From Sphyrna mokarran (taxonomy: Eukaryota): a DNA stretch of 64,000 nucleotides. The DNA lies in the NCBI GenBank assembly GCA_024679065.1, contig JAGIQG010000011.1, forward strand, positions 48,298,001 through 48,362,000. The letters are read 5' to 3'. The notes below the pieces were generated by a model, which saw nothing but the letters and a program-made list of their open reading frames with translations, was not told the origin of the DNA and made no database searches. This document shows, one piece after another, positions 1 through 64,000 of this stretch. The position numbers and the translations under genes are program-made. Position 1 is the first letter of the stretch; every line of letters begins with the position of its first letter.

Positions 1-479
1 TAGCTGACTCTTTGCATCACCGATACCCCCGAAATTGCATTCTGATAAGTTCAATTGCTTAAAAGAATGACTACTAATATTAGCTGAACAATTCTTATTC
101 AATATGAAAGCTGACAATCTGGTTCTGCATAAAAATTAAAGTTGTGGCTCAACAGTCAGCGGGATCTGTAACATCAATGTTACAGTCCTGCCCCCTCCAA
201 ATACAAGGGATGAATAATAGTTAAACAAAATTACAGCAACCACTGAGATAGATGAGGAAGGAGTGAAATTGTCAATTATCATGCACCTATTCTCTGACTA
301 GTGAGCATTTATATTTGTGTTTGTCAATTATTGAATAACCAACTAACAACTATGCTCTTTGGTGAGGACAGACCACTCCCTTAGATCAAAATGGCTCTCA
401 ACCTGAAAAGTTGGAAATGAGTCACTGTTCTGTATCAGATTTGATTATGAAATAAACGATTCAGGCAGTTCAGAATATT

Positions 480-1700
480 TAATGGCACATGCTCCTGAAT
501 GAGTTAGTATTGCCATGGTCAGTGGCTTCATGTCCAGCATTAAAGTAGTCAAGTGAATTTAGGCATTAGTTCCCCTGCTACTCCATTCACCAGGCTGCAG
601 CCACTCCTTCCCCTTTCATACTCTGTGAAAGATAAAGGCTGCCAGATGCAGCGCCATAGAAGCCTCTGGCAGAAGTGCGGATCATCAGCAGCTGCTTCTG
701 GAATGGTGCATCTTAAGAAGGGTATTCCTGTGTATGGAAGCAGCTGAACTGGTGCTACCCTGACTAACTGGCTAGTGTGATGCCATTATCCAAATTTGGA
801 TTATGAAGATCCATTGTATAAATCTGTAAGTCTCTCACCAAAGATCAAGAAATTTGCTGTGAGAGGTCTAGAGGACTAAATATCCAACTTGTAGGATGAT
901 TTTTAAGAACTTCTGCTACTGCAAAGTGACTGGGAGCTCTGTGGAGTGATTTTGATGATGCTGTATGTCCTTGGATTTGCCTTATATTTTATTACATCCT
1001 CAAAAGGAAGGTGAGGATTAGGTGACCTGTCCTCACAAAAGCTGCAACAAATATGGGGACAGCAGGCGTAGTGTCTTTGGATCCACAAAATGACAGAAAA
1101 ATAGAGTAAAGACTGTGGAAAAGACTCATCCTGCACCACACAGCCTGCCAAGTTGGAATGGGACTTCTCCATGAGGTGGAGCATCAAGATGTTATGTATG
1201 AGTCCTGAGTACCAGAGAGTGCTGCTGTATGAGTGATGGGGTGTGGTGTAATGTCATGTGAAGATGCATTCTCTGATCCTGATTTCTTGTGGCACCGCTG
1301 CAATGTCATTGGTTCCAGATGCCAAAAATTTATCTTCCTGGCCACCTATTCGCAAACCCTTTGGAAGGCTATCCTTGAGGATCTTCCTGCCCTTTAAAGA
1401 GCCACAGGAACTTGTCCATTTCCTCCACTAATGGCTCCAGCACTGCACTCATGAGCGTGGAATCTCATCTTTGCCTGGATGTCCCATTTTCCTTATTTGT
1501 AATTGCAGTACTTAGCAATGAGTGCCTCTTGTTTGATGCAGCATCCTCTATGAGAGGTAGGCTGAAAACTGTTGCAATACATGCTCTTAGAACAGGACTG
1601 TATTGTCCCTTGATCAGCACAGAAGCAGCAGGCAGCTGAAACAAGAGTGCATCTCAGTTCTGTGCATCAATGAGCCAAATGAAGTTGTAGCGCAAATTTG
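480..1700 (-). mobile_element. Highly decayed LINE (possibly RTE-like) fragment
   Basis: Only weak, broken RT-like motifs on the minus strand; no intact frame. Confidence 0.3.
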
Positions 1701-2339
1701 TGTGTTGAAACACTTCTACCGGAAACAATGCAGGCAAGTCATGAATTGTAACTCCAAGTCCAATCTTGGCATTACTCTAATGTTAAAGCTGTAGTTGTTT
1801 CACTAGCTGTTAGAATGCATCGGGTCCAGGTCCATGGACGTAGTAAGGGAATGGGAAGATGGTAACAAAATGATGAAAGTAAATGAAGAATGAAAAACTT
1901 AGAGAAAAGGATCTGGGTACGTCTAGAGAGAGATATTTTTGTAAAATAAATATACAGGTATAAAGCAATACAAGAGAAAGGGAATGAAAATTTGATGAAG
2001 CATGCAGAAAGAGGAAAAGGAAATGCAAGTAGCAAAATGTTAGCAGTGTTGGAGTTTTGCAGAGTTTGGATGGCATACAGGTAATGTCTCCGATATGTGA
2101 AAATTGGAATTATCCAGAAATAGGACATTTTTCTCTTGGGAGACCTATGTGTTGCATCCAGAACATAGTAAGTGTGCAAGTGAAAAGGCCAATCTCAAAC
2201 TAATCCCAGAAGATTGACGGTGTGAGTGCTGTCCACAAACAGTACTGTGTTGTTAAAACAATTGCCCAAACCTCATACTGTTTGGGGTGCACCCAGGGAA
2301 AACACACAAGAAAGGGATTAAAAAATAGCAGATCCGCAA

Positions 2340-2475
2340 TAGCTACAAGAACTGGAAAAATGTTATTTTTTTAAACTTAGAGCTCTGATGAAGGGTATCC
2401 AAACTCAAAACGTTGCTCTATTGTCTCTTTGCTGTCAGAGCTGCTAAGATTTTCTGGCATTTTTTGTTTTTGTTG
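2340..2475 (+). repeat. Penelope-type terminal-repeat relic with degenerate hammerhead core
   Basis: agagct-CTGATGA-agggt..actc-AAAA-cg-tt-gctct; imperfect palindromic flanks. Confidence 0.55.
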
Positions 2476-3729
2476 TAACTGTAAAATGTTCTTGCATATT
2501 GCTGTTAAGGGATGTGGCTTCAGCAATACTACCATCAGATCAGCAATGCATTCAGAAATTTTTAGAAATGAACTCGGCACCACCTGGCAAAAATTGTGCA
2601 TTTACATTCAGATGGTAGTATCTGTTCATTGATTTGCTGTCATGAACTGTACCGTTAAAGTTATGGCCCATTTTTCCATTAAGAGCAAAAACTGCCAGTT
2701 TCACCAGCAGAAAACCTAAAATCTGGCAATGTCTCGATTCTGAGGGTGATGGATTTTGGACACCGGACATGTACGGGCAATACAGAAGACATATGGTTCA
2801 GAGAATGAGAACTGAAATCAGACAGAAATACAAAGTTGACAGAAAGAAATGTGCCAGAGCTATGAAGTGACAAAGGGTAGAAAGCAAGTAAAATAGAAAA
2901 AAATAGAATACACATGAGAAGATGGTGAAATTTAATGCCTCCCAGGAGATGGGTTCAGAGACAAGCCATCTGACTATGTGGAAAGTACAGGGTGAGATTC
3001 TACCACCTTTCTGTCTCCATTTGGTTAAGTCCATGAAGGGAAGGCTCAGGATATCCTTCCCAACCAAAAACAATTGAGGTCTTTAAGGCACAACTCAAGG
3101 GATAATTAAGGGCCTCTTATCGAGCCTGCTATGTGACCAGCAACTGACTACACCTGTTTTTAAACATCCATCAATGGGAACAGAGGGACTAGGAGTAATA
3201 CTGCCTTCTCAATCCAACTGTCAAATCAACCCCCTTTCACCCTCTCACCATGGCCCCATATAACCCACCCCATTCACCTTATTCCTGGAGCTCTATCTCT
3301 GAACCTCTACCCAAGCTACACTGAAGTACCTGCAGTGCCCACTATTCCTGGGAGCACTGTTAGTATGAGAGAACTGCCAGCTTCTGGGCAAAATGTTCCC
3401 TCCCAGTAGAGAAAAAGTTTGAGAGGAGGAAGATAAATGCCCAATTGGACTTAACCCCATCAGATCACCTGACTATGGCAGAGTTGCCACTGGTTTTCCC
3501 ATTGGTGGTCAAAATCCTATTCAATGCGTAGGAGAACAGACATAAATTGTTCCTGAAAATGATAAAATTATTTTTCTCTATATGAGCAACAAGTTTAGAC
3601 AGAGGAAAAATCAATGTAGCTGGAAGTATATCTGAATTTATTAGGCAGGTTTCACTGACAAATTGTTCCCAGACTCATTCCATCCACTTTTGTAGATGCT
3701 GCTTCCCTTGCAACTGAGTAAAAAATCAC

Positions 3730-5300
3730 GACCGGGATTCTCCCAGTCCGCTGCACTGCTCGAGTATCGTGAAATGCCAAGGGGGCATGGGCATTGCCAA
3801 GTGGCCAGGCCAGATGGCCTTGGCCTACTGGAAGTGGCGATTGCTGGTAGTGGGCAGGGGACCCACTGTGCATTCAGCAATGAGATCAGTGGGGGAGGGA
3901 AGAAGTGATCGGGCTGGCCATCAGGCCTGGCTAAATGGTGGGGGGAGATCGGAGCTGCTGCTATGGGGGATGGGGGTGTAGCTGGCAATCAAAGGAGGTG
4001 AGAGGGTCAGGAATGATATTGGTAGGCTAATGAACAGGAGACCGGCAATAGAGAGGCCAGTGTGTAAGCACCAATTTCCTCACTATGTCGCCACCTCTCC
4101 AGCGGGATAAAGTCCTGTCCTTCCACTTACCAGCATGAATCACTCTGAGGGACAGACTGCCAGAGATTCGTTTGGAAAGTAGGCCCAAAAATCAGCAGGA
4201 AATTCCCCTATTTTCTCGCCAATTGGGCACTTAGTTTAGTTTTGGGAGAATCCTGGCCCAGATGTAGGGAACTATAGCGGAAATGTCATGTTATGCCTCT
4301 TTGGTTTGGATTTTGTCAAAAGCATGTCATTCTTGATATTGTAACTGGCACAGTGCACTATTCCTGCTTTCTCTCTTTTTGCCCTTTCTCATGTGATTAC
4401 ACTTAAAATTCTAAGTGCCAATAGTGTTCACGGAAAACACATACAATATGGTGGCAGGGAAAACTTTTCATTAGTGAAACTGGCTGTCAGCTAACAATGC
4501 TGAATCTATGACAATTAGAAACGGGCAACAAATGCTGGCTTTGCCAACAATACCCACATCCCATGAAAGAATTTAAAAAATGGCCTATTCAAAAGCTTCC
4601 TGTTCAAGACTATCATACTCCACTAATTAAGAGTGCCACATAATTTGAAGAAATATCTGACCATTGAAGCAGACCAGTGGTTTAGCAATATCTCCGAGTT
4701 CATTCTCTTCCAGGTAATCAGGAAAACGTAAGTGATGCTCTTTCCCAAAGATGGCATAAGAAAACTCTCCCCATGGTGGCCTGGATGGAGGTGGCACAGG
4801 AGGTGTGCAACCATGGGGTGATCAGGCAAAATTGGGATTAGTGCCAGAGATTATTCCAGAGAACTGGATTATTGATGTTCTCCTATCCACAAAGATAAAT
4901 GCCTGTATTACATCCTTAACATGAGTGTCTCATGTAGCCTTCGATAGTGTATACCAGTGGACACCTTTGCCAGAAATGAGAATGTGATCAACCTTTGTTT
5001 CATATGACAATTGTGGAAGTTTGACTTATGTCTGCACTTGATTGTAAAATGTGAAAAACACGCCAGTATGAGTGACGGGGATGCATGCACACAAGGATGT
5101 TAGGTGTCACTTGACATGTCACTTGTCACGCAGGACAAAGAGACTCATAATGCCAGGAAGAGAAGATGCATAGGATGAGGAGCTCTTGACCTAAAGCTCC
5201 TTACAGCTGCCAAGGAGGAGGCGATGTAGATCACTGGTCAGGAGAGATGCAATCTGTGGCAGATGGAGAGACTGGACCAGCAGGAATAAGGAAGAAACTG
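3730..5300 (+). mobile_element. PIF/Harbinger-type relic with decayed Myb/SANT-like gene
   Basis: ~4780-4850 reads AWMEVAQEVCNHGVIRQNWD*CQR (trihelix-like). A second exon after gcag| at ~5134 reads DKETHNARKR..G*GA..LLTAAKEEA. Confidence 0.55.
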
Positions 5301-6292
5301 TGACTGTTGTTAGGGTGGCATATCACCCAATTCATTAGTTTCAAAATGCTTTGGAACATCCTAAGATCATAAAAGACATCATACAAAGACATTTTCAAAT
5401 GGCAGAATTGGTATCGGCATGGAATGAATTAACACAGCATTCTTCTCATCTCTGCAATCAGCATGACCTTATTCCCCTGAATGTGTCAAGAAAAATTGTG
5501 ATCAGTCAAGATCAGATTCAACATTGAGGTTGAAGTGACATCTTTAAAAATTGTTTTCCTTTAGTAACTTCAAGGTCTACCAGTGACAAAAACCAAGGTG
5601 ACTGAATAATTAAATGCATTTCACCAAATGTTAAATATAAAAGTTAAATATTGTAATTTTAAAAGTACCCTGTAAATTATGCTTAATAAACCACACCATA
5701 TTCAAATGACAATGGATTCCTATCAGTGGGCTCTGAATTTTTGCCAGAAATATCTGAGACGTTATCAGGCAACACATGACTGTTTTTCCCAGTGCAAGGA
5801 GAAAAGACTGGAGATGGAATATTCCTATCAGACTAAGTGCCATAGTGGGTACAGGAATGTAGTGTTTCCCGCTGGAAGACAGACACACCAAGTCTTCTGG
5901 CCTTGAATTAATTAATCATGCATCTGGGTATTTTGTGGCATATTCAGAGGCTGGATAGGCCTGGATGGCACCTATTCCACTATCATACTAATGTCCCATA
6001 TTTAAAAGATGCCCAAAATCACTAATTGATTGAAAAAAGAAGGTGGAAGTCCTGAAAGTGAAGATGGATCTCTGGGAATACTCTGAGGCTGGAAGATGGA
6101 CCACTGAGAATGAAGACAGATCTCTAGGAATATTCTGAACATGGAACCCCTCTAAGTGCATTAACTACAAGGTCCACGCACAGATGCTCCCCAGACCACT
6201 TGTTCCAGGATTCAGCCTTCATTCTAAACTCCTGAAAAAACCCCAGGCATTGTTCAAATGAGTCCTGACATCTACATGCCACATTGTTCCAA

Positions 6293-6318
6293 GTGTGTGT
6301 GTGTGTGTGTGTGTGTGT
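6293..6318. repeat. (GT)n microsatellite
   Basis: Uninterrupted GT run. Confidence 0.95.
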
Positions 6319-7437
6319 ATACATGTGCGTGCACATGCACACATGTTGGAGGTGGTAGGCGAGGTGGCGATGGTTCCACTTTTATTGGTATTCCACTAAC
6401 CAATTTCTGGGCCTTCTGCTATATTTGCCTACTGTGCCTGGCATCAAACATGCCATGCCCACAGGAGCTTGGGAGAATTCTGCCCAAGAAATAGAATGTT
6501 CCTTATCATTCACAAGCACTCCACTGTTTCAGCATAGGATGTAGAAGCTGAATTTGCAACAATGCTGTAAATTAAATAATAATAATTTCTTAGATGGCAG
6601 GCTGACAGAAGCACCTGACAAAGCCAAGATTTTGCGCCCATCTTTGCTGCAGGGGCAAACAGCAGTATGGCTGCAAAATCCCATTAGAATCCAAAAGTGA
6701 GATTCCTGCTGGTGAGATCTTGTGGTGTGAACGTCCACATTCCCCACCACTGAGGTGATGAGATTTCCACCCAGGAAGTTTGGGAATCTTATTTAAACAG
6801 ATGTAAATGTAATTAGCAGGCTTACCCACTTATCGTTCTCCAGTTTGGGATTTTCTCCCTCACCATGTGATGTCACGTCAGCAATGTTCACAACAATTTT
6901 TTAAAATGCAAATCAGGAGAAGGGAACCCACGAGAGGGCGCAGGTCAGTACAGTCCTAGAGGGCGGGGCACATGCTGGACAGTACCCTGGCATAATGTTG
7001 AGGTACCAACAGCAGCACTGGGGCAGAGCCAGGATGTATTGCCAAGGAGGTTTCTCTTGGGAGCTCCATAATGGGTTCACTGTTAAGTGGAGGGTTGATA
7101 TCCTTTGGAGGGTGGAGGGGAAGGGGATTGTTCCTGTGTATGTGTTGCAGGGGTTCCTCTTTTTACTGGAGATAGAAGATGCCATTTTTAAAGGCACCCT
7201 GATTTCTGGAAGCCCAACGTTGTTGGTTTTTGAGGCTCTGCCTGCCAACATAATGGTGTGATTCATGTGTCCGACATTTTTTTCTTCCAAGTTCTGGAAA
7301 GTATACTGCGAAAAGTGGTATACAGCTCGCTGGCATAGCTTCTTTTCTCACCTGAACCAACACTTAGAAGATGAAAAAGAAAATTCTGCCCATGTGTTGG
7401 TTCAAATGATACCCATGTTACAAGACATCCCAAATTG

Positions 7438-9133
7438 CGATCTGATCAGGGATACGCAGCATGGCTTCGTCAAGGGGAAGTCTTGTCTTACGAATCTAGT
7501 GGAATTTTTTGAAGAAGTGACAAAAACAGTTGATGAAGGACAGGCTGTTGATGTCGTCTACATGGATTTCAGTAAGGCGTTTGACAAGGTTCCTCATGGT
7601 AGGCTGATAGAGAAGGTGAAGGCGCATGGGATACAGGGTCTGGTATGTAGATGGGTCGAGAACTGGCTCGGGAGGAGGAGACAGAGGGTAGTAGTGGAAG
7701 GCTCTTTTTCCGGCTGGAAGCCTGTCACTAGTGGAGTGCCACAAGGCTCAGTACTAGGTCCTCTTCTATTTGTGGTCTACATAAACGACTTGGAAGTTGG
7801 GGTAGGTGGGGAGATCAGCAAATTTGCTGATGACACCAAGATGCTTGGATTGGCGGGTACAGAAGAGCAGTGTCAGGCAATACAACAGGACATAGACAGG
7901 TTGGTAGACTGGGCAGATAGATGGCAAATGGAATTTAATCCGGATAAATGCGAGGTGATGCATTTTGGCCGAAAAAATGTAGAAGAGAGTTATAGGATAA
8001 AAGGTAAAACTATACGGAGCATAGAGACGCAGAGAGACTTGGGGGTGCAGGTTCACAAGTCTCTGAAGGTGTCCTCACAGGTGGAGAAGGTGATAAAGAA
8101 GGCGTATAGTATGTTAGCTTTCATAGAAAAGGGTATAGAATACAAGAGTAGGAGTTTGATGTTGCAGTTGGATACAACTTTGGTTAGGCCTCACTTGGAA
8201 TACTGCGCCCAGTTCTGGTCTCCGTACTATCGGAAGGATGTGGAGTCCTTGGAGAGAGTGCAGAGGAGGTTTACCAGGATGCTGCCTGGTATGGAAGGAC
8301 TGTCCTATGAGGAACGATTAGATAGACTGGGGTTGTTTTCCCTTGAAAGACGTCGGCTTAGAGGGGATCTCATAGGGGTGTATAAGATTATAAGGGGTAT
8401 AGATAGAGTAAATGGAGGTAAACTTTTTCCACCTTTAGAAATGGATAGGACGAGGGGTCATGGCCATAGGGTTAGGGGGGCTATGTATAGGACGAATATT
8501 AGAGGGCAGTTTTTCACACAAAGGGTAGTGGGGGTGTGGAATGCACTGCCGAGTAAGGTGGTGGGAGCAGGCACGCTGGGGCTGTTTAAGGGTCTCTTGG
8601 ACAGCCACATGAACGGTATGCAGATAGAGGGATATATTAGGACTGTTTAACTACAGCTTTTTTTCCACAGGTAATTCGGTCCATACTTGACCAACATTGA
8701 GCATGCATTCGGCAGGTGGTGCGGGTACAGCTCTTGGATGTTGATTCATGGGTTGCCTGGTACCTCATGTCGTAAATGAGTGCTTTATGTGGACCATCTG
8801 AAGGGCACCATGACAGCTCAAAGACTATCGATGTGGCTGTGCAGACACTTGGAATTGGGCCGGTGTCTGCGGGAGTTTGCGCGTTCTCCCCGTGGTTGCG
8901 TGGGTTTTCTCCGGGCACTCCGGTTTCCTCCCACAACCCAAAAATTCGCTCTTAGGCTGATTGGGAAACAAATTGTCCCTATGGTGAAAATTTTCCATAT
9001 TAGGAATAATATATATATTATTTATAGGAATATTAAAATAGGATAATGTATTTGCTACTATATAGTATGACGGCAGCGCGGGCTCGTTGGGCCGAAGGGC
9101 CTGTTTCCCGTGCTGTGTTGCTTAAAAAAAAAA
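7438..9133 (+). mobile_element. Young 5'-truncated CR1 LINE: uninterrupted RT/C-terminal ORF2 (to 8650) plus long composite 3' UTR
   Basis: QHGF..GKSCLTNL, DFSKAFDKVPH, SGVPQGSVLGP, KFADDTK, LVRPHLEYC; no stops; CR1 tail ggccgaagggcctgtttc..tgctgtg and A-run. Confidence 0.96.
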
Positions 9134-9284
9134 TAGTCAGGCTGCTTATCAGAAGTTGTCAAACTGGTGAATTTTGCTTAGCTCAAATCAAAGAACAGTA
9201 GACATCATTGAGGATTAATTGTCAATAATTATTCAATTCCTTTATTAGGTGCTAGCCAATCTTACCTGCATTACATAATATAAA

Positions 9285-9336
9285 CAACATCGAAGGCCGA
9301 AGGGCCTGTTCTGCGCTGTAATGTTCTATGTTCTAA
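9285..9336 (+). mobile_element. CR1 3'-tail fragment
   Basis: caacatcgaaggccgaagggcctgttctg..tgttctatgttcta, nearly identical to 22654-22704. Confidence 0.85.
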
Positions 9337-10343
9337 ACTGTTGTTTACATACACTTCTATCAACAGGATCAGGACTTCATTTTGTCCTCTGGAACTGGTC
9401 ACCTTCTTACATGCTACTGACCTTTCTTACCCTAACAGCAGTTTCAGTTATTCTCCTCAGGCTTTATCTGACTAATTTGTTATGGTTGTTTCCCTACTTT
9501 ATCATACTTGAACCATAATTCCAAATGTTTGTATAATATTCATCATTCTTATCTTATTTTTAACAATCCTCTAGGTCTCTAAACCTGTTAGTGGTTCTTT
9601 ATTATTCTTCAGCAATTAACCATATTAGCACAACTTTTAGTCACATTTTAATCATACGACTATTTTCATTGAAGTGACAGTTGACTTTCTAAATATCAGA
9701 ATTTGAAAATTCGTATTTCTGTCAACAATGTCATTGGCACAATCTATTGGAGCCGATATGACCACAATTCAGATATCCTTGTCGTACAGATACAGAGGCA
9801 TAGGTACTTAGACCTTTCCAAAATAATTCAATTTGGGATGGTGACCTTTCCCCATATAATTACATTTTTACTAAATCTAATTTCATTAGTTTGTAACAGT
9901 GGGTGTTAAGCATGATGAAGAACCAAAAACCTGAAAAGGACAAGATTCTACAATTTCTCACATACCAAGGTGTTGATTGAGCTCAAGAATATGTGATGCA
10001 TATTCATTAATAGATTATGTGACCGGTGCTACAGGACAAATGACATATGTATATAGTGGGTCTCAAAAATGAAAAGGAAAATAGTCTTACTCTAAACCAA
10101 AAACAGAAAATATATACGAAAGAGTGTTGGTGTTCATTGAGAAAATGAAATGGAAATAAGTGTAAAATTAAATGTGATATTACAAAAAATATATGCACAC
10201 CTGTATAAAATGAAATGTAAATATGCAGTTTATATATAACTATGGATCTCATAGTTTTGCCCCTGGGAATCTGGATAAGTCTGTTTGATAAGGAAAGAAT
10301 GTCTACAAGTTATATTTTATAATATATATACTATAATTACATA

Positions 10344-10540
10344 GTAAGAAGTCTCACAACACCAGGTTAAAGCCCAATAGGCTTATTTAGAAGCACAAGC
10401 TTTCGAACGTTGCCTTTTATCAGGTCAAACTCACCTGATGAAGGGGCAGCACTCCAAAAGCTCATGCTACCAAATAAACCTGTTGAACTTTAATCTGGTG
10501 TTGTGCCCACCCAATCCAACACCGGCATCTCCACATCATG
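10344..10540. repeat. Palindromic Penelope-derived repeat with two opposed degenerate minimal hammerhead cores
   Basis: Inverted arms cacaacaccaggttaaag / ctttaatctggtgttgtg; CTGATGA at 10435-10441 and a mirror CTGATAA..GAAAGCT on the minus strand. Confidence 0.75.
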
Positions 10541-13500
10541 TCATAATACATGGGAGGGCTATTAGGAACAAAGTAAAGGTTAGTTAAAACCAAAGAATGC
10601 AATCTAAAATGATGAAATAATAAAGAATAACTAAATGTTAGAAAGAAAATATATTGAAGGTGGATTGAGAAATGGCTGGTTAGAAAGAAGGTGGGTTAAT
10701 CACCAAAACCAGGGTCACAATGTGGGAGGGTAGCTCAATATGGACAGCAGTGGTGAGGATGTGGACTGGCTGCAGGAGACTTGATGTACAGTGCTGTAGG
10801 TAAGTGATTGCAGGCTTTAATTGCAAATGAGGGGATGTTATGTCATGCTGGCCCCAAAAGTTAATAGCAGAAAGAAGAGGACAGGAATTGGGAGCATGGG
10901 CAGGTTGTAGTCTGAAGCCCAAAGACAACATTGAGCAACACTAAGCAGAGGTAACAGCATTAAAAAAAAACTAGATATGTGTGAATGGAGTTGGTGGCAT
11001 AAATTAGCATTGAATGATGACAAATGGTCCAGACCCATGCCCCAAAATTAAACAGCTCAGCCAGCATCTAACAGTGTGCTGTGAAGGAACAAAGAAGGGG
11101 CAGTCCTAATGGAAAATAAATTTAAATGGCAGGGAGGGCTGGGAGTTAAAAATAGAGATGATCATAGCACCACCTAGCTTGGAAGTTCAGCAAGCAAGAC
11201 AGAATCAGTATTTCATCTGAATTGATTGAAGTTAAAATTAATCATGATAACAATGGCATATTGGAAAATGAGATACTCAAATAGGTTACCATGTACCATG
11301 ACATCAATGTGACTGTACAAAGGTGGTAATTACAGGTGGTATGTGGTACATAAGAGAATGTGTGCACAACTTAGGACCTTTTAACATAGAACTAGCCTAT
11401 CTCTAATAATGCTGCTCTGTAAATCGGCAAATATATTGTTACTTTTAACAATAAGAATATTATGAACAAATTGTGACAGGAAATAGGTTTCACAAAAAGT
11501 GACACTTACAGGAAGCATTCTATACAAGACTTTTAATGCCCCCCGGTGTGACGCATAGAGGTTAAGGATACTCAAGAATGTAATGTTTTAAGCACTACAG
11601 CAAAAGTCAGGAAGTAAATGTGACACTTACTCAACTATTATGCACAATACTTTTAATGCTTTGGTGCATTAAAAATACTCATTGTTTTTCCTTTCTTAAA
11701 CTTTGATCGCTCTGACTAGATATTTATGTTACAACATGAATTTTATTTACAAAACAAAATTATTTTTGCATATGTTATACAATTATAAGACCAATAAGCC
11801 AGCAAAAGCTGTCTTCAAATCAAATAATTATAATGTGACAACAATGGCAATTACTAACAAAAACATTGATAAAAGGCACATTGGCTTAAATTAAATAACG
11901 CAAATTATTAGTTCACAAGTTAATCAAACTTTTGCAATGCTGTATATTTGATCATAACTCTCAAATAAGGCATGAATACATTCGCAAAATGAAAGAAAAA
12001 TACACTTCTACTGCATATTTAAGAAGTTGTCTAATGTTCAGCCACTATTTTTGAGAAAATTTGACAAAGACAGGCAAGAAACGTGGTTTCAATTTGTATC
12101 CAATACCAGAATCATAACTTCTAACAAAGATATATCTCAGCTACATGCAGCACTAATGACTTTCATCCACTCAACCACTCAAAACCATATGTTAAAGTTT
12201 TGCCATCCGGCTTTATGTCCAGCTACAATCTCTGTCTAGAGGTATAACAAATCCGACTATTTCGTTATCAAGCTAAAAATGTTTAGTATGTGAATGCACT
12301 AGGCAGAGAATTACACACAGGCGTTATAGAAAGATTAGTTTATGGCCTTAATGAATACAAATCTTGGAGCTTCAAAGGCTCCAATATATTAAAAGGAAGT
12401 TTCAAACTTGAAATAGTTGCACCAAGCCATCACTTAACTAATTTAATTTGTATATTTTAACAGGAATTTAAAAATTATGGAACATGGCAAGAGCAGTTTT
12501 GCATCTCTAGCATACCTGCTATTTTTAACCTCTAGCAGTCTGGAGAGCAGAAGCTATGCATCCATAACCCACTGACCAGAACAGATGAAGAAAAAATACT
12601 GCCAGTGAATTGTCACACCTGGACTACCACAAAAAGTGTTAGTAAATGATGTCTTGAGGCACAAAATTAAATGTAGAATTGCTGTTATTTTTTAAGACAG
12701 AAAAATCCATTACAGCATTGGGGGTGAATGCCATTTTTAAAATATCACTGAAACATCTGGGGATAAAGTTCCCACATAATCCTGAGTTCCACTCCAAAAC
12801 ACCATACCTGGCATTGTTATGCTTGATGGAAAGAACTGAATATTATTTCAGCAACCAATGTGGCCATTTATGTAATGTATATGACATTGATTATTACTCA
12901 TAATTATGATGGTGGCATCATTGAACAGAAAGATGTATTAGCTCATACTATGATGTTTCTGCACAGGCTTGGAGAACACATTAGCATCTTATATAAAAAT
13001 AAAATAATCAAATCACTATACTTTCTTTTTTTAAAATTCTTTAATTGGATGTGAGCATCGCTGGCATGACCAGTATTTGTTGCCATCCCTAATTGTCCTT
13101 GACAAGGTGATAGTGAGTTGTCTGTTGTCTGAAAGGAAAACAGCCTCGGCTCTTGACGGCATAAAGTTAACTATCGTCTATATTGATTACAAGTAAAAGT
13201 TGTAACCCTGGATATATTTTGATGCGATCGTAGCATGTCTAAAATGTGTAGGGAAGGCGGTCCTTACGGTTCTAACAGCAGATCCTACAAGCCACACAGC
13301 TGGCGTGTGTAGAGAGCTAATATTGTACTGGGTATTCAAGATGCAGCTAGATGGCAGCTTCTAAGAGAGTTAAAACGGTGTGGCACACACTAACGATAAA
13401 GATAGTTAGGTTGAATGTATTAAACTCGAGTCATTAATGTCTTATTGTTTGAAATGCAAGTAAATGCAACCTCCAACCATTTCTCACGTGAAATTGTTTT

Positions 13501-14004
13501 CAAAATTTTAAATCAGTAAAATTTCCACAGCGCGTGATTTTACACAAGACATCAATTTGTTAAAATCCAAACGATGCAATCTGGATTTCCCAGGAAGCAC
13601 ACAAAGCGCCATTGAGCTTTCATTTCAATGCTTTCCACTGACAGCCTGGCAACTGGGTAGTGTAATTACACTAAGACATCGGTGCTGCTTTCCATTTACA
13701 GAATGGTAAAATGTTACCAATCAAAAACATGACTGTAAATAAAAGGCGACTCGTTATCTTCATCTTAGTTGTAGAAGACTTCAACCAAGACATTATTTTT
13801 ATATCATCAGAATTCCTAAAACGGTTTCATTGTTCAATGTACACAAGCATGATTCCTGTGGGCGAGTCGGCCTGACAGCGGCCACATAAACTCGTGGATT
13901 ATGATAGTAACACTCGAGATGCTGCTCCATGCAATGAACGAGAGTAAAACCACTTGGCACCCCTCACAAAGCTCTTTGCCCCCTCAATCATATCCCCTAC
14001 TAAC

Positions 14005-14071
14005 CTGTCTTGAAAAATGCTGCGATGTCACCATCGTTGACGCATTCGTCTGTCCCTTCTGCAGAATTCAT
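14005..14071 (-). CDS. KALRN: Kalirin first coding exon (exon 1B-type), MNSAEGTDECVNDGDIAAFFKT(G); gene continues off the left edge
   Basis: ATG at 14071, 22 codons +1 nt, then donor CAG|GTTAGT. Peptide resembles the mammalian Kalirin 1B N-terminus (MNPPEG...DSDVDAFFRT-G). Divergent to ROPN1 as in mammals. Confidence 0.88.
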
Positions 14072-15660
14072 CGTTGACTTCGATGCAGAAATGTTAAAAA
14101 TTACATCCACTTCTACTGCAGACTAAGCTCCATATTCGGTGCTGGGTGGCAGCTGCTGTGGTGTTTTGAGGAAGGCTGTGTTCGACCAAAAGCCTCTGTA
14201 TTTGTCCTCTATTGTTCAAAGGCGCCCTCCTCACTCCGGCAGCAGCATCACAATAGCAACAACAAAAGGCTACACATGGGCTCGGCTTAATGCATTTTCA
14301 CTAGTGTCACTACTACTTTAACTCTCCCTTCTCGAACGGGCCTTGCATTACCAATGAATAATGTGAAATTAATTCGTTTTTGGCAGTCTATTTCAACGGA
14401 ACCACAGCGTTGTTAAGTCTTCGATGGAAATGATCTTAATGACAAGAGGCCGGGAGGCAGCTACAACGTCGGGTTGTGTGCATTTTGTTTGGGGGTGTGG
14501 TGAGAAATTGGGAGAGCATGAGCATTGGCAAAAACCATGGAAGAGCCGGGGGAGTCAACAAACAGACATCGTGGGTTTTAGATAGTCAAGGGGGAGCGGG
14601 TTCTTGTTTAACAAACTCTTTGAACGGAATGATGCAAATCTCCCAAACACTGATCACTGTCGCTGTGACTTGCAAGCTTGTTTTGTACCAAGGAGTGGCC
14701 ACATTGCGCCTTCTAGCGTTTATCGATGCATTGAACCACATCCGACTCCTCAGCCCTCTGCAATATACATCGTTCCCATTTAAACGTTCAGATTAGAATA
14801 TGATCCAAATTAAATTTAGTTTATGCAAAATGGCGGGGCTTAGTCTATAACATGGTTAAAAATAATGCTAATGCTTGCTGAATTGCCCAATAAGACTATC
14901 CACAGAGTAAATCATAACTGGCATTATATACTGTGATAAAGATTACTTTTGGGACTATCCACTGATTCAAGGCATTCTGGAAGGCAAAACAATGATCTAA
15001 TTACAGTGTGAGATGTATGTCAATCAAAATAAAATGTGTTTTTTGGTATAACGATCAACGTTGAAGAAATGGTTCAAAACGAAAACCAAATCGTTGTGAA
15101 AATATAGGCTAAGTTGAAAAAAGGCATTCCCTAAAGACTCAACCCCACCTGTTGTCCCCAAATACTTCCTGTGGCCACAGCCCATCTGCTCAACAGCAGC
15201 CGTAGCAAGAATCGATTCAGTCGCCACACGGATCTCGACTTCTCCCCGAAATTACAGAAACGTCCTCATATGATACAAATAAACTGAGGGACAAAAGATC
15301 CGTCCGTGGTTATGCAGGGATTCTTTTGCTTATGCTTTGAACTAGTACAATAATAGATTTTAATTTTTTTAAACTAGATGTAAACAAGATCCTGTTGGTG
15401 ATGAAATGATTGGGATTTGATCTGGTCACAGTGCGACAGAACTTGCTGAAATGACCACACTCGGGCTGAAGGGCAAGAGCAGAACGTAGTCAAATCGTTT
15501 ATGCGGTCACTGTGTTGCTAAGAAACGGTGTAGCGCAGTAAAACGGCAATGACCCATAAGAGAGAAAAATCACTGTGATACTTGAATTATGTGTTATTAA
15601 TAAGCTGTCATTTAAAACAACGCCAGAAAAGAGTGGTCTAGACGTTGACAGGTATTGCTT
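14072..15660. promoter_or_regulatory. KALRN 5' UTR/promoter and probable ROPN1 promoter (divergent)
   Basis: No recognisable TE, visibly higher CpG density than flanks. CCAAT (~14351, ~14524 reverse), GC-box GGCGGGGC (~14831), forkhead GTAAACA (15380), X-box (15514), candidate donor ACAG|GTATTG at 15651/2. Confidence 0.6.
15514..15526. promoter_or_regulatory. RFX X-box-like site GTTGCTAAGAAAC
   Basis: Imperfect GTT...AAC palindrome typical of cilia/flagella gene promoters; fits ROPN1 biology. Confidence 0.6.
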
Positions 15661-16074
15661 ATCCACTTCATAGAAAATGGATTATCATAATATAGGTTAA
15701 AATATATTGCTTATCTTTTTTAAAATTAGTCCATCATATGTTAGTGACACAACTACAAACCGACGTATGTTCATTCAGATAAATTCAGTATTTACCCCAC
15801 TTTCAATTTTCCCTTATGTCCAGGGACAATGACTGAAACTGAAATGTGGTTGCACTAGGAATTACAATTCTTTGGTGACCATTTTCTATTTTTGAGTTTG
15901 GAGGATGGCTGTTTTGCGATTATTCAATTGGTGGGGGCATTGCTTAGCCCTATCCAGTCACCCAGATACATACTTTATAGCACTGAAGTACTAATTAGCA
16001 TTCAGGCATAGCAGCACAGGCTAATTGCTCTCCTGCAAGCAAACTCCTAATACCTCTCTGCCCAACTCAAACCT

Positions 16075-16323
16075 GGGACGGAACTCTACCATCTCAACCC
16101 GCCACAGAATCGGTGCGGGCAAGGTTCTGACAATGAAAATCTCTGTTGATCTCGAAGCCGATTCTATGGTGAGTGAGGTGGTAGAGTTCCAGCCATAAAT
16201 TCTAAGAGAGATTGTATGGCCGCGTTCGCTCCAAACTGCAAAATCCCGACTGAGGTCAATGGACCTTTACGTGGTCCATCCCTCACCCACGATGATTCCT
16301 GTGGCAGGTGGAAAATTCGCCCA
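16075..16323. repeat. Short non-autonomous DNA-transposon (MITE-like) repeat
   Basis: Imperfect inverted ends gggacggaactctacc / gtggaaaattcgccc; related pieces near 22845-22975, 40140-40266 and 57893-57963. Confidence 0.5.
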
Positions 16324-17623
16324 TGTCTTCTCAAAACTGTATCTAAATAGATTTTTATTTGCATTTTTACGTGTGTAAAATTGAAAACAAATTGGGATGA
16401 AGAAAAGCACATTGTTACAGCTTTTCTTTGTCTTGCACATTTCAAGCAAAAAATGTCAGATCCCTCAGCAAAAGAACTACAGTAGTTCACGCAGAAGAGT
16501 TGTCACCCACTTCTCAGGGCTCTTGGAAAAAGTAATAAATGCCAGAATCTTGCCAGAATCACACACATCCCAAGTCGAATCACACACATTCCAAAAACAA
16601 TGCTTTCAAAGACTCTTAGTCACACTAAATTCAACTTGGAAAATAAAAATCAAGCAGATTATATAACAGCAGTCAATCCATAAGGCTCCATTTAACATCT
16701 GACTGAAGTCGAATTTTAGCTTCACGTTTTTACAAATAATCCATGTTTAGCATTCACTATGACAATGATTCTGTTGGGTTATATTACTTGTTTAGCAGGA
16801 TTCTGTCAGAGGCAAAGGGCTAATTAATCACATAGTGGAAATTGTGAAATTTATTTGAAAAGAGATTGAGGATTTGAAAGACAGTAGGCAACATATTTGA
16901 GAATACAGACATAGTAAGAAACAGGATTCAGGAACAAAGCAATGATAGAAATCAGTGTTCGGGAGGGAAAAACAGAGGGGAGGAAAATAATTAATGTGAC
17001 GTTTTAAAATGAGAGAAAAGTATCAAATTTATTGGCTAATAAAGAGACAGCATTATAAATCAAAATTATACTATAAATATCAATTGAGAGCAGTAGAATT
17101 GTATTTTGGTTTGTTTGAAACCACATAAGCAGTATGCAAATTTCAGTAATATTACCAGATACCAGAATCAAAATAATAAGTTTTAGAAGGCTGATACAGA
17201 AGTACATCAACTAATCTGGCACAAATTCAATTCTGCATTTGGATATTCTCACTTGATTTAAGTTGCCTTGAAAAATTTTAAGCAAGAGAGTATTCTGCCA
17301 TTAATGTCTGATATAAAAGAAGAATTAAAGACTGATATCATCATAACTTTAATATAAAATAATTCTTTTGTTTAAGCCATAGGTTAACAGGACATACATA
17401 TATTTGAAAATAAGCAGCACACAACAGAGTGAAAATCTGTTGTAATCTACCACAGACTGCAAAATTTATAGAAGGTGGTTCACTGCCACCTTCTCAAGGA
17501 CAATTCAAGATATACATAAATACTGGTTACACAAAACACATCCACATCATGTGCATGAAGTAAAAAGAGACAGTTTTAACATTAGATTATATGTCTATGC
17601 TTGATTGGTAATCTGACTGATAT

Positions 17624-17990
17624 ATAGAATCATAGAATCCCTGCAGTGCAGAAAACAGCCATTTGAACCATTGAGTCTGCATTAACTCTCAGAAAGAGCA
17701 TCCTTCCCAGGCTCTCCCTCCCTCCCTCCACTCTATTCCCATAACCCTGTACATTTACCATGCTAATCAACCTGACCTACATATCTTTGGACACTTAGGG
17801 GCAATTTAGCTTTGCTAATCCACCTATGCTGCACAACTTTGGACTGTGGGAGGAAACTGGATCACCAGGAGGAGACCATATAAATATAAGGAGAATATGA
17901 AAACTGAACATGTAGTTAACCAAGGCCAGAATTGAACCCAGGTTCCTGGTGTTGTGAGACAGCACTGCTAATCACTGTGCCACCATACCA
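17624..17990 (-). mobile_element. HE1-like V-SINE (tRNA head, V domain, CR1 tail)
   Basis: Reverse strand reads tggcacagtgattagcagtgctgtctcaca..gggttcaattc (A/B boxes), ..tttcctcccacagtccaaag.., tail gggattctatgattcta. Confidence 0.88.
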
Positions 17991-17994
17991 TCCA

Positions 17995-18950
17995 AGATTG
18001 ATGGACAATCTTCTTGAAGCATAATAAATCCACAACTGCCAATGTTGTGGCTGCATCCAGTAAACATTCTCTCAGTTATCAGATCATCAAACAGAAAATT
18101 GTTATGTTCAGATTGAAAATCTGACCAGTTTGTTGAGAGAATTCTATCTCTCCAATGTAACAACAACTTATCCTTCTCCTCCTCAAGCACCCCTTTGTTT
18201 TGAGAATACCTGGCTTCCAAACTGTTTTGATGGGTTCTGAGATGGCTAAAATGGTCATCTGTAACATGCAGACCCTGCCACATGCAAAGTAGGTAGTGCT
18301 TGACAAGATGAGTACATGAGCTGTTTTGAGGTTGTGTGCTCTCTCCAATGCCTTGAATTTGTCTTTGCATGTTCCCAATGAAGTTTCTTAATGTGTTCAG
18401 TGCCTTTCTGAATGAGCCTTCTCAATTTTGCTTGGTATCAAGCCAGGATCTTCTATAAATTGGTGAGGCTATATGATTTCTTTAGGGATACTTTGTGAAT
18501 ATCCCTAAAGCATTTCTACTGGCCTCTTAGGAGTCTTCAATAGCAAATGAGTTCCAAGTACAGCAGTTGCTTTGGGGTCTGGTGTCAGGCTTAGGAGTGA
18601 CATGTCCTGTCCTGTCGAGCTGGTTTTGTGTGATTAACACCTCAATGATTGGTATGTGATCTGAGGAGAGAACGTTATTGTTGTTGGTCTGTCATTCTTG
18701 CCATCGGATTTGGAGCATTTTGTAAAGCTACCATTGATAGTACTTCTCCAGTGTTTTGAGGTGGCTGCTTTATGGTTTTCAAGCCTTAGAAACATACAGG
18801 AACATTGTGATCACTGCCACCTAATAACCCTTAACCTCAGTCTCAGGTTCGAGAACTTGTTTTTCAAATCCTCTTTGTCAAGAAGGCTCTTGTGCAGTCA
18901 GCTCCCATCCACTGCTCTTTACCCCCTCTCAATCCTCACTTCTGTTGATT
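17995..18950 (-). mobile_element. Decayed RTE-like LINE 3' fragment
   Basis: Broken C-terminal ORF-like segments with many stops. Confidence 0.45.
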
Positions 18951-19652
18951 AAATTTCCCTGATTCTAACCATGGATTCATTTTAACCCAAACTTCGAGTT
19001 AGCTATTAATTTGAATGACCTCTGTCTGATGATTCAAAACTCATTCCCTGACTTAAATGTCTGGAGTTTACTTGATCCAGATCACAGTTTATGCACTAAA
19101 TGCACTGGAATAAACAAAAGACTCTGCTTCTGTAGAGAATCTGATACATTTTTTATTTGTGACTTATGGATAAGATCCTGATAAACTTAGATTTCAAACT
19201 TGCCTTCAAATTCCTGGATTATTCTCAGTATCAGGAAGGCACTTCTGCTTTGAGCAACAACATAAGAGCCAGAGGCTATGGGTGGAGAAGGTGCTGGGCT
19301 GTCCTCGACTGAGGAATTAAGGGGTCTTGTAGGAGTAAGAGAAAGTCAGGCAGAGAGGTGGGCCTGGGAGCAGGGGTCGACTGGATGGATATTACAGCAA
19401 TAAACTGGGAGGGTGAGGGAATATTGTAGAGAGATTCTGGTAGGGGTATGGGAGATACAGGAGCAGCTGAAGGTGGGGTGTATAAGGGTGGACCCCTGCA
19501 ACCTCATGTGCATCTGCATGAGATTTGCACAAACTGTGCTGATGTTTTATAGTAGAGTCTTGTCATCAATGTTGGAATCCTCTTGCCATTGGACTATATG
19601 ATAGGCAGCATGCATTGTCACTCCACATTAAAAACATCATACATAATGAATG

Positions 19653-20915
19653 GCTTATATAGTGTTTTTATTTAATTAAACATCCCAAGGTGCCCTTTAG
19701 AAGTGTATAAAACAAAGTAAGATACCTGGACACAAAAGGAGAAATCAGGCCAGATGACCAAAAGCATGGTCAAAGAGATACATTTTAAGGAGTGTATCTT
19801 AAGGAAGAGAAGAGGTAGAGAGACGTAGAGCTATCAGAAAAGTATTTTAGAATCTGGATCCTAAGTAACTGAAGGCATGGCCCTCTTTGGTGGAATAATT
19901 AAAATTGGAGATGCAGAAGAAATCAGAATTAGATGAGCATAGATATTTCAAGAGCCTCACTCTGGCATGATTGTCTTTGCCACATTTATTGCAGAGAAAT
20001 ATAGCGGGGTGAGAAGATTCACAATTTGCTGGCCTCTGTTTTTCTGGGCCTTCTTCTCAGTCAGCTGAGCTTTTCATTTCTTCTCCTTCAAATACACTTC
20101 CAGTCAGCCTCCAGAGTTCACAGCTAGCAGCAACAGTCTCCCAGTTGTCTATGTTAGTATCTGCCATTTTCATAGTTTCCTTCTCTTGGAGGTCCTAAGA
20201 GGGACCAGTTGCCAATTTACCCTACAGACGCTGCAGGTGATAATGCTATATTGGCAGAATGTGTCAAGCAAGGGAAACTGGTGCTTATATAGTGTTTTTA
20301 TTTAATTAAACATCCCAAGGTGCCCTTTAGAAGTATATAAAAGAAAGTAAGATATCTAGATGCAAAAGGAGAAATCAGGTCAGATGACCAAAAGCATGGT
20401 CGAAGAGATAGATTTTAAGGAGTGTATCTTAAGGAAGAGAAGAGGCAGAGAGATATAGAGCTATCAGAAAAGTATTTCAGAATTTGGATCCTAAGCAACT
20501 GAAGGCATGGCCACCTTTGGTGGAATAATTAAAATTAGAGATGCAGAAGAGATCAAAATTAGAGGAGCATAAATATTTCAAGAGCCTCACTCTGGCATAA
20601 TTGTCTTTGCCACATTTATTGCAGAGAAATATAGTGGGGTGAGAAGATTCACAATTTGCTGGCCTCTGTTTCCTGGATCTTCTTCTCAGTCAACTAAGCT
20701 TTTCATTTCTTCACCTTCAAATACTCTTCCAGTCAGCCTCCAGAGTTCACAGCCAGCAGCAACTGTCTCCCAGTTGTCTGTGTTAATATCCTCCATTTTC
20801 ATAGTTTCCTTCTCTTGGAGGTCCCGGGAAGGACCAGCTGCCACTTTACCCTGCAGACGCTGCAGATGATAATGCCGTACTAGCAGAATGTGTCAAGCAA
20901 GGGAAACTAGTGCTT
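19653..20915 (+). repeat. Tandem duplication, 630 bp unit x2 (about 90% identical by eye)
   Basis: gcttatatagtgttttta at 19653 and 20283; both units end tgtcaagcaagggaaact.gtgctt. Confidence 0.95.
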
Positions 20916-21560
20916 CTGCAGTATTTACACAAACGCTTCTGCTGGAAAGAGGAAGAAAAGTCCCAGAATATGCATGATGCAAAAATTGAGACCCTACACA
21001 AGAAGAAGGATAGCAATTGCAGCTATTACTGAGGCATCTCACTATTGAGCAACATGGGAAAACTTTTGCCAGTGTTGCCCTTCTTTCACTTCAGAATCAA
21101 GCCAAATGCAAGTATCCCGAATCCCAGTGTGGTTTCAGAACTGGAAGGTCTACAATTGAAATGACCTCAGTCTAGCAGCTGCATGTGAAATGCAATTTTC
21201 TCCTATATATTATCTATACATTACCACTATGCATGCTCTTCATCAATGTTGTTAAGCCTTTCAATCATGTGAGCAGAGCTAATCTATTCAAGCTGCTGGA
21301 AAAAACTGACCGCCTATCAAAGCTGTTTAATATGAGTTTCTCTTTCCATAATAACATAATGGATATAAATCTACAGTGGGGTCAAACCACAGTACCATAA
21401 TCTTTGGGATAGTCTTCTCTTTGTTGCCATCATATGTCTTCCAATAATCTACAGAGTGTGTCCACTTACATACAAAAATTGACAGAAAGCTGTACTACCT
21501 TGCACACTGATGATCCAAGACAAATATATGGCAAGTTCTCATCAGAAAATTGCTCACAAT
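20916..21560 (+). mobile_element. Decayed RTE-like RT fragment
   Basis: Y*GISLLS, YPESQCGFRTGRSTIEM, LCMLFINVVKPFNHVSR resemble RTE RT domains. Confidence 0.65.
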
Positions 21561-21752
21561 GTTGGTTGATGTTACAGAGGTGGAAATAAGTGGTCTTAGT
21601 GATGGCACACATGAGATTGGAAGCTCATCAGGGAATCAAATAATAATATCAGGTCACAAACTGACTGGCTTACCTCAGGGAGAGGTTGGAGTTGGTAGGT
21701 AGGTAATGGAATTTGGAGCCAGATTGAAAATAATGTCTTCAAATTTGGCAAT

Positions 21753-22704
21753 ACTGTTTGTAATTTTTATAAATGATCTGGATGAGGGTATTGAGGGATG
21801 GATCAGTAAATTTGCAGATGATACTAAAGTTGGTGGTGTGGTAGATAGTGAAGAGGGGTGTTTTAGTTTACAGAGTGACTTGGACAAGTTGCAGAGCTGG
21901 GCCGAGAGGTGGCAAATGGAGTTTAATGTGGAAAAGTGTGAGGTAATGCACTTTGGCAGGAACAATAAATGTGTAGAGTATAGGGCTAATGGTAGGGCTC
22001 TTAATAGTGTTGAGGAACAGAAGGATCTTGGTGTATGTGTCAATAGATCCCTGAAAGTAGGCAGTCAAGTGGATAAAGTTGTTAAGAAGGCATATGGAGT
22101 CTTAGCTTTTATTGGTAGGGGATTGAATTTAGGAGCCGCAGCATCATGTTGCAACTGTACAAAACTCTAGTGCGGCCGCACTTGGAGTATTGTGTGCAGT
22201 TCTGGTCGCCACATTATAAGAAAGATGTGGAGGCATTGGAGAGGGTACAGAGGAGGTTTACTAGGATGTTGCCTGGTATGGAGGGCAGGTCCTATGAAGA
22301 GAGGTTGAAGGATTTGAGGTTGTTTTCGTTAGAAAGGAGGCGGCTAAGAGGGGATCTTATTGAAGCATATAAGATGATTAGAGGTTTAGATAGGGTGGAC
22401 AGTGATAGCCTTTTTCCTAGGATGGAGAAAGCTAGCACGAGGGGACACAGCTTTAAATTAAGGGGTATGAGTTATAGGACGGATATCAGAGGTAGGTTCT
22501 TTACTCAAAGAGTGATTAGGGAGTGGAATGCCCTGCCTGCAGCTGTTGTAGATGCGCCAAGTTTGGTGGCGTTTAAGAGGTTAGTGGATAAGTATATGGA
22601 TGAGAAGGGAATGGTTTAGTTAGGAGGGGCATTGCTTTTTATTTTGGTCGGCACAACATCGAAGGCCGAAGGGCCTGTTCTGTGCTGTATTGTTCTATGT
22701 TCTA
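21753..22704 (+). mobile_element. 5'-truncated CR1 LINE with short 3' UTR, one frameshift near 22120
   Basis: FINDLD..SKFADDTK..LVRPHLEYCVQFWSP; (TGTTCTA)n tail. Confidence 0.95.
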
Positions 22705-23446
22705 CTTAATTGGAGGAGATTTCTGTTCTCCAAATACTGAATGTTAGAAAGGCTCATACCTTAGCAATACTGTAGGAGCTGAGTAAGGTGGTGGTGAATT
22801 AGAGTTGGAAATTGTCAATGCACATGTGAAAACTAACACTGTAGCTGGAATCTTATTGTGTTTCACACCAGCAGGATTTTCCCATCCAGCTGCAGTGAAT
22901 GGAGATTTGGCTGGCTGCCAAATTCTCTGGCCTCGCTGCAGCGTGAATGTGGTGTGAACATAAGTAAGATCGCATCTTGTATCTTTAAGTGATGTCAATT
23001 TCAGTGGCTGAATATATAATTACTGCAGTATTCAAGGATGATAAGTTATCAGGGCTATTTTGTTTTTATTTTATGCTTTTATTATCCCTGGCATAGGAGT
23101 TGAACCTCACAAACACACACATGTTTCATGTGCACACACATATATGGTAAAGGGGGAGGGTTAGAAAAAATGGAATTTTTACAAGTATGGATAAAAACAG
23201 AAATGAATTTTAGTCCATATGATTTCTAGAGTCCAGAAAATCAAAGTCCAGATGGTGTTTCTTCTGTGGCAGAGTTTTGTCTAGATGAGTTGCTGGTTGG
23301 AGATAGCAGCTCAAAAATCCTTGCAACAAATGACAATGCAGCATGACGGGATCTCTGTGCTTCAACTGCTTGGCAGGTATTAAACAGAGGCTTTTGGAAT
23401 CAAGTAGACTTCAGGAAGTTGAGACATGATGACATATGAACAAGCA

Positions 23447-23557
23447 GACAAGGGAAGAATGTGCAGACTTCACATAGACAGTGATCCAAGCTGGCAATTG
23501 AACCTGGGTCCCTAGTGCTGTGAGGCAGCAATGCTAACCATAGTGCCACCACGCCAT
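23447..23557 (-). mobile_element. HE1-like SINE 5' part
   Basis: tRNA-derived head plus start of V domain on the minus strand. Confidence 0.8.
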
Positions 23558-24501
23558 CCACTATGAAGTCATTAATTAATCCTATCTCATTGCACAATAC
23601 CAGGTCTAATATAGCCAGCTCTCTGGTTGATGTTAGATTGTGCTGTTCTAAAATTATCCTGAAAACATTCCATAGATTCTTTATCTGGGTTCCCTTTTCC
23701 CATCCAATTTTTCCACTCTATGTTGATTCAAATCCCTCGTGATTATCATTGTACCTTTCTGACAAGCTCCCATTATTTCTTCCTTTATAGCCTGTGTGGT
23801 TACTGTTAAGAGGCCTAAACATCAGTCCATCAAGTGACTTCTTGCCTTTATCATTTATCTTCTCTACACAAACTGCTTCTAGATATTGATTTCCAGAGAT
23901 TATTACTTTTGAAATTCTACTTTATAATTTGATGCCCCTTATACTCTCTATGCAGACTTTCTTTCCTAGCCTTACCTGTTGTTATCATTACTTGAACAAT
24001 AACCACTGGATTCTCCCTTTCCAAATACATGTTCCTCTGCGACCCGTAGCAAATATTCTGAACTCTGATATTGGGAGCACGGAAAATACAAGAAATTTTC
24101 CTCCCTTTTTTCCTCCTTCTGATTGAGGAATTGGCCCTGTTTCTTTGTAATTGTGCTCTTAACTTGCTATTTCAATGTATAAATACATATTTTAAAAAAT
24201 ATTTCCATCCTGAGCTTGTTGAGGCCAGGTCAAGGATATTCAGGTGTTATCTCACATGATTTGTGTCAATTAAAAGCTAAAGTTGGACTTCAAAATTATC
24301 TCTGGCAAAATGTTAATGACATATTTTGAACATGAAGTTTGGGATAAGATTTATTTTACAGTGTAATATTTCCATCAGAGGCAACTGTGCCTGTAAGTAC
24401 AGCACTGATCTTACAGTTTGTAAGATCTTACTTTAATTGTTTGACATATTTTATTCATATGGCTAATTTTTAATTCAACATTTCCCATAGGAGTGGCAAG
24501 G

Positions 24502-24614
24502 ATGCCTTCTTCACAGAAATTTGGAGCTGTAGCACAACTTCCTGATATCCTGAAACAGTATACCAAAGACTGCATTAGGGCTCAGCCAGCAGACATTATT
24601 CAATGGTCTACAGA
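24502..24614 (+). CDS. ROPN1: Ropporin-1 coding exon 1 (RIIa-type dimerization/docking domain), MPSSQKFGAVAQLPDILKQYTKDCIRAQPADIIQWST(D)
   Basis: Acceptor ttcccatag| before 24491, ATG at 24502, donor GA|gtaggt (phase 2). Carries the LPDILKQYTK..IRAQP.DIIQW ropporin motif. Confidence 0.93.
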
Positions 24615-25046
24615 GTAGGTTACATTTGTAAGCTAAGTTTTTTAGAATGTATTTTTTACCTTAATCTCTTCCTCATGTATCCCCTAGAGGCTCTGGCCTT
24701 CATACAACCTTCCTATGTGATAAATGTGGTTGAAAAGCATAGTCTTTGCCATGATTTTGGACATGATTTTCACTCTACCAATTTAAAAGAAGCAGCAAGA
24801 ATAATCAGATGTACAAGTGCATTGTACAGAAAATATAAGAAGACATGATTTCTATTATCTAGTCTTCAGCTGATATATAATCAAATAAGGTATTGCTTGC
24901 AGGTCAACCATTGGTGCCAGCAAACATGCTGCAACCACTGGAATTGCACTTTATAGGAGAAACACTCAAACTTCCATGCAAAGGCATTTGTAAGATAGGG
25001 ACTAAGGGAGTGCACAAGGGTGATTAGTTGAACAGTATATGGTATG

Positions 25047-26930
25047 GTTAGCTATTCTCCAGTCCTCTGAGACCTCACCTGTGTCCAAAGAAGAGACAAA
25101 GATTTGCGTCAGAGGCCCAGCAATTTCACCTCGCGTCTCCCTAAGCAGTCTGGGATAAATGCCATCAGGCCCAGGAGATTTATCAGTTTTAATGCTAACT
25201 AGAAGCTCTAACACTTCCTCCCTCAGTACGGATATTTCCCTCAACTGGCCTACAGCTCCCTCAGAGACAGGACCAGTCAACAAGCCCCTCTCCTTCATGA
25301 ATGCCGACGCAAAGTATTCATTCAGGACCTCCCCCATTCCCTTGGGCTGTAAGCACAGTTCCTCTCCTCTGTCCCTAAGACGTCCAATTTTTCCTCTAAC
25401 CATCCTTTTATTCCTAACATAGGAGTAAAAAGCCTTTAGATTTTCCTTAATCCTATCCGCCAAAACCATTTCATACCCCCTTTTTGCCCTTCTAACTCCC
25501 CATGTGAGCTCCCTCCTACTCTCTCTATATTCCTCCAACGCTCTCTCCATTCCCAGCTGCTTTGACCTAACATACGAGTCTCTTTTCTTCCTAACCAAGT
25601 CCTCAATATCCCTAGTAATCCATGGCTCTCTAATCCTACCTTTCCTATCTTTCCTCTTAGCCGGCACATGTCTATCTTGTAACATTTTCAGTATTCCCTT
25701 GAAAGAATCCCACGTGCCTACTGTGGACATACCCTCGAACAACCGTTCCCAATCAGTTTCCATAAGTTCCTGCCTAATCCGACTGTAGTTAGCCTTCCCC
25801 CAATTCAGCACCCTCCCCGTAGGGCAACAAGCATCCTTTTCCATCTGTATCCTAAAATAGACAGAATTGTGGTGACTGTTAGCCACATGTTCCCCTACTA
25901 CAACATCAACCACCTGCCCTGGCTCATTACTCAGAACTAAATCCAATATAGCCCCCTCTCTAGTCGGAGTAGCCACATACTGCTCCAACGATCCTTCCAG
26001 TACACATTTTACAAATTCCTCCCCGTCCGAGCTCCCAGCTCTAGGTACCTTCCAATCCACCCCAGGAAGATTAAAATCTTTCTGCACCTATCCAAAATGT
26101 CTTTACGTATGCCTTCTTCAACTACCTGCGGGCTGTTGGGTGGCCTATAATACACCCCTAGCATAGTAATTGCCCCCTTCCTATTCCTCGACTCCACTCC
26201 TAACTCCTCTGTATTGTCCTCCCTCTGCACTGCTGTGATGCTCTCCCTAACTAACAACGCCACTCCCCCACCTCTTCTGGACCCACCTCTGTCATGCCTG
26301 AAACACTTTTACCCAGGAATATTCAGCTACCACTGCTCCCCTTCCTTTAACTATGTCTCCGTCACTGCAACCACATCCAAGTCCCTTGCAAACATTAAGG
26401 TCCTAAGTTCATCCGTTTTTCTTGTTATGATCCTCTCATTGAAACAGACACACCCCAGACCTCCAAGATCACTTGGAACCTCCTTCTCCCTGGTGTATTT
26501 CCTCTCATTCAAGCTTACTCTATCTTCCATCTCACTCCCTACCCAGCTATCGGTCTCATCCCTTCCTCCCCTCCATATTAGTTTAAACCCTGCCGAAACA
26601 CTCCAGCTAACCTCCCAGCTAAGATATTCACGCCTTTTCCATTTAAGTGTTCCCCGTCCCTTCTATACAGGTGCCCTTCTTTCACAAATACTTTCCAGTT
26701 ATTCACAAATACTTTCCAGTTATCCACAAATATAACACCCTCTGCCCTACACCAATCCTTCAGCCACGCATTCAGCTGTAGGATCTCATTTCTCCTGGCC
26801 CTGCTGTTACCCGGCCCAGGTAGCAGCCCTGAGATCGCCACCCTGGAGGCCCTACTCTTCAGTCTACCCCCCAACTCCCTGAACTGCCTTCATATATCCT
26901 CCCTGCTCTTCCTTCCTACATCCTTCTCTC
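25047..26930 (-). mobile_element. Internal CR1 fragment: ORF1 SGNH-esterase end, APE endonuclease and linker; frameshifted
   Basis: LNAWLKDWC..LYRRDG.HLN (ORF1); GVYYRPPN, DFNLP, PTREGAILDLVL, KSPGPDGIYPRLL, DWRIAN. Confidence 0.92.
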
Positions 26931-28735
26931 TTATGTGAATAATCACATCCGCCTGGGTCCCCTCACCCTTCAAAATGCCCAATCTGATGTCAACCCTCTC
27001 CACCATATCTACCAGACAATTACTTCACAATGTCATCTTTATGTCCCTATAGGCGAAGATCACCCATTGCAAGAGAGAGTGGCAGAAAACAAGCGGGGTG
27101 GGGGGGTACCCAAGATTAGAATGCTTACCCACTTTAACAAGAGGACAGTGCACTTCATGAGGGAATCCCATAACTAAGCCTTGGCAGACAGTGAGATTGG
27201 CATGCGCCAAAGAAGTGAAAGTCCACTGCTCCTTTAATGTTAGATATTTTAGTAGTTGCATGATTATGTTAAGAGGTCACATGTCTTGATCATGAGATTA
27301 TTAGGTATTGTTATTTTGAATTTACATGTGCAAACCATATATTTTCTTTTTATTTAAAATCAACAACCACTAACAAAATTAGGATATTACAAAAACAAAA
27401 TTGGCAATGAGTCTGGATTTTGTTTGATGAACACATGGATTAAAAATCCTAAGCAGAAAAAAAAATTATGGCCCTTGAACTTCGAATACTACAAGGCTAG
27501 GGAAAATCAACAACAGAATTAAAGATTGAAGGGCCAGTGAAGACTCAAGTGAAGAAAGAAAAGGCGGAAAATATTTGCATTTATTACTGGGGAAAAAATA
27601 TAGGGCAGACTTGTCTCAGCTGCACATTGCAATACATAGCTGCAGGGTGAGAGACTCACAGTGCACTTGAATAAAGGTGGATGCTCTCTGTGTAGTTTTA
27701 AAAGAGAGAATTTTTCTGGTCAGAGAAAGATGAGATTCCAGGCAATATCTGGCATATTTAAAAAGAAGTGATGCTTTGCTGTACAGCTGGATCACTTGGA
27801 AAAAAAGTCAAGTCAATGATCTTCAGAGTAACAAGGGAGTACTGGCAAGACGCTAAAAACATATATACTGAGCAGTTCAAGCCATTAGTGCCTGCAGAAG
27901 AAATGGTGGATCAATTAGGATCAGTGGGCCTTTCCAATTAAGAAAATGAATCATGGAGTTCCTATATGGAGCAGTTTCAATACTTTGTACTTGCAAATAA
28001 ATTTGAAAACAAGTTGCTTTTACCAACTTTTCTCAGTACAATTGGAAGTAAAATCTTCAATTTGCTCAGCAGCTTGGTTCACCCAACAAAGCCAAGGACC
28101 AAAACTTAACAAAGATCTTTGCAAAGCCACTGATCACTGTCGAACTGTTCAAGTTTCACTGAAGGAATAAAGTAGAAGGTGAAGGCATTGCCCACTTGGT
28201 GGCACCTTTAAAAAGACTAGCACAACATGATGAGTTAATGATTCATTAGAAAATACTCCTTGAGATTGTCTGTGCTTTTCGAAATAAAGCTATCCAAAGA
28301 AGATTCCTTCCTGAAAATGCTTTGATTTTAAAAATAGCAATCACAATATCAATGCAATTGGCTATGAATGAGGTTTCATAATTTGATGCAGCAGTGAAAA
28401 TCCACAAGCTGGGAACTGCCAGTAAGAAGTCAAAACAGCACCAAGCATATCACAGATATGTGAAAATGGGCCATTCAGTGAATGAATGTCAGGGTAAGGA
28501 TAGTCAATGCAAGAATTGTGGCAAAATGAGTCACATTACAAAAGAATGTTGGGCTAGACCAACTTTTCCTGAGAACAATATTCAGAAGAAGTATCTCTGT
28601 AACTTAAAAAACAAGTTGAATTCTACAAAAATAACTTGCAATATGGTTGAAAAGAATTACCAACAGTGAACAATAGGATATGCAGAAATATGATGAAGAG
28701 CTCCAATTGAACATCATATCTGTACACAGTGAATC

Positions 28736-29530
28736 AAAGAACAAAGAACAATACAGTGCAGGAAACAGGCCCTTCAGCTCTCCAAGCCTGTGCCGCTCAT
28801 TGGTCCAAGTAGACCATTCATTTGATTCCCTCTGTTCCCAGTCTGCTCATGTGACAATCCAGGTAAGTCTTAAACAATGCCAGCTGTCTGCGTCCACCAC
28901 CCTACTTAGCAATGTATTCCGGGCCCCCACCATCCTTTGTGTAAAAAATGTCCCTCTGATATCTGAGTTGTACCTCGCCTTTCTCACCTTGAGCCCATGA
29001 TCCCTTGTGATCATCACTTCTGACCAGGGAAAAAGTTTCCCATTGCTCACCTTATCTATACCCTTCATAATTTTGTACACCTCTATTAGGTCTTCCCTCA
29101 TTCTTCATCTTTCCAGGGAGAACAATCCCAGTTTACCCAATCTCTCCTCATAGCTAAGACTCTCCAGACCAGGCAACATTCTAGCAAACCTCCTCTGCAC
29201 CCTCTCTAAAGCCTACACGTCCTTCTGGTAATGCGGCAACCAGAATTAGACGCAGTTCTCCAAATGTGGCCTAATGTTCTACGCAGCTACAACATCAGAC
29301 TCCAGCTTTTACACTCTATACCCCATCCTATAAAGGCAAGCATATCATATGCTTTCTTCACCATCTTCTCTGCCTGCGCTACCACCTTCAAGGATTTGTG
29401 GACTTGCACACCCAGGTCCCTCTGTGTTTCTATACTCTTGATGATTCTGCTATTTATTACAGAACTCCCCCCTACATTAGTTCTTCCAAAATGCATCACT
29501 TTGCATTTATCTGGATTAAATTCCATCTGT
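28736..29530 (-). mobile_element. CR1 3' fragment nested in the Gypsy between gag and protease; short 3' UTR
   Basis: MEFNPDKCKVMHFG..RDLGVQVHKSLKV; (TGTTCTT) tail at 28736. Confidence 0.92.
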
Positions 29531-29950
29531 TACATATTAAATTCACATAGACTCTGGGTAAATCCGAAGTTAAGTGAACTACCAAATAGGATGGAAGTTG
29601 ATACTGGTGCTGCTGTAACTTTACTTCCTGAGACTACATACTAACAAAAGCTGAAATATCTTCCTTTAAAACCAACTGATTTGATCTGAAGACATACCTG
29701 GAAGGGATTATGCCCTTAAAAGATTATATCATGGTTAACGCAGAATTGAATGGACAAAGAAGACTTGCCTTTCCACGTGATTCATGATAATTTTCCACCT
29801 CTATTTGGGAGATAATGGTTGAACTTGACTGTCAACAGATTGGTCGATGCCAAAACAGACCTACAACACTTTCTAGATAAACATAAGAGTGTACTCGAAG
29901 AGATATTTGACTCAATGAAGGAAGTTCAAGTAAAACTCAAGATAAAGCCT

Positions 29951-30110
29951 GAAACAAAAACAGAAAATTCTGGAAAATTTCAGCAGGTCTAATAGCATCT
30001 TCTAGACTCAAAACTTGGCTCTTCCCAGAGATACGGTCAGACGTGCTGAGATTTTCCAGCATTTTCTGATTTTATTTCAGTTTCTAGCATCTGTAGTATT
30101 TTGCTTTTAT
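29951..30110. repeat. Short palindromic Penelope-type terminal-repeat relic nested in Gypsy pol
   Basis: aaaacagaaaattctggaaaatttcagca / tgctgagattttccagcattttctgatttt; same family as 2340-2475. Confidence 0.6.
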
Positions 30111-32589
30111 CAAGGTAAAGCCTAATAGTCAACTAAAAAGTCTCAAGGCAAGAGTTGTGCCAGATGCAATTCATCCCAAGTTTGAAAAAGAATTAATACG
30201 ACTTGTTAACATTGATATGTTAGGGCTGGTTACAATGAGTGACAGGGCTACTCCAATTGTACCTGTCATGAAACCATATGTTCAGTTTGTGGTGATTTTA
30301 AAAAACCATAAATACAGTGTTGTGTGCAGATCAATATCCTCTTCTATTAGTTGAAGATTTATTTGCTGGGTTGTAAGGTAGGCAGAAATTCAGCAAGATT
30401 GATCTTCCATAAGCATATTTATTGATGAATGCAGCAGCTGAATCTCAACCATTGCTTACCATTGTTACTCATAAAAGTCTTTTTCATCATAAAAAAATTG
30501 CCTTTTCGAATAACATCCACACCAGTCCTATTGCAAACATCAATGGATCAAATTTTAAGTGGATTCTCTGTGTACAATGTTATCTGGATAATATTCTAAT
30601 TACAGGCTCCAGTGGACAAGAGCACTTGAATATTGTAATATTGCTTTTCACATTATCATTGATTCTTAACTTCTACGTTTGGGCAGTATAAAGGCATACC
30701 TTCATTAGCTGCAAGTTGATCATAAAGATGATCACTGATCTTATCTGCGCACTTTTACAATATAAAGTACTGTCAATCAGAGACATGCTAATGCAGTTGC
30801 ACTGTCATGCTTATCTTTACCTATTGAGCAGATGTCACCAAGTAGTTTTGTTAATATTCTTTACTTTTTGCGAGTAGTTCATTTGCCTGTGACAGCTTCT
30901 CAAATTCAGGGAGATATCTGAAATGATTCCATGATGAGGAAGGTGATGGATATGATAGTAAAAGAAGTAATAGCTAGAATGCATTGTAGTACACATCCAT
31001 ATTTGAAACCATATGTGTCAACAAAGCTTGAGTTGACATCGAAGGTGGGTATCCCTTGTGGGGGATCAGAGTGATCATTTCTCCCAGTCTGCCTAGAAGA
31101 GTTCTTGAACAACTAAATGAAAGATATCCTGATATAGTCCAGATGAAGGAAGCAGCAAATAGTTATTTTTGCTGCCAGCTCCAGATGCTCATATTGAAGA
31201 AGAGGGATAGTGTTAATCCTGTTCACAATAAAGAAATGCACCACTGTTGTCTCCTTTAAGCTCTCAGGAGTGGCTTAAAATGCCATGTCAGTGACTATAT
31301 ATTGATTTTGCTGGTCACTTTGAGACTTACATGTTCTTAAGTCATAATTGATGCACACTCAAAATGGCCAGAAGTTATCATGAGATTTACTATATCTGAA
31401 CAAACCATTGAAACTTGACAAATGTTTTGCAAAATTTGGTAAACTGGAACAGATTGTAAGTGATAATGGTTCACAACTTACTTCACTCGAGTTTGAAGTA
31501 TTAAAGTTAATGGTTTTCTGCATATAAATTCTACACATTATCATCCACAAACCAATGTATTAGCTGAAAGATTCATACAATCTTTGAAACATTCTTCAAA
31601 ACCTTCAAAGTAACCAGGTTCATTATCACATTGTGTGGATAGTTTTTTGGTACCTTACAGAATCACTATTCATGTGATTATCCAAAGTTCACCTGCATTA
31701 CAACTCTTAAAGAGAAAGTCGAGAATTATGTTTGATTTGTTATTATCTCCAGAAGCTTCAAAGATAGAGCATCAACAACAATCTCAAATTACTAGATGAA
31801 ATGTAAAGGGAAAATAACACTCATTTCACCAAGGAGATTGAAAGTTTAGCAAAAACATATCCAATTTCTGACACAGTTCAAACTGAAGATGAACTAGTTT
31901 GGCGATGCCATGCTGACCAATTGTTGTCATCTCAAAATGATTTCTTGGAATCATTGCCAGAAGTATCAACTTCTTTAGCCCTTAGTATTGTGAATACTAC
32001 TACTGACGACTTAGTTGAATCTGAGTTGCCTGATGATTGTGTCTATGCTACTATACATCATGAGAATGATGCAGAATAGTTCCAAGAGAAGAAGTGGCTA
32101 CAGAAGTTTCAAATCATACTTCTAGAGTCAAGGACAGCCAAATTCCAGAATGTTGTATACAATCAAAGAGGAATAGACATCCTCCTGATTGTCTATCTTG
32201 TTGACCATAGATAATGATTAATAATGCATAGTATTGTGTGCAAGTACTGTTGATCTTATGTATAACAACATGGTAATTTCTAGTTATGACACAGAAATAA
32301 AGGGGAAGGGATAAAATATATTTAAGTGATTATATGACTGCTTTAAGAGTAATGATATGGCTTGATCATGAGGGTACTGAATGTTTCATAAGCTTTTGTC
32401 TTAGTTTCATTTTCTATTCGTGCAGAGAACATCTAATTCAATAAACCTTTTTGTGTTATTTTTAATCTTTGTTTGCAAACCATATTTTTCATTTTTGCCT
32501 TAATTCCACAATCCCTACTATGGTTAATCATTACAATCAAAATGACCTGTCTCAAGCGAGTTTCTTTTCTACCACCTGCTTGCCTTAGC

Positions 32590-35520
32590 CAAATGCTGAC
32601 ACCCCCCCCTCCATGTCCTTTGTCTTTCAGGATCTCTAACTCATCTGGGGTCACTATCCCTCCCACAAACCCCTTAGAGGACTCCACAGCACAACTCTGA
32701 GGAGGACACCGAGCTCTCACCACTGCTTTCACCAACACCATCAAACTGCACAGAGACACTTACCTCAGTGGGACGTGTTAGTGAACAGGCTTCTGGGTCA
32801 TTTTCTGGAGTGCACCACATGGCTGCTGAAGCACATCAAGTGGAGGCAAAAACATTCAAAGAAGTGGGCAGTCGGAGGACCCAGGATCCCAGCAAACAGC
32901 TGTTTCAAAGCCAGATATCGGACCTATGGAAAAGGTCTTCCTATCACTGATAGAGATGCAAATATGGAGCAAATCTTTGGAGGGGGTATCAGCGACTTTC
33001 CAGCAAATGCAACACCAATTGAAGTAATCTGGAAGCCTGCTTTTGCAGAAGATGGCAAAACACGGCAAGGGTGGCATCCGCAGTGGAAAGCCTCAGACAA
33101 GATGTCTGAGCCATGTCTAATGATGTCCAAAGCTTGGCTCATTTTATGATATCCATGGCTGAGGCGCAAGACTGCAGGGCCCAGTCACATCATGACTTCA
33201 GTACTGGTCAACATTGCTGAGGCACTCCACAGTTTGACTCACTCACACAGGATTATGGCTGAGAGCAATGAGTGCATTTCCCAGTGGCAGAGGGCCATGC
33301 TAAGGGTTCTGCCACTATGGTTAAGGCATTGGTGGGTCTCCAGGGCTGGCAGTATTAGGTAACTCAGAGCCTTCTGGAGCTCACTCCAGCTGCGCCTTCA
33401 TCCCATGGAATAGTGGGAAGAGCGAATCCCGGGGCCTTGCACCAAGGCACTCTCCAGACCTTCTGTGTTCCCCTTTCCTGACACTCTCTCATGTCCTGGG
33501 CAACAGGCAGACCACGGTGACTTGTGACCTGTGATACCTGAAAGGTCACTAATGCCCTTCAGGTCTAGGCACTCCAGATGATGCCAGCCAAGGGCAGCAC
33601 AGGCCAGAAGATGCGGAATGCAGGAGGCTACCTCTACCTCTGATGTGCTTTCTGGGAACACACCTAAAAGAAGTGAGAAGTCAGGAAAGTTAAGAAGGTA
33701 GAGGACCACTGAGTTGGCACAGGTGAAGACACAGAAATATAGTTAAGGAAAAAAGGTACTGATTGTAAAAAACAACAATTAACATGTTTGCATTTTGAAA
33801 CTAACATCCCTGTCACTGTTAATGTTTCCCTTGAGGGTAGGAAAGGGCTGATCTCCTCCTCTAACCTTTGAAATTCCCACATGCCTCCAGCTTCACCAAC
33901 TTGACAGCCCATGAGACCAATCCCAGTCATCCTCGTATGGCAACCTTACCAGTTCATTAGCCCAGACTTAGTGGCATTTCTCCTTCCCCTTTCCTCACCA
34001 TGGCCCAGAAGAAAATGCTTCCATCTCACACAGGCATGAGGTGGGAGGTGGGAGGTCAGTTGAGCTAACATGGGAGGTCATAAGATTCTGGGGAGCACTA
34101 CAGTTTCCCTCACAGTGAGTCATCATTACCCTCTTTTTGACACTATTATCTTAGAACCATCACCCTAGTGTTATGTCAAATACACACTTGGAGGTGGAGA
34201 GGGGGAGTACTGCTAATGGGAAGGAGGAAGTGAAGCTGTAGCAATGTTCAGAGGTTGGGTTTATAATAGGTCTCTGACAAGTGCAAAAGGGGTTGGGGAG
34301 GAGGGTTCTGCAATGGTGGAGGGGGAAGAAGGGATTGGGCAAGGCAGGATTTAAGGATTACAGGGATGGGGTAGTTTAAGCTGCCTGACAAAGAGCCTCC
34401 TAGGTGAGTAATCTGGAGGCTTTGAGGGCCTGCCTGCTTCTATCCTCCATCTTCTGGAATGTTATTAGGTTGTCCTCAATCCCATCCTGGTCCTCCTTCT
34501 CCCCCGACAAATTCATATGTTCCTTAGCCTCCTCCTCCATCATGTCATTCTGCTGCTGTGTCAGGTTGTGCAGGACACAGCATGCGACCACTATTCGCAA
34601 CTCCCTCTGGGGGCTGTATTGGAATGCCCAACAGAGTATAGACTGTAGGCCCGTACACTGCTCAGTGACATACCTGGTAGCAGAAACAGTCAGCCTACCG
34701 TCTTTGGACCCTCAAGTCTATCTAACTCCCATCATCATCTTGCATCTGAAAATTGACCATTCCTGCTTCCCAGCACAGCTTTGAAGAGCTGCTGCCCAAA
34801 ACAGGTAGCTTACACAGTCATGGTCTCTGCTCCTTGGTACCTCAGTGTCACTTATGGTTTCATCATCTGGGGGTGATTCCTATCATTAGTGCTATTGCAA
34901 ATTATTTTCCACTGAAAGTGGAAGGCCCTGTTTGCCCCCAAACCTCTTCGATCCATCAGTGCATTCATGTGAGCAATGATGCAAGAGCATCAGGTGAGCC
35001 CTCATAATGCCTGAACTGCGAGCCTCCAGCCTTGCCTATGACTGTCTCTTCTCCTAAGCCTTCCTTGCAATATTGAGGATGAATTATCAATGATGACAGA
35101 CAGGTGATAAGAGGTTTAAGGCTAGCAGGAATATAAGAGGATGGAAAACTGGTGCATGATCTGAATTGAATATCATGAACATCATGCCACCTTATTCCTG
35201 GCATTTTGCCACTCTCACAGGACAGCCACTGTGAGACTTCTCACTTCAATGATGAACCACTGTGTTCCCTCTCCACAACCACAACCACTCTCGCCCAGCC
35301 CCCTACCTGGACTACCGATACTGACTCATTTACAGGGCCCTTGCTGGAAAAGGTTTCAATCCTCACAATCCTTTCTGCCAAAATCAGGAGCATTATCCCA
35401 CAGAGAGGGCTCTGTGGTCCTCATGCTGCGTTTCCTAGGGAGTCAAAAGCGGGTGGGGTGGGGGAGCTGATAGAAAGACCAGTGTGCCTTTTTGTGTGAG
35501 CTATGGTCGATGCTTGTGTA
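32590..35520. mobile_element. Decayed PIF/Harbinger element (transposase on - strand, probable accessory gene on + strand)
   Basis: 34400-34620 minus reads RIVVACCVLHNL plus an acidic stretch, typical of the Harbinger transposase C-terminus. Confidence 0.65.
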
Positions 35521-36020
35521 GTGGAGATGCTAATATTGTGCTCTGCTGCCAGATGCTAAAGTTAAACCACAGCCTAAAGATGAATTAAAGATGTGAGAAG
35601 AGTTGTCACTGGTTTAAAGACAAGTAGGATTACAAAGTTGTGATGCTTTCTAGAAAGGATCATTAATATTGTGCCCAAACAATGAGGCGGGACTGACCAG
35701 CTGCATTGGTGAGAGACAGAGCATCTCAAGCTTGATGGAACATGAACTGAGTGTTTCAGTAGGAGATGTTTATTCTGACCTGCCTATGACTATTATGACA
35801 GTCATAGGCAAGGCTGGAGGCTCGCAGTTCAGGCATTGTGAGGGCTCACCTGATGCTCTTGTATCATTGCTCACATGAATGCACTGATGGACCGAAGAGG
35901 TTTGGGGGCAAACAGGGCCTTCCACTTTCAGTGGAAAATAATTTGCAATAGCACTAATGATAGGAATCACCCCCAGATGATGAAACCATAAGTGACACTG
36001 AGGTACCAAGGAGCAGAGAC
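34823..36020. repeat. Inverted repeat, 224 bp arms (34823-35046 / 35797-36020)
   Basis: Arms are reverse complements with about 3 mismatches. Confidence 0.95.
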
Positions 36021-37399
36021 TGTTGGCCAGAAACAGTTTGAGCTGCTATTGAGCCATCTGGTCTTTGTATAAATAAGACTTTTGTAATTCCTATTTGAGT
36101 TGTGATTCAAAGAAGGTCTAAGACCACACCTGGGTCTCAAGCAAGGATATCCCACATTTGGAATGGAGTGCAAAAAAACTACAAGGAAGATTTTGCAAGT
36201 TCCATGGCTTTGTGAGAGGTAGGAGACTTCAAAGATCTCACGAGGCAACGAAGCATCAATACTATTACCAGTAAGGTGCCTGAAACGAACATCTGAAGAG
36301 TGATCTGCTTCTCTGTCATATCAACATGAGATAGCCCAGTCAGATGATCCTCATTCCACCTGAGGTCATGCCCTTCCTTCCAGCACAAGCCCCCATATTC
36401 CAGTTCACTTGAGTGATTCCCCCTCTAAATACCAGAAGAATGTTTAAAAGGATACTGACCTCCTTGATCCCCCTTGGAGTCCAAGGTGGCTGGTCCCCAC
36501 TTTTCAAAATCTGTACTAAATTTGCCTGCATGATTTGTCACTAGGAAGGGGTGAGAGATGGTAGAGCATCCCAGGCAGCTGGTGAATTGGGATTCCAGCC
36601 AGTTAAACATATTTGGGTGGGAACCTGATCATTGGAGTTGATAAGATGAATACTGAGAGGTTGTGGGCATGGTAACTGACAGAGCTAGCATTTTCTCTAT
36701 TTAAGATGCAGGACCAGCTATTTTTATCATTCTGTTCACTTTTCTTTGTTCCCAGATTCTTATAGACTGAACTATGTGTGTGATTTTCAAGAAAATCTTA
36801 AAAAGTCAATGCTATAACATGCTCTTTTGGCATATTCCTCTCTCAAAGCCCATTTCCATGGCAAGCCGAATCATATGGGCTTTATATCCAGGAAGAAATG
36901 CTGAATCTCTATCATTTAGATGCCCAAATCCATTCGATATTGGAAGTAAATGAACAGTTTAAAATATAACCAGTTACTAAATCTGACATGATTTGTCATG
37001 CCACCTCACTAAACCTGACCTGTTTATCTACTATCTGCACAGCTGGCCTTGTCATTGTTTACAGGTATGAATAACTTACACCTTCTTCCCAGTAAGACCA
37101 CTTGGGCTCTCTTCAACCATTGGTAAGCAAACCGCCAAAACTTGTTGTCAGGCAGAATTAATCTTCTATTTTACCTGAAATTAAACAGGCAGTCCCAAAG
37201 CATAACAATCATACAAACTTTACAGTTCTAACAACATTACTAGCCTTCCTTTGTCCTTTTGCAGTTGATTAACATTATTCTCATTGTTTGCCACTTCCCT
37301 AAATTTGGTGTTATTGGAAAATTTTAATAATGTGTTAGATAATCCAGTATTCAAATTTGCTTATAGATGGCAGAAAAAGCAATAGTCCTAGCACTGACA

Positions 37400-38930
37400 C
37401 TTGTAGGGGCAAGTGCTGTAGTGCTATTGTCAATGGACCAGTAATCCGGTGACCCAGGAAATCTGCTCTTGCAGTTTGGATTTGAATCCAGCCCGACAGA
37501 TGATGAAATTTGAATTCAATAAAAAAACCTGGAACTGAAAGTCGAACAATGACCATGAAACCACTGTGGATTGGTATTTCAAAAAAATCTGGTTCAGTAA
37601 TGTCTTTTAAGAAAGGAAATCTACTGCCCTTACCTGGTCTGGCCACTCCATACTCAGAGCAATGTGGCTGACTTTTAAATGCCCTCTTAGATGGCCATGC
37701 AAACAACTCAGCTGCATCAATCTGCTACAAAGTCATTGTAAAAGGTATTAAAACCAGACGGATGATACCACATCACCTAGGCACTGGAAATGACAAGATC
37801 CAGTCCTGTCGACTCTGCAAAGTTCTCCTTTCTAACATCTGGGAGTCTGTGCTAAAATTGGGAGAGCTTTCTTACAGACCAGTCAAGATGTGATCATACT
37901 CACGGAATTATATCTCACAAATAAATCTCCCAGACATTACTACCATCCCTAAGCCACTGGTAGGACAGACTCAGAAGAGGACGGCAGCAGCATGCTGTAT
38001 ACAGTCGGGACCAATTTGCCCCAGTAATTCTCAATATCGACTGGTCTCATGGTCTTAGATCAAACATTGGCAAGAAAACCTCCTGCTGGTTACCATGTAC
38101 CATCCCCTTTCAGCAGATGAATTGGCATTCCACTATGTTGAACACTATTTTCAAGGAATCACTGAGACTGATGCAGAATATACTCTTGAGTGGGGGCTTC
38201 AATATCCATCACCAAGAGTGGAATGGTCATACCACCACAGACTGAGCTGGCTGAGTTTTGAAGGACACAGCTGCTAGACTGGATCTGTGGCAGGTGGTGA
38301 GATAACCAACAAAAGGACAAAACATTTTTGATCTCATGTTCACTAATCTGCCTATTGTAGATACACCTGTCCACGACAGTATCTGTAGGAGTGACCACAC
38401 CACAATCCCTCTGGAGTTTAATTTCAGTTTTTACATTGAGGAAATCCTTTATTGTGCTATGCGCCACTACCTCCATGCTAACTGGGGTAGACTTTGAACT
38501 GATCTAATAACTCATGACTGCGAATCCATAAAGCACTATGGGCCATCAGCAGCAGCAGAATTGTACTCATCCACAATCTATTATCTTGTGGCTCAGCATA
38601 TCCCCCACTCTACCATCACTACCAAATCAGAAATCAACCCTGGTTCAATGAAGAGTGTAAGAGGGCATGCCAGGAGCAGCACCAGGCATATCTAGAAATG
38701 AAGTGTCAACCTGATGAATAGAAGCAAATCCACAACCAATAGATGAGATCTAAGTTCTGTGGTTCTGGCACATCAAGTTCTGAATGGTGCTGGACAGTTA
38801 AATAATTCATCAGAGGAGAAAGAGGCGCCACAAACATTCCTATCCTCAATGATGGAGGAGACCAGCACATGTGTGCAAAAGACAAGGCTTCACACCAATG
38901 TTCAGCAGAATTGACAAGGTCCATCCACAA
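37400..38930 (+). mobile_element. Decayed CR1/L2-group LINE 5' part (endonuclease region)
   Basis: SNIWESVLKLGEL, ILTELYL, TMYHP, GRSDH, NQPWFNEEC motifs with stops. Confidence 0.6.
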
Positions 38931-39356
38931 AGCAAAGTAAGTCTAATCACTGGCACCTTGCACCATAAAGAAGCCAAAAACCCTTGCAAAGAATACTTGC
39001 ACTGTCTGCAGCTCTCTGGCAACAGAAAATGTATTCCACTCTCTTAGAATACAGAGCTTCACCTCAGTGATCTTCCTAGTAGATGTTGGAAATATTATTG
39101 GCTCCAAACTGAAGTCATATCACTGTTACATACTAATTAACATCACCTCTGCCTGCTTTACATACTTGTGGTGGACCTTCTTCCATGCCAGTAGTGTCTT
39201 TACCAAAACAGCATTTGAGACAGTTGGGGTCAAAAATACATGCATGCCATCAATATCATTTTGGAGATAAAATGTACTTATACAGCTGAAATATCATGCA
39301 CCAGGAAGACAAATTTCATGTCAACTGCCTCGGGATGAAGCCATTTTGAATTGATA

Positions 39357-39565
39357 TGAAGAGAAATGTCTTCACTTAGAGAATCTTTAGATTCTCTATC
39401 CCAGAGGGGAGTGGGTGCACAGTTATGGGTATATTCAGAGATTGATCGATTTTGAACATTAAGGAAATGAAGGGATATGGAAATAGGGTAGAACCAAAAT
39501 AGAAGATCTGCCATGATCCTACTGAATTGCAGAGCAGTCTAAAGGGCCATAAAAGTTTCTTATAT
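39357..39565 (+). mobile_element. Old CR1 3' end
   Basis: MRRNVFT..; IFRDXIDRF; tail gccatgatcctactgaattgcagagcagtctaaagggcc. Confidence 0.65.
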
Positions 39566-39714
39566 TTTAACTAAAGAAATGAATTAAATTAACTTTAGTT
39601 TGAATAAAAATTATCTTCAATTTTCTTTACAACCAAATAAAAAAAGCATACATCATAAAGTATTTTGATTGATTATGTGCAGGGCAGCATTCTATATTTA
39701 TGTTATTTCTGCAG

Positions 39715-39838
39715 TTACTTTCAAAATCTGTCAAATGGAGGATACCGTCCGGGCAGATCAAGAGAAGAGAGATCGTCATCCCTGCCCCCCTGCAAACCAA
39801 CACTTACACCTGGTTTATTACGGGCCTTACATGCACAA
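39715..39838 (+). CDS. ROPN1: Ropporin-1 coding exon 2, YFQNLSNGGYRPGRSREERSSSLPPCKPTLTPGLLRALHAQ
   Basis: ttatttctgcag| acceptor, CAA|gtaagt donor, phase compatible (2 to 0). YF..LS.G...LTP.LL..LH.Q motif. Confidence 0.93.
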
Positions 39839-41720
39839 GTAAGTATTATGTATGTACATATCAAACTATGGTACAAAAAAAACTATAAAGTAGGCCTTAT
39901 AACATAAACACTGGGGTGTGCACTGTCCCACAGTCAGGTCCTAGATTGTTTAACCAGGTTCCACCCAGGACGAGCTATGTGCACCCATCCCTCTTTAATC
40001 TAAAACTCCTACAACTAAATCATATGTACATACCATGGAGAAACATAAATACACATAATGACGAACACACTACCACAGCATTAGAAACTACTATAGTCTC
40101 CAATATAAAGCCCATTCAGACAGTTCACATAGACATGAGTGGTAGGACCTTACAGCCTCGCTCATCCTGAAAGCGTAAAATTCCGCCCAAAGTCAACGGA
40201 CCTTCCCATTGTCCATCCCTTAACCACTCCAATTCCTGTGGTGAGCAGGGTGATAAAATTCCGGCCAATTAGTTTATCGGGGAAACCGATTTGTATAGGC
40301 TGCTTCCTTGCTTCAGGAACCTTTTCCTGAATAGTCTCCAGGAATTTTGGAAGATCCTGTTGCTCAGCTTGAGCATCCCTTTCAGACAGGTGCAGATGGC
40401 TGGTGCTGCTGATGCTGCTTCCTTCCCTGGGGTAACCTACCCTGACTCTGGAACTCCAGGCTCAGGCCATACCAATAATCATAGATGGTTCTGTCATTTG
40501 TGAGGCTTCCCACCTTTGATGCAATGCTACAACCAACTGGTTGCATGTCTTCTCCAAACCAGCTTATCCCTGGTCTGTACTGTGAGGGACAAGGCAACAA
40601 CTGTAGTCGGTATCCACTTTCCACAGAAGTATAATTTCTGGCCAGAATGAACACCTCTTTCTGCTCTTCTGGCCATCTATTCCCCTTGGTTCTGGTCAAC
40701 CACCTTTCTGATCTCCTTCTGTTTTAGAAGATTGAACATGGAAATCCATCCCTTGCTTGCTCCAGAAACCAAATTCAAAATCAACTGAATCCAATTTATG
40801 GTCTCTATAAAAAGGACAAGATTCAAGATAAGGCATTGCACCCCATTTGGACTTCATCTGATGCTTGATCTTAACTAAAAGGCTTGTAGTGTTAAAAATC
40901 AGGGTGCGACAATAGGTAAGATTTGTATAACTAAAATAAAATCCTGGCTAACTTAGACTCAACTGCTTGGTTTCCACTTAAAGGTCAGTAGTAGTTGATT
41001 TGGACAGGCAAATTGATGCAAAACATCCTCATGGACTTTCAATTGATGGTTGAAGTAAATGGGAAACAGTTGTAAATGTCCAATGATTGCCTCAACACTC
41101 ATTTAATTTCCTGCTCCATAGATAGAAGTCTTCAAAAGATAAGCCAAATTTTGTGTATTTCTTAATTAAGAGTATAGGAATGCAAAAACTCTCTCATTAG
41201 ATGTGATCATGCTTGATATGTCTAATACCTGGACTGAATTTTGGGGGCTCTCTGAAGTCAGAATGGAAGCAAGGGCAGGTAGAGGCAAAAATATCAGCAT
41301 TCGATGACATGACAATTTCCAGGTGCCTATTCCAGTACCAGCAATGATCATCAGTGCAGGGGGACAGAAATTTTGTTCTTCTAATTGAAGCCAATTAAAG
41401 GTATTAATAAACCTACATAGCGCTTGTCGGGGATCAAAATTATAATTTTGAAAGTACTGGACCTTGCTAGTCTGCAAATGTGGCTGACACATTTGTATAC
41501 ATTTCCACCGTAACTGAACTTTAAAAAACTATTTTGTTGGTTGTAAAGTACTTGCCTGGAGCAAATGATAAAGTGCCATATAAATGTATCATATTTTTCT
41601 TTTTCTAAATAGATTAGTGATTTATTCAAACATCATTCAAAAGTTTATTTCAATTAATGACTATGATTATGAGCTTTTTAGCTACAAAATTTAATAACTT
41701 TTCTGATTTTTTTCTACAAG

Positions 41721-41882
41721 GTAAATGGAAGATTAATAGTACAATCAAAAGAAATTGAACAAAAATGGGATGACCTTGGCCTGCCACCAGACATTCTAAG
41801 ACGCATAATGACTGTGGGTGGTTTTGGCATGGAGATTGAATGGATGAAATTTTTTGCATTGTGTTGCAGCATCCTTGATCCT
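41721..41882 (+). CDS. ROPN1: Ropporin-1 coding exon 3, VNGRLIVQSKEIEQKWDDLGLPPDILRRIMTVGGFGMEIEWMKFFALCCSILDP
   Basis: Polypyrimidine tract plus aag| acceptor, CCT|gtaagc donor, 54 codons. Resembles ROPN1 VAGRLII...VGRF.EEIEWLKFLALACS. Confidence 0.93.
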
Positions 41883-42837
41883 GTAAGCATACTTTCAGTA
41901 CTTTACTTTTTATTTATAACTAGTTTCTGCTGCATCATGGGTTATTGGCAACTGTTTGCTATCGTATAAGAGATATTTTCTTTTATACATATAGAATACA
42001 GACCATTTTGGGAATTTGAAAGGAGAATGGAAATTTATCCAAGATGTCAAAAATTAAGATTGCAGAAAACAAGGGATCTAATAGTAAAAAAAAAATTTCA
42101 TTATTAAAATTGGAGATAGAAGAAGTCTTCAAAAGAATAAGTCAGATTCTAAATTTCATATATTTGTTAACTAACGGTATAGGAATGTGGAAACTGGAAA
42201 AAGGTAATTAGTCCCTCAAACCTATTCTGCTATCAATAGGATCATTTCTGATCAGCAAGCTAAATTTTCAGTGATGAAGGCAGGGTTGTCGGAGGTGGCT
42301 GGGGGTGGGAGGGATTGAGCTAAAAATGTCAGTGGCATTATCAATTCCAAAATGACAAATATGTCAGTAGCATATCAAATCCAACAATGATCGTCAATGC
42401 AGGGGGAGGGCAGGACAGGAATCCTGCTCCCCTCCCTATTGATACCAATTGCAGCTGTTAAAAACTTCACAGAGCTTGGCAGGGACTGGAGCTACAATTT
42501 CTAAAGTACCAGAAAACATACCTGTATCTTCAGAAACTGATCAGCTAAAGGCAGGTTGACATGGCTGTTCCAGGGCATCACCTAGCCTCAAGAAGATTTG
42601 TGGGGCAAAGGTATGTTGTAACATGCTGGTAAGGGATAGCAGCATGCTATCACTAGAAGGGAAGTGTGTCATGTGATCAGTTTCACTTTGGCCAGTGAGA
42701 AGAACACCACAGCACATACCGTCCCGCTGCTGATGCCTTAATTTTTCTATCTGTATATGCATTTTATGTGACAAGTATAAACAAATGAACCCACAGCAAG
42801 TTTGCATAATTTCTTATGAATATTGTGCCTACATTTT

Positions 42838-43878
42838 ATGAAAACACAACATGGTGGCAGCAGTGAGATCAATTGATAGGTTTGCATTCTCCTGCTAGTG
42901 TAATGTTGCAGTGCCTTGAAACTATTAATTTTGTCGAAATATTCTGAATGTTTCAATATTAGTTTATGAACTGAGGTGATTGGATTAGTTTCTAAGCTTG
43001 ATCTACCATACAGTTTCTAAGTAATCTCATGAATTATGACTAGTGCATGCTGGTATAACAACCATTATTAAACCTTTAGTCTCCACAATATAGAACATCT
43101 CTGACATTTGGGAGGATTGATTGTACTTGTGCTCCAGAACTATGAAACCAGTACATGGAATGAATGGACCATCATATAATGAAATTTTCACAGTAATAGG
43201 TTTTGTCATGGCCTTTGTATCTATGGACACATGTCTTTCAGAATCCTCATGATATGTTTTGCACTTGGTCGTATCAAACTTCGCTTTTTAATGCTACATG
43301 TTTTGGGCTTGTCTAGCAGATTCTTCTATAATGCTTCCATGGGAATGGATATAATCACCAACTCAAAAATTCTGTTTCTAGTGCAATTTGTTCTTTTTTG
43401 AGTAAGGAGGCTAAAATTGTACACAAAACTCCAGATGTTTGATACGACCAAGTGCAAAACATATCATGAGGATTCTGAAAAACATGTGTCCATAGATACA
43501 AAGGCCATGACAAAACCTATTACTGTGAAAATTTCATTATATGATGGTCCATTCATTCCATGTACTGGTTTCATAGTTCTGGAGCACAAGTATAATCAAT
43601 CCTCCCAAATGTCAGAGATGTTCTATATTGTGGAGACTAAAGGATTAATAATGGTTGTTATACCAGCATGCACTAGTCATAATTCATGAGATTACTTAGA
43701 AACTGTATGGTAGATCAAGCTTAGAAACTAATCCAATCACCTCAGTTCATAAACTAATATTGAAACATTCAGAATATTTCGACAAAATTAATAGTTTCAA
43801 GGCACTGCAACATTACACTAGCAGGAGAATGCAAACCTATCAATTGATCTCACTGCTGCCACCATGTTGTGTTTTCAT
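42838..43878. repeat. Near-perfect inverted repeat, 442 bp arms (42838-43279 / 43437-43878), 157 bp spacer; arms are decayed Gypsy protease-RT linker
   Basis: About 3 mismatches; identical ORFs on both strands; SLYDG.FIPCTG..FYIVETKG..PAC and KHSEYFDKINSFKG resemble Gypsy pol. Confidence 0.96.
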
Positions 43879-43889
43879 TCTGTACAACA

Positions 43890-45110
43890 GTAGGATAACT
43901 TCCTTTTATACTTGATTCCAATTGCAATAACACCAACTTTCCATTGCCTTCCTAATAACTTGCTGCACCTACATTCCATTCCAACTTTTCATGTACCAGG
44001 ACATTCAAATCCCTTTATATCATAGAGTTCTACTGTGTCTCTCCAATCACATAATATAGCATTTTTCCATTCTTGCTGCTTAAGTGGGCAAGTTCATATT
44101 TTCTGGCCATTAACTTAACCAATCTAAAATTCTTCTGTAGATTCTTTATGTCCTTTTGACAACTTACTTTCCCACCTATTTTTGTATTGTCAGCAAATTT
44201 AGCTGCTATATCTACAGTCCCTTCATCCAGCTAATTGATACAAATTATAAATTGTTAAGACCCCAGCACTGATCCCAGTGGCACTCCACCAGTAACAGCT
44301 TGCCAACCTGAAAGTGAACCATTTATCCCTACTTTCTGCTTCCTGTTAGCTGACTAATCCTCTGTTCATGCTAATATGTTATTGCTTAACCATGAGCTCT
44401 TATTTTGTGAAATAACCTTTGACGTACATCTTGTCACTTGTCAAATAATACAAAAATAGGTGAAATAGTAAGTTGTAAAATGAATAAGAACTGTAAATGG
44501 ACCAAAATTTGGCAGATGGAGTTTAACTTGAATAGTGTGAGGTTATCCACTTTGATCACAAAAAAATTAGAAAGGCAATTTATTATTGAAATGGACAGAA
44601 ACTTTGGAGTGCTTTGGTGCAGAATGATCAAGGTGAGCAAATTGCAGAAAACTAGTGTGCAAATACAGCAGGTAATAAGGAAGGCGAAAAAAATGGCATT
44701 TATTACTAAAGAAATAAAGTACAAAAGCAAGGAAGTATTGCTACAACTGTACAAGATCACACCTGGAGTATCATGTACAATTTTGGTCCTCTTACTTGAG
44801 GAGGTATGTAGTTTCATTGGAGGCAGTTCATAGGAGGTTCAAAAGATTTATTCTAGAGATAAAGGGTTTGTCTTATGAAGAAAGGTTGAGTAGCTTAGGT
44901 TTATATTCTCTCGAGTTTAAAAGAATGAGAAGAGATCAAAATGAAGTATGTAAGATGATAAAGGAAATTGATAAAGTTAACATAGAGAGAATGTTTCCTC
45001 TTGTGGAGCAATCTAGAACAAGACATGATAAATTTAGGATAAGGAATAGCAGATTTAAGACAGACATGAGGAGAAATTACTTCTCTTAAAGGATTGTGAA
45101 TCAGTGGAAT
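43890..45110. mobile_element. Two old CR1 RT fragments back-to-back (43890-44430 minus; 44440-45110 plus)
   Basis: Minus: SGVPLGSVLG, KFADN. Plus: WQMEFN, KSKEVLLQLYK, GLSYEERL..LGLYSLE. Confidence 0.8.
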
Positions 45111-46533
45111 ACCTGTTTAGTACTTCCACCATTTTCTTTTCCCCATTATAAATTTTCAAGCTTCACCCTGAAGACGAACAGCAATTATTCTTCTACTCTT
45201 TAAAGAATTATCGAAGCTCTTACTATCTGGTTTTATGTCTCTAGCTAGCTTTCTTTCATACTCCAATTTCTCCACTTTTTTTTAGACATTAATTGCTGAT
45301 TTCTAAAATCTATCCAATTTTTTGATTTACATTAATCCTCACACTATTGTACGCTTTTTCTTTTAAACTGATGCTATCTTTAACTTGATGATGTATTCCT
45401 CTTCTAAAGTCTTTCTTTCTCAGTGGAATACAGCAAACAGAGTGTAATTGTCTCTGCTGGGAGTGATCTTGCACAAGACCCTTTACAATGTATAGAATGG
45501 AGAACAAGCTGAACCTCCAAGTTCAGCCATGTCTCAAAGAGTACAACACTAGACACCAATGTGAGCACTCAATAAAAAATGAATGCAAAAACAAATCGTT
45601 TCAAGTATAATAAAGAAATATCCTTAACTCCCCTATAACAATCAATGTATGTCAACAAGAGGCATGCCAATACATTTAGTTCTCTGATTATGTTAGTCTC
45701 AACAAAGGATGATGATACACATTTGAATAAAGTAGAACCAATGTAATGTGAATGACTTACAAAATGAATCTTAAATTTGAGGTCAATAAGTCATATTAAT
45801 TGCATTGCAGTTGGACAGTAAAATTGTGTCTGAGATGAAGAACTTCTCTATTTGTCCAGAAAACTATTTTATAGCATGCCTGTACATGCAGCATTGTCAG
45901 CTAAGTGCAGGTTTCATTTCTGGAAAACATCTTCCAGCATGACTGCACATATCCTTCAGTCGTGCCGCCAACACTTTAATTCGAATTGCCTGGGAATCAG
46001 CAAATGCAAACCAGAAGCGGCACCCCCAACATCTATTTCACCTTAGGAAATGGCATGCTACAGCTAAAATACTGTTCTTGAATTTTATTTGCAGAGAAAT
46101 AAAGTTTGGATTAATTTTTTTAAAGAACTTTTAGGAAATGTGAGAGAAGTAAGCTTGACCATATTTTGCAATTACAGTGACAGACTTACACTAGCAATTT
46201 GTATTATAAATATGAATTTAGAAGTCATAATAGGAAAAAATTGATGCAAAAGTCTTTCAAAAATAATGAGAACGGGATGTAAGATTTTGTCCAAATTATT
46301 TTCAATTATAATAGTCAGATCTTCAATGCTTCAATTAAAAGACAAAATGGTAAACTTGCATTTACACAGTGCCATAGTGTGATATTAGTGTCCCTTTCAG
46401 AAACGTTTTTTTAAACATGATTTTTGCAGCTCACAGTTTCAGTCTTTCTTAACTCACAGCTTTAGTGATGTCATTGATGGCAGGCTGACAATGATGAGTC
46501 CCTTTATTGCTTCTTAAGTGGTAAATGAGGCCA

Positions 46534-49500
46534 TGTTTATTCTGGGATTAGTTTTATGGTCCTATATTGTTAGGAGAGAATGTGTTTTTGGACATTTTGT
46601 TTTCAAAAAGCTTTAATGTTTTAGTTTTGAGGTTGCAGTTTAGTTTTAGCAGGAGCATCAAGCAAGAAAGAAGCTAAAGTCACTCTCTCTCTCTGTCTCC
46701 CTGTTCTATTTTGAAATTTTGCTGGTTATCGCAGGCAATGTTTGCCTTCTGGAAAGAAAGTGCAAGTTTTAAAAAGACTCAATTTCAGTCAAGTGAGATT
46801 TTAGTCAATGCTGTGTTAAGCCTGTGAAAATGGTTTTGTTTATGAAAGATTTTGGTTTTTTGGAACAGCTTTAATATTCAATTAAAGGTTAATAAATTAT
46901 AGAGGTTGTTTTCTTTTTTTGTAATTGATATAAGGTATTGCTATTTTTCTTTCTGTACATGTTAACTATATTCTCAAATAAACTTTGTTTGATAAAAGCT
47001 CTGTAAAGGGTTGTTGAATCATACTTGAAGTGAAACATATTATGCTTATCCTAGCCAAATTCAAGATGCAAAACCTATGGTTTGGATGGTTTCCATAAAG
47101 AACTTTGAAATTTCTAGCCTGAGCCATAACAGTTAGGGGCTTTAGCAAGATTAAAATCTATATTTCTTGCTTGATTTGGGTTATTGAACTCAAAGAGTGT
47201 GTGGTGAGCATATTGGTGTTTTCTTTTCAGGTATTTGTATTCAAGTTTAAATAGGCATTCCCTATTGTGCCTAGTGTAATAATAATTGCTCTTTTAGGAA
47301 TGAAGAAGTTCTTCAGGTAAGGGAAGGCATGCAAGAAACCTTACAAAAGATGACTAAAACAAAGCTTTTGGAATTGACAAAAACATTGCAATTGACATTG
47401 CCTGACAGGGTAAGAAAAAGTGAAATAATTGTGCCAATAGCACAGCATTAGAAATTGCCAGAAGCATAATCAGAATCCTTGGAAATGGCTAGAAGTAAAT
47501 TACGAAAGAAACAGCTTGAACATGAAAAAGAATTAAAGAAGCTTAATTTGAAATGAAGGAAAGAGAGAGGGGGTAGCAAAAGACGATAGCCCTATCAGAA
47601 CAAAGGGTCAAAGAAAGGAATGCAATTGTAGCAGAAAAAGTAAAGGAGGGGAAGACCAATATAGCAAGAAAACCAAAGAAAGGGAGGAACAAAAAAAAGA
47701 CAGCCTGAATTGCAAGCAAGGGAAAGAGAGAGAGAGGGAATTAGAATTTCAGACATGGAAAAGAAAAACTGAACTTGAAATGCTCGAAATGCAAATACAT
47801 AAAATGCAAGGTCAGCAGCAGACATGTTAGGTGATTATGAATTAGTTCCTAAAACAAAGTTTGGTTTCTGACATCAGTTTTAGCCTTTGAAGGATAGAAA
47901 CTGGGGAACAGAAATACTCAGGTGGTGAAAGTAACGGAGATCTTGTAGGAGATAATAAAGATAATGTACCTCAGTTTGAAAAGGAAATACAGGAAAGTGG
48001 AAGAGAAATGAAAAACCTCAGAACTTTTCATTGTAATAAATTAGGCCATGTAAAGTCACAGTGTTCTTGATTTAAGAAAAGGACTGGAATGACTGAAGTG
48101 GTAAAACAGGATAAGCCAGTGGGGACTGTTAAAGTGGTAAAGGAAAGCCCAGCTTGGCCAGGAGTTGATTGACAAAAAAGTGTCAGCTCTCTGGCACTTG
48201 TGTGGATAAAATTTACTCATGAAGTTAAAATTTTAAGAGATAGAGGAGCAAGTCAATCTTTGATGGTAAGCGGTGAGGAATTATGTAGATTGGGAGGAGT
48301 ATTATCAAAAAAGGTGATAATGTGTGGAATTCAGGGAAAGAAGAGTAGTATTCCATTGAGTCCACTGAAGAATGGTGAAGTGGTAGTAGGAGTAACAGAG
48401 AAATTATCATGTGCAAAAATACAGTTTATCTTAGGTAATGATATAGCTGGATCATGTTGAAGGACACATATCCTGGGATTTTTCCTGATTGTGTAGTAAC
48501 AACATCGCAACATCATAGGTTAAAACAAGAGTGAAAATGAGAAAGTTGAAGTTCAATTATCAGAAATGATTTTTGATCAGATGGTTGGGAAAGAACAAGA
48601 ACAGGTGGAGAATGAGGTAATTACTTTAGTTCAGAAAGTTGACAGGGTTATAACAGAAAGATATGGAAATAAAACAGTTGTATCAGGAAGCATACATGGA
48701 AGAAGAACCTGAATGTATACCAGAATGTTATTATCTTAAAAGTGAGTCTTAGTGAGGAAATGGAGACCTTTACTTATTCAGGTGGATGAAAAGTGGGCAG
48801 AAGATCATCAAGTGATATTGCCAATAGGATATAGAAAGGAGATGTTGTGAGCAGCATGAGGTGTACCAATAGGTGGTCATTTGGGAGTAAGGAAAACTCA
48901 AGCTAAAATACAAAAACATTTTTATTGGTCTGGACTGCATAAAAATGTAGTTAAATTTTAGTTAAATTCCCTGTATGTATGTAGGGAAACATACATGTTT
49001 CCCTATGACTTGACATGTGTGAGACTTGACTCTCACACATGTCAAGTCATAGGGAAACGTCAAATAGTGATAGAAACAATAACCTTAATACCCATTCCAG
49101 CATTTGAGAAACATTTTACAAGGGTCTTAATTGATTGCGTAGGACTTCTCCCTGAGACAAAAAGGGGGCATCAATATCTTTTGACTATAATGAATGTGCC
49201 TTATTATGTTTCGAGAGGTCGTTCCATTATTAATATTACAGCTAAAGGAATTGTAGAAGAGTTACTTCAATTTTTTTACTAGATATGGATTATCCACAGA
49301 AATACAATCAGATCAAGAGTCAAATTTTATCTTAAAGTTGTTTACAGAGGTTAAGGATACTTCTAGGAATAAAACAAAGTAAATCAACTGCATACCATCC
49401 AGAATCACAGAAAGCGTTAGAACGGTGGCATCAAACCTTACAAACAATGTTGAGGGCTTATTGTTAAGATTATCCAGAGGATTGGTATAAGGGAATTCCA

Positions 49501-51871
49501 CGTGTACTGTTTGCCATTAGGGATGCACTTAATAGTAAACTAAATTCAGTCCATCTGAATTGATTTTTGATCATGAGATAAGAGGACCACTGAAATTGAT
49601 TAAGGACTTCGGCCCACCTTGTTATCCAACAAGGGGCATACAAGCAATGGGTCGTGAGAAGGTTGCTCTTAGATTTTTTGAGAGTAGCCTATTGCTTCAC
49701 GTCGTCAGTGTACGCTTGAACTAGACCAGTTGATGGGCAACACGACAGCTCAGTGACTGTTGCTGTGCAGATACATGAATTTGGGCCGATATCTGTGGGA
49801 GTTTGCGCATTCTCCCCATGCTTGCTGGGTTTTCTCCAGGTGCTCCGGTTTCCTCCCACACCCCAAAAATTTGCTCTTAGGCTGATTAGCAAAACAAATT
49901 CTCCCTAAATTGTCTCGTTAATTTTGTTCCAATGCAGGTTTCTATAATAGACAGGGGTCATGGGTGGAAGTGGGAATGTTGAGGTGGCGGCGTGGGCTCA
50001 TTGGACTGAAGAGCCTGTTTCCTGTGCTGTGTTGTTCTTTGAGAAATTGGTGAGTGAGTGTTCTGAAACAACATTATTAGATTACATGTCAAATTTTAGG
50101 GAAAAATTAAATAGAGCAGGTAAATTGGCTAGACAACATTTAAAAGTAGCACAGCCAGTGATGGAACAGCAAGCAAACAAGGAATCAAAAATTCATAGTT
50201 TTGCTAGTGGGGACAAAGTCTTAGTACTGTCGCCAGTGGTAAGTTAACCTTTGAAAGCAAATTTTAGTGGGCCTTATCAAATCAAAAGGAAATTAAGTGA
50301 GGTAAATTATTTGGTAAGAATGCCAGATATAAGGAAAACTTAGTGTGCCATGTGAATATGCTTAAAAGGTATTTTGACAGGGAAGTAGAACAAAAAAATG
50401 ATGTGTTAATAGTTATAACTCAGAATGAAGAACTGAATCCAGATGACTCTGAATTTGACATTTCTCAAGTTAAATTAGATAATAAATACATTATTAAAAA
50501 TTGGGAAATATTACTGAGTTAACTTCCAGATGAAAAACAAATTCACCTAAGAGTTATTAAAATCACATGAATAAGTATATGGAAGTAAACTGGGATGTAC
50601 TAGAATGGTTATTCATGATGTAGATGTGGGAAATGCTGTTCCAATTAAATAACATCCTTATAGACTTAACTTTGTAAAATTGGCACAAATTCAAAAGGAA
50701 ATTGGAAGTATCCTTAATAACATAATTTAAGTGAGTTGCAGTGAGTGGTGCTCATTCATAATAATAGTACCAAAATCAGATGGTACCTAACGATTGTGTG
50801 TGGACTATAGGAAAGTTAATGCAGTTACAAAATCAGACTCTTATCCTATTCTATGGCTGGAGACTTGCATTGAGACGGTGGGTCAATCAACTTTTATTTC
50901 CAAACTGGATTTACTCAAAGGTTACTGGCAAGTATCTTTATCTGAAAGGGTGTAGGAGACTTTTAACTTCCATGGCACCAAATGGTTTATACCAATTCAA
51001 AGTTATGCCATTTGGCATGCCAAACACCTCAGCCACATTTCAACGGTTAACTAAGAAAGTCATTTCAGGACTACCTAATTATGGTGTACATAGACGATCT
51101 GGTGATTTTTAATCAGACATGGAAAGAACAATTGAAGCATTTGGCAGAATAATTCAATCAACTTCAGGAGGCAGGCTTGATGGTAAACCTAGCTATGAGT
51201 GAGTTTGGGAAAGTTGAAGTTACATTCCTTGGCCATACAATTGGACATGGACAGGTGGCCCTGTGGGATGTGAAAACAAAAGTTATTGGGAGGTTCCCAA
51301 TACTACTGACAAGGGAAATAATGAGATTTCTGGGCCTGAGTGGTTTTCACAGTAAATTTGTACAGTTTAGTTTTCAGTTTTTGCAGGCACCTCAAGCAAG
51401 AAAGGAGCTGCAGTAGACTCTCTCTCTCTGTCTCCCTGTTCTATTTGGAGATTCTGCTGGTTATCTCAAGGCAATATTTTGCCTTCTGGAAGGAAAGTGC
51501 TGGCTTTGAAAAGACTCAATAGCAGTCAACTGAGATTTTAATCTATGCTGTGTTAAGCCTGTGAAAAGGGTTTTGTTTGAGAGGTTTTGGTTTATTGGAA
51601 CAGCTTTAATATTCAATTAAAGGTTAATACATTATTGAGGTTGTTTCCATTCTTTTTTGCTTATAATTGGTACAAGGTATTGTTAATTTTCTTTCTATAT
51701 GTGTTAACTATATCCTTAAATAAAATTTTTTTGATAAAAACTCTCTAGAGAGTTGTTGAATTATACCTGAAATAAAACACATCATGTTCATCCTGGCCAA
51801 ATTCAAGATGCAAAACTTATGGTTTGGGCGGTCTCCATTAAGTACATTGGAGTTTTAACTGAACCATAATA
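46534..51871 (+). mobile_element. Decayed Gmr1-like Gypsy LTR element (PR-IN-RT order), internally deleted at the 3' end
   Basis: LTR copies ~46630-47130 and ~51361-51871; ILRDRGASQSL (PR); GGHLGVRKT..HFYW..CQV, IDCVG, TAYHPES (IN, 48850-49600); YRKVNAVT, KLDLLKGYWQV, FKVMPFGM, YIDDL (RT, 50780-51350). Confidence 0.9.
49607..50040 (+). mobile_element. Stand-alone copy of the long CR1 3' UTR module (V-domain plus CR1 tail) inserted in Gmr1 pol
   Basis: Colinear with 54228-54673; removing it restores ttaagga|gaaattgg (LIKEKL). Confidence 0.9.
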
Positions 51872-52338
51872 CTCAGGACATCCCAAAGCACTTTATATCT
51901 AATTAAGTACTTTAAGTGTAGCCGCTGTTGTAATGTAGGGAGTGCAATTTGGACACAATAAGGTACTACAAAAACAGCATTGTGATAATCTATTTCATTA
52001 ATATTAATTAGCCTCTCACATCTGCTTTCAGGAAAGATCCCACAATTCAATTACCTTTCAAGGCAAGTGTAATACTATCCTTTAAATAAGGATATCATGG
52101 GTAATTTTATGAGTTGACATTATTGATGCAGAACTTCTTATGCCAGAAGAATATATTGGGCAGGCAAACCTTCACTCTAATTTTCTGTCTGTTCAAATAA
52201 TTCATAGTTATTCCTTAGCTTATTCCTAAAACAGGAAGACCTAAAGGAAGAATTTTAAAGTTACAACATTAGAATAGATTTATATTAGAATGCAAACTAC
52301 TTGCAAGTGAAAAACAAGACTTTGTTTTTTATTCACAG

Positions 52339-52508
52339 AACATTACAAACGCCATGAAGTATGCCTTTGAAATTTTAAGCTCGAGTGAAGATGGTGGTCG
52401 AATCCCTTACACTACATTTAGATTCCTCTATAGTTACCTTGCCATGATAGATGGTGAAATCCATCGATCACAGATTGAGAAAATGCTAAACAACATTGAG
52501 CGGCAAGT
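52339..52508 (+). CDS. ROPN1: Ropporin-1 coding exon 4, NITNAMKYAFEILSSSEDGGRIPYTTFRFLYSYLAMIDGEIHRSQIEKMLNNIERQ(V)
   Basis: ttttattcacag| acceptor, GT|gtaagt donor (phase 2). RIP..TF.FLY.Y.A..DGEI motif. Confidence 0.94.
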
Positions 52509-53154
52509 GTAAGTATATTATGCTATGAATGACATAAATATATGTCGAATGAGATAGATGACATACTTAGAAGGGTTGCTTTTTTTCTTTAAACCTCTAT
52601 TCATCCTTGAATAAAGTAATAAATTCAGTTAATGTGTGAGTTGCAGAAAGCAAAAACAGGAATAACTTTATAAGATGCTTTGATGTCAGTAAAGTTACAC
52701 TTCACTTTCAGCACATCATACCATTTATTGATGTTCTCTTATTTTTAACATGAAAAACAAATGGTTCTCTGAAGTTGGAATAATAGTCAGTTTAGATTGT
52801 GCTTTTTGGCTGTCTGGGAGAGATACCAGCTGAAGAAAGTTATCTAGTAAATGCTCAAGAAGTCCACTGGAAGAAAACTTATAAATTGAGCTAACTACGC
52901 AAGAAGCCTTGGTGTTGAGAAAGTGATAAATCTTCCCTGGAATTTTATGTCTGTAAAAATTGCTGGGATAAAAGGAATAGTGTGAGTCAGAACATGAATC
53001 TGGTAACTTTTTGTCTAATGTAATGTATTAGATTTTTCTTGTTTGATAAACATTTTATTCATTGTGTTAAAAGTTAACTGACAGACTCTTGTGAAGTGCT
53101 CAGTAATTGACCTCCCCGGTTTCTAAATAAAAACAAAGCCAGGATCTACCAAGC

Positions 53155-54673
53155 CAGGTAAATAACTGGCTTGGTAATAGGAGACAGTGAGTAATAGTGG
53201 AAGGGTGTTTCTCTAGCTGGAGGTCGGTCACTAGTGGTGTGCCGCAGGGCTCGGTACTGGGACCTCTTCTATTCGTAATATATATAAATGATTTGGAAGA
53301 GGGAGTAAGTGGAGTGATCAGCAAGTTTGCAGACGATACAAAGATGGCTGGACTTGCGGATAGTGAGGAGCATTGTCAGGCGATGCAGCAGGACATAGAT
53401 AGGATGGTAGCTTGGGCAGACAGATGGCAGATGGAATTCAATCCTGATAAATGTGAGGTGATGCATTTCGGGAGAAAGATGTAGGGGGGGGAGGTATATG
53501 ATAAAGGGTAGACCTATTAAAAGTATAGAAACGCAGAGGGACCTAGGGGTGCAGGTGAACAAGTCTCTGAAGGTGGCAGAGCAAGTGGAGAAGGTTGTGA
53601 AGAAAGCATATAGTATGCTAGCCTTTATAGGAAGGGGTATAGAGTACAAGAGCTGGCCTTTAATTTTGCAGTTGTATAAAACACTGGTTAGACCTCATTT
53701 GGAATACTGCGTCCAGTTCTGGTCGCCTTACTACCGGAAAGACGTGGAGACTCTGGAGAGAGTGCAGAGGAGGTTTACCAGGATGCTGCCTGGTATGGAA
53801 GGTCGGAGTTACGAGGAGAGATTAGGCAAATTGGGACTGTTTTCCTTAGAAAGACGTAGACTTAGAGGAGATCTGATAGAGGTGTACAAGATTTTGAAGG
53901 GATAGATAGAGTAAACAGGGTTAAGCTTTTTCCTAGGATGGACTCTAATAGCACGAGGGGTCACGGGCTTAGGGTGAGGAGGGTAAGGTATAATTTGGAT
54001 GCTAGAGGGAGTTTTTTCTCACAGAGGGTGGTGGGGGTATGGAATGCGCTGCCAAGTAAAGTGGTGGAGGCAGGTACTCTGGAGTTATTTAAGAAATACT
54101 TAGATGGGCACATGAACAGAATGGGAATGGAGAGGTATAGAAAACTGATTTAAAATAGGGATCACAAGCCTTGGGAAGTGTGTAAATAGATGATGATATT
54201 GATGTACTCGTTTTTATCCTACAGGTGCTTTGGTCCACCTTGTTGTCTAACGAGGGGCATACATGCAATGGGTTGTGAGAGGGCTGCTCTTGGATCTTTT
54301 TTGAGAGTATCCTAGTGCTTCACGTCGTTAGTGTACGCTTGACCTGGACCATTTGATGGGTAACACGACAGCTCAGTGACTATAGCTGTGCTGTGCAGAT
54401 ACATGGATTTGGGCCTGTGTCTGTGGGAGTTTGCGCATTCTCCCCGTGCTTGCGTGGGTTTTCTCCGGGTGCTCCGGTTTCCTCCCACATCCCCAAGATG
54501 TGCTCTTAGGCTAATTGGCAAAACAAATTCTCCCTAAATTGTCTCAAATTTGGTTTTTAATCCATAGATCTATAAACATGGACAGGGATCGTGGGTAGAG
54601 GTGGGAACATCGGGGTGACGGCACGAGCTCGTTGGGCCGAAGGGCATGTTTCCCATGCTGTTTTGTTCTTTGT
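53155..54673 (+). mobile_element. 5'-truncated CR1 LINE with long composite 3' UTR, in ROPN1 intron 4
   Basis: RT motifs as in the 7438 copy, frameshifts near 53480 and 53900, (TGTTCTT) tail. Confidence 0.95.
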
Positions 54674-55066
54674 TTCACACTGGATTTGACTTGTCCAGTA
54701 TTAACATATATTGTGAACATAACAGCAGCACGCTGTTACTGAAATGTGCTTAGCACAAGTATGCCGGAAAAACAAGAGTGAGCAGATCATAATGTCAAAC
54801 AATGTCTAATGCTAATTTGGCACCTCGACTGCTTTATTTGGGCACTCTCCTCTACTAACCAGTTGCAGATGAACATGAATACAAGGGAGTATCACTTTCT
54901 CCATCTGAAAGTTCATCATTCATATACAGCTGAAGTAGTTTTGACTTTCTTGTGGTGTTGCTGAATTATGAAAGTACTGTTACTGGAATGAGTAGTGTCA
55001 GACCTTTCAAAGAAGTCTGCTGAGTTTTGGAGGCCAGTCAGGAGAAAGTATATTTTTATTACACTA

Positions 55067-56750
55067 TAAGAGCATAAGAAATAAACGCAGGAATAGGCCA
55101 TTTAGCCCTTCGAGCCTACTCTGCCAGTGAGATCATGGCTGATCTTCTATACCATTTACCTGCACTATCCCCATAGACCTTGATGTCTTTAACTATGTAG
55201 AAATTGATCAATCTCAGTCCTGAACTTATTCAATGACTAAGCTTCCACAGCCCTCTGTGGCAGAGAATTCCAAAGAATCATCATTCTCTTCGTGAAGAAA
55301 TTCTTCCTAACCTCAATCTTAAATGCTTGTCCCTGATTCTTAGACTGTTATCTGGTTCTGGAACTCCGAGCATAAGGCAACATCCTTCCTGCACTTACCC
55401 AATTGAGCCCTGTAATAATTTTGCATGTTTGATTAAGATCACCTCAGCAACTTTCTTCTAAACTCCAGAGAATGGAGGCTGAGTCTATTAAATCATTCTT
55501 CATAAGACAATTCCTTGATCTCAGGAATTTGTATGTTGAATCTTCTTTGCACTCCCACAATGGCAAATATATCTTTCCTTAGGCATTACGTCTAAAATTG
55601 CACATAATACTCTAGGCATGATCTCAACAAGTTTATATGTAATTGCAGCAAGAAATATTTATTCTTATACTAAAATGCTCTTATAATAAATGCCAACATA
55701 CCATTTGCTGCCTTAACTGCTTGCTGGACTGCAAGTCAGCTTTCACTGACTCATAGACAAGAACACAATCTCTTTGAAGTTCAGCATTCCCTAATCGTTC
55801 ACCTTTCAAGAAATATCCTATTTCTGTTTTTCCTACCAAAGTGGATAACCTCCTATTTTCCTACATTGTATTCCACCTGCCAGATTTTTGTCCACTCATT
55901 TTGCCTCTCCAAATCCCCATGAAGTTTCCTTGTATAGTCCTGACAATTCACACTTGATTAGATGACACAAAACTCTTACATCCAAATTATTGACATAGAT
56001 TGTGAACAGTTAGGATTCAGGCACTGATCCTTATGGTACTTTACTAGCCATAGTCTGCCAACCTGAGAATGGCCCATATATTCCTATTCTATTTTCAATC
56101 AATGCTAATATATTTCCCACCCATCTCCCAATTCTCTGTGCCCTAATTGTGCTTACGTTGGATCTTTTCAAAAACTTCGTGAAATTCTAAATATACTGCA
56201 TCCAACAGTTCCTGCTTATCTTTTCTGCTAGTCACATCCTCAAAAATCTTAACAAATTTGCTAAACATGATTTCTGTTGCATAAATCCATTGTGACTCAG
56301 CCCAATACTATCATTATTTCCCAAGTATCCTATAGTTATATCCTTTATTATGGATTCAAGCATTTTTCCTACTTCTGATATCAAGCTAACAGGTTTGTAG
56401 TTCCTCGTTTTCTCTCTCCCTCATTTCTTTACCAAGTTTATCATCTTCTAATTTGCAGAAACCATTCCAGAATTTATAGAATTTTGAAAGATGACTACTA
56501 AAGCATCAACTTACAACCACCTCTTTCAACACCCAGGGTGTGGATCAGGAGATTCAGGGAATTTAAGTCCCATTAATTTTTCTCTCAATTTTTACAAATA
56601 TTTATATCTAGCAGTTCTTCGTTTAAACTAGTCCCTGTGATTCCCATTATTTCTGAGAAGATTCTAACTTCTGTGAACACAGACACAAAGTATTTGATTA
56701 GTTTCTCTGCTATTTCCTTAATTCTCCTGACTGCTTGAAATGGACCCACA
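55067..56750 (-). mobile_element. Old decayed CR1 LINE
   Basis: Tail cataagagcataagaaata..ggccatttagcccttcgagcct; broken RT motifs on the minus strand. Confidence 0.8.
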
Positions 56751-56935
56751 CTAGTTTTGGATCCATTTAGTGGAAGGTTATAATTGCAATCCCTCTTGCA
56801 AATCACGCAGAGTGAGCAGAGGAAGAAAACTATGATCAGAAGGAGGAAGAGGAGGAAAAAGAGAGTTCTCATTGAAGAACCTATCCACTCCAGGTCTTTA
56901 GAGAACACATCTCCTACTTGCACCTCAGCTAGGAG

Positions 56936-57249
56936 CATAGAATAGAATCCTACTGAGCAGAAGGAGGCATTTGACCCAATAAATCTAGACTCTCAGACCT
57001 AGCATTCTAGCCAGGCCATATTTCCATAATCCTGCACATTTATCCCACCAATGCCCCTAAAAGACAATGTAGCGTAGCCAATCAACCTAACCTGCACCTC
57101 TTTGCAGTATGGGAGGGAACTGAAGCACTGAGGAAACCTACCCAGACACAGAGAACGTGCAAACTCCATACAGACAATCACCCAAGGCTGGAATCAAACC
57201 CAGGCCCTGAGGCTGTGAGGCAGCAGTGCCAACCACTGTGCCACTATGC
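56936..57249 (-). mobile_element. HE1-like V-SINE
   Basis: tRNA head, V domain and CR1-derived tail on the minus strand. Confidence 0.85.
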
Positions 57250-59170
57250 AATGCATGAAGTGCCCATATTTTACTAAGGCATGATAACTTAACAGTGTTA
57301 TCTATTGCAGCTGGACCTAAAACTGTACAGCAGGATTAGGAGGCATGCTAGTTTCTATGAAGACAACCATGTCTTCAACTTTTATATGTCAGAATCTTTC
57401 AAAGTGGGAGCAGTCAAATTTCCACGATTTCACAGTTCTCTATGCTGCACTGTATTAGGGAAGTGGTAGAGCCAACTTAAATGTCTTAATTTGTTATTAC
57501 CAGAGGACAAGATCAAACATAACAATGTAGAGCAGTAGAGAACTGGTTGTGCCAGGCATGTATGCAATGCCTGAGCCCTTGAAGGCAGTGCTTCACATCA
57601 TGGGGCTGACTATAACTGAGGCCTTTGTATGAGTCACTGAGAAGGTTCAGAATGATGCTATATCCTTGCCATATACACTTTCTGAAATCCTACTTCATCC
57701 TTTTCCCATTCTATGGCATGAAATACAAACTCTTGGTGCTGTGAGTATGTATCTCTTGCTTTCCACTTCAACCCTTCCCTCCTTTCCTCATCTTTGCACG
57801 AAACTTTGCTTAGCTAGTGGAATCCCCAATGATGCATAGTGCCATTGACTGCTGACACATGGTTCTGTGGATGGGATGAGCAAGGCTCACAGAAGGAATT
57901 CTCTGTTGGCCTCGAGTGGGATTTTACAAGCCTCGCCCAAATGAGGTCATAAAATTTTGGCCCACATTTCAATTGGTGGTGGGGTGAGGGTGGGTGGCGT
58001 GTACAATGGCGAGTAGTAGCAGTTAATGAAATGTAAATATATTAAAATATATCTAAATCAAGGTCATGCATTGATTATATCACTGAGTGCTGGCAGAAAT
58101 TGGAAGTTATGATCTTGCTGGTGAGATTTGAGACTTCTGGAGTTTCACTGGATCTTGTAGCCCTGCCATCATTCCCACGGATAGAGATTGCAGGCTGAAG
58201 ATCACTCCAAATGTTTGTGTCAAAAGTCTGATGTTGCTTTCACTGTTGATAGTGAGGCTGCATTGGCTAGCTAGGTAGCAAATCTGTGATATCTGAAAAC
58301 AAGCATACAAAAGGTGAGAAAAGGAGGGAAAGGATTGGAATGGAAAGCAAGAGGACATAGTCACACCACCAAGAGTTTGTATTTCATGCCATAGATTGGG
58401 AAAAGGATGAAGTGGGATTTCAGAAAGTGTATATGGCAGGGATATAGCATCATTCTGAACCTTCTCAATGACTCAGATACAAAGGCCTTAGTTATAGTCA
58501 GCCCCATGATGTGAAGCACTGCCTTGAAGGGCTCAGGCAATGCATACATGCCTAGCACAACCAGTTCTCTACTGCTCTACATTGTTATGTTTGATCTTGT
58601 CCTGGAAGAGAGACAAAAGAATGTCAGTGAGAATGTTTCATTTTGTTTGGGCAATATGCCAGTTTTAGCTGAATAGCTAATAGCTATGGATATTTGGAAA
58701 CTGCAAAAGATGGGTTACAGGCTGGCAATATTGGCAAGTGTGTGAAGATAGAATGGAACATTGGAATGTTAGACATGAATCTTGATAGCTGATGGATAAG
58801 TGATTGGATTTTGGTGCACGAAGCAACATGAAAGATGTGTTGTTGTGGTGGGTAGAAGATATTATTTGAAGATATATTCACTGATCTTGATCAACCCTGA
58901 GAAGTAATTGAAGTTTTCCTACAACTGGGCCAGATCCTTAAGCCAGACTCCAGTTTGGTCATCTACTCTATTCCCTTTGTAGTGTGTGCCTTCAAAGTCT
59001 CTTGGCACCCAATACAAACAAGGCCTCTCTTGTCCTTTACAGGTCCATTACTAAAGATTTCAGCATGCATCTGAAACCTGGGAAACTTCCCTTGGTTCCC
59101 TAACCAGTCTTCCAAGTTTGTTTCAGTACCTGCTATAGCCAGAGTGCATCTCCCCTTTAAGAGTAACTGA
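57250..59170. mobile_element. Decayed Harbinger relic (transposase piece +, Myb-like gene -)
   Basis: ~57378 NFYMSESFKV resembles LNFYASGSFQ; minus-strand cttccag|GACAAGATCAAACATAAC exon is homologous to the ~5134 exon. Confidence 0.55.
57504..58603. repeat. Inverted repeat, ~295 bp arms (57504-57796 / 58308-58603)
   Basis: Reverse-complement arms, roughly 90-95% identical by eye, more diverged at the inner ends. Confidence 0.93.
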
Positions 59171-59647
59171 CTGCCTTTAAGAAGTGGAGGTTAGCTGTAT
59201 ACTATGTTAACAATGCTTGATAATGAGGCCCTGCTGAGTGTGCAGATGGTCAGCATTGTGCTTTGTATTGTGCAATCATGTTGAGAAGGCAGCACAATAT
59301 TTCCATGCTACTTGCCTCTGCTGGACAGGATGTGGGGTAATTGCACATAGCGTCCATGTCCATTGTCAGGCCTAAACAAATGTATCACTTGATAGATTGA
59401 TTTGAATTATTTGGCTGATCATATATGCATAACTGGAATTTTATTCCAAAAAAAATATTTTTTTAATTATTTAAAATAATTAAACAAAATAATAAATAAG
59501 TTCAAAGTCTCCAATTATCAAAATTTGTCTCTCAATAAGAGAAAGGTCTGAAGAAATAATCAAAACTTTTGCTTATAATTTAAAAAAAAAAGAAATTACA
59601 AAGTAATGTTGATTTCACCTTTATGTCTTTTTTTTGTGACCTCACAG

Positions 59648-59696
59648 TGCTGAAAATGATGGACTTGTCAGAGTGAGTGATTTCACCAACTGCTGA
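59648..59696 (+). CDS. ROPN1: Ropporin-1 last coding exon, AENDGLVRVSDFTNC*
   Basis: T-rich tract plus ctcacag| acceptor; phase 2 gives DG.V.V.DFT as in the ROPN1 C-terminus. Total CDS 618 nt = 205 aa + stop. Confidence 0.9.
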
Positions 59697-59706
59697 TTGC
59701 ACAAGT

Positions 59707-59840
59707 AATAAATCATCTTGCAATTTCTGGAAGTTGAAGGTTGCTTAATAGGTGAAATTCATTTCATCTTTGGAACGCATACCTCTCAGTAATGGAGTTA
59801 CTGTGTCAGTACTGCTTCTTAAGTTGCATAGATCAATAAA
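59707..59840 (+). terminator. Candidate ROPN1 polyadenylation signals
   Basis: AATAAA at 59707-59712 and 59835-59840 downstream of the stop codon. Confidence 0.5.
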
Positions 59841-60889
59841 CCTCTTAATCTAGTGAGGCCATGCACTTTCAGAGGTCTGTGTTTATGTATCAATAAGATG
59901 TTTTAGGAGCTCTTAACACTCAGTGATTCACAGATTTATTCATTTTCTTATCAAAATAATAACACTGCAGTGGCAGGAATATTCATCAAATCCAACATCA
60001 ATTAATGTTTTATTATATTAATTTCAAATTATACAAATAACTTTGTTTTAAATTCGCAAGTAATGACAGATTTTCTATAAATGTACTAAGTGTATTATGT
60101 GATGGTAAATTCAAAATACCAAAGTCAGCAGTTCATCTACTTACTGCCCAAAATCTCCAAATATTTTCTCATCCAAAAAGTATCAAATATATTTTTCATC
60201 TCATTCACCTCAAATTGCATTCCAAGGAACACTTCTATAAATTTTGTTCATTTCTCTCAGAAAAGAAAAGTAGAACCATTTGGGAAGAGGTTAAATATAT
60301 TTCAGAGTTGAGAAAAATGAATATAAAGAAATGTTGCAGTTAATTGTAATGCTATAAATCACACTAAAAGTAAAATTAAAATGTTTAAAAATAGCATTAA
60401 TCACTCGGAAAGAATGAAAAGCTAAGTGAGATTTTCTTCCTGGGGTTTACACAACAATAATATTTCTTCAGCAAGAAAATGAAAGCTAATTATTGAAACA
60501 AGTTCCCTGGAACAAATCTTTTGCTCAACAAAGCAGAAATTCAAAAAATGCAATTAAGACAGTATTTCTCTAAAGTTGGCCATGTCATAGTGCAAATACA
60601 GCGATGGCTACATTACAAAATTAACAGACAGAAACATCTCTGGGACACAAAACACATTGATGCTAATCAGAAAATCCACCAAATTTAAAGCCTTCCAGAC
60701 TCTTCCCCTCAACTTCTCTTCCCAATTCTTATAAAGCCCAGGCTAATATTTAGATGAATGTCAAGGTGTTTATGCAATAAATTGTTTAATGCTCAGCTTG
60801 TATTGCAATGCATATTTGTGGTATCAGAAATGTCCCTCCAGAGCCATTCTTCTCAGAACAGAGCATCCCTTCACATATGGCACTAGAGG

Positions 60890-63640
60890 CACATGGAATG
60901 TATTCAATCACACTCTAATCATTCCCTTGTAGATGATGGAAAGGATTTGGGAGTCAGGAAATTCCAAACAAAAAACTCTGACCTGCTTCTGTAGCCAAAG
61001 TATTTATGTGGTTGGATCAGTTAAGTTTGGGGAAAAATGGTGGCATTCTGGGATGTTGATTTGGGATTCAGCGATAATAATACCACCGAACATCAAGTGG
61101 AAATGGTTAGATTTTTTGTAGGAGATGCTCATTACCTGGCTCGTGTGGCAGGGATGCTACTTGCCACTTATCAGCCATTATCTGTGGTTCATGAATGGAA
61201 TTAACATTGTGCAACCATCAGCAAACACGCTCACTTCAGATCCTATGATGGAGTGAATATTATTGATAAATAATACACTGCCCCAAGAAATTCCTTAGCT
61301 GATTAATTATCCATCATTATTCACAACTGAATACAGTAGTGTTGCAGAGATTTGGTCTGATCTGTTGGTTGTGAAATTGCTTAGCTTAATGTATAGTATG
61401 CTGCTTCCACAGTTTGGCATCCCTATACTCATGCATTGTAACCTCACTATGCAGCCATCTCATTCTTCAGTATGTTTGGTGGTGCTCCTGGATACTGTCC
61501 TACAATCCTCAATAAACATGCATTACTTCCCAGTCTGGATGTTCATGATAGAGTGAAGGATATGCCATGAGATTACCAAATATGGTGGAATACATTTCTA
61601 CAGTTGCTGACGGCCCATAGCTCCACTTAGTTGTTCAATTTTGAGCTGCTGGTTGTGTTGCTATAATATAATGAAAGGTGCTCCTGATATGAAGACAGAA
61701 CTTGGTCTCCACCAGGACTCTGCATTGGTCTCACTTTCCAAGGCATCTTCACAATCTACAAAGCATAAGTCAGGAGTGCGATGGGATTCTCTCACTTCCC
61801 TGATAAATGCAATTCCAATTATACTCAAGTTAAAGAATATTGAAGACAAAGCAGGCTCTTTGTTCAGTGTCCCATCTGTCATTTTAGACATTTATTCATT
61901 CCATCACTGATGCACAATGGCAGCAGTGTATACCATCTACAACTCACAAAGAGTCTAACAAAACCTCTACCACTTAGAAGGACAAGGACAGCAGATGCAA
62001 GAGAACACCATCACCTGCAGACTTCCCCCAAGTCCCATATCAACCTAACTTGGAACTATCACTGGATAAAATCCTGGAATTCTATCCCTAATAGCATGTA
62101 GGGTATGCCTACGGTACATAGACTTCAGCGGATCACGATACAGTCAAAGAATTAGCAAAAATCATGAGTCAGAAGTGCCAAATGGATGATCCATCTCAGC
62201 CTCCTTGAGAAATCCTCAGCATCACAGATGTCAGCCAATTCAATTCACCCTACTCGATACCAAGGAATGGCTGAAAAGCACTGGATACTGAAAAGGCCAT
62301 GGGTCCTGAAGTATTCTGGCAATAATACTAAAGACTTGTGCTCCAGAATTTGCTGCACTCCAGGCCAAGCTTTTCCAGTACTGCTACAACACTGGTATCT
62401 GTCTGGCAACGTGGAAACTAGCCTAGGTATGTCATGTGCACAAGGAACAGGACAAATCCAATCTGACCAATTGCTACCCCATCAGTCTGCTCTTGATTAT
62501 CAATAAAGTGATGGAAAGGGTCATCAACAACACTATCAAATAGCATTTACTCAGCATAATCTTCTCAGTTTGAATTCTACTAGCATCACTCAGCTTCTGA
62601 CCTCTTTACAGCCTTGGTCCAAACACAGACAAAAGAACTTAACTCCAGAGCTGAAGTGATAGTAAATGCCCTCGACATTAAGGCAGTATTTAACTGAGCC
62701 TTAGCAAAACTGGAATCAATGGGAATCAGGGGAAAACCCTCCCTTGGTTGCAATTAGAAAAGTGGTTGTGATAGCCAGAAGTCAATCATCTCAGCTCCTG
62801 AATTATAACAGGAGTTCCTCAAGGTAATGTCCTAAGTCCACCTTAAGTTGTGTCATCAATTATCTTCCTTCCATCACAAAGTCAAAAATGGGGATGTCTG
62901 CTGATGACTGAACAATATTTAGTAATATTTATGATTCCTCAAATACTAAAGCAGTTCAAGTTCAAATGCAGCAAGACCTAGACAATATTCAAACTTGGGA
63001 TGACAGGTGGCTAGTAACATTTGTGCTACACAACAGCCAGGCAATGACCGTCTCCAACAAGAAAGGAACTAACCATCGTCCCTTGACATTCAATTACTAT
63101 TGCTGAATCCCCCACTGTCAACATCCTGGAAGTTATATTGATCAGAAAATGAACTGTATAGCTATGCAAATACTGTGGCTACAAGAACAGGTCAAAAGCT
63201 AGAAATCCTGTGACAACCCACCTCCTGACTCCCTAAAGCCTGTCCCACCACAAGACACAAGTCAAGAGTAAAATGGAACACTTATCATTTGCCTGGGTGA
63301 GCGCAGCTCCAACAACACTCAAGAAGCTCAACATTGTCCAGAACAAAGTAGACTACTTGACTGCTAACTCTTCCACAAACATTCAATCCCTCCACCACTG
63401 GTGAACAGTGGTAGCCATGTGTACCACCTACATGATGCACTTCAAGAACTCACCAAAGTTCCTTAGGCAGCACCTTCCAAACAAACAACTAATACCATCT
63501 AGGAGGACAAAATACCTGAGCAGCAAATACCTGAGAACACCATCATCTGGAAATTTCCCTCCAAGCCACTCATCATCCCGACTTGGAGATATATCACCAT
63601 TCCTTCACTGTCGGTGGGGTAAAATCCTGGAACTAAACGT
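60890..63640. mobile_element. Decayed CR1/L2-group LINE pieces (minus 60890-61750; plus 62170-63640)
   Basis: KSNLTNCYPISLL, ALDIKAVF, TGVPQGNVLSP, MSADD, DRWLVTF motifs with stops. Confidence 0.7.
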
Positions 63641-64000
63641 AGGTCACAGGTGAAAAGTGAACCAGATTTGTGACATGTTAAAACATGAACAGTAGAGTTT
63701 ATGGCAGATAGAATGTTGGACACTAACTAAACATCTGTTGGAATTGTCAAGTCTAAAGTTAACAAAGAATGACTGAGGGTTTCAGTAACAGATGAGCTGG
63801 GTTCAAAGCAGGAAACGTTATGAAGGTGGAAATAGATGGTCTTTGTGAGGCACAAATTGAGGTAAGAAGCTCAGCTCTTGGCCAACAGTGACACCAAAGT
63901 TACAAGCAGACTGTGCTAATCTTACTGTTTTCAGGCAGAACAGATACAGAGTGGTTCTGTCCCTATCTCCTGAAAACTGAAAACAGTGTCTTATAGGTGC

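Follow-up and report, generated by a model that had tools for sequence, protein, structure and literature searches.

A V-SINE remnant with an upstream, putatively folded segment and an acceptor-like motif in the 3' UTR of a CR1 retrotransposon

The V-SINE HE1 and its partner LINE HER1 have been described in sharks and rays (PMC3747384), and CR1-group elements are reported to make up 22-34% of the genomes of sharks and rays (PMC13343379). In stringent LINEs the ORF2 protein binds a stem-loop of the 3' tail, as described for zebrafish L2 elements (PMC4176376). The persistence of conserved SINE domains such as V is referred to in PMC5804259 as a "major enigma" for which no explanation has been demonstrated. 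Tail sharing between LINEs and SINEs, V domains residing on other elements, exon capture by SVA and spliced copies of L1 are all already known. The locus presented here lies in a window of 64,000 nucleotides (the whole stretch of DNA that was analysed, positions being counted from its first letter) and concerns a CR1 element whose 3' UTR contains a V domain.

The open reading frame at 7262-8650 of the plus strand codes for a reverse transcriptase (Pfam RVT_1, E 2.5e-26). Because homology begins near 7441, inside this frame, copy 1 is a 5'-truncated CR1 ORF2 (7441-8650, plus strand, the 5' end being approximate), comprising the reverse transcriptase and the C-terminal part and open up to the stop. 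In the protein search with ORF2, 6846 of 8000 scored candidates reached E <=1e-50; among the best 120 listed, the named eukaryotic matches come from reptiles, birds, sharks and rays, the latter two groups supplying those closest by identity among the matches listed (56-64%). From these reverse transcriptase matches the element is read as a CR1 of a chondrichthyan-type lineage. Two proteins labelled bacterial (P0005 and P0019, 66-68% identity, on contigs shorter than 1.7 kb) are also among the closest matches listed, and they are probably fish DNA contaminating those assemblies.

Comparison of the window with itself gives two further copies: copy 2 (53164-54672, plus strand), which consists of an ORF2 fragment, a spacer, a pyrimidine tract with CAG|GT and the same module as copy 1, and copy 3 (49607-50041, plus strand), which is the module alone with no ORF2. 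All three are 5'-truncated and all lie on the plus strand, and the window contains no full-length element with a 5' UTR; the 3' tail is conserved, closes with a short repeat and is shared with module-free CR1 copies. Elsewhere in the window a 5' part of a CR1 occurs on the minus strand at 25050-27030, with an esterase-type ORF1 fragment (Pfam Lipase_GDSL_2) and the endonuclease region; it ends before the reverse transcriptase core and does not overlap copy 1. An isolated CR1 tail fragment is located 160 bases past copy 1 (9284-9335, plus strand) and shares 96% identity with the tail at 22653-22704.

The ORF2 stop codon of copy 1 (TAA, 8648-8650, plus strand) is overlapped by the branch-point-like word TTTAAC (8646-8651) with its A at -21, followed by a pyrimidine tract with CAG at 8657-8670 (10 of 11 pyrimidines in 8657-8667, CAG at 8668-8670), and then by the donor-like GTAATT at 8671-8676 (donor match 8/9 when the CAG before it is included). 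An extra CAG is situated closer to the stop (8654-8656). The preliminary description had reported this motif with its CAG|GTAATT junction at 8670/1, and it is indeed there, only its start having been placed one base too early. Likewise, the second copy that it named exists as described: CAG|GTGCTT stands at 54224/5, behind a tract with 9 of 11 pyrimidines and a spacer of other length (71 nt from the stop ending at 54153, compared with 20 nt in copy 1). The order and spacing of a U2-type 3' splice site (branch point, pyrimidine tract, YAG) were recognised in a rule-based scan that covered 128 kb on both strands and sought YAG, at least 9 of 11 pyrimidines and a branch-like word at -18 to -40. 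There are 201 YAG sites with such a tract, 22 of them with G at +1 and a branch-like word, and six sites have GT at +1/+2; only two of the six full acceptor|GT matches are on the plus strand, and these are copy 1 and copy 2. The tract-AG is uncommon in the window, and the two matches are a single homologous site and do not count as two events. The branch-point word taken alone is weak evidence, since a word of this kind occurs between -18 and -40 at 38% of sampled positions.

The AG forms the front of a module of about 450 nt in the CR1 3' UTR, for which self-comparison of the window gives three occurrences; the preliminary description mentions neither this larger module nor the module-only copy 3. 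The same composite is seen in all three module copies and is missing from the window's two remaining CR1 3' ends that have ORF2. In copy 1 the AG is followed on the plus strand by a segment of about 130 nt (8671-8802), a degenerate tRNA-derived SINE head (8803-8865), the V-SINE conserved central domain (8866-8959), a diverged linker (8960-9067) and a CR1-type 3' tail (9068-9123). Alignment with three free SINEs located in the window shows that the head lacks 18 nt in each of the three module copies, a deletion that covers the B-box region. Because the head is degenerate and this region is deleted, the SINE of the module is termed a V-SINE remnant and not a V-SINE. The free V-SINE copies with a B-box region, used as references for the module head, all lie on the minus strand (17625-17990, 57050-57258 and 23450-23560). 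The V domain of copy 2 matches the V consensus in the supplement of PMC6887750 at 57 of 64 positions, as counted by eye. The module tail is closer to the tails of both CR1 3' ends that have no module than to the free SINE tail, and a run of ten A (9124-9133) comes right after it in copy 1, which alone ends so. Copy 1 has an AT-rich linker; in copies 2 and 3 the 3' half of the linker is G-rich.

Two candidate origins were tried and rejected, namely the segment of about 130 nt as a former coding sequence (no frame is open across all three copies) and the tract as a decayed original CR1 tail (P <0.05 in just one of 12 shuffle tests). The module pattern has no match in the viral, genome and metagenome contig collections. 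Searches based on ORF2 found nothing in genome or viral contigs; the metagenomes gave 17 distant loci (34-52% identity), none of which matches the pre-V part of the module. Of the sequencing runs listed, 19 of 22 contain part of 7300-9300, with one that may be an RNA run (share 0.43), and no conclusion is based on them.

Copies 1 and 2 are identical at 85, 87 and 62.5% of ORF2 codon positions 1, 2 and 3, and a near-neutral baseline of 58-62% is obtained from four-fold sites (52/89) and third positions (205/328); by this pattern, the two copies diverged as active lineages. Against this baseline the V core is identical at 83/94 positions (88%, P 2e-8) and the head remnant at 51/62 (82%, P 6e-4), with tail identity at 46/50 (92%), and these three parts are clearly under constraint. 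The segment of about 130 nt (85/129, 66%) and the linker (59/90 aligned positions, 66%) are near neutral by sequence. Since identity drops to 66% again in the linker, which separates core from tail, the conservation of the V core does not reflect a recently shared 3' block.

The preliminary description considered the acceptor to be retained and proposed a comparison of the tract and AG with the adjacent UTR. The acceptor is present in both lineages, and under simulated neutral change a passing acceptor survives in 4-17% of trials (2-11% with the GT); the identity of the tract through GT is 13/17 (76%), which is not significantly above the baseline (P 0.06-0.26 depending on the baseline chosen). 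This identity exceeds the 66% of the next segment, though not significantly (binomial P 0.18-0.26). Retention of the acceptor across about 40% near-neutral divergence is suggestive, a hint that does not reach significance. Homology between copies 1 and 2 picks up again at the tract (8658/54211), and therefore the difference between their spacers, which amounts to 51 nt, spared the tract.

The segment of about 130 nt gives, for single copies on the plus strand, fold z values of -2.06, -1.45 and -2.71; on the minus strand z is near 0, and among 19 control segments from ORF2 six reach -1.45 and two reach -2. The consensus fold of the three copies has -35.5 kcal/mol, compared with -20.0 +/- 3.4 in column shuffles, none of 200 being as low, and it lies below all eight ORF2 control windows (the best control at -32.2). 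Two-sided changes in this computed consensus fold are not above the shuffles (103/200 as high). In the fold model the closing helix pairs 8678-8683 with 8790-8795 (plus strand), so that the fold begins at +8. Within it, three-copy comparison gives a hairpin at 8760-8783 (plus strand) with three two-sided changes among its eight pairs, a count equalled by 2/300 column shuffles and by 0/14 ORF2 windows. The loop of this hairpin (8769-8773) may pair with 8810-8814 of the head remnant as a pseudoknot in all three copies, a possibility proposed post hoc. A five-helix model has six two-sided changes among 40 pairs, with 0/500 shuffles as high; the model was built from the same three sequences, and its score is weighted below the hairpin shuffles and the consensus-fold test. 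On evidence of moderate strength from three copies, the fold of the segment is probably conserved. Neither a relevant Rfam family (E up to 10, any of the three copies) nor the core words of hammerhead and twister ribozymes in the module were found.

Copy 3, which has a 2-nt duplication at its flanks, starts at +4 after the AG (+3 counting microhomology). A simple truncation model puts the chance of a start within 4 nt of the junction at about 1-2%, and the module boundary may therefore matter. The suggestion that splicing out of the ORFs yields a short mobilisable RNA agrees with this start, and it is at odds with the missing upstream exon, which would be expected from splicing. The insertion site is the integrase region of an old LTR retrotransposon (46639-51877, plus strand, LTRs 84% identical), the order of which seems from ORF fragments to be gag, protease, integrase and then reverse transcriptase (RVT_1 at 50768-51109). 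This order is unusual for a Gypsy-type element and resembles that of Gmr1 elements.

A search of the window for host exons identified none; 44 long ORF stretches gave transposon domains only, and there are two strict exon candidates. The window also holds three long inverted repeat pairs (34823-36020, 224 bp, 99%; 42838-43878, 445 bp, 99%; 57504-58603, 295 bp, 93%), possibly non-autonomous DNA transposons, and a stretch of about 645 bp that is duplicated in tandem (19653-20926, 91% identity).

The explanation preferred here, to which a probability of roughly 45% is given, is that the module is a captured RNA-level unit and that the tract-AG is a passenger or a cryptic acceptor. An ancestral CR1 would have acquired a foreign stretch in its 3' UTR, behind the ORF2 stop and ahead of its own tail, probably in a single event of read-through or template switch; as the architecture of the copies suggests, this stretch would have comprised the spacer, the tract-AG, the segment of about 130 nt and the V-SINE body. 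The SINE has no Pol III B box and so would ride in the Pol II RNA of the LINE. In this CR1, as is established for stringent LINEs, the ORF2 protein would bind the tail and start reverse transcription from it, leaving 5'-truncated copies, and selection would act on the downstream RNA, that is on the fold, the head remnant, the V core and the tail, the module putatively serving to stabilise or export the RNA or to assemble the RNP. The tract-AG would be carried along at the module front, not needed by the LINE and not a ratchet point, and would be good enough for cryptic acceptor use where a copy lies in an intron in sense orientation; copy 3 would be a truncation at the module edge. Three mild coincidences speak against a passenger, namely the retention of the acceptor (0.04-0.17), the sparing of the tract and the start of copy 3 (1-2%). 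They mildly favour an AG that matters. A plain terminal-exon acceptor that is itself selected is regarded as possible and yet somewhat unlikely: a donor in the 5' UTR of the element or in a host exon would be joined to it, giving an ORF-less, tail-bearing RNA copied in trans, or, in a variant, the site would recruit 3' splice-site factors for 3'-end definition with no splicing at all. That copies 1 and 2 supply the only full acceptor|GT matches of the plus strand, that the site survived about 40% neutral divergence (P 0.04-0.17) with the tract left intact by the spacer change, and that a module-only copy 3 exists all argue for selection on the acceptor, for which there are precedents in SVA subfamilies derived from host-exon splicing (PMC6139936) and in spliced L1 retrocopies (PMC5860796). 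On the other hand, a spliced 5' exon is found in 0/3 module copies, both copies that reach past the AG are unspliced (2/2), and the identity of the tract is not significantly over the baseline. A search of longer proteins for an exonised peptide, a weak test with one frame (the longest after the AG, copies 2 and 3), returned seven candidates, none at E <=10, and L1 splicing is called an evolutionary dead end in PMC5860796.

The start of copy 3 at +3/+4 with its 2-nt target duplication, together with a fold beginning at +8, would also agree with a module that is, or once was, a short element with a 5' end of its own at about +1 to +4, produced by transcription start or by RNA self-processing, and later captured by CR1 so that the tract-AG marks the old junction. 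This origin is considered distinctly unlikely: it rests on one copy, the B box is missing, no relevant Rfam family is matched by the three copies at E up to 10, and the acceptor-like look of the junction is left unexplained. As to self-processing, an HDV-like ribozyme was tried with a loose descriptor and rejected, the one imperfect fit being at +1 of copy 2, with none in copy 3 and 4/60 random windows matching; a nested double pseudoknot with P1 starting from the cleavage site and kept in all copies, as in HDV-like ribozymes, was not found. Least probable by far is the proposal of the preliminary description that AG|GT acts as a recursive (ratchet) splice site making intronic insertions tolerable, which does not hold across the copies. 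The junction donor of copy 1 does reach 8/9, a level shared by just 20 sites in 128 kb; that of copy 2 is only 6/9, as at 465 sites, and the sole downstream donor of at least 6/9 within about 225 nt is at 8760 in copy 1, with none in copies 2 and 3 and hence none common to the copies. G at +1 belongs to the ordinary acceptor consensus, and no host gene was identified in the window. Ratchet points are described as depending on a cryptic exon that has a donor at its downstream end, and as having ultraconserved acceptor-donor motifs (PMC8605326), neither of which is seen across the copies.

It might further be imagined that such a CR1 lineage is a built-in source of short parasites, in which the acceptor, or processing by the folded RNA right behind it, supplies an ORF-less, tail-bearing RNA copied in trans (copy 3), and the V domain and the new fold act at the RNA level within a transcript made by Pol II. 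We hold this to be rather unlikely; if true, conservation of the V domain would be independent of SINE transcription. A LINE lineage that keeps its V core at 88% over a baseline of 58-62% after loss of the B box offers a direct test of V persistence. If the acceptor is used, an abundant class of repeats would gain a route for trapping and mobilising host exons; if it is unused, what has been found is the module, with the motif as its passenger. In the literature covered, which included few subscription papers, no CR1 with an internal B-box-less V-SINE, a folded segment and an acceptor after ORF2 was found, and a consensus of the composite may already be in Repbase or Dfam.

The known systems each share some of these features. 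L1 SpIREs (PMC5860796) likewise involve splice sites internal to a LINE and potentially retrotransposed spliced RNAs, but their acceptors lie in the 5' UTR or ORF1 rather than behind ORF2, and the SpIREs are said to be dead ends. SVA_F1 and the STK40-SVA subfamily (PMC6139936) are composite non-LTR elements with a SINE-derived part and with host exons spliced nearby; spliced exons are visible in SVA copies, whereas the module copies show none. Bipartite non-autonomous LINEs (PMC5786205) and CR1-derived SIDEs (PMC6740152) are short and ORF-less and keep the LINE tail, and copy 3 may be similar, although they retain a 5' part of the LINE and are reported to be internal deletions, while copy 3 has no 5' part. 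In the MER6 DNA transposon with a headless V-SINE (PMC6887750), the V domain is also passive cargo that has lost Pol III competence; the carrier there is a DNA transposon, whereas here it is a LINE with an RNA intermediate and the V core remains constrained between lineages. HE1 and HER1 (PMC3747384) resemble the locus in the tRNA-derived head, the V domain, the LINE-type tail and the elasmobranch-type genome, and free SINEs of this kind are present in the window; in contrast to HE1, the SINE body of the module resides within the 3' UTR of the LINE itself, devoid of a B box and placed behind a putatively folded segment and a tract-AG.

Follow-up and report, generated by a model that had tools for sequence, protein, structure and literature searches.

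HE1 is a V-SINE of sharks and rays, and a table in PMC3747384 gives the CR1-type LINE HER1 as its partner. The MITE MER6/MER6A is described in PMC6887750 as carrying an Ac1-like V-SINE. Among LINEs, Ingi-3_AC is presented in PMC5786205 with a Ceph/RTE-like segment in its 5' UTR, possibly obtained through SINE recombination, and RTE-1_DAn as a LINE with tRNA-like sequence. In the Repbase comparison of LINEs and SINEs in that paper, SINE bodies receive contributions only from RTE and Vingi elements, and LINEs are stated to have yielded no sequence resembling the conserved SINE bodies. Three models for the conservation of SINE domains (interaction with LINEs, a recombination hotspot and host benefit) are set out in PMC5499810, where the choice between them is left undecided. 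Literature searches turned up no description of a CR1 whose 3' UTR contains a V-SINE; Repbase, Dfam and shark genomes lay outside this comparison, and an unremarked consensus may exist.

Here, we analysed a window of 64,000 nt of Sphyrna mokarran DNA (GCA_024679065.1, contig JAGIQG010000011.1, 48,298,001-48,362,000, forward strand), in which CR1 copies carry a long composite 3' UTR. The evidence base for the module in this UTR is three copies (A, B and C) in one window, of which B and C are a close pair (83% identity). The composite UTR is real and inherited, and judging from sequence comparison it would best be filed as a CR1 variant with a captured V-SINE, working like a SINE-tailed LINE. 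The overall account towards which we lean is that a V-SINE was captured in the CR1 3' UTR and that its V core acts in cis on the LINE RNA.

CR1 copies with long and short 3' UTRs

Copies A (7445-9133) and B (53164-54673), both on the forward strand, are diverged CR1s with a common composite 3' UTR of approximately 480-520 nt. Both are 5'-truncated, beginning at 7445 and 53164, and the window holds no full-length copy showing ORF1, the APE endonuclease or the 5' UTR. In A, ORF2 (7445-8650) covers the RT and the C-terminal part in 401 open codons and ends in a TAA stop at 8648-8650; the UTR runs up to ~9123 and is followed by poly-A up to 9133. In B, the decayed ORF2 (53164-54153) contains stops and frameshifts and ends at a stop at 54151-54153, and the composite UTR occupies 54154-54673. 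In the window self-BLAST, A and B align with 75% identity over 1377 nt from ORF2 into the V region (7661-8981 versus 53164-54536), and their tails give a separate alignment.

Downstream of the stop codon of A, the module consists of a polypyrimidine tract with a CAG/G acceptor-like sequence motif (8657-8671; the slash marks the junction), a unique structured segment of 132 nt (8671-8802), a head-like segment of 61 nt (8803-8863), the V-domain core (8864-8935), a post-V segment homologous to HE1-like SINEs by sequence comparison (8936-8979), a fast-evolving AT-rich spacer (8980-9069), and the CR1 3' tail stem-loop with poly-A (9070-9133), all on the forward strand. The corresponding parts of B are a spacer (54154-54209), the acceptor-like motif (54210-54225), the structured part (54225-54357), the head remnant (54358-54417), the V core (54418-54489) and the tail (~54615-54673). 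Copy C (49606-50041, forward strand) is a module only, without ORF2, and shows 78% identity to A by self-BLAST; it was overlooked in the preliminary description. The module is fused to ORF2 in A and B and is free-standing in C, but C starts ~130 nt upstream of the head.

Two sibling copies have UTRs of only ~85 nt. Copy D (21754-22704, forward strand; stop 22617-22619, end 22704) belongs to a more distant lineage with another tail type, and copy E (28735-29529, minus strand; stop 28820-28818, end 28735) shares the clade and the tail type of A and B and lacks the module. The contrast between long composite UTRs in two copies and short sibling UTRs, on which the preliminary description was built, is genuine (~480-520 nt in A and B versus ~85 nt in D and E). 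The tail is a CR1 3' stem-loop with short tandem repeats at its end, as in D and E (consensus hairpin z=-2.1); the TTTCC type is found in A, B, C and E. A 52-nt stub of a D-type tail lies at 9284-9335, 150 nt 3' of copy A, and is 96% identical to 22653-22704 by self-BLAST. Copy D is 95% identical to a JGI protein (P0008).

The ORF2 of A encodes a reverse transcriptase (Pfam RVT_1, E 2.6e-25) that falls within the CR1 clade. Among the matches listed, its best elasmobranch-named matches show 56-64% identity, and turtle and bird CR1-type proteins ~50-54%. In a tree of 27 rows, A, B and E formed one clade (support 100/100) within the elasmobranch CR1s, nested in a 12-row clade of elasmobranch CR1-like proteins (100/99), and D was placed elsewhere. 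None of the 23 reference rows from databases falls in the A/B/E clade, the best identity being 68% among the matches listed. Monophyly of A and B was neither supported nor rejected (support 59/33, AU p=0.43), and DNA quartets over 681 columns were distributed as AB 21, BE 27 and AE 15, so that branching among these sequences cannot separate a gain of the module in A and B from a loss in E. The module is dispensable, because E, a CR1 of the same clade with a short UTR, lacks it.

Two reverse transcriptases at NCBI labelled Klebsiella pneumoniae and Proteus mirabilis (P0004 and P0017) group with the elasmobranch CR1s at 66-68% identity to A and probably represent host contamination of bacterial assemblies. 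In a GTDB scan, 39 CR1-like loci (L001-L039) were found, and the module or V was detected in 0 of the 39 (best E 0.31). Many of these loci lie on short contigs, and they are likely eukaryotic contamination. A search for the module in plasmids and phages gave no match. In addition, no conserved reading frame was found across the module, and a search with the antisense frame over the module of A among proteins of 57-182 aa found nothing.

Across the rest of the window, a scan for host genes in 27 stretches by Pfam (the ORF2 of A, a 68-aa flank of C and 25 of the 40 other ORFs of at least 105 aa) detected nothing besides retroelement domains and a match below the cut-off. An open frame of 361 codons on the minus strand (25002-26087; Exo_endo_phos_2, E 4e-4, below the cut-off) probably represents the 5' portion of a further LINE ORF2. 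Self-BLAST also revealed a tandem duplication of ~640 bp with 91% identity (19653-20926) and long inverted repeats at 34823-36020 (arms of 224 bp, 98.7%), 42838-43878 (445 bp, 99%) and 57504-58603 (295 bp, 93%), which may be MITE-like or palindromic elements.

The V-SINE in the UTR and its origin

Compared by eye with Pyad, the published consensus of a frog V-SINE, the V core of A (8864-8935) shows 7 differences and one gap over 72 positions. Three decayed HE1-like V-SINEs are present on the minus strand of the window, recognised by comparison at 17740-17995 (with a full tRNA head), 23440-23560 (head and V start) and 56960-57256. A profile of the three module copies recovered two of the three with E values of 4e-13 and 9e-11, and the third, truncated one at E 0.61. 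Both the comparison with Pyad and the module profile confirm the V-SINE central domain that had been proposed for this UTR.

The ~180 nt of unique sequence and the lack of a clear tRNA head in the same proposal need correction: only ~132 nt are unique, and 8803-8863 is a decayed head without a B box. In this degenerate head, which directly precedes the ~80-bp V domain, the 5' end and the A-box region are retained, and the B box has been lost through a deletion of 17-18 nt in A and B; the head of C is ~5 nt shorter still. V lies 78 nt from the head start in Pyad, compared with 60-61 nt in A and B. An anchored transition-aware alignment against the three HE1-like heads in the window gave shuffle p values of 0.0013, 0.0003 and 0.0003 (A, B and C) and p values of 0.010, 0.0013 and 0.006 against GC-matched window segments, with the head of A aligned over ~52 nt before a 17-nt gap at the B box. 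This scoring was chosen after plain scoring of the anchored test had proved marginal (shuffle p 0.16, 0.016 and 0.04; window-segment p 0.33, 0.06 and 0.15), and unanchored local alignment against the same three heads did not reach significance (lowest p of 9, 0.054). Additionally, positions 49735-49758 of C match the 5' end of Pyad by eye at 18 of 24 positions, all six differences being transitions (binomial chance 7e-5, with 190 positions allowed for). Neither ARAGORN nor Rfam detected a tRNA on the module heads, and likewise none was detected on the HE1-like copies of the window. The head remnant before the V core and the head-to-V spacing argue that a whole V-SINE, not a bare V body, sits in the UTR. 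No intact pol III promoter (A and B boxes) is present, and deletion of the B box should remove the internal promoter.

A profile of the antisense V translation of the module, run on a library of 1.84 billion proteins, matched 135 proteins. Among these, the V frame was of the usual KL[HY][TA] type in 67 and of the module type, KLPQT, in a single protein, P0121, which shares further module-type residues beside this motif. Moreover, its continuation, TLIQAGDPTWVP, is identical at 9 of 12 positions to the B-box-spanning translation of the HE1-like copy at 23.5k, suggesting the existence of a free SINE subfamily that combines a module-type V with a B box. Because a tRNA-head remnant precedes the V core and P0121 pairs a module-type V with a B-box-bearing head, the sequences support a direction of capture from SINE to LINE. 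The preliminary description had left open whether the LINE captured the SINE body or donated it; capture gains from these two observations, and donation loses. LINE origins of SINE bodies have been proposed (Kojima 2018, PMC5786205), and the LINE examined here does carry V, but a LINE 3' UTR as the source of the SINE V domain is hardly credible and already largely refuted: the head remnant lies before V, the related CR1s D and E are without V, and V-SINEs span cnidarians, bivalves and frogs according to PMC4824008, which makes them far older than a three-copy CR1 clade within the elasmobranch CR1s.

The short UTR of E aligns to 8775-8807 of A, with the E tail start (GCGGCAC) meeting the head start (p=0.005-0.008); for B (p=0.13) and C (p=0.29) the alignment did not reach significance. 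The last ~30 nt of the structured segment of A are the part that aligns with the short sibling UTR. Several published V-SINE 5' ends in the supplement of PMC6887750 read GGGCGGCACGG or GGGCAGCACGG, and the tail of B starts with GACGGCACG. Such a GCGGCAC-like microhomology would allow the module to be gained by template switching or lost in E by deletion. In the capture account that we prefer, an elasmobranch CR1 lineage would have exchanged its 3' end for an entire V-SINE having the same CR1 tail. The reverse transcriptase probably switched templates at the GCGGCAC-like sequence of the SINE 5' end and the CR1 tail start, where the common microhomology would yield a chimera with a valid tail. 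The B box, whose deletion is visible in the copies, would have been lost afterwards, presumably together with the internal pol III promoter.

Conservation and structure of the module

The ORF2 of A and B differs at 37 of 89 four-fold sites and at 92 of 652 first and second codon positions. Compared with the four-fold sites, far fewer differences were found in the V core (5/73; Fisher p=2e-7), and fewer in the head remnant (11/59; p=0.004) and the post-V segment (8/44; p=0.011), whereas the unique part diverged at the neutral rate (46/131; p=0.40). The spacer is saturated (44/80), and the tail differs at 9 of 51 positions. Positions at which A differs from both B and C make up 29% of the unique part, 13% of the head, 7% of V, 7% of post-V, 35% of the spacer and 6% of the tail. 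By these counts, the V core, the post-V segment and the hairpin derived from the head changed far less than neutral sites did. A recent transfer of the entire UTR is excluded, since the conserved segments lie between saturated and near-neutral ones. The same module order in two ORF2 lineages that are 42% apart at four-fold sites bears out the earlier view of an inherited architecture rather than a one-off event, as do the fast-evolving UTR parts, which diverged in step (35% and 55%).

The unique part of the UTR has its own structure. In A, a stem of GGTCCA (8678-8683) and TGGACC (8790-8795) encloses two hairpins, one small and the other long and irregular (~8700-8784). Folded as a consensus of the three copies, this part gave z=-5.5 on the sense strand, a value reached in 0 of 300 column shuffles, versus -1.8 on the antisense strand, and the fold of A and B alone gave z=-3.2, compared with -1.7 to +0.9 in 7 ORF2 windows. 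Single-sequence folds were unremarkable for A (z -1.25) and B (-1.28) and strong for C (-3.6). In the long helix, counted over helices 1-3 and 5 on the alignment from which the structure was derived, 92% of the cells of 32 pairs are paired, with 10 one-sided and 4 two-sided changes. The structured RNA of the preliminary description is thus supported by the consensus fold of three copies, in which the upstream UTR segment appears to keep its long hairpin as the sequence drifts. Searches of the whole window against Rfam found no family at the gathering score, snRNAs and miRNAs included; at E<=10, B and C had no match, and A had one chance-level match to mir-3569 (E 5.8). Likenesses of the unique part to an HDV-like ribozyme, an xrRNA, 5S RNA and an IRES, which had been drawn by eye, are unsupported.

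That V is retained for some function, as had been suggested earlier, finds support in this conservation, with repeated conversion from a free SINE as the alternative. In the preferred account, the three slowly changing parts (V core, post-V segment and head-derived hairpin) have been held constant since the capture, and the upstream hairpin appears to have been kept despite drift. The likeliest, though tentative, explanation has the V domain acting in cis on the RNA of the element as an aid to retrotransposition, through RNP assembly, stability or presentation of the tail to ORF2p. The module would then be an advantage for retrotransposition, not a requirement.

The conserved blocks (V, post-V and tail) are also those common to free SINEs, a free SINE with a module-type V appears to exist (P0121), a recombination hotspot model has been published (PMC5499810), and MER6 carries V as a passenger in the account of PMC6887750. 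All of this fits a captured SINE in which the V core travels as a neutral passenger, renewed by repeated template switching or gene conversion with a free donor SINE mobilised by the same ORF2p. However, the B-box-deleted head, which a free SINE could not supply, is also conserved (p=0.004), every conversion tract must be short given the saturated spacer between post-V and the tail, and the retained upstream hairpin is left unexplained. We regard this passenger role as unlikely, although it deserves serious weight. An action of the conserved part at the DNA level (as an enhancer or antisense promoter) or as a host miRNA target, instead of in RNP formation, is very unlikely. A role of V-SINEs in fish mRNAs as targets of miRNAs has been put forward (cited in PMC5499810 and PMC6887750), but the fold signal of the unique part is specific to the sense strand, and a host benefit would act on single insertions rather than on the master element.

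The acceptor-like motif and copy C

The polypyrimidine-CAG/G motif noted in the preliminary description at the start of the module is present in both A and B, and the UTR homology of the two copies restarts exactly at the polypyrimidine tract, past unalignable spacers of ~7 and ~56 nt. Between A and B, 5 of 16 positions of the motif differ (p=0.58 versus four-fold sites), so that its conservation is not above neutral, and sites as good as those of A and B occur in the window at 0.4 and 1.7 per kb, respectively. The junction of A reads CAG/GTAATT (8668-8676), which presumably resembles a splice donor as well as an acceptor, and that of B reads CAG/GTGCTT.

Copy C begins at +3/+4 after AG/G, with a duplication of at most 1-2 nt, in the integrase region of a decayed LTR retrotransposon. 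It is most simply taken as a 5'-truncated copy of the subfamily of B. Its start near AG/G may reflect an ordinary truncation or a real RNA 5' end; it is one coincidence, noticed post hoc. The integrase region (48800-50500), which has many stops and a Pfam Integrase_H2C2 match at 48860-48958 (E 5e-9), is split by copy C. A direct repeat of ~500 bp with 84% identity (46639-47137 and 51373-51877, by self-BLAST) flanks this region and could represent the two LTRs of the element holding copy C.

The 5' end of C, the resumption of A-B homology at the polypyrimidine tract and the start of the structure at the same boundary would all fit a module that extends from AG/G to the tail as a non-autonomous family of its own, or as a subgenomic RNA of the LINE produced by splicing or processing. 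In that case, C would count as full-length, and the lineages of A and B would either express the module or have acquired it behind their stop codons. Since the 5' end of C is a single event, C has neither an upstream exon nor a pol III promoter, and the acceptor-like motif is common and only neutrally conserved, this possibility is decidedly improbable. A combined scenario seems rather unlikely: the LINE would have domesticated the V of its parasite as a cis-acting RNA element maintained by purifying selection, and would in addition release the module as a short RNA from AG/G, a built-in SINE of which C would be a retroposed copy.

We also considered a likeness of the 5' arm of the module (ACAGG..TTCGGTCCA; 8670-8700 and 54222-54255) to the reverse complement of the CR1 tail. 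Its significance was weak (3 of 18 tests with p<0.05 in one set and 1 of 30 with p<0.01 in another), and the 17-nt duplex that arm and tail would form was absent from whole-module folds of A and B. An inverted CR1 tail as the fossil origin of the acceptor-like motif is a possible but weak alternative.

Meaning and comparison with described elements

The contrast in conservation, drawn from three copies in one window, bears on why V-type SINE central domains persist across animal phyla. A LINE with V beside its ORF2 supplies an internal neutral clock in its synonymous sites, and by this clock V evolved approximately six times more slowly, after the presumed loss of the pol III promoter. If this were true genome-wide, the function of V would be tied to the retrotransposing RNA and not to pol III transcription. 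The flow of the module from SINE to LINE would be the reverse of the usual direction, and the element would offer an autonomous protein-coding setting in which mutations of a conserved pan-metazoan SINE domain can be made in cis and their effect scored.

Compared with other elasmobranch CR1s (Stegostoma, Chiloscyllium, Hypanus and Pristis), the copies share the ORF2 RT and C-terminal region, the 3' stem-loop tail with short repeats and the 5' truncation, whereas the UTR of A and B is five to six times longer, and A, B and E form a clade of their own. Like Ingi-3_AC and RTE-1_DAn, this is a LINE with SINE-like sequence; as described in PMC5786205, however, these are single families with such sequence in the 5' UTR or at an unspecified place, without a V domain and without a conservation test. 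MER6 resembles the module in that a V domain captured from a SINE was spread by another element and lost its head, but it is a non-autonomous DNA element with an internal insert for which its authors found no selection (PMC6887750), whereas in the CR1 copies the SINE makes up the functional 3' end of the LINE RNA, with V conserved relative to a neutral clock inside the element. The closest likeness in layout is HE1, with which the module shares the order of tRNA head, V domain and CR1 tail, its V core being ~90% identical by eye to the published V-SINE consensus. Unlike HE1, the module serves as the 3' UTR of an element that codes for ORF2 and has its B box deleted, and its tail is of the TTTCC/(GTTCTTT)n type, unlike that of the HE1-like copy at 57k in the window.
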